Assembly (NCBI GenBank): GCA_003649205.1
Contig: QMRC01000001.1
Span: 64,001-128,000 of the forward strand
Source: Thermoprotei archaeon
GTDB taxonomy: Archaea > Thermoproteota > Thermoprotei > Thermoproteales > B15-G16
DNA length: 64,000 bases
Direction of reading: 5' to 3'
The notes under the pieces were generated by a model. That model did not search any database. It was not told the DNA's origin and saw only the letters and a list, made by a program, of their open reading frames with translations. The translations under genes and the position numbers were made by a program. Positions 1 through 64,000 of this stretch are shown one piece after another. The first letter of the stretch is position 1. Each line of letters begins with the position of its first letter.

Positions 1-1
1 A

Positions 2-436
2 ACTCTTAGATTCCTTGGTGAAATACCTATTCCACTTGTCCAACAAGTTCAGAAGCTTCTATCCAAACTCAGTTTCCATAAGTTTAGAGCTAGGTTGAGA
101 GGTCTAGGTGCTTTTCCTACACCTTCATCACCTAGGGTCATCTGGGTTGGTGTTGCTGAGGGTAGTGAGGAGCTTAAGAGGATCTACGAGTGGATTGAGA
201 GTGAGCTTAGGAAGCTTGGTTTTAGACCAGAGCGTGAGGAGTTCATTCCACACGTTACTTTAGCTAGAGTACGTAGTCCTAGAGGAAGGAGTGAGTTGGT
301 TAGGTTGCTTCAGGAGCTTCGTGATATTGAGATTGGTGAGATCATTGTTGATAAGGTTAGGTTGAAGAAAAGTACATTAACGCCTAGAGGTCCAATCTAC
401 ACAACTCTGTTTGAGGTATGTGCTCAGGAGAGTTAG
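2..436 (+). CDS. thpR: RNA 2',3'-cyclic phosphodiesterase / 2'-5' RNA ligase (2H family), 5'-truncated by window edge
   Basis: Frame is open from base 2 (TLRFLGE..); GAFP..PRVIW and second 2H motif PHVTLAR; next to cca as in many archaea. Confidence 0.9.
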   Translation, partial: TLRFLGEIPIPLVQQVQKLLSKLSFHKFRARLRGLGAFPTPSSPRVIWVGVAEGSEELKRIYEWIESELRKLGFRPEREEFIPHVTLARVRSPRGRSELVRLLQELRDIEIGEIIVDKVRLKKSTLTPRGPIYTTLFEVCAQES

Positions 437-1836
437 AGAAAGTTCTCAATGAAGTAGCTAGGTTAGTTACTCCCTCTCCTGATGAATACAGAGAGGTTTG
501 GAGCACTGCCTCTCAGGTAGTTGATGTACTTAGTGAGGAGTTTAAGCGTCGTGGTATTGATGTGAGGGTCGAGGTTGAGGGTTCAATAGCTAAGGATACT
601 TGGCTTAGTGGTGATAGGGACATAGATATCTTCATTGTTTTCCCACGTAACTACAGTGTTGAGGAAGCTATTAGACTAGGGCTTGAGGTTAGTAAGGATG
701 TAGCTACATCACGTGGTTGGTCTTGGATTGAGAAGTACGCAGATCATCCATACCTCAGAATTAGTATTGGTGAGTACGAGGTAGATGTTGTTCCCTGTAT
801 GGAGATTAAGCCTAATGAAAAACCTCTAACAGCTGCTGACAGAACTCCACTCCATACACAGTACGTGAGGAGTAAGCTCAGTGATGACCTAAGGAGAGAT
901 GTTAGGATTCTTAAGAAGTTCATGAAGACGATTGGTGTGTATGGTGCTGAGATTAAGGTCAGAGGGTTTTCAGGTTATCTCTGTGAGTTGCTGGTGATAG
1001 CGTATGGTGGTTTTACGAAGTTAATTGAAGATGCATCAAAGAACTGGAGACCATACAGGGTTGTTATAGATTTAGAGCACTACTACCCTTCAGCTATTGA
1101 AGCTAGGAGAGCTTTCAAGAATGACGTACTCGTTGTCATAGATCCAGTAGACAGGAGTAGAAATGTAGCTGCTGCAGTTTCACTAGAGAAGTTCTGTACA
1201 TTTATAGCAGCATCAAAGTTACTTCTCGAGAAACCAAGTCTAAACTTCTTTTTCCCTCAAGAAGTCTCTGAAGTAACAGTAAACCGCATTGCGGATCTAT
1301 TAAGAGAACGTGATGTACATATTGTAGCTATAGAGACTAAAGCTCCAAAGGTATCTCCTGACGTACTATGGGGGCAAATAGAGAGGAGCTTAAGAGCGGT
1401 ATCTAAGCTCCTTAACAACTACGGATTTACCGTACTCTACTCAAGTGCCTGGTCTGATGAGGAGACTACTGTTGTGCTTGTATTTGAGGTCGAGCAAATA
1501 CAGAAGCCACGTCTAGAGAAGCATCTAGGACCCCCCGTTTACTCAGATGAATCCCGGAAGTTCTTAGAGAAGTGGATTAGTAGAGCTGTCGTTGGTCCAT
1601 ACATTGAGGGTAATAGGTGGGTCGTGTATAGGGAGAGAAAGTTCAGTGATGTCAGGACACTACTGAGGTCCAAGATCTTCGAGATTGGTCTCGGTAAGTA
1701 CATTGCTGAAGCACTTCGTGAGTGCATGAGCATATACATCGATGATGAAGTACTCGATCTATGTAGAAGGTCAAAGGATTTCACGAAGTTTCTAGTGAAA
1801 TTCCTTAGGAGAGCCCCACCATGGCTCCCAAAGTAG
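418..1836 (+). CDS. cca: Archaeal class I CCA-adding enzyme
   Basis: GSIAKDTWLSGDRDIDIF nucleotidyltransferase motif, YADHPY, DRTPLH, GFSGYLCELL. Confidence 0.95.
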   Translation: MCSGELEKVLNEVARLVTPSPDEYREVWSTASQVVDVLSEEFKRRGIDVRVEVEGSIAKDTWLSGDRDIDIFIVFPRNYSVEEAIRLGLEVSKDVATSRGWSWIEKYADHPYLRISIGEYEVDVVPCMEIKPNEKPLTAADRTPLHTQYVRSKLSDDLRRDVRILKKFMKTIGVYGAEIKVRGFSGYLCELLVIAYGGFTKLIEDASKNWRPYRVVIDLEHYYPSAIEARRAFKNDVLVVIDPVDRSRNVAAAVSLEKFCTFIAASKLLLEKPSLNFFFPQEVSEVTVNRIADLLRERDVHIVAIETKAPKVSPDVLWGQIERSLRAVSKLLNNYGFTVLYSSAWSDEETTVVLVFEVEQIQKPRLEKHLGPPVYSDESRKFLEKWISRAVVGPYIEGNRWVVYRERKFSDVRTLLRSKIFEIGLGKYIAEALRECMSIYIDDEVLDLCRRSKDFTKFLVKFLRRAPPWLPK

Positions 1837-2594
1837 TTAAAGTACGTGAGCTAACCGAGTTACCTCTCACTTCAGACGAAGTACTTGCTCTTTGCTACCC
1901 AAGACCAAGTGAATTTGAGCTACGTTCTAGAGTCACTGAACTACTTGAACTCGGTGTTGAAGAGCTAATATTCGATGGACCTGTTACTATCGGTAAGGTA
2001 CCTGTAGTCGGTAAGGGTTGTGTCGGTATTGTCGTAAAGTGTAGGATTGGTGGTGAAGTGTATGCACTCAAGATAAGGAGAGTTGATGCAAATAGAGATA
2101 GTATGGAGTACGAAGCAAACATGCTAAAACTAGCTAACTCAGTAAATGTTGGACCTCGGTTGGTTAAGTGGAGTAAGAACTTCCTAATTCGAGAATTCAT
2201 TGAGGGAGAACCCATTGGTCGGTGGATAGTGTATGTGAGGGATGAAGTAGCCCTTAGATCAGTACTCAGAGAACTACTTGAGCAATGCTATAGACTCGAT
2301 TCCATAGGTCTCTACCATGCTCAGTTATCTGATCCCAGTAATCACGTAATCATAGACTGCAACCAAAGACCACATATAATAGACTTCGAAACAGCAAGCA
2401 CTACTAGTCGAAAAAGCAACGTAACAGCAGTAACTCAATTCTTCTTCCTCAGACCCACAGAAATCAGCAAGAAAGTGAAAAGTATACTCCACAGCTCCTC
2501 TAACCAAGAAATATTAGCTGCAGCACGTGAGTACAAGAGAACTAGGTCTAGAAGTAGCTTCAGTAAGCTACTGAAAGTACTCAACCTAACCTAG
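1821..2594 (+). CDS. Archaeal RIO/Bud32-like Ser/Thr protein kinase
   Basis: GKGCVGIV glycine loop, ALKIRR, IIDFE; conserved neighbour of cca. Confidence 0.8.
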   Translation: MAPKVVKVRELTELPLTSDEVLALCYPRPSEFELRSRVTELLELGVEELIFDGPVTIGKVPVVGKGCVGIVVKCRIGGEVYALKIRRVDANRDSMEYEANMLKLANSVNVGPRLVKWSKNFLIREFIEGEPIGRWIVYVRDEVALRSVLRELLEQCYRLDSIGLYHAQLSDPSNHVIIDCNQRPHIIDFETASTTSRKSNVTAVTQFFFLRPTEISKKVKSILHSSSNQEILAAAREYKRTRSRSSFSKLLKVLNLT

Positions 2595-2599
2595 CTACT

Positions 2600-3016
2600 T
2601 TACTCCTTAGCCTGTGTCTCTTCACCCTGCTCACTAGCCTTCAAGGTCCTGACTATCGGCTTCACTGGAATAACATCTTCCTTCTTACCAATAACGACAA
2701 AGGACACGGTCTTCGCTAGTGGTCTACACTCAGCAATTATCACCTTGTCACCAGGCTTAACCTCAATGCATGGAGGGCAGTGTGCGTGTAATTTTCTCCT
2801 TCTCCTCTCATACCTCTTGTACTTCTTATCGTAGTGAAGCCACTCGTGAAGTACTGTAATAGTTTTCTGCATCTTAGTGCTCACTACCGTAACTTCCAGT
2901 ATCTTACCTCGAACAGGTAGTGTACCGTGCCATGGACAGTTCTTGTCATTACACGACTTACTCGGTGGTTTTATCCACGGTATACCGATGTTTCTCGGTG
3001 GTCTTTCACTACTCAT
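2600..3016 (-). CDS. rps17p: 30S ribosomal protein uS17
   Basis: CNDKNCPWHG, KYKRYERRR, ECRPLAKT. Confidence 0.95.
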   Translation of the reverse strand: MSSERPPRNIGIPWIKPPSKSCNDKNCPWHGTLPVRGKILEVTVVSTKMQKTITVLHEWLHYDKKYKRYERRRRKLHAHCPPCIEVKPGDKVIIAECRPLAKTVSFVVIGKKEDVIPVKPIVRTLKASEQGEETQAKE

Positions 3017-3029
3017 GAACTTAACCCAC

Positions 3030-3314
3030 CTACCAATACCTTACTCTCCTCTTCAATCTGTCCTCAGGTCTACCGATTAAAACCTTTCCCTCTACCTTAA
3101 CTAGTAAACCGCTCGGTAAGGTGAAGAGAAAGGTACAGTCCTTCTTTAATACCTTAACTCGTCTACCATCATTGAGCTCTATGGTGAACGTATTCATAGT
3201 TTCGTCAATGACCCTACCCTCAATGCCTACTTGGGACCTGACTCGACTCTCAAGCACCCTTACCTTTAAGCCAATGAGTTCATGTCGAAGTATATTCCTT
3301 GGGGTAATCTCCAT
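3030..3314 (-). CDS. rnp1: Ribonuclease P protein component 1 (Rpp29); start set at MEITPRN
   Basis: HELIGL..V, GRVIDETMNT, GRPEDRLK; lies between uL29 and uS17. Confidence 0.93.
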   Translation of the reverse strand: MEITPRNILRHELIGLKVRVLESRVRSQVGIEGRVIDETMNTFTIELNDGRRVKVLKKDCTFLFTLPSGLLVKVEGKVLIGRPEDRLKRRVRYW

Positions 3315-3315
3315 G

Positions 3316-3564
3316 CTACTTAGCCTTGCTCTCGCTCTGTAGCTTCTTAAGCTCTTCCTCCCTCTCAACTGTTAGTATCCTCGCAATTGCTCTCTTGAGT
3401 AATCTTATCCTAGCAGGATTCTCAATACGACCTCTTGTCGTCAGTAACGTCTGTAATCTCATTAACTCAGCTCTCAATTCCTGAAGTAATTTCTGCCTCT
3501 CCTCCCTACTCATAGCACGTAACTCCTTTGCCTTTATCTTAGCTGGATCTTTTCTCTTTGACAT
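3316..3564 (-). CDS. rpl29: 50S ribosomal protein uL29
   Basis: ELRAMS..ELRAEL..NPARIRLLKRAIARILT. Confidence 0.93.
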   Translation of the reverse strand: MSKRKDPAKIKAKELRAMSREERQKLLQELRAELMRLQTLLTTRGRIENPARIRLLKRAIARILTVEREEELKKLQSESKAK

Positions 3565-3573
3565 CTAAATCAC

Positions 3574-4242
3574 CTACTGCTTGCTCTTAGTAGCTGCTAC
3601 AGCTTCAATTTCCTCTGGCTTAACCTCCTCCGGCTTCTTAATTCTAATTTCATCCTCCAACTTCACAGGTGGTAGTATCTTAACCTCAATTCCGTAGACT
3701 CCAGGCTTGAGTAGACAGTAGACAACGGCTTTGTCTATCTTTTCGCGAGCATCTTGCCCACACTTAATCATAGTACCTACAGTATACTTCTCAAATCTAG
3801 CTCTCTCACTAGTTAACTTACCGCTAATTGTTATCTCTGCTCCTCTAGCTCCAGCAGCCATTATCTGTCTAAGTGCTATAAATGCTGCTCTTCTAAACTT
3901 AATCCCCCTAGCCATTGCTCTAGCTATTCTCTGAGCCATAATCTTAGCACATAGTTCTGGATTCTCAACAGTGACAACATCTATCTGTGGATTCTCTATA
4001 CCGAATTTCTTCTCAAGAATTTGAGCTAGTTGCCTAATGTTTGCACCTCTCCTACCGATGACTTGAGCTGGTCTCTCAGCATAAATCAGGATTCTGGTAC
4101 CTAGAGGTGTCCTCATGATGTCGCACTTGACAAAACCAGCTCTAACGAGTTGCCTCTCTAGGAACTCACTCACTTCCCACTTCTTAATTGCTTCATTCAA
4201 GAACTTCTTAAGTATCGTAGTTCTCTTCTCTTCAAGAGCCAT
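3574..4242 (-). CDS. rps3: 30S ribosomal protein uS3
   Basis: KH motif VIGRRGANI, GAEITISGKL, KPGVYGIEVKI. Confidence 0.95.
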   Translation of the reverse strand: MALEEKRTTILKKFLNEAIKKWEVSEFLERQLVRAGFVKCDIMRTPLGTRILIYAERPAQVIGRRGANIRQLAQILEKKFGIENPQIDVVTVENPELCAKIMAQRIARAMARGIKFRRAAFIALRQIMAAGARGAEITISGKLTSERARFEKYTVGTMIKCGQDAREKIDKAVVYCLLKPGVYGIEVKILPPVKLEDEIRIKKPEEVKPEEIEAVAATKSKQ

Positions 4243-4284
4243 GTCGTCAAGTTACTGGTGGTACAGATATAAAAACCTTATCAC

Positions 4285-5289
4285 TCACCTCCTTACAAGT
4301 GGGTGGTGACACGCTACGTAGTGCCCTTTCTCAACTTCGATTAACCTAGGTTCTTCCTCTCTACATATCTTATCAGCATATGGACATCTAGGGTGAAATC
4401 TACAGCCTGGTGGTGGGTTGATGGGATTTGGTGGTTCACCACTTAACTTAATTTTCTTTCGCAATCTACTAAGCTTCGGATCTGGTTGTGGTATTGCTGA
4501 GATAAGTGCTAAGGTATATGGGTGATAGGGGGTCTCTATTAAGGTCCTTGTTGGTGCTAACTCTACAATCTTCCCTAGATACATGACTGCTATTCTGTTG
4601 CAGATGTACCTAGCAGTTGCTATGTCATGCGTTATAAATAGGTATGTTAAGTTGAATTCTCTCTTCAGATCAATGAGTAGGTTGAGTATCCTAGATCTAA
4701 TGGATACATCTAGTGCTGATGTAGGTTCATCAGCGACAACAAACTTAGGCTTGAGAATCAGTGCCCTAGCTATGGCAACTCTCTGCCTCTGACCTCCACT
4801 CAACTCATGAGGGTACTTGTCGTAGAAGTACTCAGGTGGTGTAAGACCTACCTTCCTGAGCATCTCAAGAACTAGCTTCCTCTTCTCCTCACCATAGGCT
4901 ATACCGTGGATCTCAAGCGGATGACCAACCTGGTCACCGATCTTCATTCTGGGATTAAGTGACTCATAGGGATTTTGGAAGATTATCTGCATGTATCTTC
5001 TAAGTGGCTTCAATTTCTTCTCGCTGAGAAACGTTATGTCGATATCACTAAATAAGATTCTTCCACTTGTCGGCTTGAGTAATCTAGTTACTAACCTGCC
5101 AACAGTTGTCTTACCGCAACCTGACTCACCAACAAGGCCAAGTACCTCACCTTCCTCAATGCTGAAGCTAACTCCATCAACTGCCTTAACAGACTTCCTC
5201 TCACCCTTAATGCTCGTGATGAATCTCTCGATTAAGCTTCTCTCAACGGGGAAGTACTTCTTCAAATTCTCAACAACTAGTAGAGGCAT
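4285..5289 (-). CDS. Oligo/dipeptide ABC transporter ATP-binding subunit (DppF/OppF-like)
   Basis: GESGCGKT, LSGGQRQR, DEPTSALD, C-terminal GCRFHPRC; start MPLLVV follows GAGGTGA. Confidence 0.92.
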   Translation of the reverse strand: MPLLVVENLKKYFPVERSLIERFITSIKGERKSVKAVDGVSFSIEEGEVLGLVGESGCGKTTVGRLVTRLLKPTSGRILFSDIDITFLSEKKLKPLRRYMQIIFQNPYESLNPRMKIGDQVGHPLEIHGIAYGEEKRKLVLEMLRKVGLTPPEYFYDKYPHELSGGQRQRVAIARALILKPKFVVADEPTSALDVSIRSRILNLLIDLKREFNLTYLFITHDIATARYICNRIAVMYLGKIVELAPTRTLIETPYHPYTLALISAIPQPDPKLSRLRKKIKLSGEPPNPINPPPGCRFHPRCPYADKICREEEPRLIEVEKGHYVACHHPLVRR

Positions 5290-5294
5290 TGAGC

Positions 5295-6260
5295 TCACCT
5301 CTTTGCATATAGCCAACACATGACTCTATGACCTGGTTCAACTTCGATCATCGGTGGTTCCTCCTTTTTACAGGTGTCCATACATAGGCCACATCTTGGA
5401 TGGAATCTACATCCAGGTGGTGGATTCAGTAAATCTGGTGGTTCTCCGGGAATTGAGTACAGATTAGCATCGTTACTGATTAGCCTCGGTGTACACATGA
5501 GTAAACCTCGTGTATAGGGGTGCAATGGGTTGTAGAATATCTGCTCTACACTACCTTCCTCAACTACCTTACCAGCATACATCACGACCACTCTATCAGC
5601 TAGATCAGCGACAATGCTTAGGTCATGAATTATCAACATTATCGATACTCTGTACCTATCTCTCAAGTCCCTAAAGATATCGAGGATTTGATCTTGTGTA
5701 ATTACATCGAGTGCAGTTGTTGGCTCATCAGCTATAATGAGTTTTGGTCTCAAGACTATTGCTGTAGCTATCACGACACGTTGCTTCATACCACCACTTA
5801 GCTGATGTGGATAGTCACGTGCTCTATCTCTTGGAATACCGAGAGACTCGAAAACGTCCTCAACTAACTTCCATGCCTCCTCCTCATCCATACCCCTATG
5901 GTACTTCAACATCTCAACAATGTGCTCACCAACCCTCATGACGGGATTCAGTACGACAGATGGGTCTTGAAACACCATTGAGATCTCTGCACCACGAATT
6001 CTCCTCATAGCTTCCTCAGGTAGCTTCAGTAAATCAATACCCTCGAACAGAATTGAACCACGAACAATCTTACCGGGTGGTGGTACTAACCTGAGTATGC
6101 TGTACCCTAGTGTACTCTTACCACTACCACTCTCACCAACAACAGCTAGAACATCGCCTCTACGTAGATCGAGTGAAACATTGTCTACAGCACGGACAAT
6201 ACCTTCGGTGAGAAAGTAGTAGACACATAGATCCCTGATACTCAACAATACGTCACTCAC
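5295..6260 (-). CDS. Oligo/dipeptide ABC transporter ATP-binding subunit (DppD/OppD-like)
   Basis: GESGSGKS, LSGGMKQR, DEPTTALD, GCRFHPRC. Confidence 0.92.
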   Translation of the reverse strand: MSDVLLSIRDLCVYYFLTEGIVRAVDNVSLDLRRGDVLAVVGESGSGKSTLGYSILRLVPPPGKIVRGSILFEGIDLLKLPEEAMRRIRGAEISMVFQDPSVVLNPVMRVGEHIVEMLKYHRGMDEEEAWKLVEDVFESLGIPRDRARDYPHQLSGGMKQRVVIATAIVLRPKLIIADEPTTALDVITQDQILDIFRDLRDRYRVSIMLIIHDLSIVADLADRVVVMYAGKVVEEGSVEQIFYNPLHPYTRGLLMCTPRLISNDANLYSIPGEPPDLLNPPPGCRFHPRCGLCMDTCKKEEPPMIEVEPGHRVMCWLYAKR

Positions 6261-7135
6261 CTAATTCTCCCCCTTTGTCTGGGATTGAGTAGGTATGGGA
6301 GACCTTCACCAATGAGCGTGAAGCCTAGAGTAGCTACGAATATCATGATGCCAGGGAAGAAAGTAGTCCACCAAATACCCCTAACAATGTCACCTCTAGC
6401 TGCTGAAACATCAACACCCCAATCAGGTTCAGTTGGTGGAAGACCAACACCAAGGAAGCTCAAACCAGCTTCTGTAAGTATTGCATCTGCGAAGTTAAGT
6501 GCTAGTACAGGTATAGCTGCTGTGAGTACGTTTGGAGCTACGTAGTACCTCATTATGGTGATGAAGTCTGCACCCATGGCCTTAGCGGCCTCTACGAATA
6601 GTTGCTCACGAACTACTAGAGTACAAGCTCTAATAACTCTGAAGTACGTCGGTACGTATATCACAGCTATCGCAATAGCAACATTAACTATACCAGGACC
6701 GAGAACGAAAGCTAGAGCAATCGCCAGTATAATACCTGGAAATGCGTATACACTATCCATGATTAGAGAAAGCGCTCTATCGATGTAACCACCTACATAA
6801 CCCGATAGCAAGCCAAGTGGTATACCCACTGATGCAGCAATCATAACAGCTAGGAATGCAACCAGTAGACTATTCCTAGTACCCCAGATAACACGACTCA
6901 AGACATCGTATCCGAGAAAGTTTGTACCTAGGGGGTATCTTGGATCTGTGAAGGGTGGTATGTACTCCTCAGCAGCGGGTTTGTATGGGTCCCAAGGAAC
7001 TATGTAAGGTGCTAAAACAGCTATCACTACTAGTGTAGTAACTATGGAGAGACCTGTCATGAACATCTTATACTCGAGAGATTTCCTCAATCCCTTCCTA
7101 CCAAGTATTAGATCAGCGAGATTCACGATCTTCAC
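6257..7135 (-). CDS. Peptide ABC transporter permease (DppC-like)
   Basis: LGTNFLGYDVLSR, EAA loop FVEAAKAMGA, LSFLGVG. Confidence 0.92.
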   Translation of the reverse strand: MKIVNLADLILGRKGLRKSLEYKMFMTGLSIVTTLVVIAVLAPYIVPWDPYKPAAEEYIPPFTDPRYPLGTNFLGYDVLSRVIWGTRNSLLVAFLAVMIAASVGIPLGLLSGYVGGYIDRALSLIMDSVYAFPGIILAIALAFVLGPGIVNVAIAIAVIYVPTYFRVIRACTLVVREQLFVEAAKAMGADFITIMRYYVAPNVLTAAIPVLALNFADAILTEAGLSFLGVGLPPTEPDWGVDVSAARGDIVRGIWWTTFFPGIMIFVATLGFTLIGEGLPYLLNPRQRGRIR

Positions 7136-7136
7136 C

Positions 7137-8168
7137 TCAGTACCTTACTCTTGGATCAATAAACGCATAAAGTATGTCAGTGATCGTATTCACGATAACA
7201 ACAACAATTGCATACAGTACGATAGCTCCCTGAATAGCATTGTAATCCCTATAGGTAACAGACGTCACAAGGAATGTACCTAGCCCCGGGTAGCTGAATG
7301 TAGATTCCGTCAATACAGCACCTGCAAGCAATAGTGCAAACTGCATACCAGCAATAGTGAGTATTGGTATCAGCGCGTTTCTGAGAGCATACTTCGTAAG
7401 TATTCTATCCTCAGGTATACCTCTTGCTCTTGCAGCGATAATGAACTCCTTATCCAGCACTTCAAGTAAACTCTGTCTAGTCATCCTATTGATCACACCT
7501 GAGATTATGAATCCAAGTGCTGTAGCTGGCATTACCAGGTGCTTGAGTACATCAACAAATATGTCAAGCCTACCCTGAATGAGAGTATCAATCAGGTATA
7601 GACCGGTGATTGGTCTAAACTGACCTATGTACTCAGACGATATCCTACCACTTATGGGGAATAACCCCAGGTAGACACCGAGGATTAACTGCATCATTAG
7701 ACCTAGTAGGAATACAGGTACAGCATATGATGCAACACCAATCAACCTAGTAACTACGTCAATAACGGTATTTCGCTTCAATGCACCTAAGGCACCCAGT
7801 GTAACACCTAAGGCAATAGCTATAACCATAGCCAGTAAACTAAGCTCTAGAGTAGCTAGAAACCTTGGCCATAGGAGATCTCTAACAGGGATTTTCCAGT
7901 AGTAGGAGAGACCGAAGTCACCATGCAGTATCTTACCCAGATAGTCTATGTACTGGATGTGAAGAGGTTTATCTAGACCAAGTGCTTTCCTAAGCTCTTC
8001 AACTACTTCGGGTGGTGCCTTAGGACCGAGTATGACAGACACGGGATCACCAGGGAGTACACGAAGAATTATGAAGACAAGTGTGAGTAGGGTGATCACC
8101 ATGACGGGCATGAGTAGTAGTCTAGCTATTACGTACGTACGTAGAGTGGCCATGTACTCACCACTCAA
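7137..8168 (-). CDS. Peptide ABC transporter permease (DppB-like)
   Basis: LPGDP, LGLDKPL..QY, AARARG, ESTFSYPGLG. Confidence 0.92.
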   Translation of the reverse strand: MSGEYMATLRTYVIARLLLMPVMVITLLTLVFIILRVLPGDPVSVILGPKAPPEVVEELRKALGLDKPLHIQYIDYLGKILHGDFGLSYYWKIPVRDLLWPRFLATLELSLLAMVIAIALGVTLGALGALKRNTVIDVVTRLIGVASYAVPVFLLGLMMQLILGVYLGLFPISGRISSEYIGQFRPITGLYLIDTLIQGRLDIFVDVLKHLVMPATALGFIISGVINRMTRQSLLEVLDKEFIIAARARGIPEDRILTKYALRNALIPILTIAGMQFALLLAGAVLTESTFSYPGLGTFLVTSVTYRDYNAIQGAIVLYAIVVVIVNTITDILYAFIDPRVRY

Positions 8169-8265
8169 TGTAGTTAGAATCTTGTATTTGTCTTGAATGT
8201 ATAGGGGTAAAAAGTATTTCTGATTTTAGTTAAAAAGAACATTTGAAGTAGTTACATCTTACTTA

Positions 8266-9876
8266 TTACTTACTAATTTCATAGAGCCAGAGAATGCCCT
8301 CTAATGTCAGCCTAATGCCCTTAATGTCTTTCCAGAATACAATAGCGTACTCGTACGTTGGTATCCAGAGCGGTATTATCGGTACGTCTTCAGCTAGTAT
8401 TACCTGTACCTTGTGGTATAGCTCTGCTCTCTTCTCAACATCTACAACCTTCTGCGCTTCCTCTAGTAGCTTATCGACTTCTGGATTCGCGTAGAAGCAC
8501 CCAAATACTGGTCCACTAGATGATGAGTGTAGAAATGGGTATAGGTAGTTGTCTGGATCGAAGTAGTCTGGGTACCAACCTAGTAGGTGTATGTCGAAGA
8601 CTCCTTCTCTGAAGTGCTTCTTGAATGTACCCCACTCCTCACCCTTAGTCTCTACCTCGATTAGGCCTGTTGTCTCTAGTGCTGACTTAATGACCTCTGC
8701 TACATATGGCTCGAGTGGTCCGTAGTGTAGTAGTGAGTAACCAAGGATTAGCTTTAGCTTCTTTGACTCTGAGTAACCTGCTGCTCTCAGTAACTCGATA
8801 GCTTTTGCTTTAGCTTCATCTGGTGGTAGTACGTACTTCTTGAACACTGGTTTGAAGTACTTCTCAAGACATGGTGTTACCAAGCTGTAGAGTGGTTCAG
8901 CATAGCCCTTGAATACCTTCTCCACGATCTCGGGTACAGCTATGCTATGTAGTATGTATGCTAGCGCCTTTCTGACTCTGACATCGGGTAACTTCTTACA
9001 GTTGATGATTAGGTACCTTATGAATGGTGGTCTACCTTTAATCACTACGAGATTTGTTTTCTTCTCTAGATCAGCGTAGTCCTCAATATTAAGGTGTCTA
9101 AATGCTATGTCTACCTCCCTCTTCTCTAGTGCCATTCTCAGTGCTGATGCATCTCTGAAGAACTTGATGATTATCCTATCGACCTTAGCTGCAGCCTCCT
9201 TATTCCAGTAATCCTCGAATTTCTCGAGGATTAAGTACTCATCAGGTTTGAACTCAACGACCTTGAATGGTCCTGTACCAACTGGTTTTAGATCGAACTT
9301 CTCACCTAGTCTCTCAGCTGCTTCCTTTGGTACTGGGGCACATACTGTGAATGAGAGAACTGGTAGCACTAAACTAGGTACCTTGACATAGAACCTAACT
9401 GTGTACTTGTCAACTACCTCAACTCTCTCAAATACGCTCTCTATCATCCAAGCTGGCTCAGCTACACCTTCTTTAAACATCTTGAGAGCACTCTCGAAGG
9501 TGTACTTCACGTCCTCAGCTGTTAGCTCTGTACCGTCATGGAACTTAACACCTTTCCTCAGGTAGAATGTCCAGACCTTACCATCTGGTGAAACGTCCCA
9601 CCTCTCAGCTAACCAAGGTATGTACTCCTTCCTAACATCATCGTACCTCACTAAGGTATCAAATACGTTGTACAGCACTTCACAGGACATGAACTCATAC
9701 GCCTTTCTTGGATCTAGGTGAACCACTGGATCCAATGTACCAATAACCACTACGGTCATCCTCTTAGGTGCCATTACACCCATCAGAGCAATTGCTATAC
9801 CTGCTACAACAGCTATCACTATGACAATGCTCACTATGACTAATTTAGATAATCCCCTTACATTCATGTAAATCAC
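8266..9876 (-). CDS. Peptide ABC transporter substrate-binding protein (family 5) with class III signal peptide
   Basis: LAERWDVSPDGKVWTFYLRKGVKFHDG, PVGTGPF; N-terminus RG|LS plus hydrophobic helix. Confidence 0.92.
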   Translation of the reverse strand: MIYMNVRGLSKLVIVSIVIVIAVVAGIAIALMGVMAPKRMTVVVIGTLDPVVHLDPRKAYEFMSCEVLYNVFDTLVRYDDVRKEYIPWLAERWDVSPDGKVWTFYLRKGVKFHDGTELTAEDVKYTFESALKMFKEGVAEPAWMIESVFERVEVVDKYTVRFYVKVPSLVLPVLSFTVCAPVPKEAAERLGEKFDLKPVGTGPFKVVEFKPDEYLILEKFEDYWNKEAAAKVDRIIIKFFRDASALRMALEKREVDIAFRHLNIEDYADLEKKTNLVVIKGRPPFIRYLIINCKKLPDVRVRKALAYILHSIAVPEIVEKVFKGYAEPLYSLVTPCLEKYFKPVFKKYVLPPDEAKAKAIELLRAAGYSESKKLKLILGYSLLHYGPLEPYVAEVIKSALETTGLIEVETKGEEWGTFKKHFREGVFDIHLLGWYPDYFDPDNYLYPFLHSSSSGPVFGCFYANPEVDKLLEEAQKVVDVEKRAELYHKVQVILAEDVPIIPLWIPTYEYAIVFWKDIKGIRLTLEGILWLYEISK

Positions 9877-9920
9877 CAGCTATATAGGTAAAGGACTTGG
9901 AATTAGTAATTTATTAATTA

Positions 9921-9948
9921 ACCTATGTAACCACTATTACCTATGTAA
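9921..9948 (-). promoter_or_regulatory. Two exact 10-bp direct repeats (TTACATAGGT on minus strand) just upstream of the AT-rich TATA region of the peptide ABC operon
   Basis: acctatgtaa at 9921-9930 and 9939-9948. Confidence 0.5.
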
Positions 9949-10136
9949 GGCAGAAACTGAGGGATATTCTATAGAGCAAGGAATAACTTCACATAGTACA
10001 AATTTTGAAGTTTACTAATATTCAATTAATATCTTACGTATATAAACCATATGTTTGCTACAGGGACTAGTTGGTTACTCATCTTCGGCTAGAGTTTAAA
10101 TAGTAGAGACCTCATGTACTTCATGGGTACACGACT

Positions 10137-10586
10137 ATGTCAATTGACCTAAGGCAATATATACCTCCTGAGTATGAGCATGAGTGGAAGAACTTCAGGT
10201 ACAGAGGGTACACTCTAGAGGAACTCCTAAAGATGCCAATGGATGAATTCATAAAATTACTACCAGCAAGACAGAGGAGATCGTTGAAGAGAGGTCTTAA
10301 GGAAGAGCACAGGAAGCTCCTAGAGAAGATAAGGAAGGCTAGACAGCTAATGGCCCAGGGTAAGAAGGTAGTGATCAAGACTCACTGTAGGGACATGATA
10401 ATTCTACCAGAAATGGTTGGATTGACAATACACGTGTTCAATGGTAAGGAGTACGTACCTGTATTCATCACTCCATGGCACATAGGTCACTACCTAGGTG
10501 AATTTGCGCCAACATGTAAGAAGGTTGAGCATGGTAGTCCAGGTCTCAAAGCAACGAGAAGTACACTACATCTATCACTGAGATAG
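10137..10586 (+). CDS. rps19p: 30S ribosomal protein uS19
   Basis: [23 protein letters not shown]. Confidence 0.96.
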
Positions 10587-10597
10587 TACTCACATCA

Positions 10598-11539
10598 CTA
10601 CCTCAGCACACCTACCAGTAAGTACGCTATAAGAGCAATACCTGCACCCAATAAGGTTCCCTTCCTAATTTGCTCAAGTTCTCTCCTCTTTAATCGATAC
10701 CTCAGTAACATCAGTCCTGACCTAGCATATATTGCGTCAGTGAGCAGTATCAGAGGTAGGTAAGTGAGTACTGCGTAGATCGATGTTAGGTATGTAACGG
10801 CGACTAGTGACAGCGCTATAGCTGTGAAGAAGCACATAGCAGCTATCTTCTGTGCAGCCTCACGCCCGTAGACTATAGCCCATGTCCTTATGCCTACTCT
10901 GTAATCTCCCTCAATATCTATCACTCCTTTAACGACCTCCCTACCGTACATAGCGAGAGTTGCTGTTACGTAGAAGAGTATCAGTAGGGGTAGTGTACCT
11001 ACATCAGGTACCTTAACTAGCGTATAGCCGTAGAGTAGAGGTGCTGAAGAAGCTGTGGCTACAATCAGATTACCTACTGGTCCTACCTTCTTCACCCGTA
11101 CATTGTATGCATGTCCAAGAGACAGGAATACTATCAATACTGCAAGCTGAAGGTAAGTACTGTACCTAAGTGCTAGGTACGTAGCAATAGCTAATGCTGA
11201 AACTAGTGAGATCACTCCAATCCCTAGGGCTTCCTTTGGAGCTAAGTCACCTCTAACTAGTGGTCTCCAAGGTGCATTTACCCTATCCTCCTCAATATTG
11301 TAGTAGTCATTAAGGGCGAAGAGAGAGAACTCAGCTAACGTAGCCACCAGGGTACCAGCTACGAGGACTTCGTAGTTCACCACTCTTGACGCCAGGAAGT
11401 ACCCTGCTACGAGAGCTAGAATTACTGGTGGTACATGTTCTACACGTACTAGCTCTAGTACCGCTTTAAGTTTCACAGAGCTACAGGCTACTACGTGGTC
11501 TATTAGAGTTTCATTTAGGAGCAAGCTTAAATACCTCAA
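10598..11539 (-). CDS. UbiA-family prenyltransferase (DGGGP synthase-like, ether lipid synthesis)
   Basis: LNDYYNIEEDRVNAPWRPL, REVVKGVIDIEGD, multiple TM helices. Confidence 0.85.
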   Translation of the reverse strand: MRYLSLLLNETLIDHVVACSSVKLKAVLELVRVEHVPPVILALVAGYFLASRVVNYEVLVAGTLVATLAEFSLFALNDYYNIEEDRVNAPWRPLVRGDLAPKEALGIGVISLVSALAIATYLALRYSTYLQLAVLIVFLSLGHAYNVRVKKVGPVGNLIVATASSAPLLYGYTLVKVPDVGTLPLLILFYVTATLAMYGREVVKGVIDIEGDYRVGIRTWAIVYGREAAQKIAAMCFFTAIALSLVAVTYLTSIYAVLTYLPLILLTDAIYARSGLMLLRYRLKRRELEQIRKGTLLGAGIALIAYLLVGVLR

Positions 11540-11568
11540 CTAGTGTCGTGACTTGAGCGTGTTACCCT

Positions 11569-12030
11569 ATGACTCGATGGCATAGATCTAGACAAGATCT
11601 CGATCCTGAGAAGACCGTTTGGGCTTGTGGTAGGGACCTGAGAATATCGTGGAAGTTTGCTGTCGAGGTCTGTAGAGCTATCAAGGGTTTAACTCTCAGA
11701 GAAGCCATGAAGTACATGGAGGATGTCATCAAGTTGAAGAGACTTGTACCCATTAGAACATATAAGAAGAAGGTTGCTCATCATGCAGGTATTGAGGGCT
11801 GGCCTGTTGCTAGATGGCCAAGGAAGGTAGCTAAGGCGGTACTAGATGTGCTTAAAAACCTCGAGAATAATGCTAGGGTAAAGGGTATGGATCCAGAGAG
11901 ATTAGTGATAGTACATGCAGCAGCTATGAAGGGTACTAGGATAGTTAAGTATATACCGAGAGCATTCGGTAGAAGTACGCCATTCTTCCAGCAGCTAGTT
12001 CATATTGAGATAGCTGCTCAAGAGAGATAA
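11569..12030 (+). CDS. rpl22: 50S ribosomal protein uL22
   Basis: ISWKFAVEVCRAIKG, PRAFGRS, HIEI. Confidence 0.95.
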   Translation: MTRWHRSRQDLDPEKTVWACGRDLRISWKFAVEVCRAIKGLTLREAMKYMEDVIKLKRLVPIRTYKKKVAHHAGIEGWPVARWPRKVAKAVLDVLKNLENNARVKGMDPERLVIVHAAAMKGTRIVKYIPRAFGRSTPFFQQLVHIEIAAQER

Positions 12031-12039
12031 CCACCTAAC

Positions 12040-13125
12040 CTATAGACTCCACCAATTCCTCAGCTTCTTCCTCAGATTCCTCATAGTACTCTTCACAAAA
12101 TTCCTCACTACCTGTGATGTCGATCTCCTCTCTTCCCTAAAGAACTCTCTTCCACCAGTAAGTACTGACACCATATTGACCAAGCCCCTAGCTAAGGCTA
12201 ACTCGTTGTAACCACCTTCGAGGAATACGATGCAGCACTTCCTCTCAACAGATTCGTCAACTACATCCCTTAGGAATGTAGCTATCTGCGTGTAGTCAGA
12301 TACCGAGAGCAGGAAATCACCACTTGGATCACTTAGGTGAGTATCAAAACCCATGGATACCAGAAGCACCTCAGGCTTATACTGCTTTAGTACGGGCTTA
12401 ACTATCGTATTCAGTTGATGTAGGTACACATCGCCTGCCGTACCTGGAGGTAAGGGGATGTTTATCGTAAACCCTTCACCATCACCACGACCAAGCTCAT
12501 CAATCCAACCACTAGTGAAGGTACTGAACTCACTATACTCATGAATTGATATGAAAAGTACGGAAGATGTATCGTAGAATATTTCCTGTGTCCCATCTCC
12601 GTGATGAAGGTCTAGATCCAGAATAGCTACCTTCTTAAACTCGTGAACATCTAGTAGGTACTTAGCCGTGTAAGCTACAGCATTGAAAAGACAATACCTA
12701 CCAGCTCTTGACTTACCTGCTCTATGACTTGGTGGTCTAGCTACCACAAACCCAACCCTCAGCTTTCCCTCAGCTACTAAATCAGCACACAACTTACCTG
12801 CACCAAGGACATGTAGAGAAGCTTCGTAGAGTTCTGAACTCACATAGACCTCTCCTAGAGACCATGAACTACCACTCCTCAGAGCCCTCTTAATCTGATT
12901 CAGGTACTGCTGTGTGTGCACTCTAAGGACTTCAGCCTCATCCACTGGCTTTGGTTCAAGAAATAATAGTCTCTTGACTAGTGGAGGGTACATTTTCAAT
13001 AGCTTGAGTACTGTATGGATTCTTTCAGGTGTATCGAGGTAATTTGGTCTAGGTGCTCTATACTTCGTAAAGATATCGGATGTAACTACGATGTATTCAC
13101 TCATTACTCTCACGTAAGTAGTCAA
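12040..13125 (-). CDS. Histone deacetylase-family (Zn-dependent amidohydrolase) protein with altered catalytic His dyad; real start probably 13104
   Basis: DLDLHHGDGT, GFDTH..DP, EGGY; RPPSHRA replaces RPPGHHA. Confidence 0.88.
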   Translation of the reverse strand: MTTYVRVMSEYIVVTSDIFTKYRAPRPNYLDTPERIHTVLKLLKMYPPLVKRLLFLEPKPVDEAEVLRVHTQQYLNQIKRALRSGSSWSLGEVYVSSELYEASLHVLGAGKLCADLVAEGKLRVGFVVARPPSHRAGKSRAGRYCLFNAVAYTAKYLLDVHEFKKVAILDLDLHHGDGTQEIFYDTSSVLFISIHEYSEFSTFTSGWIDELGRGDGEGFTINIPLPPGTAGDVYLHQLNTIVKPVLKQYKPEVLLVSMGFDTHLSDPSGDFLLSVSDYTQIATFLRDVVDESVERKCCIVFLEGGYNELALARGLVNMVSVLTGGREFFREERRSTSQVVRNFVKSTMRNLRKKLRNWWSL

Positions 13126-15823
13126 GTAATGTCTTTCTAACCTTATCTACCTTCCTACCATAACCTTCAAGAACTTCACCACCTAATGAACTCCTCTTCT
13201 CCCTATGGTAACTAACCTCAGTAACTCCTCGCTTAAGTAATTCAGATGCTTGCTCCTTAATCCTCCTAGCGAGTGTTGGTCCAATGGTAGGTACCTTCAT
13301 CAACTTCTCGAGAGGTGCTTCAGCAATATCCCTTAAGGTCTTAAAGCCATACCTATAGAGGTACCGTGCTCTAACCCTACCAACACCTTCAAGATTCTCA
13401 ACTAGTTCAAGTAATTCAGCACGTACACCGTACTTTACTCTCCTCATAAGTACATTGAGTGCTCCAGCATGTTGCTTAAGACCAAGTAACTTAGCTAGTG
13501 AGTGAGCTGAGTACAGTAACCACTCACCTAACTCAACGTAGGATCTTAGATCACCACTACCAACATCAAATTCCTCCACAATTTCATCTTCACTAGCCTC
13601 ATTAATCCACCTGTATAGAAGGTACGCAGTTTTGAGTACAGGTACCTGATCTTCAACATCGACAAAACCATATTGCTCACTTACGTCGAGTGGTAGTACC
13701 GACCTATACTTCTCAAGTAGCTCCACGTACTTCTCCACCTCACTCCTCCTAACGTATAGCCTGGGTATGTCCGGAGTTAAGGCTATTAGGTAGAGGTAAC
13801 CTAGCTCACTTAACTGCTTTCTACTCCTTAAACCACTCAGAATTATGGATGCTGTTTCCGGGTCTATGTACAACTCACACACTCTTGCCCCTAGGTTAGT
13901 TACCTTAACTTCATCACCATTCACCGAGATGAATCCTCTACTCTCTAGGTAGGTGAGAGTACTACGCATCAGTGCTTTGAAACCAAAATCACTAACGAGC
14001 TTCTGTTGGTGGAAGTAGAACGTCAACTTCAAGACCTCCTCTACATCTCCGATAGTCTTAGCGAATCCCTCAGCTATTGTAGCTAGGACATGAGTTCTCA
14101 ACGAAGACTCAGTAGCTAGCTTAGAGGTTATGGGTTCAGGATTTGCTAGTATGTACCTCTCCATTAGGTACCTCTTCTCTTCAAGACACCTAGCAATCAA
14201 GATAGCTTCACCATACTCATCGAACTGAGGTCTACCTGCTCTACCAGCCATTTGCTTGTACTCCATGATCGTGATAGGTACGTAACCTCTACCAGGTTCA
14301 TACCGCCTATAGTCATAGACAACAACTCTCCTCGCCGGTAGATTCACACCAGCTGCTAACGTAGGTGTAGCTACAACAACCTTAAGCACTCTACTTCGAA
14401 ATGCTCTCTCAATGACACGTCTCTGAGCATGAGATAAGCCAGCGTGGTGATAAGAGACACCACACTGAATTAACTTAGCTAATTGCTCACCTATTCTAGA
14501 TGCTTCACTCACCTGGTAAATCTCCTCAGCAACTGAGCTAAGTCTACCCAAGTCATCTGAATCAAGAAGCTTCCTAACGTAATCACTTAACTTCTCTGCA
14601 AGCTGAACAGCTCTCTGTCGAGTAGAGACAAAGATAAGTACTTGTCCTCCCTCAAGTAGGCAATCTCTAACGAGTGAATAGGGTAGAGGCTCAGGACTTA
14701 ACTTCTTAATAGTACCGTCAGAGAACTCAACAGTACCATCAACGTAGACTCCCTCCTTAAGTGGTGTTGGTCTCCAAGTATTCACGATAGGTGTAGCACC
14801 TAACCAACTAGCTATCTCCTCAGGATTACCAATAGTAGCACTAAGAGCAATTAACTGAATACCTCTCAACCTCTTCCTCAACTTAGTTATCAACATCTCC
14901 AAAGTAGGACCTCTCTTGACCTCACTAATCATGTGTATCTCATCAATGACAACAGTACCAACATCACTCAACCACGGTGCTCTATGCCTAATCAAGCTAT
15001 CTAACTTCTCATACGTATTGTGACACAAAACGCAGGCATCTCCAGCAATGAAGTTCTCATAGCCGGGAACAGAGAAGTCACATACATAACCACGGTAGTT
15101 AATCCAGGAAACACGCTTAACTTCGAGAGATTTCAAAACTCCATCCTGAACTGCAGGAACCTTCATACCCCTCTTAACGTACTGAGCTTCGTAGAGTTTC
15201 ACCTCATTACGGTCAAAGACATAGATACTGTGATTTGGGGTAACCCTCACACTCCTTCCATTACAGAACTCCAATTCAATAACTGGACCAGAGTACGGGT
15301 ACCTTATTAAGAGACTTGGAATTGCTTCAACAACCTGAAGATTCTCAACGTCAACTGACAATACGTGAAACAGATCATCAACCCGATTCAGTAACTCACG
15401 AAATGTAGTGTGGATAAGTTCTCCACGAGAGATAACTACCGTAACCTCATCTTCAGGAAGAGACGTAACTATTATGTCGTAGTTCCTTAACCAAGCATCC
15501 CGAGAATCGTAATCACCAGTCGATATAGCTACCCTAATACCAAGCTCCTCCCAAACACGAAATTCCTCAAACTTCTCAGTAGCTAAAGCTCTAAGAGGTG
15601 TTAGGTAAATTGCTTTACCGTAACCCTCTAGCACGTTCTTAACCATAGCTAACTCTGCAACCAATGTCTTACCGGAAGCTGTTGGTGTTGAGAGGAGGAT
15701 ATTTCTCCTCTCTAAGACACCAGCTCTAATAGCCTCTTCTTGAGGTGGATAAAGCTCCTCAATACCTCTTCTCCTAACCACCTCAATTACCTTCGGTGGT
15801 AGCGGTAGATCATCTACCCTCAT
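13097..15823 (-). CDS. hel308: Hel308/Ski2-like DEAD/DEAH helicase with mini-intein
   Basis: LYPPQ, PTASGKT, DEIH, SAT, QMAGRAGR, C-terminal GVGRVRAR HhH. Confidence 0.93.
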   Translation of the reverse strand: MRVDDLPLPPKVIEVVRRRGIEELYPPQEEAIRAGVLERRNILLSTPTASGKTLVAELAMVKNVLEGYGKAIYLTPLRALATEKFEEFRVWEELGIRVAISTGDYDSRDAWLRNYDIIVTSLPEDEVTVVISRGELIHTTFRELLNRVDDLFHVLSVDVENLQVVEAIPSLLIRYPYSGPVIELEFCNGRSVRVTPNHSIYVFDRNEVKLYEAQYVKRGMKVPAVQDGVLKSLEVKRVSWINYRGYVCDFSVPGYENFIAGDACVLCHNTYEKLDSLIRHRAPWLSDVGTVVIDEIHMISEVKRGPTLEMLITKLRKRLRGIQLIALSATIGNPEEIASWLGATPIVNTWRPTPLKEGVYVDGTVEFSDGTIKKLSPEPLPYSLVRDCLLEGGQVLIFVSTRQRAVQLAEKLSDYVRKLLDSDDLGRLSSVAEEIYQVSEASRIGEQLAKLIQCGVSYHHAGLSHAQRRVIERAFRSRVLKVVVATPTLAAGVNLPARRVVVYDYRRYEPGRGYVPITIMEYKQMAGRAGRPQFDEYGEAILIARCLEEKRYLMERYILANPEPITSKLATESSLRTHVLATIAEGFAKTIGDVEEVLKLTFYFHQQKLVSDFGFKALMRSTLTYLESRGFISVNGDEVKVTNLGARVCELYIDPETASIILSGLRSRKQLSELGYLYLIALTPDIPRLYVRRSEVEKYVELLEKYRSVLPLDVSEQYGFVDVEDQVPVLKTAYLLYRWINEASEDEIVEEFDVGSGDLRSYVELGEWLLYSAHSLAKLLGLKQHAGALNVLMRRVKYGVRAELLELVENLEGVGRVRARYLYRYGFKTLRDIAEAPLEKLMKVPTIGPTLARRIKEQASELLKRGVTEVSYHREKRSSLGGEVLEGYGRKVDKVRKTLLDYLRESNE
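15017..15463 (-). mobile_element. Mini-intein (149 aa, no endonuclease) in Hel308 between DIIVT and TYEK
   Basis: Starts SLPEDE; block B VTPNH; block F YVCDFSV..ENF; ends CHN followed by Thr; removal restores DIIVTTYEK. Confidence 0.9.
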
Positions 15824-15830
15824 GACGTAG

Positions 15831-18800
15831 CTACACCTTAACCCTCTTTATGTAACCTGGCTTCGGTTCATATAACTCTCCTTGTCTCTTAAGGGTCTCA
15901 ATAGCTTTCTCAACGAATTCCCTATCTATACCCTCCTCCTCAGCTCTCTTAATTAACTCAGATACCTTAACCTTTCCTTTCTCCTCTTCCATGGACTTGA
16001 TGATATCCATCAACCTAGCTAGCTTCTCCTGCTGTGACCTAGGTCTACCAGCCATCACTATGTCAATGTCTAGAGTACCTGAACTCAAGTCCATACCAGC
16101 ACTCTTCAGGAACTCCATCATCAACCTGATAGCTGCTTCAGCATCCTCGAGGGTCACTACAGGTCTAAGAGCCATCCTAGCCTCAGCCTCGGCCAACCTA
16201 ATGAGAGCCTCTAATTGCCTAGCTGTTATAGCTATTGGTGAGTTAGGTCCCTGACTCTGTCTCCTCAGCTCGAGAAAGAACTGCTCAATCCTCCTAGCAG
16301 CTTCAGGAGATAGCTTAGGCTTCACGTACTTCCTAGCGTACGCAATGTACTTCCTAAGGAGATCAGGCGGTATGATGTCCCTAAACTCCTCAGGTGTAGC
16401 ACCCTGATGAAGCATGGTGATGTGTCTAGCAAGTGCTGTGTCCCTACTCTGCTCTGGTTCATCCCTAATGATGAATATTAGGTCGAACCTAGATAGAATC
16501 GTTACAGGTAGATCAATGTTCTCGGCTAACGTCCTATTGGGTAGATACCTACCGTACGCAGGGTTCGCAGCAGCCAATATAGCGCACCTAGCATTTAGAG
16601 TCGCTACAATACCTGCCTTAGCAATGCTAATAGTCTGCTGCTCCATAGCCTCATGAATAGCAACCCTATCCCTAGACTCCATCTTCTCAAGCTCATCAAT
16701 ACAGCAAACACCACCATCAGCAAGAACAAGAGCACCAGCCTCAAGATAGTACTCACCAGTAGCCTTATCACGAACAACTGCAGCGGTAAGACCTGCAGCT
16801 GTTGACCCTTTACCTGTCGTGTATACTCCTCGAGGAGCAACACGAGCAACGAACTTTAGAAGCTGACTATTGTGAACAAATATAAGTCCATAACCAGCTA
16901 CGAAGTTCTCATAATCCTCCACCGATAGGTCATATACGTACTCACTATGCTCTGGCTCTACTTCGCTTATACTCACTTCCTTGACTTCAGCTACGAGATC
17001 CCAACCCAGATACTCGTTCTCAAGGAATCTAGCTAGCTTTTGGATACCAGACAATTCTCCACATTCAGTTACCTTAGCCCTTTCCATCAACTTCTGAACC
17101 ATCCTGTGTGCATATGCCCTACCTACGTAGCCCCTATACACTTTACCTCGAAATTCGCTTCCTAAACTCCTAAGCCTTCCTCTGCAAAAACCTAGGAGGG
17201 AAATTTCACGAACTAATTCCCGAGGTACTGGAACGATATCATCTGTAGTTCGTGGTTCAGCTACTTGAGCTAACCGTAGCATCTTATCTTCAGATATCAG
17301 CTGGACAACGCTCTTCAACTTAGAGATGTCAAGAACACGGATCGTGTATACCATGAGTTCTTTACCCTTATACAGCTTCACTCCTGTGCGTAAACTATGC
17401 CAAATACCTAGCCTGGTAAGTGCTAGAGAGAAAGCAGTAGCTAGTTCCCGATTAACTAAGGTTAAGGAGATTTCACCGTGATGAGACTTTCCACATTCCT
17501 TGACACGCGGTATGGCTATGTATCCATCGCTCTCTAATAGTCCTGAAATAAAACCTGCCACAAATTCCTCAGGACCATTCAATAGAAGCTCATAGGGTAC
17601 GTACTTCAACCTAGTCTCATAACCCTTAACCTTCTCTCTATGGAGTGCATGTTTGTCTCGAATGAACTGTTTTAACCATTCAACTACGGCATCTCTCTGG
17701 CAGATTAGTTTGTAAGTCATAGACCTACTATCATGTATATGCAAGCTACAAATTGTGCTAAACTTATTCTGCAGTATCTCGGATATCTTCACCAAAACAT
17801 TAGGGTCTAGAGAGGTAAGTTCAAATCGTTCACCACTAGTAACCTTCGCTATCGTACCATCTCCTAAGAACATACCAACGAGATAACCAATATCCCAATC
17901 AAGTTGCATACCGTGGAAATTGGTGAGTTTTTCAGTACTTACTGGGAGAATTCTCCTCAGTACTGGAACTATGCTCTTGCCCGGTATTAGGTCCTGTGCT
18001 CTAGCAACAGCCAGTTTACTACCATTAAACACAAGGATGCTATGATCTTTCGTCACTACAATAGTTCTTCCTGTCTTAGTCTTGACAAGAACTACTTTCT
18101 CTGGTGCTCTGTGTCTAATAACTGCACGTACTTTCTTCCACTCTACAGTAAAGTCTTCTGGATTCACAGAAGGGACATAGATCTCTACACCGACATCTCT
18201 CAGGTAAAGGATCTCGCTTTCACCCTCTACCTTAACCCTGTTTCGATACTGCTCGATCAGTGTATCAACGATTTCACCAATAGGTCTAAACTGTAGGCCC
18301 TTACCTGGTTCGTAGTACAGAACAGGTACACTATATGTCAAGCTTTTGCCTGTTCCAGGATCGCCAACCAGTAGTATGTGTATGTCCCCTCTCACCCTAA
18401 CTCCGTCTGGGTACACCTTGGGTACTCCTCCAAAGAGTAGGCATGCTATTGCCTCCTTGATTGGCCTCATTCCGTGTATTGATGGTGCTATTGACTTCAC
18501 TATTCTCTCCTTTATCCTCGGGTCCTTAGCTAGCTCAAGTATCTTCTTCTCATCTTCAGGAGTGATCTCTACCTCTGCAAATTCCTTAGTCTGTGCCTCA
18601 ATGTAGTTGATGTCTAGGTACGCTGAGAAGACTGGTGGTTTACTCTTCTTGAGACTCTCCTGCTGTATTCTGAGTACACCAATAGCAACTACTCTATCAC
18701 CTGGTTTCACGGTATCGACTAGGTCATCAATTAGTATTGCCTCTAGTGATCTAGGTAGTTGACCTGGTGGTAAGTCCTCAGGTTTCTCCTGAATTACTAT

Positions 18801-19409
18801 CTTCTGCCAATCAATGTACTCACACTTCTCCTCAATGAGTTCAAATGGCCCTCTCCTACTTGGGCAAGCCTCATTGGGGCACTTAGTTGGTGTTACGAAG
18901 TGTGCTGCTACCTGTGGTACCTCGATCTCTGTTCCACAGGCCTTACACCTGAAGATTGCCTTGATTAACTGATGCTTCACTGGTGTTGCTCTTGTTACGA
19001 TACCCTCAACCATTATGAGCTTATCTATGTGGTGTGCTCTCAACCTCCTAATGCTAACTACTTCAGGTAGTTTACGGAATCTGACATTGAATTTCTTGTG
19101 CTTCTGTGCGTACTCACTATCCTCTATCTTGATAGCTTCTCTCAATGCTTCTGAGAGTACCGGTATCACTTCAAGTGGTTTCTCAACAATTAACTCAGCT
19201 AGTGAGCTATCGTATGTAAGTAGGTCAGGAAAATCTACGACTAGTGACTTACTGTTCTCTGCTATTAACCTAGCTATCCTAGCTCTGTACTTGTAACCCT
19301 CTTCCGGCGTGTAGTAGCTCTTGAGGAAGTTGAGGAATCTCTCACCTATTGTCTCTGGTGGTTTTGGTGTTATGATTGAGAGTTCAGGTGCTTCACCTGA
19401 GGTAGCCAC
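15831..19409 (-). CDS. mcm: Replicative MCM helicase with intein
   Basis: Zn finger, GDPGTGK|SQLL Walker A, GLTAAV, IDELEKM, SRFD. Confidence 0.96.
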   Translation of the reverse strand: MATSGEAPELSIITPKPPETIGERFLNFLKSYYTPEEGYKYRARIARLIAENSKSLVVDFPDLLTYDSSLAELIVEKPLEVIPVLSEALREAIKIEDSEYAQKHKKFNVRFRKLPEVVSIRRLRAHHIDKLIMVEGIVTRATPVKHQLIKAIFRCKACGTEIEVPQVAAHFVTPTKCPNEACPSRRGPFELIEEKCEYIDWQKIVIQEKPEDLPPGQLPRSLEAILIDDLVDTVKPGDRVVAIGVLRIQQESLKKSKPPVFSAYLDINYIEAQTKEFAEVEITPEDEKKILELAKDPRIKERIVKSIAPSIHGMRPIKEAIACLLFGGVPKVYPDGVRVRGDIHILLVGDPGTGKSLTYSVPVLYYEPGKGLQFRPIGEIVDTLIEQYRNRVKVEGESEILYLRDVGVEIYVPSVNPEDFTVEWKKVRAVIRHRAPEKVVLVKTKTGRTIVVTKDHSILVFNGSKLAVARAQDLIPGKSIVPVLRRILPVSTEKLTNFHGMQLDWDIGYLVGMFLGDGTIAKVTSGERFELTSLDPNVLVKISEILQNKFSTICSLHIHDSRSMTYKLICQRDAVVEWLKQFIRDKHALHREKVKGYETRLKYVPYELLLNGPEEFVAGFISGLLESDGYIAIPRVKECGKSHHGEISLTLVNRELATAFSLALTRLGIWHSLRTGVKLYKGKELMVYTIRVLDISKLKSVVQLISEDKMLRLAQVAEPRTTDDIVPVPRELVREISLLGFCRGRLRSLGSEFRGKVYRGYVGRAYAHRMVQKLMERAKVTECGELSGIQKLARFLENEYLGWDLVAEVKEVSISEVEPEHSEYVYDLSVEDYENFVAGYGLIFVHNSQLLKFVARVAPRGVYTTGKGSTAAGLTAAVVRDKATGEYYLEAGALVLADGGVCCIDELEKMESRDRVAIHEAMEQQTISIAKAGIVATLNARCAILAAANPAYGRYLPNRTLAENIDLPVTILSRFDLIFIIRDEPEQSRDTALARHITMLHQGATPEEFRDIIPPDLLRKYIAYARKYVKPKLSPEAARRIEQFFLELRRQSQGPNSPIAITARQLEALIRLAEAEARMALRPVVTLEDAEAAIRLMMEFLKSAGMDLSSGTLDIDIVMAGRPRSQQEKLARLMDIIKSMEEEKGKVKVSELIKRAEEEGIDREFVEKAIETLKRQGELYEPKPGYIKRVKV
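16869..18344 (-). mobile_element. Full-length intein (492 aa) with LAGLIDADG homing endonuclease in the MCM P-loop
   Basis: Starts SLTYS after GTGK; block B VTKDH; LAGLIDADG motifs YLVGMFLGDG and FISGLLESDG; block F YVYDLSV..ENF; ends VHN followed by Ser. Confidence 0.93.
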
Positions 19410-19420
19410 AGCTAATCACC

Positions 19421-19981
19421 TTACTTGAACTCGTTCTCTAGGAATGAGAGCCAAGAACCTAACTCCTTACATAGCTTAATGTACAGCATACGCTCCTCAA
19501 TAGTTAGCTTCTCAAGAACTTCCTGTCGTGGATTAGGGTTCGATAACGCTATCTTAACGATCTTGACTAACCTCCTCTTCATCAGATCAAGAACCTTGAT
19601 CTTGACATACTGTGCCTCCTGTGCTAGCAATATGGGGTTTACAGATGTTGATTCCCTAGCAAGCTGTTCCAGTGACTTGAGATAGAGCTTAACCCTATGG
19701 AGGAAGTCCTCATCTAGCTTCTGAAGTTGCTCACTCCTCTCCTCAATCCAGAGTAACTTACTTAACTCAATTGATGTAGGTAACTTCTTCGTATTGACTT
19801 TAGCTAAATTACCTCTCAACAACATATCAGCTATGTACCTAGGTAGCTCAACATTGTCACCAGGTGAGTAAGGTCCAATAGCTTCACCACAGTACTCTAC
19901 CCTGGGTATGTTTACGAGAATTGTGAGGGGGATCTTCCACGAAGTATCTATGGAGGTATACAGCACCTTGAATAAACCCAT
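19421..19981 (-). CDS. GINS subunit (Gins23-like)
   Basis: N-terminal B domain (IGPYSPGDNVELPRYIA), RRLVKIVKIA..LTIEE; directly upstream of mcm; ATG at 19981 follows GGTGAG. Confidence 0.8.
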   Translation of the reverse strand: MGLFKVLYTSIDTSWKIPLTILVNIPRVEYCGEAIGPYSPGDNVELPRYIADMLLRGNLAKVNTKKLPTSIELSKLLWIEERSEQLQKLDEDFLHRVKLYLKSLEQLARESTSVNPILLAQEAQYVKIKVLDLMKRRLVKIVKIALSNPNPRQEVLEKLTIEERMLYIKLCKELGSWLSFLENEFK

Positions 19982-20211
19982 GTACTCACCAAAGTATGCA
20001 CTCAATTTGATTTATGAGGGGGAATTGGATAAGGTGTGCGAGGTAGCTCTACGTACCTACGACCTATATAGAGCCTATAGATGATCGCTCGGTAGGGGGT
20101 GTGATGCCGAGGAAGAGGTATGATCTCAATGCACTTGAGGTAAAAAGGAGGGAATAAGTGAGTATTATCTCCCTGAAGTTGATGAGAGAAGGAACCTCCA
20201 CTAGGTGCGCT

Positions 20212-20463
20212 CTACCTAGCTACTAGCTTTCTAGCTTCTCTCTCAGTCTCGCGAAGCATTAGTATGTCTCCAACTCTGACAGGGCCTCTTACGTTCCTCG
20301 TTATTATCCTACCCTTGTCCCTACCTTCAAGGATCTTGCACCTTACCTGAACAACCTCGCCAGCTACACCTGTTCTACCGATGATCTGGACTACCATTGC
20401 TGCTACAGCATCTTCGTATGGAGATACCTTCTCCTCTCTCCTCTTCTCCTCCTTAGCTGACAT
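20212..20463 (-). CDS. rps28e: 30S ribosomal protein eS28
   Basis: [33 protein letters not shown]. Confidence 0.96.
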
Positions 20464-20479
20464 ACTGAATCACCATGAG

Positions 20480-20920
20480 TTACTTCTTAGCTGGTGCTAG
20501 ACCTGCCTTCACCTTAATCTCATTGAGCTGCTTGATAATCTCCTCAATTAAGTCCTTTGCCTGACCTGGCTCGATTATGCATGCTGATGCTGCAGCAACT
20601 TCAATACCTGCTGCTTGTCCTAGCCTCTGCTTGGATGGTACGTAGATGTATGGTATACCTTTCTCCTCACAGAGTAGTGGTAAGTGTGCAACGATCTCTG
20701 GTGGATCAACGTCCTCAGCTATGAGAACGAGCTTTGCTTGCCCTCTCTCAACTGCTTTAGTCGTCTCATTTGTACCCTTCCTGATCTTACCTGTCTGTCT
20801 AGCTATTGAGAGTGCTTCGTATGCCTTCTCAGCTAGTTCTGGTGGAACTACGAACCTGACGTAGAATGGCTTACCTGGTATTGCTCCTTGTGCATACTCA
20901 CGAATTCTCTCACTTGCCAT
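20480..20920 (-). CDS. rpl7ae: 50S ribosomal protein L7Ae (kink-turn binding)
   Basis: [24 protein letters not shown]; start set at MASER. Confidence 0.96.
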
Positions 20921-21053
20921 AGATTCAACACCCCAGTGTGTCAACTAACTCACTATTGTGGCAATTTAAATTTTCCTCGCTGTAGAGAACCTACTTGAAC
21001 TTGGAAGAGAGTTTATAAGGTTGTTACCTTGAGTAAGGTGCAGGTGACTTACC

Positions 21054-21239
21054 GTGCCTAGAGTCTACAGATGTGCATTCTGTGGTCGTGAAATCCCACC
21101 AGGTACAGGCATGACATATGTCAAGAAGGACGGTACGATACTGAGGTTCTGCTCCAGGAAGTGTAGAGTTAGCATGCTAGAGATGAAGAGAGATCCGAGA
21201 AAGCTAAAGTGGACATTGAAGTACAAGAAGCAAGCTTAG
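21054..21239 (+). CDS. rpl24e: 50S ribosomal protein eL24
   Basis: CAFCG..IPPGTG..FCSRKC..PRKLKWT. Confidence 0.95.
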
Positions 21240-21437
21240 TCAGGTACCTCTAGTAAAACAGCACTGAACCTTATGTAGGGTACATTCCGTAGCTTGATAG
21301 ATATCACTTTTTCACTCAGTACTTCGTGATAGAACCTAGATTGTACGCAGCTCCTAATCTCTAAGTTAGAGTTCAAGGGAGAGAGCAGAATATATACACC
21401 CGAACTCGAGTAAGCTAACGAAAGGAGGTGTAGTTCT

Positions 21438-23264
21438 TTGAGTAGTACTGTCGTTGGTAGTAGAGGCCGAGTGATGAGAATTAGAGCACCTATAGTAGTT
21501 GTGTTAGGTCACGTAGATGTCGGTAAGACCTTACTTCTAGACAAGATCAGGGGTACTGCTGTAGCCTATCGAGAACCGGGTATGATTACTCAGCATGTTG
21601 GTGCTAGCTTCCTCCCCTGGAAAGCCCTCGAGAATTACTGTGGTGAACTTCTCGATATGTTCAAGCTGAGAGGTAAGGTTAAGATACCTGGCTTCCTCAT
21701 GATCGATACCCCAGGTCACGCAGCTTTCTCAAATCTTAGGAAGAGAGGTGGTTCAGTAGCTGACTTAGCTATTCTCGTTATTGATGTTCTCGAGGGTTTT
21801 GAGGAGCAGACATACGAGTGTATTGAGATATTGAAAGCTAGGAAGGTACCTTTTGTAGTTGCTGCTAACAAGATCGATAGGATACCCGGTTGGAAACCAC
21901 AACCCAATAAACCATTTCTGTACTCAATTCAGAAGCAACGTGAAGATGTAGTTGAGAGACTTGAGGAGTTACTCGCGAGAATAATTCTCGAATTCAATAA
22001 ATTAGGTTTCAATGCGGATAGGTACGATAGAGTTAGAGACTTCGCGCACACGGTAGCTATCGTACCTACGAGCGCATTGACGGGTGAGGGCGTTGCTGAT
22101 CTACTACTCGTTCTCGCTGGTATAGCTCAGAGATTCTCACTTGATAAGTTGAAGGTGAGTACTGGTGCTGGTAGAGGTGTCGTGTTGGAGGTGAAGGAGG
22201 AGAAGGGTCTTGGTGTAACAGCCGATGTAATTCTGTACGATGGTATCATCAGGAAAGGAGATACAATCGTTGTTGGTGGTCTCGAGAAGCCCATAGTTAC
22301 GAGAGTTAGAGCACTACTCGTACCCAAGCCAATGGATGAGATGAGAGATCCAGAAGATAGGTTCTACGACATGGATAGAGTTGAGGCTGCTGCAGGTGTT
22401 AAGCTAGTAGCTCCAGACCTGGATAAGGCTGTTGCAGGTGCACCAGTATTCGTAGTTCCTGAAGGTGAAGATGTTGAGAAGTACATTGAGTTAGTGAGAG
22501 CTGAGCTAGCTGAGGTCAGGATACAGAGAGATGTAGAGGGTGTTGTAGCTAAGGCAGATACACTAGGTACTCTTGAGTCCATGGTACTGTACTTAAGAGC
22601 ACACAACATCCCGGTTAGAATAGCAGACATAGGGCCAGTCAGCAAGAGGGACATCTTCGAGGCATACATAGCTAAGCAGAAGAACCCAATGTACGGAGTA
22701 GTACTAGCCTTTAACGTCAAGGTACCACCGGACGTAGAGGATGAAGCAATTAGGAAGGGAGTCAAGATCTTCCAGAGCAACATACTGTATAGACTAGTTG
22801 AGGAGTTCCTCAAGTGGTTCGAAGAGGTAAAGCAGAGAAAGCTAGAGGAAGAGCTCTCTAAGCTCATTAGACCAGCAAAGATCAGGATACTACCAGGCTA
22901 CATCTTCAGAAGGAGCGACCCAGCAATAGTAGGTGTCGAGGTACTCTCAGGTGTCATAAAGCCAGGTTACCCACTAATGAGAGCTGACGGTAGATCACTA
23001 GGACACATAATGCAGATACAGGAACACGGAAAACCACTACCAGAAGCAAGGAAAGGAGCAGCAGTAGCAATCTCAATTAGAGGAAACGTCATAGTAGGTA
23101 GACACATCAAGGAAGGAGACATAGTGTACGTAGACGTACCACTAGAACACTGCTACAGATGGGCATCAGACTACAGACAATACCTATCAGACGACGAAGT
23201 AGAAACCCTGAGAGAAATCCTAAACATAAAGAAAGAGCTAAAAGAGAAACGTAGAGTAGGGTAA
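21438..23264 (+). CDS. infB: Translation initiation factor aIF5B (IF-2)
   Basis: GHVDVGKT, ITQHVGA, DTPGH, NKID, KADTLGTLE. Confidence 0.96.
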   Translation: MSSTVVGSRGRVMRIRAPIVVVLGHVDVGKTLLLDKIRGTAVAYREPGMITQHVGASFLPWKALENYCGELLDMFKLRGKVKIPGFLMIDTPGHAAFSNLRKRGGSVADLAILVIDVLEGFEEQTYECIEILKARKVPFVVAANKIDRIPGWKPQPNKPFLYSIQKQREDVVERLEELLARIILEFNKLGFNADRYDRVRDFAHTVAIVPTSALTGEGVADLLLVLAGIAQRFSLDKLKVSTGAGRGVVLEVKEEKGLGVTADVILYDGIIRKGDTIVVGGLEKPIVTRVRALLVPKPMDEMRDPEDRFYDMDRVEAAAGVKLVAPDLDKAVAGAPVFVVPEGEDVEKYIELVRAELAEVRIQRDVEGVVAKADTLGTLESMVLYLRAHNIPVRIADIGPVSKRDIFEAYIAKQKNPMYGVVLAFNVKVPPDVEDEAIRKGVKIFQSNILYRLVEEFLKWFEEVKQRKLEEELSKLIRPAKIRILPGYIFRRSDPAIVGVEVLSGVIKPGYPLMRADGRSLGHIMQIQEHGKPLPEARKGAAVAISIRGNVIVGRHIKEGDIVYVDVPLEHCYRWASDYRQYLSDDEVETLREILNIKKELKEKRRVG

Positions 23265-23278
23265 CCCCCGGTGATCCA

Positions 23279-23758
23279 ATGCCAACATTTAAGGTAGTCA
23301 TCAGCGACCCAATGACAGGACTATCCAAGCAAGTAGAGGTAAAAGACCCAACAGCACAAGCATTCATAGGTAGGAAGATAGGTGATGTACTAGACGGGAA
23401 AATACTCGGACTACCAGAAGGAATTAAGATACAGATAACAGGAGGTAGCGGTAACGAGGGTAGCCCCCTCCTACCATTTATTGAAGGCCCTGTTAAGAGA
23501 TACGCACTGCTCTCAGGGCCACCCGGATTTCATCCAAGGAGAAGAGGTGAAAGAAGGAGAAAGCTAGTTAGGGGCAACACGATAACAGATACCGTCAGTC
23601 AGATTAATGTCAAGATAATCTACCCACCAAACTGGGATAAGGGACCCATCATTACATGGGAAGTTATTGGTAAACAACCAAAGAACAAGAGAATTCAGAA
23701 GCTCTACGAAAAGAAGATTAAGGAAGCTACTAAGCTAGCAAGTCAGACAGGAAAGTGA
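23279..23758 (+). CDS. rps6e: 30S ribosomal protein eS6
   Basis: FKVVISDP, ITGGSG, GERRRKLVRG. Confidence 0.94.
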   Translation: MPTFKVVISDPMTGLSKQVEVKDPTAQAFIGRKIGDVLDGKILGLPEGIKIQITGGSGNEGSPLLPFIEGPVKRYALLSGPPGFHPRRRGERRRKLVRGNTITDTVSQINVKIIYPPNWDKGPIITWEVIGKQPKNKRIQKLYEKKIKEATKLASQTGK

Positions 23759-23787
23759 GGAAGAGGAGAGAGGTGGGTGGGGGTTTC

Positions 23788-24075
23788 CTACATTAACCTG
23801 CTTTTTACGTCTCTAATTGCTTCCTCTATGGTCTCTGGTATCGGTAGGTTAAGCTCATTCTACAGTTCAATAAGTTGAGTAGGTTTTCTGGGTACTTCCT
23901 TACGCCAATTTTGATTGTGTAGTAGAGCTTGTTGTATGTTTGATCTTTACCCCTACATATTGTGTACCTGATGTTGTACTTTCTAAGTAGCTCGACTATC
24001 TTTTCGGAATCTCGTACCTATCTTCTGGTACTCTCGGTACTTCTAAGAACCCTTTACATCGATAGTTCCTCTTGA
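23788..24075 (-). pseudogene. Degenerate LAGLIDADG-like endonuclease remnant
   Basis: Across frameshifts and stops reads RGTIDVKGS*..DSEKIVELLRKYNIRYTI..YYTIKIGVRK..IEEAIRDVKSRLM*. Confidence 0.4.
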
Positions 24076-24402
24076 TCCGTAGTAGTACATTCCTAACATT
24101 CGTTACTCTATGACTCGAGATCAATATCTTTCTCGGTTGTTGTTTCTTACCTGGATTTCTCCTTAACCTTATTGAAAAACTCATTTAACTTCAATCCACA
24201 TACCAGTATCTCCTTCATAATTTGAAGAAACTTCAAGAGCTTCATCAGTAAGTATTCCAGCCTTAACTATTAGCTCCTTAAGATCTTTCCCCTCCTTAAC
24301 CTGAATTATGGTGTTAAAGAGGCTTACACACCCTATCTATTCCAGACTCCAGACATGGTTAATGCCTTGATATAGAAGCATAGCCCATATAGTTAGGATT
24401 TA

Positions 24403-24927
24403 GTGAGGTGTAGACCTATAGGGAGAGACAAAAGAGATTCACTAATTGCCACTGATCGTAGTAAGGGTAGGAAGGTCACATTGTATTCTATTGTGGTATC
24501 TTCCATGAGGGCTAGGGATGAGCTGACGAGGTATGTTGATACGTTTAAACATGTAAAGTTCCTTAGTAGACATGAACGAACAACATACTTCCCTAAGACA
24601 CTTAGGATTATCAAGACACTCGTTGATGCAGATATTTTGCTAAGTATTGATGTAACTAACTACCTAGGAGTACTTCTAGATCATCTTGAGAAAATTAGTA
24701 ATAGAGTAAATAGAGTACTTGTCGCTGTTACAGATGACTACCTAGTTAATATCACCAGGAATAAGCTTAGAGAATCAGTAGTTATAGCTGAAGGCTCTCT
24801 AAGAAGGTATAGAGTTACGCTAGAAAACCTTGGATTAAAGTCATCTGTAATGTACGTTCTTCTAGGTATTGCTGATACACTAGCAGCTTACACTAGAATA
24901 CAAGTTGAAGATCAGGGCAGAAAATAG
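24403..24927 (+). CDS. DUF3800-like RNase H-fold protein
   Basis: N-terminal strand LIATDRSKG + VTLYSIVV, central VAVTDD, C-terminal LLGIADTLAAYTR resembling the QxAD helix of DUF3800. Confidence 0.55.
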   Translation: MRCRPIGRDKRDSLIATDRSKGRKVTLYSIVVSSMRARDELTRYVDTFKHVKFLSRHERTTYFPKTLRIIKTLVDADILLSIDVTNYLGVLLDHLEKISNRVNRVLVAVTDDYLVNITRNKLRESVVIAEGSLRRYRVTLENLGLKSSVMYVLLGIADTLAAYTRIQVEDQGRK

Positions 24928-24976
24928 AGAAATAAGATCGAAATTATCACTAAAGTGGAGTTTATGAAAGGTAGAC

Positions 24977-25036
24977 AAGCTCCGCCCCAACCTCATCCCC
25001 CGGGAGTATCCCCCGGCGGTCGAGGGCTTCATCCGG
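24977..25036 (-). ncRNA. Putative ~60-nt structured RNA with two kink-turn motifs, convergent on the DUF3800-like gene
   Basis: CCGGAUGAAGCCCUCGACCGCCGGGGGAUACUCCCGGGGGAUGAGGUUGGGGCGGAGCUU; 42/60 GC in AT-rich flanks; 7-bp hairpin; GAU-GA/GA k-turn pairs; TATA box ~25 nt upstream. Confidence 0.65.
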
Positions 25037-25058
25037 ATAAATAATAGTTTCTAGAGAA

Positions 25059-25066
25059 TTTATATA
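25059..25066. promoter_or_regulatory. TATA box readable in both directions (TTTATATA / TATATAAA) with purine-rich BRE-like flanks
   Basis: gagaaTTTATATAgcttttgc; spacing fits the minus-strand RNA (~25034) and a plus-strand transcript for the 25116 ORF. Confidence 0.55.
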
Positions 25067-25115
25067 GCTTTTGCAACTAAAGCCAAAACCGTAAGCGAGA
25101 TAGTATTAATAAGAG

Positions 25116-25589
25116 GTGGTATTTCTGAGATTGCCTTTTCCTAAGTCTAAGAGATTCTATGTGTATCTATGGATTGACTTAGTCATTAGCTCACTTCTTC
25201 TTTCGTTCATAATTTTTATAACGTTTCTCGCCGCTCTCTCCCAGCAATGGCTTGTTTTCATTATTTTTCTAGGATTTCTTTTCGCCTATGTTTGGTGTTG
25301 GTACTCTAGAGACCTATTTATCTTGAGGAATTGGCGTAAGTGTAAGGTTGTTGTTACTGAAAGCTATGATCCGCATTATTTCAAAGCCAAGGGATTTGAA
25401 TTAAATATAAGGAAAATACCTTTCTCATGGTCTAAATATTACAAAGTAACTGTAAACAATGTAAGCTTTATAGTTTATCCTACGAGAATAACTGGTAAAA
25501 TAATGGTAATTCCAGTGAACATACATTTAATACCGAAAAACGTTAATGAGGAAGATTTACGTAAAATACTCCAATTAATTCCAGCGTAG
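25116..25589 (+). CDS. Hypothetical membrane protein (2 N-terminal TM helices)
   Basis: Hydrophobic helices at about residues 15-62; AT-rich; no family recognised. Confidence 0.6.
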   Translation: MVFLRLPFPKSKRFYVYLWIDLVISSLLLSFIIFITFLAALSQQWLVFIIFLGFLFAYVWCWYSRDLFILRNWRKCKVVVTESYDPHYFKAKGFELNIRKIPFSWSKYYKVTVNNVSFIVYPTRITGKIMVIPVNIHLIPKNVNEEDLRKILQLIPA

Positions 25590-26106
25590 ACCACACCATG
25601 CAAGTTGTGAATTTACACATTCCTACACTTCTAGGCCTCAGCTTTGGGTTATTGTACATTATTACTGGTGCATTGTTCTTTACTTTTATTCGTAGGATTC
25701 TTTGTAGGATTAGGCTTACATCTCGGATTCATAGTAGGCATAAAGAGCTATGGTAAGATGGCCTTTCTAATAGCTTCAAACCTATTAGTTACATGCTTAG
25801 AGGCACTAGGTTTTAAGTAACTCCTCATTTATCTTAAAAGTAACAGTCCTCATAATATCACAGTATTCAAATGCTGTTGATGAAGAAGATAGTAAAGCTT
25901 GTTGGATACTATTTCACTAAGGTTCAGGTTCGCTCCACGAACCTCTTATCACGGTCATTAAGCGTGTCAAAATACCTTGGGATTCCTTCACACAATCTCC
26001 TTAATCCTCCTAACGGTAACCTAAACTTCGCCCAAGACCAGTTCTCTATTTAGACTAGTACTAGTAGATGTATGTAAAAACTATTTCCAGTTTAGACTGC
26101 GAGTAG

Positions 26107-26427
26107 GTGTCTGGTATAGAAGGAACCCTCCTAGAGAAGTATGGAAACAGATTTGTATGGATTTGTTACTACTCTTCATTCCAAAGCGGTTCTATGCCTT
26201 GTAGACTTAGATTTAATGGTGCTTTACGATTATTGTTTTACCTTCTTGATGTTGGTGAAGCTAGTTTTAGTAGAACTAGGAATGATTCGATGAAGTATGA
26301 GACTGTGGCTAGAGCTGTTGAGATACTTAAGGAGGTTGGTTTTATTGAGGAGAGAGTAGACAATAAACCACCATACCCTAGACTAGTTAAATTAACTGAT
26401 AAGGGTAAAAATGCTAGTGAACTCTAA
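26107..26427 (+). CDS. Winged-helix (MarR/HxlR-like) DNA-binding protein, possibly truncated
   Basis: TVARAVEILKEVGFIEE..RLVKLTDKGK wing motif. Confidence 0.6.
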   Translation: MSGIEGTLLEKYGNRFVWICYYSSFQSGSMPCRLRFNGALRLLFYLLDVGEASFSRTRNDSMKYETVARAVEILKEVGFIEERVDNKPPYPRLVKLTDKGKNASEL

Positions 26428-26436
26428 CAGCTTCGC

Positions 26437-26622
26437 TCATAAATCCTCTGGATTTTCTCCCCAATTAATCAGTAGTTCCTTATCCAGCACCATTCCATAT
26501 AGTTCTCTTAGCTTCTCAATTACCTTTCCTCCATCCCTTATCTTTTCCTTGTACTACTCTTGCTTCTCAAGAGCTAGTAGTAATGCATTTTCAACACCAC
26601 AAGCATACATACCATTACCCAT
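26437..26622 (-). pseudogene. Gene fragment with internal stop, function unknown
   Basis: MGNGMYACGVENALLLALEKQE*YKEKIRDGGKVIEKLRELYG.. has natural protein-like composition; explains the Ser-rich shadow ORF on the plus strand. Confidence 0.3.
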
Positions 26623-26865
26623 GGTCCCTTAGCATTCAAGAGGACGCCCCATTGTAATGCGAGGTTTTAGAGTACTCTCAGGTGATGTTATTAATTTATG
26701 ACTAGGCGGGTAAAACCTTTAAAACTAGACGAGGAAACATATCAGACCTAGGCTTATGGTATAGTAGTAAGGCTAAGCTTTACTTTAGGAAAGGGGAAGA
26801 GCTATTTCAGCAATATAGGTTTCCATAAGCATTCAGTTATTTCAGGAAAGTATAGCGTTTACCTC

Positions 26866-26925
26866 AAAATTATCTGTGAATTCTTTAAAATTATCATTAA
26901 AATTATCATTACTAAAAATTACCAT
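26866..26925 (+). repeat. Four imperfect direct repeats AAAATTA(T/C)C
   Basis: Copies at 26866, 26887, 26899, 26915. Confidence 0.7.
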
Positions 26926-27020
26926 AAAGAACATTATGTCAGTGAGCATCTAGAGAAAATAGCCAAAGATATAGACTCCCTTAAGAAAGAGCTTTCACGA
27001 TTAGCCCTAGCATCTAGTCG

Positions 27021-27752
27021 ATGGGTGAGAATGCGACAAAAGACCAGAGGAATTATACGACATGGAAATCAGCGTCCAACGTACTAAACATGTTCAGAAA
27101 CTTCTCAACACTCTTTCTTCCCTTTGGTGCTTCAAGATCTAGATTAAATACTCGGAGAGAATCAAATAAGCAAGCGCAACCAGAAGGCTTGAAAGATCCT
27201 CAGTATAGTAGAGGAGATGGCATAGTTAGTCGAGCAAAATTTGATTACGTAGATCTCTTAATACTAAAGGAGCTAGAGAAAGAAGCACCAAGAGCACCAG
27301 AGGAGCTATCACGAACATTGAATATATGTTCAAAATCGATAAAAAGACATTTCAATAAGCACATCCTCAGGAGAGGTCTCATTGAAGCTCTTCGCATAAG
27401 ATGCTTCTGGTGGAAACCGGAAGAGGCATTATGGTACTCGATGTCGATTACATTTAGCTCAGAAAGTTTCGTTAAATCATTTATAAATACACTATATGGA
27501 TCACCAATAGTTCAATAATTTCTGCTAACAACAAAAGCACGACACATCCTAGTATCAATAGTGCTACCACGAAGCGAAGTAGTAGGTTTATTAAACTTCG
27601 TAAAAAGATTGAAGCATCACAACATTATCACAAAGCTTGAAATGTACCAGTTAGTACTGGATAGCTTCAAGAACTTTACAATACCTTATGAATGCTATGC
27701 AGAAGAGCCAGCTTCTGGAAGTTACCTGTGTCCAGTATTTAGAGTTTTTTAA
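27021..27752 (+). pseudogene. Lrp/AsnC-like HTH regulator interrupted by an in-frame TAA (27516-27518); N-terminus also degraded
   Basis: FDYVDLLILKELEK..ELSRTLN..SIKRHFNKH; ORFs 27021-27518 and 27561-27752 share one frame with no other stop between them. Confidence 0.65.
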
Positions 27753-27757
27753 CTTTA

Positions 27758-27798
27758 CTGCCATGGCAGCCAAGATACATGATAGGTATGCATACCTA
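27758..27798. promoter_or_regulatory. Two perfect palindromes (CTGCCATGGCAG 27758-27769; TAGGTATGCATACCTA 27783-27798) downstream of a TATA-like TTTTTAAC, upstream of the RiPP precursor
   Basis: Direct reading; operator or 5'-UTR hairpin role is inferred. Confidence 0.5.
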
Positions 27799-27830
27799 CT
27801 CTGGCTTAGATCGTGAATACGGTGCTGAGA

Positions 27831-27944
27831 ATGAGGCCAAAAGATATGAGAAGTAGGGTGCTAGTACTCGAAAGGGCTAAGAGCACAATGCTAACAGAGC
27901 CTAACTTCTTCTGTGGGAGCTTCATATCACCTGTACGTACATAG
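27831..27944 (+). CDS. Putative RiPP precursor peptide, 37 aa: MRPKDMRSRVLVLERAKSTMLTEPNFFCGSFISPVRT
   Basis: ATG after GGTG RBS-like motif; stop 10 nt before the rSAM start; basic/hydrophobic leader-like half, aromatic core with a single Cys; below the ORF-track cutoff. Confidence 0.7.
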   Translation: MRPKDMRSRVLVLERAKSTMLTEPNFFCGSFISPVRT

Positions 27945-27954
27945 AGGGATCACC

Positions 27955-29292
27955 ATGTTCAAACTCTCGAAATTCACTTTATTTTTCCCATATAATGAAA
28001 ACTACGTACTACTTTACAACACCTTGACGAAAGCAATAGCACTAGTCACAAAAGATCTAGCCTATGCACTACGCTCTGGTAATTTTAATGAACTCAGCAA
28101 GGATGAACTCAATGAGCTGTTAAGTAATGGCTTTTTAGTAGAAAAAGATATTGACGAAACAAAACTGCTGATATACCACAGCTATAGATCAATCTTCAAC
28201 TACTCATACCTAAACTTGGTACTTCACATCACATCAGCATGTAATATGAGCTGTATATACTGTTATGAAGGGCCTAAACGAGGACTACATATGGATGAGA
28301 AGGTATGTCAAAATGTAGTGAAGTTCGTTAAGAGGATTGTAGAATGTAGAGGATCAAGGAACGTTGTCACATTACTTCACGGTGGAGAACCTCTCCTGAA
28401 TTATAGGATCCTACTAACGTACTGTCGAGAAATCTATAAGCTCGCTGATGAATATAGGTTGAAAGTAGAGAATATATTGATAACTAATGGTACATTGTTG
28501 ACAAAAGATAAAATTGATACTATATCATGCCTTGTGAACGAAGTACAGGTAACGCTTGATGGTCCTAGAGATATACACGACTTCCGACGACCTTTCATTG
28601 ATGGTAAGGGGACGTTTGATGTAATACTGAGAAATGTGCTTGAGATTGTTGACAGAGTGCAGACCCTAAGTATCAGAATAAATGTTGATAAGCAGAATGT
28701 TATGTACATCACTAAGCTGCTTGACTTACTCAGGGACTATGGTCTTAATAGGAGAAATGTCCTTATAGGTTTTGGTCGAGTATTTGTACCAAGGGTCAGT
28801 AATGGTAGGTACAATCCTGACTGGATTTTCAGTTACAGAGAATTCGTAGATGTCCTCATTGGTCTTCAGAAAGAGGCATTGAGAAGGGGGTTCAAGATAG
28901 TTAGGAAGATAGAGTTAAGGCCTTGCCCTGCATTGCACGATAATAGCTTCGCAGTAGATGAGAGGGGTAAAATATACAAATGTCCTGTATTTGTATGGGA
29001 TGAGAGATTCGCTATTGGAAACATAGATGATCTTGAGATTGCTCTCTTCAGAAATTCATTCGCTAATTACTTGGACTTCATACTAGAGGTTCCTTGGCAG
29101 AAACATTTGGGATGTCCATACTTGCCAATGTGTTACGCTGGCTGCACATACGAGTCTATAGTGCTTAAGGGTAAGATCAATGAGGTATGCTGTCCAAGGG
29201 ATTACTTTGAAAAGTTAGGTGAATTACTTAGGCTCTACGTGGAGTCAAGATATGGAGATGTTCTTGAGAGGTTTAGTAGATGCAGGTGCTGA
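27955..29292 (+). CDS. Radical SAM/SPASM peptide maturase with N-terminal RRE-like domain; start set at MFKLSKF
   Basis: KLSKF..VLLYNTLT..LLSNGFL N-domain; CNMSCIYC; HGGEPLL; TNG; TLDG; SPASM C-x13-G-x4-C..HxxCx5Cx3C..CC. Confidence 0.9.
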   Translation: MFKLSKFTLFFPYNENYVLLYNTLTKAIALVTKDLAYALRSGNFNELSKDELNELLSNGFLVEKDIDETKLLIYHSYRSIFNYSYLNLVLHITSACNMSCIYCYEGPKRGLHMDEKVCQNVVKFVKRIVECRGSRNVVTLLHGGEPLLNYRILLTYCREIYKLADEYRLKVENILITNGTLLTKDKIDTISCLVNEVQVTLDGPRDIHDFRRPFIDGKGTFDVILRNVLEIVDRVQTLSIRINVDKQNVMYITKLLDLLRDYGLNRRNVLIGFGRVFVPRVSNGRYNPDWIFSYREFVDVLIGLQKEALRRGFKIVRKIELRPCPALHDNSFAVDERGKIYKCPVFVWDERFAIGNIDDLEIALFRNSFANYLDFILEVPWQKHLGCPYLPMCYAGCTYESIVLKGKINEVCCPRDYFEKLGELLRLYVESRYGDVLERFSRCRC

Positions 29293-30203
29293 TAACACGT
29301 GAATTAACTAAGGTCTATAGTGGCTATGTTGTAGCGAATGACAATATCAACATTACGGTCAATAGAGGTGAGGTAGTTGGTATACTTGGTCCTAATGGTG
29401 CTGGTAAGACAACTTTCGTTCGACAGGTCATAGGTGTGCTTAAGCCAACACGTGGATACATTGAGCTACTTGGTCACAAGGTACCTGATGAGATTCACAG
29501 GGTTAAGCACTTCATTGGGTATATGCCTCAGTACCCAGCTTACTACCATGGAGTAACTGTATACCAGCTAGTGTACTACATCGCTAGACTATACGGTATG
29601 TCTAGACGAGAGGCAAAGAGTAGGACTTCTGAAATTCTCAAGGAGATGAACCTCCTAGACTACGCTAACTACTATCACAATAACCTCTCAGTTGGTCTAG
29701 CTAGAGTAACTTACTTTTGCTCAGCTATAGTTCACGATCCAGAGTTCCTAGTACTAGATGAACCAACTAGTATGTTGGATCCATCTATGAGACGTAGAGT
29801 GATATCGAAGATTAAGGAGATGAAGAGACAGGGTAAGACCGTACTTCTGACGACAAATATCATTAGGGATGTTGAGGAGCTATGTGATAGGGTTTACTTC
29901 CTACTAAATGGTAGAGTATTGCTTGAGGGTAGTCCTAGTGAGATTGTATCTCGTATTCTCGGTACAATTAAGGTTCATGTCAAGGTTCGTGAGAAAATTC
30001 CGCTAGAAGAGATGATTAGAGAAAGGTATGGAGATTGCATCGAATCTATTGAGTACTTAGAGGACAATGAGATTGTGCTGAGTGTAAGGAATCTAGTTAG
30101 GGCTTTGGATTTTGTTAAGGAGATAGCGAAGGTAGCAAACATAACCTATATCTCAATCTCAACTCCATCACTTGAGGAGGTGTACCTGAAGATATATGGT
30201 TGA
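29280..30203 (+). CDS. ABC-2 type exporter ATP-binding subunit
   Basis: GPNGAGKT, LDEPT; overlaps the rSAM stop. Confidence 0.9.
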   Translation: MQVLITRELTKVYSGYVVANDNINITVNRGEVVGILGPNGAGKTTFVRQVIGVLKPTRGYIELLGHKVPDEIHRVKHFIGYMPQYPAYYHGVTVYQLVYYIARLYGMSRREAKSRTSEILKEMNLLDYANYYHNNLSVGLARVTYFCSAIVHDPEFLVLDEPTSMLDPSMRRRVISKIKEMKRQGKTVLLTTNIIRDVEELCDRVYFLLNGRVLLEGSPSEIVSRILGTIKVHVKVREKIPLEEMIRERYGDCIESIEYLEDNEIVLSVRNLVRALDFVKEIAKVANITYISISTPSLEEVYLKIYG

Positions 30204-30945
30204 GGTGGTGAAGGGTATGGTCATGAAGTACCTACGGTCATTAGTAGCTCTATCCACGATGCATCTTAGAGTACTCCTATACTTCTGGCCATATTACCTA
30301 ATGTCCTCACTCCTTACACCACTACTCGTAGTACTCATGCTCTACTACGTACTTGGGTACACAGCAAATGTACTCTACCTGATATGCGCTATGTTCACAC
30401 TATCTTCACTGGGCACATTCACAATGATTTCACAGGACATAAGTAGTCTGAAGCAAACACAGGTGTATGAGTTCTACGCATCATTACCCATATCTCCACT
30501 AGACTACGTGCTATCAAAGCTAATAGCTAATTTAGTCATGTACATACCATCCATAGCTGTATTACTGCTAACTGGATACTTGCTGACAGGTACTCTACCA
30601 AACATACCACTATTCGCTATAGCTGTAGTCATTTCCTACACAGCATTTATATGGTTAGGTATGATCGTAGGACTATACTCACGAAATCCAGTACAGGCTA
30701 ACGTCATATCAATGATTGTGTACCTAGTACTTCTCTTTGGATCACCAATGTATGGACCTATATCCAACACCAACTTAGTGCTTAGAACTGCAGCTCTAGT
30801 ATTACCGACAACGCATATAGCTAAGGTATTCCGCTCCTCATACTGCATTGAAAGCGTGAGCCCTGATACAATCACTTACCTAGCTATATGGTACATAGTG
30901 AACACTGTGATCATATCTAGAAGGTTAAGGTGGACATTAGAGTAA
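30196..30945 (+). CDS. ABC-2 type exporter permease
   Basis: About six TM helices, SLPISPLDYVLSK, LPTTH; coupled to the ATPase. Confidence 0.85.
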   Translation: MVEVVKGMVMKYLRSLVALSTMHLRVLLYFWPYYLMSSLLTPLLVVLMLYYVLGYTANVLYLICAMFTLSSLGTFTMISQDISSLKQTQVYEFYASLPISPLDYVLSKLIANLVMYIPSIAVLLLTGYLLTGTLPNIPLFAIAVVISYTAFIWLGMIVGLYSRNPVQANVISMIVYLVLLFGSPMYGPISNTNLVLRTAALVLPTTHIAKVFRSSYCIESVSPDTITYLAIWYIVNTVIISRRLRWTLE

Positions 30946-31561
30946 TGAAGTTTAAAGATCTGCGGAAATAGGTTCGACTTAACAGCAATATTGAGTGATG
31001 GTAGTAGTAATGTACCTGGGGCAAGTATATGAAGTTCAAGGTCTCTAGTTCTTGTGCAGGGAATGCATCCATCATCAGGAGATTGTGTGACTGCTGAAGT
31101 ATGTAGTTGTGTCTGTGGATTGCTCTATCGCTTGTACTTATTATCCGCTATAAGCAGAAACAGGAGTTGCATATACAAACCTCGCATCAGCATCATCAAG
31201 TCCTAGCTCGCAAAGCTTAGAGTAAAGTTCGCGAAATGCTGTAGGAGGTTCATCATCAGTCAAGTACCGTATCATTACTTCCAAATCACTCTCTACCTCC
31301 TGTAACCTATTCCTTAGCAAAACAACATGCAATAATTGAGGGATAGCCATAGCTACTACAGTGCTTGCAGATAATGGTCGTGATGAAATTTCAACTCTAC
31401 TACCAATACCAGGAGTGAATTGATGCGATGGAGATACAGAGCACAGCCTCTCCATACTACTCCGCTACTCACCTACAACATCAAGGTACTTAGCTATTTC
31501 CTCACGATTTCAGATAAAGCGACATTCGAGAGAAGTAGTACTCAAGTCAATAATTGACCTA

Positions 31562-31861
31562 TTGAATCGATTGATAGTGACGAGACATAGCAGGAGGAGA
31601 CTTGTTCAGGTGTACTACGAAACACGGGTTAGGGAGAACATTGAGAAAGCTACTGAGTAGCTTAGGGATATAGGTATGACCAATGTTAGGGTGTATGAGG
31701 ATAAGGCGAAGAATGGTGTAGTGTATAGACTTTATTTTGGTGTTAGCAAGTCAACTGTAGGCATTCTATACAGGTTACTTGAAGAGATGAGGAAGATGAG
31801 TGTTGACCAAGATAAGGTAGTGAAGTTGGAGGAGGCAATAAAGTTCTTGACTCAGGAGTAA
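31562..31861 (+). pseudogene. Degenerate LAGLIDADG-like endonuclease remnant
   Basis: IDSDE in adjacent frame, then RLVQVYYETRVRENIEKATE*LRDIGMTNVRVY..VYRLYFGVSK..LEEAIKFL; TAG at 31658-31660. Confidence 0.4.
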
Positions 31862-32146
31862 ATGCTGACACTGGAGCATCATTTGGGATGCTTGGGTTAG
31901 AACATCAGAGAGCTTTTCTCTGTTGCTTTCTAAATGAAGTAATTTGCTGATACCTGTCTGGTTGCTCTCATGTGAGATTTCTGATTTCTTATTCAGCTTC
32001 TTTTCAAGTCGTTTTCAGTTACAGGGACTTTCAGGACTTTTACAATCACGCTTTCTACGTGGTTACACTGATTGTTTCCTCTGAGGTAAAATTTATGAAA
32101 GGTATTTGGCTAGAGCATATAAGAGGTCTAAGGAGTTCGGGGTTAG

Positions 32147-33409
32147 GTGATCGGTATGAGCAAACAGACGTTGCCTGTGTGTATCATAGGTACAGGGGGT
32201 CACGTAGACCACGGTAAGACTACGTTGGTTCAGGCGTTGTCTGGTGTTTGGACTGCTCGTCATAGTGAGGAGCTTAAGCGTGGTCTCACTATGAAGCTTG
32301 GTTATGCCTACATTACTATCTATAAATGTCCTAGGTGTCCTCCTCCTCAGTGTTACCTCACTCACGTTATGTTGAGGGATGGTAGGTGTCCTCACTGTGG
32401 TTCTGAGGTTGAGTTTGTGAGGAAGATATCTGTAGTCGATGTTCCTGGTCACGAGACGTTGATGGCTACTATGATTGCTGGTGCAACTCTCATGGATGGT
32501 GTGCTCTTTGTCATAGATGCGACCGTACCCTGTCCACAGCCACAGACATACGAGCACTTCATGGCTTTAACCATAATGGGTGTTAGGAACATTGTGATTG
32601 TTCAGAATAAGATCGATGTTGTTGCTGATAGGGATAAGTTGCTTAAGCACTATCAGCAGATTAAGAAGTTTATTGAGGGTACTTGGGCTGAAGATGCACC
32701 TATAATACCTGCATCAGCGCTTCACAAGGTGAATGTAGATGCTGTTGTTGAGGCTATTGAGGAGAGGATTCCGACTCCGAAGAGGGATGAGTCTAAACCA
32801 CCGAGATTCCTCATTGCTAGGTCCTTCAACGTGAATAAGCCAGGTACACCACCAGAGAATCTTCAGGGTGGTGTCATTGGTGGTTGCTTGATTCAGGGTA
32901 AGCTCAGAGTTGGTGATGAGATAGAGATTAGGCCAGGTATAAGGGTTGTTGAGCATGGTAAGGTCAGGTATGAGCCGTTGTACGCTAAGGTGCTGAGCAT
33001 CAAGGTTGAGGATATGTTCGTTGAGGAGGTTGGTCCAGGTACTCTCGTCGGTATCGGTACTGATCTTGATCCAGCACTGACCAGGGCTGATGCTCTTATC
33101 GGTAATGTAGCTGGTAAGGTGGGTACTCTACCACCTACGAGATTTAGTCTTAGGTTGGAGACTCACTTACTGGAGAGGGTTGTTGGTTTGAGGGAGTTGC
33201 CTAAGGTTGAGAGGATTAGGAAGGGTGAGGTGCTGATGCTTGTTGCTGGTACAGCGACTACTCTAGGCGTTGTGAGGAGTGTCATGGGTGATGAAATCTA
33301 TGTAGATCTCCGTAGACCTGTGTGTATTGAGACTGGTGCTAAGGTTGTGATCAATAGGCAGATTGCTGGTAGGTGGAGGTTAATTGGGTACGGTATCGTC
33401 AAGGACTAG
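32147..33409 (+). CDS. eif2g: Translation initiation factor aIF2 gamma
   Basis: GHVDHGKT, HSEELKRG, Zn knuckle, DVPGHE, QNKID, WRLIGYG. Confidence 0.96.
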   Translation: MIGMSKQTLPVCIIGTGGHVDHGKTTLVQALSGVWTARHSEELKRGLTMKLGYAYITIYKCPRCPPPQCYLTHVMLRDGRCPHCGSEVEFVRKISVVDVPGHETLMATMIAGATLMDGVLFVIDATVPCPQPQTYEHFMALTIMGVRNIVIVQNKIDVVADRDKLLKHYQQIKKFIEGTWAEDAPIIPASALHKVNVDAVVEAIEERIPTPKRDESKPPRFLIARSFNVNKPGTPPENLQGGVIGGCLIQGKLRVGDEIEIRPGIRVVEHGKVRYEPLYAKVLSIKVEDMFVEEVGPGTLVGIGTDLDPALTRADALIGNVAGKVGTLPPTRFSLRLETHLLERVVGLRELPKVERIRKGEVLMLVAGTATTLGVVRSVMGDEIYVDLRRPVCIETGAKVVINRQIAGRWRLIGYGIVKD

Positions 33410-33824
33410 TCACAGGTACTTTATTGTACTCGACACCAACATGGTTATGCTGGCTGTTGCTGAGGGTATTGACGTATTTGATGAGTTTGAGAGAGTTCTA
33501 GAGGTACCTCATGAGTACGTGATATTGAGATCAAGTATTGATGAGCTTGAGAGATTGATTAGAGAGAAGGGTCCTAAGGTTAGGAGACAAGCATTGCTAG
33601 CTCTGGAGATTGCTAAGTCTAGGTGTAAGGTGATTGATGACTCGTCGATACCTGGCTCTGGTGTTGATGAGAAGATAGTTAACTTCGCCCTAGCTAACAA
33701 GGGGAGAGTTGTCGTTGCTACAAATGATACTAGGTTGAGGAAGAGGTTGAGAGAGTTGTCAATACCTACAGTGTACTTCAGAGCTGAGAGGAGAGGTCTT
33801 GAGATAGATACTGAGTTGTACTAG
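33384..33824 (+). CDS. PIN-domain protein (Fcf1/Utp24-like rRNA processing)
   Basis: VLDTN, DELE, VATND..LR; conserved position after aIF2g. Confidence 0.85.
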   Translation: MGTVSSRTSHRYFIVLDTNMVMLAVAEGIDVFDEFERVLEVPHEYVILRSSIDELERLIREKGPKVRRQALLALEIAKSRCKVIDDSSIPGSGVDEKIVNFALANKGRVVVATNDTRLRKRLRELSIPTVYFRAERRGLEIDTELY

Positions 33825-33879
33825 AAGGTAGAAAAGTACAATAAGTGAGTTCTCTGTGGTATGTTGCTTGGTGAAGTAG

Positions 33880-34455
33880 ATGTTTAGGTTAGTCACAATC
33901 GAGGACTTTGTTAGGATTCCACCTGAGAGGTTTAAGGAGCCCCTTGAGAAGGTTGCTAAAGAAATCATTAGAAGTGAGTACGAGGGTAAGGCAATTAAGG
34001 ATCTAGGTATCGTAGTCGCTATCATAAACATCAAGGTATCTAAGGTAGGTAAGGTAGTACCAACTGATGGTGCTAGCTACCACAAGGTAGTGTTCGATGC
34101 TCTTGTCTTCTATCCTCAGCTTCAGGAAGTTATTGAGGGTGAAGTAGTTGGTGTCGTACCTTATGGCGCATTTGTGAGGATTGGTCCTATAGATGCTCTT
34201 CTCCACATATCGCAGATAGGTGATGATAGGTTTAGGAATGATCCACGTAGGGAAGCACTAATTGGAGAGAAGACACAGTATGTTCTAGGTAAGGGTGATA
34301 GAGTAAGAGCTAGAATAGTCTCAGTTAGTATGCCAGGTCCATCACCGAGACCAGAACCGATAAGAGTTGGTTTAACCATGAGACAACCCTTCCTAGGAAA
34401 GCTTGAGTGGATTGAGGAGGAACTGCGTAAACTAAAGGCCAGAGCAAGGTCATGA
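33880..34455 (+). CDS. rpoE1: RNA polymerase subunit Rpo7 (E')
   Basis: VRIPPERF, S1 domain GAFVRIGPIDALLHISQI, LTMRQPFLGK. Confidence 0.96.
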   Translation: MFRLVTIEDFVRIPPERFKEPLEKVAKEIIRSEYEGKAIKDLGIVVAIINIKVSKVGKVVPTDGASYHKVVFDALVFYPQLQEVIEGEVVGVVPYGAFVRIGPIDALLHISQIGDDRFRNDPRREALIGEKTQYVLGKGDRVRARIVSVSMPGPSPRPEPIRVGLTMRQPFLGKLEWIEEELRKLKARARS

Positions 34456-34670
34456 CGTATCCCACCATACTAGAGTGGAAGTAAAGTTATTAATACAGTC
34501 TTGAGAAGCTACATAACGATCATGAAGTAGAGCCAGTTACCGAGTATAGTAATGAACTCTCTGTAGTTCTTAGGTAATTAGCAGCAATACGTTGTAGAAG
34601 ACCATTACCGCAACAATTTAACCCCGTTCTACTTGTTTCGTGTGAGTATTCTCGTCTCTGAGGTGATTAG

Positions 34671-34889
34671 GTGGCTGGTAGAAGGAGGATCCCACTCTCT
34701 GGCTACAAGGCTTGTAGGAACTGTAAGTTCATTGTGCCTAGTGATGTGACTAAGTGTCCAAACTGTGGTTCAAGTGATTTTAGTGATGATTGGTCTGGAT
34801 TGATAATAATTTTAGATCCTCAGAATTCTCAAATTGCTCAGAAGCTTGGTATCACGAAGGAGGGTATGTACGCTATTAGGGTTAGGTAG
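34671..34889 (+). CDS. spt4: Transcription elongation factor Spt4 (RpoE'')
   Basis: ACRNC..CPNCGS..WSG..G.YAIRVR. Confidence 0.95.
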   Translation: MAGRRRIPLSGYKACRNCKFIVPSDVTKCPNCGSSDFSDDWSGLIIILDPQNSQIAQKLGITKEGMYAIRVR

Positions 34890-34892
34890 CGT

Positions 34893-35425
34893 ATGGTGTT
34901 TGAGCTTAGGTTAACTGATGAGCTTAGAGTTATCTTGAGGAAACCTCTTGGAATAGTGATCAGCGATGAAGCTCCATTCTCAATCAAGAAGGTCTATAGG
35001 TTAATTGTAGACCTAGACTCACCAATGCTCTGTACTGTCGGTGATGCTGTTACTGAAAATTTTTGAGGTATTCTCCTAGGAAACCTGATATCTGTGTCAT
35101 TGATCAAAGAATTAGGAGAATGAGTAAAGTAATTCGTGTTGAGCTACCTAGTCCTGTACTAAGTGTCATAAATAGACCAAGTACTATTAGTCAGCAATTA
35201 CTCAAAGCTCTCGATAGAGTTACTGAGATTGGTCACGGTACTGTGTTGATTCATGGTGAGGAGGATCTCGCTCTCATACCACTGGTACTGAGATTACCTA
35301 CCAGGTCCATTGCTTGTTATGGTGATCCTTTTGGTAATGCTCTAGTAGCTGTCATAGTTACAGACGTTGTTAAGCGAGCTTTCGGAAGGGCACTTAACAA
35401 AATGGTAAGAGTTAAAATGTCGTAG
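34893..35425 (+). CDS. GTP-dependent dephospho-CoA kinase (DUF359), split by a -1 frameshift at 35057-35066
   Basis: Frame 1 MVFELRLTDELR..LRKPLG..TVGDAVTENF*; frame -1 continues PDICVID..GEEDLAL..YGDP. Confidence 0.85.
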
Positions 35426-35449
35426 TTCCCACACAGCAGTGGGGTCTAC

Positions 35450-35827
35450 ATGTCTCAACAGTCATCAACTATGATAGATCTAGGTGACGACATTAAGTTG
35501 GAGGTCATTAGGGAGAGGGATAATCCACTGATTGGTAGGAAGGAGATCACAGGTTACCTACATCACCACGCAAAGGGTACGCCTCAGAGGTATGAGGTTA
35601 GGAGGAGAATTGCTGAGATATTCAAGGTACCTCTAGAGGTCGTGTATGTGAGGAGCATACAGACTGAATTTGGTTGGGGTAGGAGCAAGATTGAGATCCA
35701 CATCTATAGAGATCCCAAGAGAGCTGAGGAAATCGAACCACTTCACATACGGCTCAAGAATCTTCCACCTGAAGAGAGAAAGGCTAAGTTACAGGAGTTG
35801 AGGAAGGCTAAGGAGAGTAGGAAGTAG
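35450..35827 (+). CDS. rps24e: 30S ribosomal protein eS24
   Basis: NPLIGRKE, GTPQR, TEFGWG. Confidence 0.94.
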   Translation: MSQQSSTMIDLGDDIKLEVIRERDNPLIGRKEITGYLHHHAKGTPQRYEVRRRIAEIFKVPLEVVYVRSIQTEFGWGRSKIEIHIYRDPKRAEEIEPLHIRLKNLPPEERKAKLQELRKAKESRK

Positions 35828-35831
35828 GTAG

Positions 35832-36038
35832 GTGTTGTTTATGGTGGCTCACGTACATAAGTGGTACGAGTACGACTACAAGACAGGGAAGATTAGGTTA
35901 CTTAGGAGGAAGTGTCCACGCTGTGGTTCAATAATGGCTTACCACAAGGTACCAGTACCGAGACATCACTGTGGTAAGTGTGGTTTCACCATATTTGAGA
36001 CTCAGGAGCAGGGGAGAGGTAGAGCTAGAGGTAGGTAA
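35832..36038 (+). CDS. rps27ae: 30S ribosomal protein eS31 (S27ae)
   Basis: CPRCG..MAYH..RHHCGKCG. Confidence 0.94.
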   Translation: MLFMVAHVHKWYEYDYKTGKIRLLRRKCPRCGSIMAYHKVPVPRHHCGKCGFTIFETQEQGRGRARGR

Positions 36039-36048
36039 GTGCTAGCTC

Positions 36049-37041
36049 ATGAAGAGGAAGGTGACTGTACTCGGTATTGAATCAACAGCACACACCTTCG
36101 GTGTTGGTATAGCTACTTCAGAAGGCGAGATACTAGCTAACGTAAACTACGTGTACACATTTGAGAAGGGTATACACCCTAGAGAAGCTGCTGAACATCA
36201 CTCCTCAGTAGCGCATAAGGCAGTTAAAGAGGCTCTAGATAAGGCAGGTCTCTCGATTCACGAGATCGATGCTATAGCTATTGCTCTAGGTCCTGGTCTA
36301 GGTCCTTGCCTTAGAATAGGTGCAACAGTTGCCAGAGCACTTTCACTATACTTCAATAAGCCTCTAGTACCTGTTAATCACTGTGTTGCTCACATTGAGA
36401 TAGCTAGATTGACTACAGGTGCTGAAGATCCACTTGTAGTGTATGTCTCTGGTGGAAATACCATAGTATCAGCATTCGTAGATGGTAGGTACAGGGTCTT
36501 CGGTGAGACACTAGACATAGCGCTGGGTAACTGCATAGATGCATTTGCTAGAGAGGTAGGTTTACCACAACCAGGTGTTCCTAATGTTGAGAAGATGGCT
36601 GAGAGAGGTAGTAAGTACATTCCACTACCGTACGTGGTTAAGGGTCAGGACCTATCGTTCTCAGGTCTACTGACTATGGCTCTTAGGAAGGTTAGAGAAG
36701 GTGAGAGACTTGAGGATGTCTGTTTTAGCTTGATAGAGACCGCGTACTCCATGCTTGCTGAGGTAGCTGAGAGAGCACTAGCTCACACAAAGAAGAAGCA
36801 ACTAGTACTGACTGGTGGCGTTGCCCGTAGTAGGAGGTTACAGGAAATGCTGAGAGAGGTTGCTGCAGAACACGGTGCTGAGTTCCACGTAGTACCTCCA
36901 GAGTACGCTGGTGACAACGGTGCTATGATAGCTTGGTGCGGCGTCCTAGCGTACATACACGGTGTCACAATTCCTGTTGAGGAGAGTTGCATTAGACAGA
37001 GATGGAGATTAGATGAAGTGGATATCCCATGGAGGAGGTAG
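36049..37041 (+). CDS. kae1: KEOPS t6A synthase Kae1
   Basis: GIESTAH, GPGLGPCL, HCVAHIE, VSGGNT, DNGAMIA. Confidence 0.96.
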   Translation: MKRKVTVLGIESTAHTFGVGIATSEGEILANVNYVYTFEKGIHPREAAEHHSSVAHKAVKEALDKAGLSIHEIDAIAIALGPGLGPCLRIGATVARALSLYFNKPLVPVNHCVAHIEIARLTTGAEDPLVVYVSGGNTIVSAFVDGRYRVFGETLDIALGNCIDAFAREVGLPQPGVPNVEKMAERGSKYIPLPYVVKGQDLSFSGLLTMALRKVREGERLEDVCFSLIETAYSMLAEVAERALAHTKKKQLVLTGGVARSRRLQEMLREVAAEHGAEFHVVPPEYAGDNGAMIAWCGVLAYIHGVTIPVEESCIRQRWRLDEVDIPWRR

Positions 37042-37717
37042 TGTCGTGATCCTTGAAGTCATTGCGAAAGGGGCTGAAGCAACTCTCTACAAAGAGCTGT
37101 GGAATGACATTGTTGTTGTTCGTAAGCAGAGATTACCGAAGAAGTACAGACATCCTCAACTCGATAACTACATTAGAAGAACGAGAACAGTAACGGAGGC
37201 TAAGTTAATGTTTGAGGCTAGGAAACTAGGTGTACCAACACCTACCATATACGATGTCGACATCGATAACTGCATAATTAGGATGGAGTACATTACAGGT
37301 ACTAGATTGAGAGAGTACATGGACGACATAATTCACAGCAGTAAATACGAAGTACTAACGAAGATCTTCGAGACACTCGGCATCTACGCAGGTAGACTAC
37401 ATACCAACGGAATAGCACATGGAGATCTAACGACATCAAACGTGATAGTTAGTGACAGTACTCTCGTACTGATAGACTTCGGATTAGGAACATACGCAAA
37501 GGACCTTGAATCACATGGAGTGGATATACACCTCCTACTTAGATCACTAGAGAGTACACACTACTCAATAGCGAGTATCTGCTTCAAACACTTCATTAAG
37601 GGCTACAGTAGGGAAGTAGGTGAGGAATACGCTAATAAAGTAGTTGAGAGAGTCCACGAAATAAGAGCTAGGGCTAGGTATGTTGAGGAAAGAATTAGGA
37701 AAAGGGACTTTATCTAG
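37013..37717 (+). CDS. bud32: KEOPS kinase/ATPase Bud32
   Basis: KGAEA, KYRHPQLD, HGDLTTSN, IDFGL. Confidence 0.94.
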   Translation: MKWISHGGGSVVILEVIAKGAEATLYKELWNDIVVVRKQRLPKKYRHPQLDNYIRRTRTVTEAKLMFEARKLGVPTPTIYDVDIDNCIIRMEYITGTRLREYMDDIIHSSKYEVLTKIFETLGIYAGRLHTNGIAHGDLTTSNVIVSDSTLVLIDFGLGTYAKDLESHGVDIHLLLRSLESTHYSIASICFKHFIKGYSREVGEEYANKVVERVHEIRARARYVEERIRKRDFI

Positions 37718-38288
37718 GATATACCTCATAACGAGCAATAGGCACAAGGTGGAGGAAGCAAACATAGCGCTGAAACCATTCGGTATCGAGGTAAAGCAGC
37801 TACACATTAAGAGACTTGAGATACAGTCAGATGACCTAGTTGAGATAGCTATATTTTCGCTAAGGGAAGTCATTAATCTAGTTAATGAGAGACCACTAGT
37901 TGTTGAGGATGCAGGCCTCTTCATACCAGCACTGAAGGGGTTTCCAGGACCATACAGCTCGTTTGTGTACAAGACAATTGGTTGTCAAGGAATACTGAAG
38001 TTAATGGAGGGTGTTGAGGATAGGAGAGCATACTTCAAGTCAGTGGTTGTGTACTATGACGATGATGTTGGTATGAAGGTCTTTGAAGGGACTGTATGGG
38101 GTAAGATAGCGACTGAGGTTAGGGGTACTCAGGGATTTGGCTTTGACCCTATATTCATACCTGAGGGAAGTACTAGGACCTTTGCTGAGATGGGTCCTGA
38201 AGAGAAGACTAAGTACTCACATAGGGGTAGAGCATTCAGGGCACTAGGTTACTGGATAAGGAATATATTGGAGCAGCAGAGTAAGTAA
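37680..38288 (+). CDS. rdgB: Non-canonical purine NTP pyrophosphatase (Ham1/RdgB)
   Basis: TSNRHK, EDAGL, GFPGPY, GFGFDPIF, SHRGRA. Confidence 0.95.
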   Translation: MLRKELGKGTLSRIYLITSNRHKVEEANIALKPFGIEVKQLHIKRLEIQSDDLVEIAIFSLREVINLVNERPLVVEDAGLFIPALKGFPGPYSSFVYKTIGCQGILKLMEGVEDRRAYFKSVVVYYDDDVGMKVFEGTVWGKIATEVRGTQGFGFDPIFIPEGSTRTFAEMGPEEKTKYSHRGRAFRALGYWIRNILEQQSK

Positions 38289-38293
38289 CCTAC

Positions 38294-38673
38294 CTACACC
38301 TTTAGGAGTTCTGTAAATTGAGCTAAGCTTGGTGATTTCCGCATAGCTTGCTCCAGAGGAACTCCGTGGTGTTGTAATAGCTCTCTAACAGCTTTATAGC
38401 TCTTGACGTATCTTCGTCCATACTTACCTGGAGATGGTGATCAAGGTATTGCTCTGGATCTTCTCGTAGTGAATCAGGATTCTTATGGAGGCAGAGTAGA
38501 GCCAGGATCCACGACTCTATCTTGGGATTTGCAGTAAGAATGAGGGCTCTAGAGTGTTGTCTCAGTTGATTCAGGTAACTGGGATTACCTTCAACATCCC
38601 TCAGATCTCTTAACACAATAACCTTCTCAGCATTTGCTTTATCTGTAGCTCCTTCAACTAGCACTAAGATCAT
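38294..38673 (-). pseudogene. DUF4276-like TOPRIM-fold partner of the AAA ATPase; frameshifted and apparently internally shortened
   Basis: LVEGATD, IESWILA; natural C-terminus YGRRYVKS..KSPSLAQFTELLKV* lies in another frame. Confidence 0.65.
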
Positions 38674-38683
38674 CCATTGATCC

Positions 38684-39850
38684 CTACGGTGTACCACCTA
38701 GTTCTCCTGAATACCAAACCTCACCGAGTGGAATACCTTCAGTTAGCAACTTCCTCACTCTCTCCAGTAGCTTTGGATCATTATCTACTCTACGAACTTT
38801 CGTCTCGCCATTGATCTTCTCCACAATCACTAGCTCTTCAGGATTAAGTAAGTCAAGTACGTATGGTGAATGTGTCGTGAATATAACCTGACACGGAGCT
38901 TTTCTAAAGAGATCAATTAGTGTTCTATAGAGCCATGGATGTACACAGTTCTCTGGCTCCTCAAATACTACAACCTGCTTACCCAGGTATAGAGCTATTA
39001 TGAATGCTAGGAGCCTAAGTGTTCCATCAGATACTAGTTCTGGCGGAATCAAGTCACCAATGCTCTTATCTCGAAAAGCTATGTACACGTTCTTATTGTG
39101 TACAGGTGTGGCAAGTTCATCTACTTCAGGTATAAGACTTTGAAGTACCTTCTCTATCTCGAGGAACTTCCTCCTATTTGTTGTAAGTAATGTGTGAAGA
39201 ACTGAAGCTAAATTTGAACCATCATACGAGAGTTCGGTTATGTGAGTTAGTTCACAACCACTTCGTATGCTTTCTGGGGAAAAGTGATGTACTGTGAGAC
39301 ATCTCCTAAGTAGAGGTACCATATCAACTACTCTGCTCTCAAGTCCCCTCCTAGCTTTAGTTACTACCGAGAGACTGTCTAGTATTTGGGGATAGTCGAT
39401 AGTGAATGTAGTGCTTTGAGTGATTTCACTTGGTGTATAAATTGTGAGAGTACCTGAGCTGTCTCCTACTAGGCGGAATTCAGCCACAACCTGACCATTC
39501 AATTTAAGTACTTCATGTTCTACTACTTCTCTATCACATCTAAATGAGAGCTCGTACGTAAGTTTCATACATTCATTTGCTTCTACTTTCGCTGTAAAAC
39601 CGAGAGTTATTGGTCTTGTTGTGTCGAACTTGAAAGGTAGTTTAGTACTTGTCTCAACGAGTTCCGTGATAGCATCTCTAATGCCCTTTCCTTCGAGTAA
39701 TAACTTGAGTAGGTACATTGCTTTAACTATGTTGCTTTTACCTGATGCATGTGATCCTACTAATGCTGTTAACTTAGTTCGAAACCTCAATGATACATCT
39801 CTTAATGACAGTATGTTTCTTGCATGGAATTCAGTAATCATTAACTTCAC
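38684..39850 (-). CDS. ABC-clade (AAA_21/AAA_15-like) ATPase of the OLD/PARIS-type defence class
   Basis: GSHASGKS, DGSNLA, SDGTLR, EEPENCVHP, TTHSP. Confidence 0.85.
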   Translation of the reverse strand: MKLMITEFHARNILSLRDVSLRFRTKLTALVGSHASGKSNIVKAMYLLKLLLEGKGIRDAITELVETSTKLPFKFDTTRPITLGFTAKVEANECMKLTYELSFRCDREVVEHEVLKLNGQVVAEFRLVGDSSGTLTIYTPSEITQSTTFTIDYPQILDSLSVVTKARRGLESRVVDMVPLLRRCLTVHHFSPESIRSGCELTHITELSYDGSNLASVLHTLLTTNRRKFLEIEKVLQSLIPEVDELATPVHNKNVYIAFRDKSIGDLIPPELVSDGTLRLLAFIIALYLGKQVVVFEEPENCVHPWLYRTLIDLFRKAPCQVIFTTHSPYVLDLLNPEELVIVEKINGETKVRRVDNDPKLLERVRKLLTEGIPLGEVWYSGELGGTP

Positions 39851-39948
39851 GAATTACCCCTCAGGTATACTACCATAGTCGTCACCTAATATCGGTACTG
39901 AGTTAAATCTCAAAGCCAATGGAGCAAGGTAATGGGTTGTTAGCGTAA

Positions 39949-40482
39949 TTGAGGAAAGAATTAGAGTATAGTACGGGTACAGTGTATGGGTTTGAGATGT
40001 TGGGTTTAAGTCATGAATTTGTGATTACAAAGCTCAAGGAAGCAGTCAACAAACTAGTCGAGAAGTATAGTGATAAAATCATTGCAGTTGGTCTCTTTGG
40101 TAGTTATGCAAGAGGAGAAGCAAATGAGAGAAGTGATGTTGATGTAATTGTGGTTGTGAGGAATTGGAATAGAGGTCTTGAAAGGAGATTCCAAATATAC
40201 GATGTACTTCATAGGTACTTACGGAGAGACATAACACTGATCGATCTCGATTACCAGGATATTGAGGAAATCTTAGCGAGAAGAAGAACGATAACCACAA
40301 CGATGCTGAACATCATTTACGACTGCATACCAGTGTACGACCCACTAAATATCTTGAAACAACTTAAGGAACTAGTTAGCAAGGTAATTTCAGAGCTAGG
40401 TCTTGAGAGGTACAGAGTAGGTAGAGCATATGGTTGGAAAAGGAGGGATGGAAATCCCCTCGTACCGATTAAATTAGAGTGA
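39949..40482 (+). CDS. MNT minimal nucleotidyltransferase (antitoxin)
   Basis: LFGSYARGE..SDVDVIVV. Confidence 0.88.
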   Translation: MRKELEYSTGTVYGFEMLGLSHEFVITKLKEAVNKLVEKYSDKIIAVGLFGSYARGEANERSDVDVIVVVRNWNRGLERRFQIYDVLHRYLRRDITLIDLDYQDIEEILARRRTITTTMLNIIYDCIPVYDPLNILKQLKELVSKVISELGLERYRVGRAYGWKRRDGNPLVPIKLE

Positions 40483-40491
40483 GGAGAGTAG

Positions 40492-40922
40492 ATGTACGAT
40501 CCACGTAGTGAGGTTAACTACAGGAGGAAGTTAGCTGAGGATACCTCAAGGAAGCTAAGAGAGCTTACGATCGAGATGATTGGAGAGATACTGTTGCCAA
40601 TGCTCAGCTAGCAGCAGAGAACGCAGCAAAAGCAATAATTGCGATATACAGGGCACCATCCTGGACACATGATCCATACTACGAACTACTAGATATCTTA
40701 GATAACCTACCGGAAGATGTGAGAGAAGGAGCAAAGGAAGTAGCGGAAATAGCACATACACTAGCTCCAGAACATGGAAGGACAACATATGGAGAACCAG
40801 CAAGGGGTTTAACCCCATAGGAACTCTACACAAGAGAAGATGCAGAAAAGGCTCTAAAACTAGCTCAAAAAGCAATTGAGAATCTAGATCGGATACTAAA
40901 GCGATTGGGTATAGAGATGTGA
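40492..40922 (+). pseudogene. HEPN-domain protein with a frameshift (~40539) and in-frame TAG (40818-40820)
   Basis: MYDPRSEVNYRRKLAE/YLKEAKRAY..AQLAAENAAKA..WTHDP..HGRTTYGEP..TP*ELYTREDAEKA. Confidence 0.85.
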
Positions 40923-41195
40923 ACCTAAACTCAGAAATGTTGGTAGGAGCCTGTACATCAGTGATCTCAAGGAGAAGTACTATAATGTTAGCTCGTACTG
41001 AATTTCGTGAGTATGGCCCTATAGTCATGCTCAGTTTTGCATTGCCGTTCTCTACAATGTTCACAATGTTTGTTAGTTAGCTAAGTGTATTCGTGAAGAT
41101 GGTATGCCTTAGTTCTGCTGATTATGATTAAGTGAGAAAGGTTTTTGAAACTCTTTGGTTTGGGGTAGCGGGGTTGTGTTGGGAGGTGTTGTTTA

Positions 41196-41648
41196 GTGCC
41201 TCATCGTAGTAGGCATAAGAAGGGTTCGTCAGGGTCTAAGAGACCTGCTAGAAAAACTCCACCACCATGGTGTAAGTACAGTCCTGAGGAAGTTGAGAAT
41301 CTAGTTGTTGAACTTGCTAGGAAAGGCTATGGTCCATCGATGATTGGTATAATTCTCAGGGATCAGTACGGTATTCCACTTGTTAAGCAAATTACTGGTA
41401 AGTCTATTACACAGATTCTAGAGGAGCATGGTCTTGCACCACAGATTCCTGAAGATCTCCAGGCACTAATTAAGAGAGCTATTAGGATTAGGAGGCATCT
41501 CGAGGAACATCCTAAGGATATGAGTGCTAAGCGTGGTCTAATTCTTGTTGAGTCGAAGATTCATAGGTTGGTGAAGTACTATAAGCGTGTTGGTAAGTTA
41601 CCACCAGATTGGGAGTATAGACCAGAGAAGATCAGTATATTTGGTTAA
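41196..41648 (+). CDS. rps15p: 30S ribosomal protein uS15
   Basis: [29 protein letters not shown]. Confidence 0.96.
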
Positions 41649-41663
41649 GTGGGTTGTTGAGTA

Positions 41664-43139
41664 GTGATGGGTTATAGGGAGCTTCTAGAGTTAGTTAGGT
41701 ATGCTAGGGACTCAATTAGGAGGGATGTTATTGAGGAACAGAGTAGGTCGCTGATTGTTAGTCACTATGATGCTGATGGTCTTTGTTCTGCCGCTATCCT
41801 ATCGTCTACACTAGCTAGGTTCGGTATACCGTATCACATCAAGGTTTTTGAGCAGCTTGATGTTGAGTTGCTTAAGTACATAGCTTCACTTAGGTACGAG
41901 GTTGTGTTTTTGCTAGATATGGGTAGTGGTGTTTTGAATCTTGTTGCGGAGTACCTTAGGGATAAGAAGTTGGTCGTTATTGTTGATCATCATCAGCCTA
42001 GACAAGTTCCTTCACTTAGAGAAAACATCATTGAAGTTAATCCCCATAGAGTAAATGTCGATGGTTCAAGGGAGGTTAGTACGTCATCACTTACGTACTT
42101 TCTCGCTAGAGAGCTTCTTGGTGGTGTGAGTAGTTGTAGGAGGTTTATTCCTCTTGCTATTGCTGGTGCTCTTGGTGATAGACAGGATCAGGGTGAGAAG
42201 AAGAAGTTGATTGGTGTGAATAGGGTTGTGGTTGAGGAGGGTATTGTTCAGGGTGTTATTAGTGAGGAGATTGGTCTAAGGCTCTATGGTCTTAAGACTA
42301 GACCATTGGTTAAGTGTCTTGAGTACACAGTTGATCCGTATCTTCCTGGGTTGACAGGTAATGAGGAAATGTGTGTTAAGTTCCTGAAGTCTCTCGGTAT
42401 TGAACCTAGGGGGCCTGATGGTAGGTATAGGTACTTCACAGAACTCTCTGAAGATGAGATGAGGAGGATGGTTATTGGTCTAATTAGGTACTTGATTGAG
42501 CATGGCTATACTAGTGTTGAGGCTGAGGAGATTTTTGGATACAACTACTACAATAGGCTTGAATCTGAAGCTAGTCCATTCTACGACCTTAGAGAGTTCA
42601 GTGCTTACATGAACGCCTGTGGTAGGATGTATAGACATGGTCTTGGTATTCTCCTTGGTCAAGGTTACAGGAGTAGGGATGTTGTGGAGAAGGTCTTGGA
42701 GACGTATGTGGAGTATCGTAAAGTATTGAGTGGTGCGTTGAGAAGGATTAGGGATGCTAGGGATAAGTATGTTCGTGAGCTAGAACACATCTACGTACTG
42801 AATTGCAGGGGCGAAGTTAGTGATAGAGTGCTCGGTGCGGTAGCATCAATTGTTGCATCCTCAGGTATTCTTGGGTTGGATAAGCCACTTGTTGCTCTTA
42901 CTCAGTGGGAGGACTACATTAAGGTTTCACTTAGGAAGACTAGAGATCTTAGAGCTGAGTACCGTGAGGTGAATCTCGGTCAGATTGTGGAGAAGGTAGC
43001 TACTGAGGTTGGTGGTGTTGGTGGTGGGCATAGGGATGCTGCTGGTGCTAAGATCCCACTAGGTACTGCCGAGGAATTCGTTTCTAAGCTAAATGAGGAG
43101 ATCGGGGCTCAAGCACATGTTAAAGAAGGTAGTAAGTGA
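41664..43139 (+). CDS. RecJ/Cdc45-like DHH phosphoesterase (GAN-type)
   Basis: HYDADG, DMG, DHH, GDRQ, GGGH..AAG; rps15-DHH-pcc-rps3ae context. Confidence 0.85.
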   Translation: MMGYRELLELVRYARDSIRRDVIEEQSRSLIVSHYDADGLCSAAILSSTLARFGIPYHIKVFEQLDVELLKYIASLRYEVVFLLDMGSGVLNLVAEYLRDKKLVVIVDHHQPRQVPSLRENIIEVNPHRVNVDGSREVSTSSLTYFLARELLGGVSSCRRFIPLAIAGALGDRQDQGEKKKLIGVNRVVVEEGIVQGVISEEIGLRLYGLKTRPLVKCLEYTVDPYLPGLTGNEEMCVKFLKSLGIEPRGPDGRYRYFTELSEDEMRRMVIGLIRYLIEHGYTSVEAEEIFGYNYYNRLESEASPFYDLREFSAYMNACGRMYRHGLGILLGQGYRSRDVVEKVLETYVEYRKVLSGALRRIRDARDKYVRELEHIYVLNCRGEVSDRVLGAVASIVASSGILGLDKPLVALTQWEDYIKVSLRKTRDLRAEYREVNLGQIVEKVATEVGGVGGGHRDAAGAKIPLGTAEEFVSKLNEEIGAQAHVKEGSK

Positions 43140-43371
43140 ACTGAGGTTAGTGACAGAGTTCAACTATAGTTTGAGATTTGCTCTAGAAGTAGATAATGTT
43201 GATTTGCCGGAGAAGCTTGAGCTACTTCAAGTGATGTGTCAAGGGAATGAGCTCATCATTAAAGTTATCGCGAAGGATCTAGGTACTCTACGGAATACAG
43301 TAAATGATGTTCTTAGGTGTCTCTACTCAGCTATGTCTACTCTCCAATCTTTGAACGTGGATAAAGCTTAA
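43093..43371 (+). CDS. KEOPS Pcc1-like protein
   Basis: ALEVDN, IKVIAKDLGTLRNTVNDVLR. Confidence 0.75.
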   Translation: MRRSGLKHMLKKVVSELRLVTEFNYSLRFALEVDNVDLPEKLELLQVMCQGNELIIKVIAKDLGTLRNTVNDVLRCLYSAMSTLQSLNVDKA

Positions 43372-43407
43372 TTACTACTGGTTCTATGTCTCGTGAGAGG
43401 TTGAGGT

Positions 43408-44073
43408 ATGAGTAGAGTAGCTAGGAAAGATAGGTGGGCACTGAAGAAGTGGTATACTGTGTACGCCTCAAGCGCATTTGGCTATGCAGAGCTAGGTGAG
43501 GTACCTGCGCTTGTACCTGAGTACTTAATAGGTAGGACTATTGAGGTTACGCTCTTTGACATAACTAAGGATATATCGCAACTGCATGTGAAGCTGAAGT
43601 TCCAGATAAAGAGAGTTGAAGGTGATAAGGCATATACTCAGTTCAAGGGGATGGAGTTAGCTAGGGACTACATAAGGAGCTTAGTTAGAAGAGGAACAAC
43701 AAAAGTTGATGGATACATCGATGTTTTTACGAAGGATGGTAATCACCTAAGAGTTGGTTTTCTAGCAGTCACGGCATATAGGTGTAAGAAGTCTCAAGAG
43801 AGAGCAATTAGGAAAATAGCTTTTGAGACTATAGCTGAGAAGGCTTCACAGTTAGGTTTCGATGAGTTCATTCAGGAGGCAGTCTTAGGTAAGATAGCTG
43901 CTGAAATCTTTGCAAGAGCAAAGAAGATCTATCCACTGAAGAAGGTTGAGATCATGAAGATTAAGGTCTTCTCAGCACCACCTGTGTTAACACCTGAAGA
44001 ATATGAGGCGCAGAGAAGAGCTGCTGAGAAAGCTGTTGAGAAAGTTCCAGCAGAAGCAACATCACCAACATAG
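43408..44073 (+). CDS. rps3ae: 30S ribosomal protein eS1 (S3ae)
   Basis: [25 protein letters not shown]. Confidence 0.96.
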
Positions 44074-44075
44074 CA

Positions 44076-45722
44076 GTGAAGGCATTAATTCGTGAGAAGA
44101 ACGTAGTTAGGAAGAATTTGAAGAGAGTAGACTTAGCGATCTGTCTCTGCTATCCAAGTACCTACAGAGTATCTATAGCGAGCTACTCCACGCACCTGAT
44201 CTATCTATTGCTTAATTCGAGAGATGATGTTGCTTGTGAGAGGTCAGTATATGCTCTAGATGAAGATGAGTATAGGAGAGGTGGTCAACGTAATCCACGT
44301 AGTATAGAGTCGCAGACTCCTCTCAATAGATTTCATGTTTTAGCGTTTTCAATACATTATGAGAAGGATGTGGTTAACGTATTGAGGATGTTGAAGAGGG
44401 CTGGTATTCCACTTAGAAGGGACGTGAGAGTGAAAAATGGTGGACCAATTGTCATTGCTGGTGGTCCAGTGGTTATTGAGAATCCACGTCCTTTAGAAGA
44501 TTTTGTTGATGCATTCTTAATTGGCGAGATAGAGCCAGTATTTAATGAGGTTGTCGATAAATTGAAGGATGCTATTGATGCTAGAGACCCATCTTACCTT
44601 GCTGATCTACCGTACATGTACGTACCTGGATACAGTACGAAGGTTAGGAGAGTATTTGCTACGAACCTAGATGAGGCCCCACATCCAACTCAGCAAATTA
44701 TGCCTCTAGATGATAGGTATCTACTATTTGGTAGGTCATTTCTCCTCGAAATCTCTAGGGGTTGTGGATGGGGTTGTAGATTTTGTCTCTCTGGTTATGT
44801 GTATAGACCGCCAAGACATAGATCACTATCCCTACTCATTGATGTGTTAGAGGAAGTTAGTGAGGAGGAAGGTCTAGAGAAGGTAGCTTTGATATCACCT
44901 ACATTACTCGACTATCCTGATCTTGATGAGCTACTGAAGCACATCTGTGAGGAGAGGAAATTCAAGATCTCAACACCATCTATGAGAGCTGATTTACTAA
45001 GTGAGGAAGTTCTTGAGCTTCTCGTCAAGGGTGGTCAAACTACGATTACCCTAGCTCCAGAAACAGCGAATCCACGTATAGGTAGGTACATTGGTAAGCT
45101 AATACCAAGTGATGAGCTTGTTCAGGTGTGTGAACTACTTAGGAGGTACAGAGTTAGGAAGTTGAAGCTCTACTACATGATTGGTTTACCTACTGAATCT
45201 CTTGAGGATGTTGTGTCGATAGCTAGTCAGGTTAAGTTGATAAGGGAGGTGTATGGGGGTAGTGTTGTGTTGAATGTAACTCCTTTCATACCTAAACCTC
45301 ACACACCATTTCAGTGGTTTAAACCAGCTTCACTTCAGTATCTCGAACACGCTATTGACGTCCTCAGACGTAATGTCACCGATGTTGAGTTACGTATATT
45401 CTCTCCTCGAGATGCACTAATCGAAGCATTAATCTGTAGATCAGGACCAGAGTTAGGCCGTATTCTCGAGTACATCGTGGTTAATGAGATTCCAAACACT
45501 TTGAGAGGATGGTTAAGAGCATGCAGTGAACTGGGAGTAAATATGTGGGATCTCGTGTACCGTAAGTACTCACTAGATGAGGAGCTACCGTGGGATATTA
45601 TTGAGGGAGTACCATCTAAGAAGTTCCTCATTGAGGAGTTCTATAGAGCCGAGAGGGGTGAGAGTGTTCTCAAGTGTAATGGTCACTGTAGTACCTGTGA
45701 TATATGTTGCTTAGCGAGGTGA
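44076..45722 (+). CDS. Radical SAM protein with B12-binding-like N-domain and Cys-rich C-terminus
   Basis: [57 protein letters not shown]. Confidence 0.85.
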
Positions 45723-45738
45723 GCTGCGGACTAGAGAG

Positions 45739-46773
45739 CTAATCAGTAATTTCCTTAAGCTTCATATCCTTAGGAAGTACCTCCCTAAGGAGTGCTATAC
45801 ACCTCTCAACTAGTTCATCTACGTCGTACTCACCTCTAACTGTTAAAGCAGCAGCAAGGCTGTGACCACCACCAGCACCTTTGAGCTTACTAGCTAGGTA
45901 CTCCATTAGCTTTGAAGTAGCTATACCTGTAACCTCAATAAATCTCTGAGATGCACGTGTGCTTATACGGACCTCACCATTATGTGAACCAACCACAATA
46001 GCTAGGTCTGCACCAGCATCGATGAGAGCTCTTGCCGCTGATCCTTCGTAGGCACTTACATGCGATACAGCAATTATCACGTCATCACCTAACTTAAGCA
46101 TCCTTGCTCGCTTAATTGACTTTAGACGAGCAACTCTCTCAGCAAAGGAAGGTCTCTGATACATACTCTCGAGAACTAGACCATAGTTACCACCTTTCTC
46201 AATTAACTCAGCAACCACACGAAATACTCTAGGAGAAACAATGACAAATCTCCTCGTATCAAACACTATACCTCCAAGGAGAAGTGTTAGTGCTTGCTTA
46301 GGTAACTCAATGCCATACTCACTAGCTAGTTCATAAACTAACTCAGATGAGGAGGATGCTTTAGGGTCATAGAGGTAGAAACTAGCTAGTGAAAGCAGCT
46401 CACTATAGGTCTCATGATGATCGATTAGACCGATCTTCACATCACCACTCTCTACTAGGTTCCTCACGTAATCCATTACTAGACCTGTCTGTTCAATTCT
46501 AGCAACATCAATTAGAAGTACGAAGTCACGTGGTTGAAGATGTGGCTCTCTACTGTAGTCATAGCTAATACCCACTTTACTCAGTAGCTGTTTCGAAGCA
46601 TGGCTAATACCATCAGGATGAACAATACTTACCTCAGTACCACGCACTATGTTCTCAACAACTAGCTTAGTGGCGTAAGCTGAAGCAACGGCATCTGGGT
46701 CAGCATTCCTGTGAGTTATAATAACGACCCTACCTGCATCAGCTACTTGATTCCGAAGATCTCCCTTCCTCAT
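45739..46773 (-). CDS. DHH/DHHA1 phosphoesterase (NrnA-like)
   Basis: THRNADPDA, IDHH, DT..F, GGGH; start set at MRKGDL. Confidence 0.88.
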   Translation of the reverse strand: MRKGDLRNQVADAGRVVIITHRNADPDAVASAYATKLVVENIVRGTEVSIVHPDGISHASKQLLSKVGISYDYSREPHLQPRDFVLLIDVARIEQTGLVMDYVRNLVESGDVKIGLIDHHETYSELLSLASFYLYDPKASSSSELVYELASEYGIELPKQALTLLLGGIVFDTRRFVIVSPRVFRVVAELIEKGGNYGLVLESMYQRPSFAERVARLKSIKRARMLKLGDDVIIAVSHVSAYEGSAARALIDAGADLAIVVGSHNGEVRISTRASQRFIEVTGIATSKLMEYLASKLKGAGGGHSLAAALTVRGEYDVDELVERCIALLREVLPKDMKLKEITD

Positions 46774-47053
46774 TACTGCTACCCCTCCTGTACCTCTCCA
46801 ATAACTCATCAGCTACCTTAAGTCCATACTCAATAGCTTCATCAATCAACTTATTTAGGCTACCTCTGTAGAATGGTGAGGTCTCAATAGTGACCTCAAT
46901 ACTTACCTCGTACGGGTACTCTCTGGTTATGTCAACTCTCACATCGAGAGAAAAAAGTTGGTACTCAGGTACACGTTCCAGGACGTATTCACAGACTTTA
47001 GACGCAATCTCTTCACAGAGCTTAATCCTCTCCTCTTCAGTAAGCACCTTCAT
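46739..47053 (-). CDS. DUF3194-like conserved archaeal protein
   Basis: Size, acidic alpha/beta pattern, position after prefoldin beta. Confidence 0.65.
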   Translation of the reverse strand: MKVLTEEERIKLCEEIASKVCEYVLERVPEYQLFSLDVRVDITREYPYEVSIEVTIETSPFYRGSLNKLIDEAIEYGLKVADELLERYRRGSSNEEGRSSESSS

Positions 47054-47054
47054 G

Positions 47055-47444
47055 CTAACCTGCTGTTTGCTGAGCTTGCTGTCTTAACCTACTCAGCTCT
47101 TCACTAACTTTCTTACTTAATTCCTCAATTTGCTTCCTAAGTAGTGACTCCTGTCTTGAGAGTGTCTTTATGTGTAGCTCAACGATCTCTCTCCTCTCTT
47201 TGAGATCTTGAAGAGCTTTATCTCTCGTACTTGCAACCAATATTGGACCAGCAATCTTATACACAGGAGTGTTCTCACTAATCTTCTCTAGCTCACTAAT
47301 GGCACTTTCTATCTCCCTCAGTTCATTCTCCCATTGTTGTCTCCTCATGATCAGCATCTGAAGCTGTTCCTGAAGTTGCTGTAGTCTCCCAATTTCAGCC
47401 TGTAGATGTGGAGGTAGGTTCCTTAAGTCAATCGTCGTACTCAT
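47055..47444 (-). CDS. pfdB: Prefoldin beta subunit
   Basis: Coiled coils around VYKIAGPILV hairpin. Confidence 0.92.
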   Translation of the reverse strand: MSTTIDLRNLPPHLQAEIGRLQQLQEQLQMLIMRRQQWENELREIESAISELEKISENTPVYKIAGPILVASTRDKALQDLKERREIVELHIKTLSRQESLLRKQIEELSKKVSEELSRLRQQAQQTAG

Positions 47445-47477
47445 GGCAAACCCTCCGAATTCGTGTTCTCAAGTCAA

Positions 47478-47810
47478 TTACTTCTTATTATCCTTTCGCT
47501 GTACTTCACTACTTGAGAGTAGCGAGAGTGTGTTCACAACAACTAATGCAGCTCTTAAGTAGCTATTGAGTAGTGCCCTTAGTGCCGAGATATCTTGTGC
47601 TTCAACAACTATCTCAACTGCAGCACCCTTTCTACTAATACTAGCACACCCACGCTCGCTCAATCTCTCCTTCACATCTACCTCTAAGCTACGGTACACG
47701 GTATCCGCTTCGTGTTCAGTATCGAAGTGAAGCTCTATCTTACAGCTGTGTCTGTACTTCCTCACGTTTTTGAACCTCGTACTTAAGCCCCTTATACACA
47801 AACTTCTCAA
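47478..47810 (-). CDS. KEOPS Pcc1-like protein (second paralog)
   Basis: VYRSLEVD, EAQDISALRALLNSYLR. Confidence 0.8.
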   Translation of the reverse strand: MRSLCIRGLSTRFKNVRKYRHSCKIELHFDTEHEADTVYRSLEVDVKERLSERGCASISRKGAAVEIVVEAQDISALRALLNSYLRAALVVVNTLSLLSSSEVQRKDNKK

Positions 47811-48354
47811 TCCTTAGCTCAGGTCCAATAGGTTTGAAGCTCCTGGAGTCGAGGAAATTCAGTATTATAAGGTACTTGTACCTAGCCTTTCTAGCATATA
47901 TCAAACTGTCACAGCTACCTCTTAAGTCGTGTAGCTTAGGTACAGAGCACGAGGGTAGATCCAGTACCTCTGCAAGAGCTTCAGTAAATATGTGAACGAA
48001 ATCAGGTTGGTGATCTTCCGTAACGATCATGGCTGAACTCACCTTATGTGGCTTAATACCTTCAGGAAACTCTCTAAGAAGCTTCACACCCCCCATCACA
48101 ATAGCTAGTGGTAGGAAGTAGTAAGTATCCTCCTCAACCTTCATGAACTTCATGTGACCAGGATTACCGCCCTTCCTAGCACCAACAATTATCACGTGAT
48201 CTAAACCAAGCTCATAGGCTCTAATAGCAACAGCCTCAATATTCATCTTACCCCTATTAACCTTGATAGCGTTGGGAAGCGCAGCAGCTAACTCCTTACA
48301 GAAAGACCTTATCCTCGGTGTAGGTCTTCGTGTCGTAGTAACCATTATACCCAT
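47740..48354 (-). CDS. Brix/Imp4-domain ribosome biogenesis protein
   Basis: TTTRRPTPRIRSF, NRGKMN, GNPG, IGPEL. Confidence 0.88.
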   Translation of the reverse strand: MGIMVTTTRRPTPRIRSFCKELAAALPNAIKVNRGKMNIEAVAIRAYELGLDHVIIVGARKGGNPGHMKFMKVEEDTYYFLPLAIVMGGVKLLREFPEGIKPHKVSSAMIVTEDHQPDFVHIFTEALAEVLDLPSCSVPKLHDLRGSCDSLIYARKARYKYLIILNFLDSRSFKPIGPELRIEKFVYKGLKYEVQKREEVQTQL

Positions 48355-48410
48355 GCAACTAGCTACCTCAAGGAAATTTCTTCAGAAGAAAGAAGGTGTT
48401 GATTACTAGA

Positions 48411-48743
48411 TTACTCTTCTCTCTCCTTCTTTAGCTTCTCCTTCACGTACTCTCTCCACTTCTGCTTCTCAAGCTCAAATACCTTATACTCTTCAGGTGC
48501 AAATGTCTTACCTAGAGAGGTCTGTGGTACCCAAGCACCACCAGCAAATACATGACCGCACTTCCTACATCTCCATATACCAACTGCAATCCTCTCGAAT
48601 TTGGTTAGTGTTCTACAGATTGGACATCTATGTTTCCCACGCTGCTTAACCTCGATCTGGGTGATCTTCCTACGTAAGCTAGCACCGTATCTTGCACCGT
48701 ATCTTCCTGCTGGACCAACAACCTTTGTGTGTGAGAATGGCAT
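48411..48743 (-). CDS. rpl37ae: 50S ribosomal protein eL43 (L37ae)
   Basis: GRYGARYGASLR, CPIC..GIWRCRKC..AGGAW. Confidence 0.95.
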   Translation of the reverse strand: MPFSHTKVVGPAGRYGARYGASLRRKITQIEVKQRGKHRCPICRTLTKFERIAVGIWRCRKCGHVFAGGAWVPQTSLGKTFAPEEYKVFELEKQKWREYVKEKLKKEREE

Positions 48744-48794
48744 GGTTATCTACTCCCTAGAACGTGTGTTAGTTCATAAAGATTACTCTCTTAC

Positions 48795-49622
48795 CTATGT
48801 ACCTACCTTCTTAATTGCTTCGAAGATCTTATTCCTAAGCTCATTTGATACCTGTACAGCCATGTCAATGGCTTTGTGCACTTCTTCTATCGTGAAGTAA
48901 CCTCCTAATCCCTTCTGTATTGCACACACTTTTCCCTCTTCATTAACTGCTATACTGAGCCTAGCATCCATGACCAGTTCCTCGTCAAGACATGGATCGA
49001 CAACTATGTGATCACCTATCTTAGCCATCGTTACTGTTACTGGGTAATGCTCTACAGGTAGTGGTTCGAGTGTTCTCTCATCAATCTTAACTTCACCTCC
49101 TTCGACAGTTACCTTGGGTAACTTCGTATTCAGTAGCGCTGTCAACGCCGCTAGTGCTGACGCATCTATTAGATTACCATCATGATTCAGCACGTAGATG
49201 TCACACCATAGAACCCATACGTGTTTTCCAGGTACTATACATAGCTTCTCTAGATTTACAGCACCCGTACTCCTGAGTCCACGATCAACGACTCTAGCTA
49301 CTTCAATAGCATTTTCATCAGGTGGTCCTGGTTCAAATGTTGGTGATGCGAAAGGTACAAATTCTACATTTACCATTAAGGCACCTGCATCTGGTGTGTC
49401 AGGGAACGGTGCACCTATACCAGCCTTGATACCTGCTATAACCATTGTATTACCAAGCTTAACAAGTGCTGACCCATTAGCTCTCTCAACTATACCAGCT
49501 TCAATAGCTATTTGTCTGTACTCAGTTAGCTTCCTACCATCGATTCTAGAACCTTGTTGAAGCATTGCGTAGATAGTCTTCTTCTTGAGGTGAGGTATTA
49601 CCTCAAATGAAGCTTTAGACAC
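48795..49622 (-). CDS. rrp42: Exosome subunit Rrp42
   Basis: [32 protein letters not shown]. Confidence 0.95.
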
Positions 49623-50364
49623 CTACCTCAACCTCCTCAATAACCTTCTCGTACTTTTTCCTAAGTGCTTCTTTCTGAAGCTCGTATATCTTCATGATAC
49701 CCTTCCTAGCTAACTCGAGAGCGTACTTGATTTCGTCTGGAGTCCAGACACCATCTGCCTGAAATAACGTTATCACACCCCTGGTAGGCATCATAGCTAC
49801 AGGCATATCACCTTCACCATACTCATCCTCTAGGTGATTTATGTCGAGTACGATGTGTCCCTGAACCTTACCAACAGCAACAGCTGCAACCAGGTCCCTA
49901 AGAGGTATTCCTGCATCAGCAAGTGCTAGGGATGCGGCAACAATGGAAGCGCACCTAGTACCACCATCAGCCTGCAGTACCTCAATATACACATCAATAG
50001 CGCATCTAGGAAATAGTTCGAGGAATATAGCTGGTTCAAGAGCTTCTCTAATGACCTTTGATAACTCGATCTCTCTCCTAGTTGGTGCAGGACTCTTCCT
50101 CTCACCATAAACACTAAATGGCGCCATGTGGTATCTACATCTCAGAACAGCTCTATCAGGTAGTGCAAGGTGCTTTGGATGTAGCTCTCTAGGACCGTAG
50201 ACAGCCGCTACAATTATGTTCTTACCCTGTCTGATCATTGCTGATCCATCGGCATTCTTCAGTACACCAACCTCAAGCTCTATGGGCCTAAGCTCATCGA
50301 ATGCTCTACCATCACATCTCTTTCCATCAGGTGTTATCAACGGTACTGGAGGACTCTTCTTCAT
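49615..50364 (-). CDS. rrp41: Exosome subunit Rrp41
   Basis: ADGSA, VYGPRE, QADGGTR. Confidence 0.96.
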
Positions 50365-50550
50365 AATTAAACCTCACATCAACACCCTAACTCACTAAGC
50401 ACCTCGCTACTCACACAAAACCAAACAACTTTATTACTTTAACCCAACTTCAGGGCAAATAAAACTACCTAAAGAGTTCGATGTACAGTGGAACACCATA
50501 CTAAGGATGAAGTAACTTTCCCCACAATGAAGTAGTGCCCTGGTGGGTCC

Positions 50551-51054
50551 ATGTCATCTAAATGTCTTGTCGTCACAGTATGTTGCATTGCCTTACTCTG
50601 TTCAATGTCCATACTACTATCTAAGCAGCTTCACAGCACTCCTACCTTATTCATGCCTAGGGATCCAGAAGATCACGATGTCGAAGTTTCTTATGATGAG
50701 TCCTGTATGGCTGCTGTACATAGATACTACACAGAGCCAAGACCTTACTCGTGGTATAACTATGTTGTTTTTGAAGCCGAAATCTATTACTCAAATTGGC
50801 CACTCTACAATCCATGGTGTGAATTCTGGATTGCATGGTATGATCCAAGTACATATAAGCTGTACTGGTGGTGTGTATGGTGTATACATTACTTCTACTC
50901 ATCCTCAGGTTATTACACAAAGAGTTACTATGCTTTTATTGATGGTCCACCACCTACATTCGCTGCATCAATTGCGTGCAGTTGTACTTGGTGTCTTGTT
51001 AACAAAGATTGGTCTACAGCTAAAGCGCAAATCGGTCCTCCCGGTATGATGTGA
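50551..51054 (+). CDS. Orphan secreted protein rich in Trp/Tyr/Cys
   Basis: Signal-peptide-like N-terminus; GGTGG RBS; 10 W, 18 Y, 11 C in 167 aa. Confidence 0.65.
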   Translation: MSSKCLVVTVCCIALLCSMSILLSKQLHSTPTLFMPRDPEDHDVEVSYDESCMAAVHRYYTEPRPYSWYNYVVFEAEIYYSNWPLYNPWCEFWIAWYDPSTYKLYWWCVWCIHYFYSSSGYYTKSYYAFIDGPPPTFAASIACSCTWCLVNKDWSTAKAQIGPPGMM

Positions 51055-51067
51055 TGGAGGTGAGAAC

Positions 51068-52153
51068 ATGACTGGATTAGCCAGGAAGATCTCTAGTACT
51101 AAGACCAGGTACCTGATTACTGCTTTACTCTTTGGAATACTCTTACTAACAGTAGCTATGTTGTACCTGATTGCATCACCGAGGTTAGCAGTACATGGAG
51201 AGATTACAGAGAAAACCTCCACATATGTAACTCCGAAGATTAGGGAAGTAGAGGAAGCCAAAAAGAGTGTTGTAGCAGGTAAGTCTAGCAAATCAGCTAC
51301 ATCCATTCATGTCATGGAAAGTAAGTCAGCAACTCTAGCTGGTAAGGTATTCGTCTATAGAGTCTTAGGACGACAATTAACCTTAAGAATTAATAACGTA
51401 ACAGTGGTTGCTACCGGTAAGGACAGCATTGCTCAATTATATGTTTCAATAGTAAGGATTAGGGGAAAGTGCTACATTAACTGTACTCTAGTGGTTAAGG
51501 GTCTGTTGTGGTTTAGTAATCATACCAGTAGATTTGGTGTAATTAAGTTGAGTGAGTTGCTCCCTCCCGGTAATGCATTCTATCCAGTGATTGAATTGAG
51601 ACCAGTGATTCGGTTCTATAAGGTGTATCTATGTAGACCATACGCTGTAATGAAGACAGAAGAGTATAAGGTGAAGGGTAGAATTTGGAGAATAAACGTA
51701 ACTCTATACAGGTTGGTTAAGGTGAATGAAACATTCATTACTGGTAGAGCGTATGCGTATACGAAGGTTTACGTTAGTGAGGGAAGAGCTGTAGAGGAGC
51801 TGTATTGGTATAGCAACATGTCGTTGATAACTAGACGTGAGGCGATGAATCCTGTAATTATTGAGAGCATTAATAGGACATTGAGTATGCTTAACCTCAA
51901 AGTACTGAGATTGCTAAGTTACAGACACAATTATGAGCCATGGATCCCACAGCCTCTAGCTACACTCATACTGATAAATGAGACACATGGTATGGTCTAC
52001 AACATAGTACTTCCAGGGGCACCAACCGAAATAGGTTATCCAGAAGCTCCACTAAAGAAGTTGAAGTTGCTACCTATATCTAAGCTATGTGAGGAGTTAG
52101 GTATTGTTCATCCGTACATCGAACTTCACCTAGTAGATATCAGAAACTCGTAG
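51068..52153 (+). CDS. Orphan membrane-anchored extracellular protein
   Basis: GGAGGTGA RBS; one N-terminal TM helix, S/T/K linker, beta-rich domain with several N-x-S/T sequons. Confidence 0.75.
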   Translation: MTGLARKISSTKTRYLITALLFGILLLTVAMLYLIASPRLAVHGEITEKTSTYVTPKIREVEEAKKSVVAGKSSKSATSIHVMESKSATLAGKVFVYRVLGRQLTLRINNVTVVATGKDSIAQLYVSIVRIRGKCYINCTLVVKGLLWFSNHTSRFGVIKLSELLPPGNAFYPVIELRPVIRFYKVYLCRPYAVMKTEEYKVKGRIWRINVTLYRLVKVNETFITGRAYAYTKVYVSEGRAVEELYWYSNMSLITRREAMNPVIIESINRTLSMLNLKVLRLLSYRHNYEPWIPQPLATLILINETHGMVYNIVLPGAPTEIGYPEAPLKKLKLLPISKLCEELGIVHPYIELHLVDIRNS

Positions 52154-52183
52154 GTACTTAGATGATGAATTAGAGTTATTGAA

Positions 52184-52906
52184 TTACTCTTTCTTCTTTT
52201 GTGCCAGGTACTCCTCAATTAACTTCCTTATCCTCTCAGTTAGACCAGGTACGTGACTCTCCCTCTCAATTTTCTTAATTAACCTAGCTACGAATAGCTC
52301 ATCCTCTAGAGATTTACCCTGAATTAAAATCCAACCATTTTGACCAACAATTATGTCACACTCTAGACTTGACTTAATCAAGTTGATCATAGTACCCTTC
52401 CTACCTATTACACGTGGTACCTTAGCTGGATCAATCTCTATCAACGTACCCTCTCTCTTCCTACCTAACTTACCACCCTCCTTAATCGATATTACGAGAT
52501 TCTCCCTAGTAACATCAGCTATCAGTACCTTAGCAACAACAACATCTCCTCTATTGAGTATGTTTGCTAGATTCTCCTTAGCTATATCAACGAATCTCGT
52601 AGTTGCTTCAGAAACAGGGAGAAATGCTAGATATGGTGCATTTATGTCAACGTACCAACCTGTCAACCCAATCTCTATTACCTTACCAACAACAACGTCA
52701 CCAACCCTTGGTGTGTAGACACTACTTAGCGATATTACGTGGACAATGTTTTTCTCCCTAAGTTCTGCAAGTCCAACAGCGCTAGCGTAGATCTTATTGC
52801 CCTCAGCATAAGCTGCTCCACTCGGTACGTAGTTTCCCTCAGCTAGTAACTCTCCAGGTAGTACTAGCTGTCTATGTTTGAAGTATATCGGCACCCCAGT
52901 CACCAA
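52184..52906 (-). CDS. rrp4: Exosome RNA-binding cap Rrp4
   Basis: VLPGE, YTPRVGDVVVG S1 domain, PRVIGRKG KH, VGQNG. Confidence 0.95.
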   Translation of the reverse strand: MVTGVPIYFKHRQLVLPGELLAEGNYVPSGAAYAEGNKIYASAVGLAELREKNIVHVISLSSVYTPRVGDVVVGKVIEIGLTGWYVDINAPYLAFLPVSEATTRFVDIAKENLANILNRGDVVVAKVLIADVTRENLVISIKEGGKLGRKREGTLIEIDPAKVPRVIGRKGTMINLIKSSLECDIIVGQNGWILIQGKSLEDELFVARLIKKIERESHVPGLTERIRKLIEEYLAQKKKE

Positions 52907-52938
52907 CCAGAGAACTAACTATTGCTGCTTAGTGAGTG

Positions 52939-53637
52939 CTACTTGACGGATATTATCTTGACCTCTCCCTGACCCTTAGTTATCTCATTTATCTTACTGA
53001 TGAGCGTTTCCTGGAGACCAGCTGGTATCTCTACCTCAGCTATCCAAGTTCCATCTGTCTGGTAGTTGCTCCTAAGTATCTTACCAACCTTAGCTACATA
53101 GCCATACGCCTTGCTTACGAATTGAGGAGGTATCTTTATGCCGACGATAGCTTTCGCCATTCTTATCGGTAGGATCTTCTGTAGGTACTTGAGTATTGTC
53201 GGTATCTGCTCCTCAACTGACTTAAATGGATCAATTGGTGCTCCACTCTGTTCAAGAGCCATCTCTATCCTCATTACTGGGTGAGGTAGATTTGTTCTTG
53301 GATCAATACAGTTCCTGTGTATGAATTCAATAATCTGTCTCTTCTTCTCCTCAATCATCTTCTTTCTCTGCTCAGCGGTTAGCAGTAGCTCACCCTTCTT
53401 AATTATGGTTTCAGCAATTTTCCTAACGTCAGTAGTCCCAAAGACCTTCCTTAAAGATGCTTCTGATGCTCTCAAACCCTTCTTAGCGTCTTTATACACG
53501 GTATCGCTTATCAAGACCTTATCTATACTTACACTCTTACCTAGCTTAAGCTCTAGAGCTCTGTCTGGATCAACAAGTATCTCAAATCTCTCTCCTTGAG
53601 CTTCGTACCTAGCTATTGTGTACTTCCTAGATGACAA
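52939..53637 (-). CDS. Ribosome maturation factor SBDS/Sdo1
   Basis: GERFEILV, DAKKG, FGTTD, DPRTNLPHP. Confidence 0.95.
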   Translation of the reverse strand: MSSRKYTIARYEAQGERFEILVDPDRALELKLGKSVSIDKVLISDTVYKDAKKGLRASEASLRKVFGTTDVRKIAETIIKKGELLLTAEQRKKMIEEKKRQIIEFIHRNCIDPRTNLPHPVMRIEMALEQSGAPIDPFKSVEEQIPTILKYLQKILPIRMAKAIVGIKIPPQFVSKAYGYVAKVGKILRSNYQTDGTWIAEVEIPAGLQETLISKINEITKGQGEVKIISVK

Positions 53638-53639
53638 GT

Positions 53640-54380
53640 CTAGACACCTCTCATCTTCATAAGCTCTATATACCTATCTATCTCTGAAGTTGTTAGCTTT
53701 TTGAACTGCTTAGTCTTAACATCAATCACAGCAATTTCTACCCTTGTAGAGTCGATTCCCCCTTCGACAACAGCATTTAGTGAATATAGAGCAAGTATTA
53801 TAGCATCGTCCAGACTCATGTCATAGCTGTACTTCTTCTCAAGTATATCAACAACTGTCGAGCTACCACCACCTATAGCGTACGCGTAGTAGCCAATGTA
53901 CACACCACTTGGCTCAGTCATGAAGAGCTGAGGACCCTTCCTATCAACACCACCAAAGAGAAACGCTACACCAAATGGCCTAACACCACCGTGCTGTGTA
54001 TACGCTTGCTTTATGTCACATATCTTACTTACAAGAACCTCTACATCAATAGGCTCATCATAAAGCAACCTATTGAGTAACGCGTACTCTCTCGCAATCT
54101 CAATCAATACTCTAGCATCTGAAGCAATCCCCGCAAACGCAGCAGCAATATGATCATCAATCTTGTGAACCTTCTCAACAGACGCAGTATCCTGAAGCTT
54201 AGTTACTCTTCTCTTCTCAACAGCCAATACAACACCCTCCCTACACCTAACACCTACAGTGGTCCATCCCCTCTTCACAGCTTCAAAAGCGTACTCTACC
54301 TGATATAGTCGACCATCAGGACTAAATATCGTTATTGCACGATCATACCCCATCGCAGGTGGTGTGTACATGGTAGTCAC
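53640..54380 (-). CDS. psmA: Proteasome alpha subunit
   Basis: YDRAITIFSPDGRLYQVEYA, GVRPFGV. Confidence 0.97.
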   Translation of the reverse strand: MTTMYTPPAMGYDRAITIFSPDGRLYQVEYAFEAVKRGWTTVGVRCREGVVLAVEKRRVTKLQDTASVEKVHKIDDHIAAAFAGIASDARVLIEIAREYALLNRLLYDEPIDVEVLVSKICDIKQAYTQHGGVRPFGVAFLFGGVDRKGPQLFMTEPSGVYIGYYAYAIGGGSSTVVDILEKKYSYDMSLDDAIILALYSLNAVVEGGIDSTRVEIAVIDVKTKQFKKLTTSEIDRYIELMKMRGV

Positions 54381-54841
54381 TTCAGTTCTCTAATAGGTTT
54401 GGTTTGTTTTAAAAGGTATCTTCTCGTACAGGACGAAATCAAAAACTAAAACATAAATCAGTAAGCATCGACTAGGTCTCATTCGGTGAGTGTAGTAACT
54501 GGACTTGAGCTAATAACATCACCAGTGAAGAAGTCACGAATCATCTAATTGATTATCTCTAAGCCAACAACGTCAAAGCTACTTTCAAAAACAAAATCAG
54601 TAACTCCTTCCTGTCCATAGCCTTATTCACAGATATGCTCACATCAATCACTAGAGGTAGAAGATAATTGCTGTGTTAAGGAGTGTATAAGAGCAGAAGT
54701 CGAAACGGTACCACATTATTAGACGGTGACTTTATGATGAAGCTAGCTAGTTGTAACGATAGATCTCCAGTATCTTCTCTTATTGCTTTGAGCTAAAGTC
54801 TTCTCTACTCAAAGTCTCTTCTCAGAGACATGTAACGTCAA

Positions 54842-56101
54842 TTACTTACCCTCGTAGAGATCTCCTACTCGAATCCTTGTAGTGAGTCCTTCTAGGTTAA
54901 AGCTCTTCATGTAGTACTTGATGCTGTTCTTTAGCTCGTTAACTATAGTACCTCTACTATCAATCCCTATCTTCTCTAGGTTTGTAAACAACTCTTTGAG
55001 CGCTTCATCAACTCTCGAATTACACCACACATACCTCGTACATATTCCCATTAAGAACTCGTCTTCCCGTAGCTTCTCTGGATTCTTAGTGTACTTTCTC
55101 CACCTACCATCCTTTAGCACCTCCTCATAGAGTACATTCTCTATTCTCGATGTATGAGTGATGACTCCTCTTCTCGCAAGATCTTTCTCCATGCTCGCAA
55201 GTTTCTTCACAACTCTATACATGAGATCAGCATACATAGGTCCTATATTAGCTCCACCAATACCTAACCTTGGGAACTCTGTGGGATTTGCAACATAATC
55301 AGCTGAGTGAACCTTTAAGAAGAGTCCGTAGGTTGACGCTAGTTGAACAAGCTGACTCGCCTTACACACATCAAGTCTATTCATTGGAGAAACCTTTGTA
55401 CCTACATCACCTACCACAAATAGGATTCGTGCCTCATTTAGACCCCTTTCCTTAATCCCCTTCACTACGTACCGTATTAACTCATTAATGTATTCAACAT
55501 CTCTATACACCCACCTATCACTTCCAATCTCGTAGTTTATTGGCTTACGTCCTAGAGATCTACGAATCTCTTCGGCATAATCCAAAAGCTCAAGTGTTCT
55601 TCTCGCTACGGTTTCCGGATCTAGGTTTGGATTATGTGGATCAACCGTCGTATCTATGTGTATCAAATCGTAACCTGCCTGGATGGCAGCCTCTATAGAC
55701 TTCTTCGTAGCCTCCATAGCTTTATCGAGATCGTACCCTTCGATAATATGCCTATCATTAAGCCAGGGACCTCCATGATCGAGACTTATGATTACAGGGA
55801 CATTAACATTGAGCCTACGAACCACATCCCTAACATACCTGACAAACGTGTCAGGTGTCCAACCAGTATACCCCCCATCAATATCTACTTGGTTCAGCGA
55901 GGCAATGAAAACAATAGGTGCGGCAGCCTCCTTAGCAGCTAGGAGAGCTGATTCTACAACAATGGGTGAGATAGGTGACACACCAAGTAGAGTAATGGGC
56001 TGTTTCAGCATATGGTAAGAAGTTTTAAGGATAAGCTCCGGTAGTGGCATGTATTGTCGCGTGGAGTGATTACTGGTAGAAGTCGAACAGACCATGGTCA
56101 C
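54842..56101 (-). CDS. GatZ/KbaZ-like protein (probable hexose-6-phosphate C4-epimerase)
   Basis: ASLNQVDIDGGYTGWTP, LDHGGPW, HID, YEIG, ANIGP. Confidence 0.85.
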   Translation of the reverse strand: MTMVCSTSTSNHSTRQYMPLPELILKTSYHMLKQPITLLGVSPISPIVVESALLAAKEAAAPIVFIASLNQVDIDGGYTGWTPDTFVRYVRDVVRRLNVNVPVIISLDHGGPWLNDRHIIEGYDLDKAMEATKKSIEAAIQAGYDLIHIDTTVDPHNPNLDPETVARRTLELLDYAEEIRRSLGRKPINYEIGSDRWVYRDVEYINELIRYVVKGIKERGLNEARILFVVGDVGTKVSPMNRLDVCKASQLVQLASTYGLFLKVHSADYVANPTEFPRLGIGGANIGPMYADLMYRVVKKLASMEKDLARRGVITHTSRIENVLYEEVLKDGRWRKYTKNPEKLREDEFLMGICTRYVWCNSRVDEALKELFTNLEKIGIDSRGTIVNELKNSIKYYMKSFNLEGLTTRIRVGDLYEGK

Positions 56102-56248
56102 ACCTTACCAGTTAATAGATGCCTAACAGTATTTTAAGTCTAGGTCAACAAGGTAATCTAGTAATTATCAGTAATAATTAGTAGTTTGAAAATAATGAGT
56201 CAAGGTGGTGTTGTGAATAGTATTAACGATAGAAATGTCGGGTTCTAG

Positions 56249-57244
56249 CTATTCCCGTCCTAGCACTCTATCTATACCTGAAGATACTTTATCTACCACT
56301 TCCTGATCGATGCTGTATCCCTTAAGACGTAAACCATATATTATCGAACCCAACACAGCTTTATACCCTGTAATTGGCTCCTTAATCATAGCGTAGGGCA
56401 GAAACCTCCTCACATTCTCTTCAAATGATGCTCTTACAATACGCGATCTGTAGACACTACCTACACCACCAACTATAATGTCTCTATCTCCTTCCATACC
56501 GAGTTTCTTCGCTACAGAGTAAGCCGAAAGAGCTAACTCATACCCTGCTCTCTCAAGAATTCTTCTAGCTACTCTATCGCCTTTTTGCGCCTCTTCATCT
56601 ACAATAACGGCTATCCGAGCTATTGCAGATATATCGTCATAGAGCTTGTTCTGGTAGATAATGGGTATTATGTCGAGAAGATCCTTTACCCCAAAATACT
56701 CCTTCAACCTATCAACAAGAGAAGTCTCCTCACCACGTTCATCGTAAGCTCTTGAAGCTGCGTTCAATGCCTGCAAAGCAATCCACGAGCTACTTCCTTC
56801 ATCTCCAAAGAGCCAACCCCAACCACTGGATCTAGCTGTCTCCCCTCTCTTATTCATCCCATATGCTATAGCTCCAGTACCAGCTATGACTGCAATCCCG
56901 GGATTACCCCACGTAACTGTGTAAAATGCTGATATGGCGTCGTGTATTATAGATGTCTTATCTGGTGAAAGACCAAGCTCTCTAGCGTAATTTTCAGCTA
57001 GCTTATAATCGGCCTTCGTATCCAATCCCGCCCAACTAATAACGATAAGATCAAGCTCCCTTAAGCTCAGACCTACGCCTTTCAAACAACTGTTTATAGC
57101 ATCACTAAGATTTCGAATAATGAGCTCCCTACCAAGAGTAATGTCTGCGGGTCCAGCAATGCCATAACTTAAAACATTTAAAGTATCGTCTAAGAGAACC
57201 GCAATAGTCTTAGTCTTCCCAGTATCAATAGCAAGCATGTACAT
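56249..57244 (-). CDS. BadF/BadG-family sugar (GlcNAc-type) kinase
   Basis: IDTGKTKT, HDA, IAGTG, GGWGWLFGDEGS-like motif (SGWGWLFGDEGS). Confidence 0.88.
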   Translation of the reverse strand: MYMLAIDTGKTKTIAVLLDDTLNVLSYGIAGPADITLGRELIIRNLSDAINSCLKGVGLSLRELDLIVISWAGLDTKADYKLAENYARELGLSPDKTSIIHDAISAFYTVTWGNPGIAVIAGTGAIAYGMNKRGETARSSGWGWLFGDEGSSSWIALQALNAASRAYDERGEETSLVDRLKEYFGVKDLLDIIPIIYQNKLYDDISAIARIAVIVDEEAQKGDRVARRILERAGYELALSAYSVAKKLGMEGDRDIIVGGVGSVYRSRIVRASFEENVRRFLPYAMIKEPITGYKAVLGSIIYGLRLKGYSIDQEVVDKVSSGIDRVLGRE

Positions 57245-57478
57245 ATAGTACGCACCTCACATACTTCATTGATTACCTTCATCAAATATTAACAGGTTGC
57301 GCTATGTAGAATAGATAATCTTTCCATTACAGAGAACATCAACTAGACCTATCATGCTAGTGACTCGAACATTCATCATAAAAGCTCAATACAGCTTTGT
57401 CTCTTCAGTAATATTTGCATCATCTAATGCGCTTTTTCAATCCCTATATACAAGCAAGAAAGATTTTATAGAGATCTC

Positions 57479-58606
57479 ATGATATTTGTTACAACAGGGC
57501 TGAGGGTTATGGTCGAGGTTAAAGTTGAAGGTATAGTCAAGAGGTACGGAGCTGTTGAGGCTTTAAAGGGTATTTCACTACGTGCTCGAAGTGGTGAGCT
57601 GGTTTGTATTCTAGGACCAAGTGGATCAGGGAAGTCAACACTTCTCCGCATAATAGCAGGACTGCTAATGCCCGATGAGGGTAAGGTCTTCTTCGACACT
57701 GAGGACGTAACTTACCTACCTCCGTGGAAGCGTAATGTTGGTTTTGTATTTCAAAACATAGCACTATTTCCACACATGACAGTCTACGATAATATAGCCT
57801 TTGGTCTGAAGCTCAGGAAGTTACCTAAGAAGGAAATCGATAGAAAGGTCAAGGAAGTGCTTAAACTAGTTAGGCTAGAGGGGTACGAGAAGAGAAGGCC
57901 TAGTCAACTGAGTGGAGGTGAAGCACAACGTGTAGCCATAGCACGTGCTCTAGTCATAGACCCTAAGGTACTGCTCTTCGATGAGCCCTTAGGGCATTTA
58001 GATGCGAAACTTCGTGACGAGCTAAAATTCGAGATCAGGAGAATTCAAAGAGAGACGAAAAAGACAGCCATATACGTTACACACGATCAAGCAGAAGCAT
58101 TCGCCATAGCTGATTACATCTACATACTTAACCGTGGAGTTATCGAACAGGGAGGAACACCCATAGAGCTGTACGCAAATCCCCAATCTCCCTTCATAGC
58201 AGACTTCGTAGGATCTAGTAATTTCCTTGAAGGTGTAGTTAGGGAAGTAGATAAGCATAGCTATCTAGTGAGTGTAGACATAGGGCCTCTAGAAATCAAA
58301 GTTAGAGGAAGCGCTGATTTGCTACCCAATAATTCAGTTGTTGTCGCTATTAGACCCGAGGACATAGAGATTACGCAGAGTCCTAGTGAGGTTGAAGAGT
58401 TAAGAAGGAAATACCTCAATGTTATCGAGGGTAGTATTCAGAGGAAAATATTCGTAGGACCCTACCTGAGGCTAGAGGTAGATATAGGGTACAGGGAGTC
58501 TCTTAAGGTGGATGTCTATGGTGAAAGAAGATTCAAATTCATAAATCTGCCCATAGGCACGAGAGTATTCATAGCATTCTCCAGGGCTGCAGTATTCAAG
58601 AAGTAG
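57479..58606 (+). CDS. ABC importer ATP-binding subunit (PotA/MalK-like, TOBE)
   Basis: GPSGSGKS, FQNIALFPH, LSGGEAQR, DEPL, VTHDQ. Confidence 0.92.
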   Translation: MIFVTTGLRVMVEVKVEGIVKRYGAVEALKGISLRARSGELVCILGPSGSGKSTLLRIIAGLLMPDEGKVFFDTEDVTYLPPWKRNVGFVFQNIALFPHMTVYDNIAFGLKLRKLPKKEIDRKVKEVLKLVRLEGYEKRRPSQLSGGEAQRVAIARALVIDPKVLLFDEPLGHLDAKLRDELKFEIRRIQRETKKTAIYVTHDQAEAFAIADYIYILNRGVIEQGGTPIELYANPQSPFIADFVGSSNFLEGVVREVDKHSYLVSVDIGPLEIKVRGSADLLPNNSVVVAIRPEDIEITQSPSEVEELRRKYLNVIEGSIQRKIFVGPYLRLEVDIGYRESLKVDVYGERRFKFINLPIGTRVFIAFSRAAVFKK

Positions 58607-59661
58607 AAGTAGCTTTTTTTCTCTTCAAACAGTAGCTCTAGACTATATGTGCTGAGGATTGCTTTCTCAACCTTAACGTAGTAACATACATACCCTGGTG
58701 GTGCGTAGGGAGAGATAGAGAACTCGAGATTTCCTAAGAGCGGTATGGTTACTTTCTTAAGAATCATACTTCTGGGTGCAATTATGTAGAGGCTTAAAGG
58801 TGATGTGAATCCTAACTTAAATACGTACCTCACTAAGGCTCCCTCTCTATCCCCTCTCACGAACCCACTGTAGGCTACAGTAACCCCATTCGCATCGGAA
58901 GGCCATAGACTAACGTTGAGTAGATAATGATCGTTGATTGCCTTGATCCTAAGTACCTCGTCAATATCTCTGCCGATAGTTGAGGGACCATAGTTACTCA
59001 GCGGCCACCAAACTCCTCTACGAGGTACTACCTTTTTCACGAACATCTCTAACGATAGGTAACTCTTGCGAAGCGTGAAGTTCTCCAAGCGTGGTGCTAT
59101 GAAGAGCTTTTGAGTAAGGTTATGAGGAGCCCTTATGTACCAGTGCCATACCTCAACGAAACTGGAGTTCCTGAATATGAGTAGGAGAGCTTCACTCTTA
59201 AGTACAGGTGCGGAGTAGTAACTCAGATAAGCATAGAAGCTTCTCTCTAAAGTCATATTTCTACCAGTGTACCCAACGTGAATCAATATATGGCCTTTAA
59301 CGAGACTAGGCTTTCCTGTAGTGTTTCCTCCTCTTTCTAGACTTAGCGTTACGATTAGCTTTTCCTGTTTCTCAGCTACTTTAACCACTTTGAAGAAGCT
59401 ATGGGGCACTACCTCAAATCCACTGAAAACCCCTACAGTTTTCGGTAGTATAACCTCTAGGTGATCACCAGGCTTCAAGCAGATGTCATGGGATATTACG
59501 AGGATGTGGAGAGGTGCTATGCCCTGGCTATATTTCTTACTCGATATTATCTGGAGAGGACGATGTATTGGTATGGGTGCTGCAAGCATCATCACGACAA
59601 TTATTACAGGTATAGAGACTGAGAGTAAAAATAAGAGGTATTTACGAGGCAATGACTTCAC
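58516..59661 (-). CDS. Hypothetical membrane-anchored protein
   Basis: GGAGGTGA RBS, N-terminal TM helix, follows the permeases; 3' end overlaps the convergent ATPase gene by 91 nt. Confidence 0.65.
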   Translation of the reverse strand: MKSLPRKYLLFLLSVSIPVIIVVMMLAAPIPIHRPLQIISSKKYSQGIAPLHILVISHDICLKPGDHLEVILPKTVGVFSGFEVVPHSFFKVVKVAEKQEKLIVTLSLERGGNTTGKPSLVKGHILIHVGYTGRNMTLERSFYAYLSYYSAPVLKSEALLLIFRNSSFVEVWHWYIRAPHNLTQKLFIAPRLENFTLRKSYLSLEMFVKKVVPRRGVWWPLSNYGPSTIGRDIDEVLRIKAINDHYLLNVSLWPSDANGVTVAYSGFVRGDREGALVRYVFKLGFTSPLSLYIIAPRSMILKKVTIPLLGNLEFSISPYAPPGYVCYYVKVEKAILSTYSLELLFEEKKSYFYFLNTAALENAMNTLVPMGRFMNLNLLSP

Positions 59662-59664
59662 CTC

Positions 59665-60471
59665 CTAGAAGACGAAGCCTGTTAAGTACTTTGTTCCTAT
59701 TGTTTTGAGGTACAGGAGCATCACTCCAAAGGTGGTTAGCTGTAGAATTGATGCTTCAGCAGCTACACGCCCCAGTAACCCCCACCATCTAATGTCAGAG
59801 TATAGCTTAACTGCTAGGAGATCCAAGCCCGGACCTGTTATGTACAGCGGTAGTAGGTAGTTGTTTATGCTCCATACGAATGTTAGGAGGAAGCCACTGA
59901 AGATACCCGGTCCTATGAGTGGAATTACAACTCTTAAAATTGTCTGTAGAGGTGTTGCTCCGAGAGTTTTTGCAGCCTCTTCGTAGGTAGGGTCTAGGCT
60001 CTTCAACGACACCAGTAGTGGCAACAGCATCATTGGGTAGCTCGTAGAAGCAAGACCTAAAACCGTTCCTAGGAGTGTTCCGTAGAGATGGTAGTAGCGA
60101 ATGTATACAGTTGAGAGCCCAACTCCTGCAACTACGTCAGGGGTAAACATTGGTACTACAAGTAGTGCTGTGATTACTCTCTTGAACTTAAATTCGTACT
60201 TACTGAGGACGTATGCAGGAGGAAAGGCTATGACAAAGTCAATTAACGCTACTAGTAACCCTACGAGAAGTGAATTCCCAAGAGCTTTCCAGTAACCCTC
60301 AGGTATCTCCATGAAGAACTTGAAGCCTATGAATACTATCCCTGTAGGTCTTCTAAGAGTTACAGCTCTGTAGAATATGAAGGCAAAGGGTGATATTATT
60401 ATGAACAGTACAAGTATTATGTAGAGGATTTTAGCAACAACATACATGTCCAGCCTTCTCATGGAGATCAC
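59665..60471 (-). CDS. ABC importer permease (PotC-like)
   Basis: EAA loop YEEAAKTLGA, TM helices. Confidence 0.9.
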   Translation of the reverse strand: MISMRRLDMYVVAKILYIILVLFIIISPFAFIFYRAVTLRRPTGIVFIGFKFFMEIPEGYWKALGNSLLVGLLVALIDFVIAFPPAYVLSKYEFKFKRVITALLVVPMFTPDVVAGVGLSTVYIRYYHLYGTLLGTVLGLASTSYPMMLLPLLVSLKSLDPTYEEAAKTLGATPLQTILRVVIPLIGPGIFSGFLLTFVWSINNYLLPLYITGPGLDLLAVKLYSDIRWWGLLGRVAAEASILQLTTFGVMLLYLKTIGTKYLTGFVF

Positions 60472-61313
60472 CTCAACATTCCTGTTACCTTAAATGTCAT
60501 GAATGTGATTAGTATTGTCATTGATATTAATATCACGGAGAGAGCCGCAGCTACACCATAGTCGTGTACGTGGAGTGCTAGGTGAACTATCTTAACAGTC
60601 ATTACGTCGCCTGCTCTCATTCCTCCGAGGAGCAGTGGTATGAGGTAGCCACCAAGATTCCACCCAAAGCAGGCTAGGAATCCCGCTATGGCACCATGGA
60701 GTGTTAGTGGGAATATGACTTTGAAGAACGCCTTTATAGGTGTAGCCCCTAGTGTAAGGGCGGCTTCTTCTATTGTTGGATCTATCTCTTGAAGGCTGGA
60801 AGATACGTATAGGACCATGAATGGTAGTGTAAATATTGAGAACCCAGCTATAACGGCGTAGGGTGTGTAAAGTACTTGTCTATAGGATACACCTAGTAAC
60901 TTGTATACAAAGTCAAAGATTCCTCCGGGTAAGAACATGTTCCACAGACCGTAAGATACGTAGAGGTCTCCGAAGTATGGGAAAATTAGTGATGCTCTGA
61001 GGACATTGTGAAATAGCACCTTCCTACGTGCAAGGATATATGCTAGGGGGTACCCTAGGATTAGGTCCACAATAGCTGCTGCTAGTGGTAGCTTTATAGA
61101 GTTCTCAATGCATCTAACGTACTCGCTAAACACTCTCGCATAATTGGTAAATCCTACGAAGCGGGGGGCTCCCATAATGAAGGAGTCACGATACGTTAGA
61201 CTTACTATGAACACGTGTAGTATGGGGATTACCCAGAACAGGGTTATGTAGAGTATCGTTGGTACTAGCGCTAGGTACACAACCACGCGACTTACGTTTG
61301 TGGTAAGTCGCAT
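60468..61313 (-). CDS. ABC importer permease (PotB-like)
   Basis: LGYPLAY, IEEAALTLGA, IPLLLGG. Confidence 0.9.
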   Translation of the reverse strand: MRLTTNVSRVVVYLALVPTILYITLFWVIPILHVFIVSLTYRDSFIMGAPRFVGFTNYARVFSEYVRCIENSIKLPLAAAIVDLILGYPLAYILARRKVLFHNVLRASLIFPYFGDLYVSYGLWNMFLPGGIFDFVYKLLGVSYRQVLYTPYAVIAGFSIFTLPFMVLYVSSSLQEIDPTIEEAALTLGATPIKAFFKVIFPLTLHGAIAGFLACFGWNLGGYLIPLLLGGMRAGDVMTVKIVHLALHVHDYGVAAALSVILISMTILITFMTFKVTGMLR

Positions 61314-61363
61314 ATAGCATCACCAAGTACGTATTTTCACGATTTAAGTCTAGATAACTAGGT

Positions 61364-61382
61364 AAAAAGGTTAGAAAAAAGA
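61364..61382 (-). terminator. Oligo(T) tracts after the substrate-binding protein gene (archaeal-type intrinsic terminator/attenuator)
   Basis: Minus strand TCTTTTTTCTAACCTTTTT between the SBP and first permease. Confidence 0.45.
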
Positions 61383-61419
61383 TTGTTATTTGGTTTCGGT
61401 GTAGAAAGGTAGGAGAGTA

Positions 61420-62721
61420 CTACGTCAGTCCAGCGTACTTCTTATATAGCTCGGACCACTTTTCGATGTGTTTCTCAATGTATTCGTAATCTGGGAAGAC
61501 GTACCACTTAAACATCTTATCAAGTGGGTACGGGTATATCTTTGAATATATTGGCTTTATCCAGTCTGGTAGTAGCTTAAAGTTAGTATCATTAAGTAGG
61601 TTCTGATGTAGCATCAGGAAGTCCTCCTTAGACTCTCTGTACTTTGGAAAGTCTAAAGCGAACCAGAACTTTGTACTCATCAGGAAGTCTATGAAGATTT
61701 GTGCTAGTACTGGGTGCTTGACACCCTTAGGTATCCAGGCAATTCCTGGTACGAATACGTTACCTTGTGGTTGTGCGACTCTTGCTATGGGGTAGCCCTT
61801 AGCTGCTTCTACTGGGGCTAGGTACCACCACCAAGCAACTGCCCATGCTTCTCCGCGCTCTAAGTACTCTATGATCTCAGCTTCTGATACTGTGTACCTG
61901 AGTACATTGGGATGTATTTTCTCGGCAGCAAACTTTATTACTTCTTCCATCTCTGCTGGGTTCTTGTAGTCCTTACCCATGGCTAGGGCTAGGTTCACTA
62001 GGAAGTTAGCGAAGTGTACGGTTCCCGGTGTTGGTAATATTACGTGGCCCTTGAGTCTTGGATCTGCTAGGTCTCTGTAGTCTTTGATCCATCCTGCTTT
62101 CTCAGTATTGACTAGAAGCCCGGCTGTATCGATGGCTTGGAATACTACTCCATAGGGTTGGAACTGTAGGAAGAATGGATGTACCCACCTGAGGTTCTGC
62201 ATGAGTGGATTGCCAACATATATCGCTGGTTCTATCGCGCCTGCCTTCAGTGCTCGGAAGAAGTAAGGTGCCTCTATAGCAACGACGTCATAAGGTGGTG
62301 GTTGTCCTGCCTTTACTGCCTGGAGCACTGAGGATACTATGACCTCTGGCTCTTGAGTACCAATCCACTTAACCTCAATATCTACACCCCAACGGTCCTT
62401 GACGTACTTCTTAAAAGCTGGTACGTGGTACGTCTCTACGAGTCCACCATAGGTCCAATCAGCAATGACTACTGTACCCTCTTTTCTAATAGCTTCTCTA
62501 ATCTCGTCTTCGCTCATCCACTTATTCAGGATAGGTACATAGTACATCTTTACCTTTACTACCTCCTTTACTACCTTTACCTTCGGTGCTGGTGTTGGTG
62601 GAGAAGGTGCTACCTGTGGTTGTGTAGGTCTCATCCAGCCCCAGCACGCGATGACTAGCAGCACAATTGTTAGTACTATTAGCGCTGTCTCGAGCTTTGT
62701 TAGACCCCTAACTGTGCTCAT
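61420..62721 (-). CDS. ABC substrate-binding protein (PotD-like) with class III signal peptide
   Basis: RG|LTKLE (Glu at +5) plus TM, Pro-rich linker, DLADPRLKG, AQIFIDFLMS. Confidence 0.88.
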   Translation of the reverse strand: MSTVRGLTKLETALIVLTIVLLVIACWGWMRPTQPQVAPSPPTPAPKVKVVKEVVKVKMYYVPILNKWMSEDEIREAIRKEGTVVIADWTYGGLVETYHVPAFKKYVKDRWGVDIEVKWIGTQEPEVIVSSVLQAVKAGQPPPYDVVAIEAPYFFRALKAGAIEPAIYVGNPLMQNLRWVHPFFLQFQPYGVVFQAIDTAGLLVNTEKAGWIKDYRDLADPRLKGHVILPTPGTVHFANFLVNLALAMGKDYKNPAEMEEVIKFAAEKIHPNVLRYTVSEAEIIEYLERGEAWAVAWWWYLAPVEAAKGYPIARVAQPQGNVFVPGIAWIPKGVKHPVLAQIFIDFLMSTKFWFALDFPKYRESKEDFLMLHQNLLNDTNFKLLPDWIKPIYSKIYPYPLDKMFKWYVFPDYEYIEKHIEKWSELYKKYAGLT

Positions 62722-62995
62722 GATTTTCCAACCTCGTGTTATAGTTAAAATAATATGTTAAAAGATAAAGATTTCGTAATGTCTGTGAAGTGGTATAGAG
62801 GTATACCTAGTTCCTTTACTAGCTAGATCTACTTCACCGGTAGGAGATAGGTTAAGGAGTGTTCCCTCTACGGTACACTTCACGATCTCTGAGGGTAATG
62901 CAGTAACGCTAGGTTCTGGTTAGTCGGGGTAGATATGAGCTACGTATTAGCTATTTAGCTATGCTATTCAGCTTGTGTAATGGAGCATTAAGGTG

Positions 62996-63051
62996 TGGTC
63001 AGTAGCTGGAGGATACATCACTTGCTCAGACTGTAGTCACTTCATCACCTA
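62996..63051 (-). ncRNA. Box C/D 2'-O-methylation guide sRNA
   Basis: C GUGAUGA (63048-63042), 12-nt guide AGUGACUACAGU, D' CUGA, C' GUGAUGU, 12-nt guide AUCCUCCAGCUA, D CUGA (63002-62999). Confidence 0.85.
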
Positions 63052-63118
63052 GAGCTACGTTCAGTGTACTGGTAACTCGCTGACTGATAAATTCCTTCTC
63101 GTCAATTTCTGTATTACG

Positions 63119-63790
63119 GTGTTAGAGGAGATGTACTGTCTAGTACCGTCAGTGTACGAGGTACTGTGTGGTTTAATTCTGCTTCTCTGGAATGTACTTG
63201 TCATAGTTGTGATATCGAGGAAGGTCTACGAGGTATTTAGGAGAGTTGATGGTCACGAAGCTGGTATCTACGTAGCTAGAAAACTCATTCATGTCTTAGC
63301 TGGTGGTGTAACGGTAATACTGCTACCAGTACTTTTCACAAGCCCTATAGTACCGCTTATCTGCTCACTAATACTAGCTACTATCGTCTACATACCTCAT
63401 AGAACTGGTAAGTTAATGTACTGGTTCCAGATACCTGGTAGGTTATCGGAAGTCTACTTCGCCATTATGTGGGGCGTCATTGTTACTTCTCTCTGGTATG
63501 TTGACGTTAGGTTAGCTGTTTTACCGATATTCTTCATGTCCTGTGGTGACGGTATTACTGGAATTGTACGTCATCTAGTTAATGGTAGGAGGACAAAGTC
63601 TTGGATAGGTAATTTAGCTATGGCGTTGCTCTGTGTACCTGTTGGATACCTCATGTATGGTGTACTGGGTGCAGCTTCAGGGTTAGTAGCTAGTATAGTT
63701 GAGCACTTTGATAAGATAGATGACAACATATCCATACCACTGGTATCAGCTACAGTGCTGGTGGTACCTCAGATAGTGACAGTGCTATAG
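63119..63790 (+). CDS. Dolichol/phytol kinase-like membrane protein (CTP-transferase superfamily)
   Basis: RKLIH, GDGITG, KSWIG, DDNISIP. Confidence 0.82.
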   Translation: MLEEMYCLVPSVYEVLCGLILLLWNVLVIVVISRKVYEVFRRVDGHEAGIYVARKLIHVLAGGVTVILLPVLFTSPIVPLICSLILATIVYIPHRTGKLMYWFQIPGRLSEVYFAIMWGVIVTSLWYVDVRLAVLPIFFMSCGDGITGIVRHLVNGRRTKSWIGNLAMALLCVPVGYLMYGVLGAASGLVASIVEHFDKIDDNISIPLVSATVLVVPQIVTVL

Positions 63791-64000
63791 CTCAATACCT
63801 GCTAACCTTAACCTACGCCTAGTCTGTGGAAAGAACTCAATACTCTCCTCCTCAACCTCAAGAGGTAGTTTAGGATCTATACCTGTGAGTAGGGAGAACA
63901 ACATCCTCCTCTCTTCTCTAGTCATTAACCTAGGATCAGTCATGACAGCTACGTAAGTCTCAACACCCTCATCGAGTAACCACCTAATTGCTCTAAATGG
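63785..64000 (-). CDS. C-terminal part of a gene entering from beyond the window, possibly an archaeal radical SAM/Fe-S protein
   Basis: Open frame PFRAIRWLLDEGV..EEESIEFFPQTRRRLRLAGIEL*. Confidence 0.5.
   Translation of the reverse strand, partial: PFRAIRWLLDEGVETYVAVMTDPRLMTREERRMLFSLLTGIDPKLPLEVEEESIEFFPQTRRRLRLAGIEL

What the first reader, a model, noticed from the sequence alone, without database searches (positions are those of the whole stretch)
27746..30945. Archaeal RiPP-like operon with an unannotated 37-aa precursor peptide
Seen: a small ORF missed by the ORF track (27831-27944, MRPKDMRSRVLVLERAKSTMLTEPNFFCGSFISPVRT). It has an RBS-like GGTG and ends 10 nt before a radical SAM/SPASM gene with an RRE-like N-terminal domain, followed by a translationally coupled ABC-2 exporter. 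These four genes are intact while most of the island is decaying. Established: precursor + RRE-rSAM/SPASM + exporter is the layout of sactipeptide, ranthipeptide and cyclophane clusters, and very few archaeal examples are characterised. Inference: VLVLERAK is the RRE-binding leader and PNFFCGSFISPVRT the core, cross-linked through its single Cys (thioether) or its Phe residues. No leader peptidase is visible in the cluster.
Basis: partly seen in the sequence, partly recalled or inferred. Interest (0 to 1): 0.85.

Follow-up and report, generated by a model that had tools for sequence, protein, structure and literature searches.

The report
Archaeal radical-SAM peptide operon with precursor
A small horizontally acquired island in a hydrothermal archaeon carries a four-gene operon (short unannotated peptide, radical SAM/SPASM peptide-modifying enzyme, two-part ABC exporter) that looks like a working modified-peptide (RiPP) factory of a widespread but uncharacterised family.

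Summary
A 37-codon ORF (27831-27944; alternative starts 27813 and 27846) ends 10 nt before a 445-aa radical SAM/SPASM gene (27955-29292). That gene overlaps an ABC ATPase (29280-30203), which overlaps an ABC-2 permease (30196-30945).

The enzyme is a RiPP-maturase type. It matches CefB, geopeptide and Clo7bot models over their full length, all below cut-off. CteB is the best solved relative. Its N-terminal 85 residues model as an RRE fold.

In 45 of 160 relatives' loci a short same-strand ORF near the enzyme carries a hydrophobic-strand leader and a Cys core, against 2 of 160 on the opposite strand. The nearest relative with context (L107) has the same gene order.

Within the island, the window peptide holds the only leader-motif match and the best core-motif score. 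A complex model docks VLVLER onto RRE strand beta3 (0.76; best control 0.02).

Against this, whole-peptide HMMs are not significant, no RNA data exist, and one conserved SPASM Cys is replaced by His.

Verdict: probably a real precursor (about 0.7), and a new member of a known kind. The chemistry is untested.

The parts
24158..31149 (.). Low-GC island inserted between aIF5B/S6e and aIF2-gamma. It is absent from, or replaced in, the same-genus genome G001.
   Evidence: GC is 0.37-0.41 here against 0.43-0.45 in the flanks. G001 matches window 22500-24157 at 96% and 31150-34000 at 94%, but of the interval between them only 70 nt (27075-27144). In read laying an X3 loose end and an X2 contig alignment also start at 31150. 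The island DNA is unique in the genome. The window has no tRNA gene.
27021..27518 (+). 165-aa ORF with weak winged-helix matches; a possible regulator of the operon (inference only).
   Evidence: Pfam HTH_24 E=0.045 and HTH_AsnC-type E=0.093, both below cut-off. No PHROG match.
27745..27752 (+). TTTTTTAA, a TATA-box-like element about 60-80 nt upstream of the peptide starts (inferred promoter).
   Evidence: Read from the sequence. The archaeal TATA consensus is recalled, not tested. No RNA run was available.
27821..27824 (+). GGTG, a Shine-Dalgarno-like element 6 nt before ATG 27831.
   Evidence: The anti-SD could not be checked because no 16S 3' end was found in the assembly.
27831..27944 (+). 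Candidate precursor peptide, 37 aa (43 aa from GTG 27813; 32 aa from ATG 27846, the length that best fits the related precursors).
   Evidence: No family match. It is absent from predicted-protein databases. The complex model gives 0.76 against 0.02 for the best control.
27858..27878 (+). Leader strand VLVLERA (residues 10-16 of the 37-aa form).
   Evidence: This is the only match to the leader motif in all six frames of 24158-31300. Residues 10-15 pair with enzyme residues 26-31 with expected errors of 0.7-1.4 A.
27897..27941 (+). Core region EPNFFCGSFISPVRT, with the single Cys at 27912-27914.
   Evidence: It has the best core-PSSM score in the island (12.7 bits; next best 9.5), and 29 of 1,921,017 genome positions score as high. 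Residues 28-32 touch enzyme residues 323-325, 345, 397 and 399 in the model.
27955..29292 (+). Radical SAM/SPASM peptide maturase, 445 aa.
   Evidence: Pfam and NCBIfam. CteB 5wgg at E=6.4e-53. AF2 model with pLDDT 90.6. Foldseek ranks CteB, TigE, anSME, ChlB and SuiB highest.
27955..28209 (+). N-terminal RRE-like domain (residues 1-85): three strands followed by three helices.
   Evidence: pLDDT 92.2. In the Foldseek list, ranks 1 to 12 and 14 are RiPP leader-binding proteins (TigE, TbiB1, the 4v1t/u/v heterocyclase, ThcOx, lasso B1, McbBCD, CteB). The best E-value is 2.7e-3, and none reaches 1e-3.
28240..28263 (+). CX3CX2C radical SAM cluster motif (C96, C100, C103).
   Evidence: Invariant in 35 of 35 aligned homologues.
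28924..29193 (+). SPASM region: C324, C343, H384, C387, C393, C397, C412, C413.
   Evidence: Position 384 is His where 129 of 132 aligned relatives have Cys. The extra Cys at 412 is seen in 1 of 35.
29280..30203 (+). ABC transporter ATPase (DrrA-like); overlaps the rSAM stop by 13 nt.
   Evidence: PF00005 at 90.5 bits. TIGR01188 drrA at 3e-62, below its cut-off. It is 35% identical to the ATPase at the same position in L107.
30196..30945 (+). ABC-2 type permease; overlaps the ATPase stop by 8 nt.
   Evidence: PF01061 at 55 bits (cut-off 26.9). Weak match to SagH permease, E=3.9e-4. It is 24% identical to the L107 permease.

Best explanation
The operon is a four-gene RiPP operon on an island of about 7 kb that was acquired horizontally.

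- The short ORF encodes the precursor. It most likely starts at ATG 27846 or 27831.
- Its N-terminal hydrophobic strand (VLVLERA) is the leader. It binds by beta-strand addition to strand beta3 (K26-T32) of the RRE domain fused to the N-terminus of the rSAM/SPASM enzyme.
- The C-terminal part (EPNFFCGSFISPVRT) is threaded into the barrel next to the SPASM clusters. There the enzyme modifies it, most likely by making one thioether ring from Cys28 to a downstream residue, as the closest solved relative CteB does.
- The ABC-2 pair exports the product, confers self-protection, or does both.
- No peptidase is encoded, so the leader is either kept or removed by a host protease.

Shown in silico: the gene content, the enzyme class, the RRE fold, the similar design of relatives' precursors, and the predicted docking. 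Inferred: expression, the start codon, the nature of the cross-link, export, and biological activity.
For: 1. Enzyme class.
- The protein matches RiPP maturase models over their full length, N-terminal domain included: CefB NF038107 at 3.1e-73, geopeptide maturase TIGR04280 at 1.3e-68, Clo7bot at 1.9e-58 and TIGR04463 at 3e-52.
- CteB is the best solved relative (6.4e-53; Foldseek 1.8e-22, TM about 0.7).
- CX3CX2C and six SPASM cysteines are conserved.

2. RRE.
- The N-terminal 85 residues model as a beta-beta-beta-alpha-alpha-alpha domain (pLDDT 92.2).
- In the Foldseek list, ranks 1 to 12 and 14 are RiPP leader-binding proteins.

3. Relatives carry the same kind of peptide.
- Among 160 loci of distant homologues, 45 have a short same-strand ORF within 500 nt with the leader motif followed by a Cys. 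On the opposite strand 2 of 160 do.
- Two sub-families emerged. A 'CC' type lies upstream in 22 loci; the one member scanned against NCBIfam, L018, weakly matches geopeptide TIGR04229 (E=0.033). A single-Cys type lies downstream in 18 loci, for example L114 MKITVIKKATTDRKPQNFCPWVQDDFTEKKS and L133 MKIKVVKKATNVKPSGFCGAWIDDPPMNKK.

4. Phylogeny and synteny.
- In a tree of 132 enzymes the window groups with P0003, P0004 and L107.
- L107 has three tandem 30-aa precursors (MEMEVFEEGSMGMDCVFCNPVCSLQTEQDD and two variants), then the rSAM, then an overlapping ABC ATPase and an ABC-2 permease. That is the window's order. The ATPases are 35% identical.

5. The window peptide fits.
- A core PSSM built from the single-Cys family without the window peptide gives EPNFFCGSFIS 12.7 bits. 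That score is reached by 29 of 1,921,017 six-frame positions in the genome, so 0.009 are expected in the +/-300 nt flanks.
- Across all six frames of the island (14,286 positions) this is the top core score, and the only leader-motif match lies 13 codons upstream of it in the same ORF.

6. Docking.
- The complex model scores ipSAE 0.76 (three runs: 0.74, 0.76, 0.78). The best of 3 controls scores 0.02.
- The mark was reached by 58 of 80 solved complexes and 2 of 110 mismatched pairs. These counts hold only roughly here because my own alignment was used.
- The runs agree in at least 77% of their contacts, and the partner's pLDDT is at least 52.
- The tightest contacts are peptide residues 10-15 with enzyme residues 26-31.

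7. Population data.
- A variant contig about 95% identical, from an independent vent metagenome (X2), covers 27306-30096. All 4 of its indels lie at 27611-27746, upstream of the ORF.
- An X3 contig covers 27789-27942 with 12 substitutions and no gap.
Against: - Whole-peptide profile searches are not significant. The CC-family HMM gives 0.5 bits, and the ORF is not among 1080 hits at E<=1000 in 51,033 genome ORFs. The single-Cys HMM gives 4.7 bits, E=72 genome-wide.
- My two-part PSSM ranks the ORF 211 of 51,033, because the leader part scores -4.9.
- The peptide lacks the two most conserved features of the CC family, Gly after the strand and the Cys pair. It lies upstream, whereas the single-Cys family lies downstream.
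- The motif, the columns and the pseudocounts were chosen after I had seen the peptide, so the small probabilities are optimistic.
- No homologue of the peptide exists in the predicted-protein databases.
- The codon-usage score does not separate it from neighbouring chance ORFs.
- The absence of indels in 27747-27954 is not significant on its own (about 1.9 expected).
- The enzyme has His at position 384, where 129 of 132 relatives have a cluster-ligating Cys, so it may be impaired.
- Solved RRE-leader complexes exist, so the docking score may partly reflect likeness to them. The rival ORFs could not be docked for comparison because only one job was allowed.
Confidence: 0.7

Rival explanations
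1. The 37-codon ORF is a chance open frame in AT-rich leader DNA. The enzyme's true substrate is encoded elsewhere, or was lost when the island was acquired.
For: An open frame of this length is not rare by chance. The profile HMMs are not significant. The ORF has no homologue and was not called as a gene in any source. Codon usage is uninformative. The substitution density in 27789-27942 (12 in 154 nt) is nearer to the upstream non-coding DNA (38 in 387 nt) than to most of the operon.
Against: The island's only leader-motif match and its best core-motif score fall together, in the right order, in this ORF 10 nt before the enzyme. Docking gives 0.76 against controls of 0.02 or less. The nearest relative with context has its precursors at the same position. 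No CC-type or other precursor-like ORF scores better anywhere in the island.
Confidence: 0.17
2. One of the other upstream short ORFs is the real precursor: 27561-27752 (63 aa, two Cys near its C-terminus) or 27688-27816 (42 aa).
For: Both lie on the same strand within 400 nt of the enzyme. The 63-aa ORF ends in a Cys-containing, aromatic-rich tail. Their codon scores are no worse than the candidate's.
Against: In the X2 variant a 1-nt insertion at 27699 and a 1-nt deletion at 27746 shift the frame over about 16 codons of both ORFs. Neither has a leader-motif match or a core score in the island's top eight. Both lie largely upstream of the TATA-like element at 27745-27752 (an inference).
Confidence: 0.03
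3. The operon is a relic. The precursor and enzyme were once functional, but the enzyme is now inactive because the first Cys of the CX2CX5CX3C SPASM motif is His.
For: H384 stands where 129 of 132 relatives have Cys. The island is patchily distributed: it was not found in same-genus G001, which is 71% complete. The left half of the island is gene-poor.
Against: All four reading frames are intact. The X2 variant has no indel in 27747-30096. His can ligate Fe-S clusters, and an extra Cys412 lies next to C413 (general knowledge). CteB itself works with an open coordination site on an auxiliary cluster (recalled from the 5WGG paper; not read here).
Confidence: 0.08
4. The rSAM/SPASM enzyme is not a peptide maturase. 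It would act on a protein or a cofactor (anSME-, QhpD- or CrpC-like), and the ABC-2 transporter would be unrelated.
For: anSME and the heme and PQQ enzymes are detectable relatives. An archaeal SPASM enzyme that modifies a large protein has been described (CrpC; PMC13692751; abstract and Introduction read).
Against: The best models are all small-peptide maturases with an N-terminal RRE, and the anSME models score far lower (1.1e-22 against 3.1e-73). The three genes overlap one another. No Cys-rich protein gene lies in the island.
Confidence: 0.02

Closest known systems
CteB / SCIFF system (Clostridium thermocellum; PDB 5WGG, 5WHY), a thioether-forming rSAM/SPASM maturase with an N-terminal RRE
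   Same: It is the best solved relative by sequence (6.4e-53) and by fold (TM about 0.7 over about 455 columns). It has the same three-part architecture of RRE, rSAM barrel and SPASM. The predicted leader binding, a strand added beside RRE beta3, is the same mode.
   Different: Identity is only about 20% in the structural alignment. The SCIFF maturase model TIGR03974 scores 87.7 bits against a cut-off of 425. The window peptide has one Cys rather than six. H384 replaces a SPASM Cys.
Geopeptide system (NCBIfam TIGR04229 peptide plus TIGR04280 rSAM maturase); defined bioinformatically, with no paper found
   Same: It is the second-best NCBIfam model, matched over its full length (1.3e-68, residues 3-420). 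The precursors are 27-39 aa long, with a hydrophobic strand, then [KDE][KE]G, then a Cys-containing tail, and lie upstream of the enzyme. L097 MQKRIIVLKKGVEKKDGPDTFCCFGAFIPLTG has the same length and layout as the 32-aa form of the window peptide.
   Different: The enzyme scores 231.9 bits against a cut-off of 400. The window peptide has Ala rather than Gly and FC rather than CC, and scores 0.5 bits on the family HMM. In the tree the window lies outside the CC clade.
Unnamed single-Cys precursor family downstream of rSAM/SPASM genes in soil-type metagenome contigs plus L096 and L008 (found here)
   Same: The leader is a strand followed by KK[AG], with Ala allowed as in the window. The core has Pro, an aromatic residue, one Cys and an aromatic residue two to three positions later. 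FCGAWI in L133 compares with FCGSFI in the window. The core PSSM gives the window 12.7 bits.
   Different: Members score 24-36 bits, except L008. They carry a conserved Asp-Asp/Glu five to six residues after the Cys, which the window lacks (it has Ser and Pro). They lie downstream, not upstream. Their enzymes form a separate clade at about 27% identity.
L107 metagenome operon (nearest relative with genomic context)
   Same: The gene order is the same: precursor(s), rSAM/SPASM, then an overlapping ABC ATPase and an ABC-2 permease. The leader is of the same type (MEVFEEG). The ATPases are 35% identical and the permeases 24%.
   Different: It has three tandem precursor copies with three Cys each. 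The enzymes are only 27% identical. Its enzyme keeps the SPASM Cys that the window has lost.
CrpC/CrpA of Methanococcus voltae (PMC13692751), the one archaeal SPASM thioether enzyme my literature searches found characterised
   Same: It is an archaeal rSAM/SPASM enzyme with an RRE that installs thioether (ranthionine) links (abstract and Introduction read).
   Different: Its substrate is a large Cys-rich protein, not a short single-Cys peptide.

Membership tests
RRE-dependent radical SAM/SPASM RiPP cluster (sactipeptide/ranthipeptide type) | CX3CX2C radical SAM motif and rSAM barrel | tested here: met
   C96, C100 and C103 are invariant in 35 of 35 homologues. Pfam Radical_SAM scores 51.1 bits against a cut-off of 29.5. 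The AF2 model has pLDDT 90.6.
RRE-dependent radical SAM/SPASM RiPP cluster (sactipeptide/ranthipeptide type) | SPASM domain with the full set of seven conserved cysteines for two auxiliary clusters | tested here: inconclusive
   C324, C343, C387, C393, C397 and C413 are present. Position 384 is His where 129 of 132 relatives have Cys, and an extra C412 is present.
RRE-dependent radical SAM/SPASM RiPP cluster (sactipeptide/ranthipeptide type) | RiPP recognition element (three strands plus three helices) fused to or beside the enzyme | tested here: met
   The domain model has pLDDT 92.2, with strands 8-12, 17-22 and 27-32 and helices 33-41, 49-57 and 68-81. Foldseek ranks 1 to 12 and 14 are RiPP leader-binding proteins, with a best E-value of 2.7e-3 and TMq of 0.75. 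Pfam PqqD was not matched.
RRE-dependent radical SAM/SPASM RiPP cluster (sactipeptide/ranthipeptide type) | Adjacent short precursor with a leader bound by the RRE and a Cys-containing core | tested here: inconclusive
   The ORF is present. Motif co-location and the docking score of 0.76 against 0.02 support it. The HMMs are not significant. There is no expression or conservation data.
RRE-dependent radical SAM/SPASM RiPP cluster (sactipeptide/ranthipeptide type) | A thioether (S to C-alpha, C-beta or C-gamma) is actually installed | not testable with these tools
   This needs reconstitution and MS/MS.
Geopeptide system (TIGR04280 / TIGR04229) | Enzyme reaches the model's curated cut-off | tested here: not met
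   231.9 bits against a cut-off of 400.
Geopeptide system (TIGR04280 / TIGR04229) | Precursor with the strand-[KDE][KE]-G leader and the CC motif | tested here: not met
   No NCBIfam match even at E<=10. My HMM of 18 such peptides gives 0.5 bits. The window peptide has Ala and FC at those positions.
CefB, Cys-every-fifth maturase (NF038107) | Enzyme reaches the cut-off; precursor has Cys at every fifth position | tested here: not met
   247 bits against a cut-off of 600. The peptide has one Cys.
SCIFF / CteB (TIGR03974) | Enzyme reaches the cut-off; precursor has six Cys in forty-five residues | tested here: not met
   87.7 bits against a cut-off of 425. The peptide has one Cys.
Cyclophane-forming maturases (YhhB NF041707, GrrM/OscB TIGR04261) | Enzyme reaches the cut-off | tested here: not met
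   71.9 bits against 445 and 56 bits against 310. These are far weaker than the thioether-associated models.
Single-Cys downstream precursor family (unnamed, found here) | Leader MK-x-x-strand-KK[AG], core P-x-x-aromatic-C-x-x-aromatic-x-D-[DE], gene downstream of the enzyme | tested here: inconclusive
   The core scores 12.7 bits against 24-36 for members. The HMM gives E=72. The leader PSSM is negative. The window peptide has no Asp pair and lies upstream.
ABC-2 type exporter (DrrAB-like) | ABC ATPase plus ABC-2 membrane protein encoded side by side | tested here: met
   PF00005 at 90.5 bits and PF01061 at 55 bits, both above their cut-offs. The direction of transport was not tested.

The most novel reading that the evidence does not exclude
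The window peptide, the 'geopeptide' CC peptides and the newly seen single-Cys peptides may be one large, uncharacterised RiPP superfamily spanning Bacteria and Archaea. It would be defined by a short strand-[KDE][KER]-[GA] leader read by a fused RRE. Its single-Cys members would carry a cross-link not yet described, for example one small ring from Cys to a residue five positions downstream or to a neighbouring aromatic residue. The window's enzyme, with His in place of an auxiliary-cluster Cys, could be a natural variant that reveals how that cluster takes part in the chemistry. A thermophile-derived four-gene system would be a compact route to the first characterised archaeal rSAM peptide natural product.
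Probability: 0.3. Interest if true: 0.65.

Novelty: new member of a known kind. Interest (0 to 1): 0.45.

Why it matters
Archaeal RiPP clusters that depend on radical SAM enzymes are predicted in large numbers. According to the passages I read in PMC12144867, the only archaeal RiPP products characterised so far are lanthipeptides. The one archaeal SPASM thioether enzyme my searches found studied acts on a large protein (PMC13692751).

This locus offers a minimal, intact operon of peptide, enzyme and exporter, with a concrete precursor sequence missing from the predicted-protein collections searched. That makes expression and reconstitution directly possible.

It also ties an archaeal cluster to a bacterial superfamily (geopeptide-like and a single-Cys family) that I found described in no paper. 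A shared leader logic could therefore be tested across domains.

If the ORF turns out to be chance, the locus is just one more orphan rSAM/SPASM gene next to a transporter.

Tried and rejected
- **Close-homologue test.** A scan of one genome per species with the single protein found no relative. Among 61 related genomes only the paralogue's orthologue appeared. The 5.8-billion-protein search gave 35% identity at best.
- **Own-genome paralogue** (C4:67730, 33% identity) and its G001 orthologue have no transporter and no convincing short ORF nearby. They were not informative.
- **CC-family HMM.** It was seeded with 18 peptides that I picked by eye from the 60 loci printed. It converged at 23 hits in 160 loci and never recruited the window peptide.
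- **Single-Cys HMM and two-part PSSM.** Neither is significant genome-wide.
- **Codon-usage log-odds.** Every open frame scores positive, because the off-frame models are dominated by stop codons. The candidate scores 0.24 and the rival ORFs 0.33-0.36, so the test is uninformative.
- **16S 3' end.** It was not found in the assembly, so the Shine-Dalgarno pairing is unverified.
- **Predicted-protein searches with the peptide.** The word-index search found nothing. The full HMMER scan gave 2 hits (P0121, P0122). Both are long tandem-repeat proteins whose scores sum four repeats, so I rejected them as spurious.
- **RNA evidence.** No RNA holder is listed.
- **Read laying.** The list of substitutions was cut after 40 of 149 rows, all at or before 27720. 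Synonymous and non-synonymous changes in the ORF could therefore not be counted.
- **Literature.** 'geopeptide' returned 0 papers and 'TIGR04280' returned 0 papers. That these families are uncharacterised rests on those two searches and on recall.
- **Island genes.** Neither long ORF of the left part (24403-24927, 25116-25589) matches Pfam or PHROGs. The only PHROG match in the island is a transcriptional-regulator family for 26107-26427.
- **Tree.** I kept 120 of 160 loci, those whose match spans query residues <=30 to >=390, plus 12 database proteins. The other 40 loci were left out.

Full report
**What is in the sequence**

The window has an ORF from ATG 27831 to TAG 27942-27944.
- The same frame is open from GTG 27813 (43 aa) and contains an ATG at 27846 (32 aa).
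- GGTG lies 6 nt before ATG 27831, and GAGG (27833-27836) lies 9 nt before ATG 27846.
- Ten bases after the stop, at 27955, a 445-aa gene starts. A GAGG overlapping the peptide's stop codon lies 7 nt before that start. Thirty-four homologues begin at the equivalent Met, so 27955 is the true start, not the upstream GTG 27913.
- That gene's stop is overlapped by 13 nt by an ABC ATPase gene (29280-30203). The ATPase gene is in turn overlapped by 8 nt by an ABC-2 permease gene (30196-30945).

**Setting**

The flanking genes are aIF5B, ribosomal protein S6e, L7Ae, a GINS subunit and aIF2-gamma. The aIF2-gamma is closest to archaeal structures, so the host is an archaeon.
- G+C falls from 0.43-0.45 to 0.37-0.41 between about 24000 and 32000.
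- The only other genome of the genus (G001, 71% complete) matches the window up to 24157 at 96% and again from 31150 at 94%. Of the 7 kb between, it matches only 70 nt. It has no orthologue of the enzyme.
- In two vent metagenomes, contig alignments or loose ends also start exactly at 31150.
- The island DNA is unique in the genome, and no tRNA gene lies in the window.

So the operon sits on a strain-variable island, 24158-31149. I could not show that the rest of the island is 'decaying'. It is gene-poor: its two long ORFs match no family and the third has only weak regulator matches. I found no recognisable pseudogene.

**The enzyme**

- Pfam sees Radical_SAM and Fer4_12.
- NCBIfam aligns the protein nearly end to end, N-terminal domain included, with models of small-peptide maturases. 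These are CefB (3.1e-73), geopeptide maturase (1.3e-68), Clo7bot (1.9e-58) and TIGR04463 (3e-52). All fall far below their cut-offs, so it is a member of none.
- The best solved relative is the thioether-forming CteB.
- An AlphaFold model (pLDDT 90.6) matches CteB, TigE, anSME, ChlB and SuiB.
- The first 85 residues, modelled alone from 46 sequences (pLDDT 92.2), form three strands and three helices. In their Foldseek list, ranks 1 to 12 and 14 are RiPP leader-binding proteins: TigE, TbiB1, the 4v1t/u/v heterocyclase, ThcOx, lasso B1, McbBCD and CteB. No E-value is better than 2.7e-3. I count the RRE as met.
- CX3CX2C and six SPASM cysteines are invariant. Position 384, the first Cys of CX2CX5CX3C, is His in the window and Cys in 129 of 132 relatives. 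An unusual extra Cys sits at 412.

**No close relatives**

The best non-self hit among 5.8 billion proteins is 35% identical. Scans of one genome per species and of metagenome contigs gave loci of 23-32% identity. I ran it on distant homologues instead.

**What distant homologues carry**

Upstream of many Nitrospirota and Geobacter-type enzymes lie ORFs of 27-39 aa. They have a hydrophobic strand, then [KDE][KE]G, then a tail with two adjacent Cys, as in L097 MQKRIIVLKKGVEKKDGPDTFCCFGAFIPLTG.
- An HMM of 18 of them finds 23 in 160 loci, 22 of those directly upstream.
- I scanned two of them (L097, L018) against NCBIfam; only L018 matched, weakly, the 'geopeptide' model.

A second family lies downstream of the enzyme in 18 loci. 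It has a leader MK-x-x-strand-KK[AG] and a single Cys flanked by aromatic residues. L133 MKIKVVKKATNVKPSGFCGAWIDDPPMNKK and L096 MKLQVVKKGTRKDDKKTLYCFWFVTA are examples. The three members I scanned (L096, L114, L133) match no NCBIfam model.

Taking a general leader motif followed by a Cys, 45 of 160 loci have such an ORF within 500 nt on the enzyme's strand, against 2 of 160 on the other strand.

In a tree of 132 enzymes the window groups with P0003, P0004 and L107. That group is sister to the clades holding both precursor families. L107, the only member of the window's group with informative context, has three tandem 30-aa precursors, then the enzyme, then an overlapping ABC ATPase and an ABC-2 permease. 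This is the window's gene order.

**Does the window peptide belong?**

Evidence for:
- From its internal Met it has the family's length and layout: M-R-S-R, the strand VLVL, then E-R-A, a spacer, and P-N-F-F-C-G-S-F-I.
- A core matrix built from the single-Cys family without the window peptide gives 12.7 bits. That score is reached by 29 of 1,921,017 genome positions, so 0.009 are expected in the flanks.
- In all six frames of the island this is the top core score. The island's only leader-motif match lies 13 codons before it in the same ORF.

Evidence against:
- The two family HMMs give 0.5 and 4.7 bits (E=72 genome-wide).
- A two-part matrix ranks the ORF 211 of 51,033.
- The peptide has Ala for the near-invariant Gly of the CC family, FC for CC, and no Asp pair.
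- About one leader match is expected somewhere in the island by chance (167 of 2,431,347 positions genome-wide).
- My motifs were defined after I had seen the peptide.
- The peptide has no homologue among predicted proteins.

**Docking**

The complex model scores 0.76 (runs 0.74, 0.76, 0.78), against 0.02 for the best of three controls.
- The mark was reached by 58 of 80 solved complexes and 2 of 110 mismatched pairs. These counts hold only roughly, because my own alignment was used.
- The runs agree in at least 77% of their contacts, and the partner's pLDDT is at least 52.
- The tightest pairs are peptide residues 10-15 (VLVLER) with enzyme residues 26-31, the RRE beta3 strand, and with helix residues 51-58.
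- Peptide residues 28-32 touch residues 323-325, 345, 397 and 399, next to SPASM cysteines.

This supports binding but does not show it. Solved RRE-leader complexes exist, so part of the score may be likeness to them.

**Population data**

No RNA run holds the locus.
- An X2 contig about 95% identical covers 27306-30096 with 142 substitutions and 4 indels. All four indels lie at 27611-27746.
- Two of them shift the frame of both rival upstream ORFs (27561-27752 and 27688-27816) over about 16 codons. None touches the candidate ORF or the enzyme gene.
- An X3 contig covers 27789-27942 with 12 substitutions and no gap.
- The substitution list was cut before the ORF, so I could not count synonymous changes. 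The lack of indels in the ORF is not significant on its own.

**Mechanism and verdict**

Most likely (about 0.7) the ORF is the precursor.
- Its strand binds the fused RRE.
- Its Cys-containing tail is modified in the SPASM-lined cavity, most plausibly by one thioether ring as in CteB-type enzymes.
- The ABC-2 pair exports the product or protects the producer.

The cross-link itself is pure inference. The cyclophane models score much lower than the thioether-associated ones, but that does not exclude other chemistry.

**Known or new**

Archaeal rSAM RiPP clusters are widely predicted. The passages I read report only lanthipeptides as characterised archaeal RiPP products (PMC12144867). One archaeal SPASM enzyme that modifies a large protein has been studied (PMC13692751; abstract and Introduction read). 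I found no paper on 'geopeptide' or TIGR04280.

The locus is therefore a new member of a known kind. It comes with a concrete, previously uncalled precursor and a link to an uncharacterised superfamily that spans both domains.

Noticed in passing
window 29104-29106 (rSAM residue 384) and 29188-29193 (residues 412-413): The first Cys of the SPASM CX2CX5CX3C motif is His in this enzyme, where 129 of 132 relatives have Cys. An extra Cys (412) lies next to the conserved C413. This could be an alternative cluster ligand or a sign of lost function.
   Followed up: partly
L103-L148 (soil-type metagenome loci), L096:4375-4452, L008:4821-4922: A family of 21-33-aa single-Cys peptides lies directly downstream of rSAM/SPASM genes. 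They have the leader MK-x-x-strand-KK[AG] and the core P-x-x-aromatic-C-x-x-aromatic-x-D-[DE]. The three members I scanned (L096, L114, L133) gave no NCBIfam match. The conserved C-x4-D-[DE] spacing suggests a Cys-to-Asp ring.
   Followed up: partly
L107:2571-2923: Three tandem copies of a 30-aa precursor differ only in a few C-terminal residues. They lie upstream of an rSAM/SPASM gene, an ABC ATPase gene and an ABC-2 permease gene, in the window's order.
   Followed up: partly
L011 (Methanosaeta MAG) 808-7509; L012 (Thermococci MAG) 2195-4805: These loci hold arrays of tandem paralogous rSAM/SPASM maturase genes, five in L011 and two in L012, with no obvious short precursor between them.
   Followed up: no
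L101:2835-2924 and L135:2547-2672: Two upstream precursors share a conserved C-terminus ending in KDGCGY after an EEG-type leader. This is another single-Cys design in the same enzyme superclade.
   Followed up: no
window 31150: This is a sharp island boundary. The same-genus genome, an X2 contig and an X3 loose end all begin or stop matching exactly here, so vent populations hold both island-bearing forms and forms that lack the island or have different DNA there.
   Followed up: partly
window 27075-27144: A 70-nt stretch inside the 165-aa HTH-like ORF is the only part of the island that matches G001 (93% identical). In G001 it lies 236 nt beyond the left flank, which may make it a remnant of a shared ancestral gene.
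   Followed up: no
G000 contig C4:67730-68908 (L002) and G001 C33 (L006): A second rSAM/SPASM gene is 33% identical to the window's enzyme and conserved in both genomes of the genus. It stands alone, next to winged-helix regulators and an HD-domain-like gene, with no transporter.
   Followed up: partly
window 31054-31206 (+): A 50-aa Cys-rich ORF crosses the island boundary and overlaps a conserved 104-aa gene on the other strand (31141-31455). It is probably spurious.
   Followed up: no
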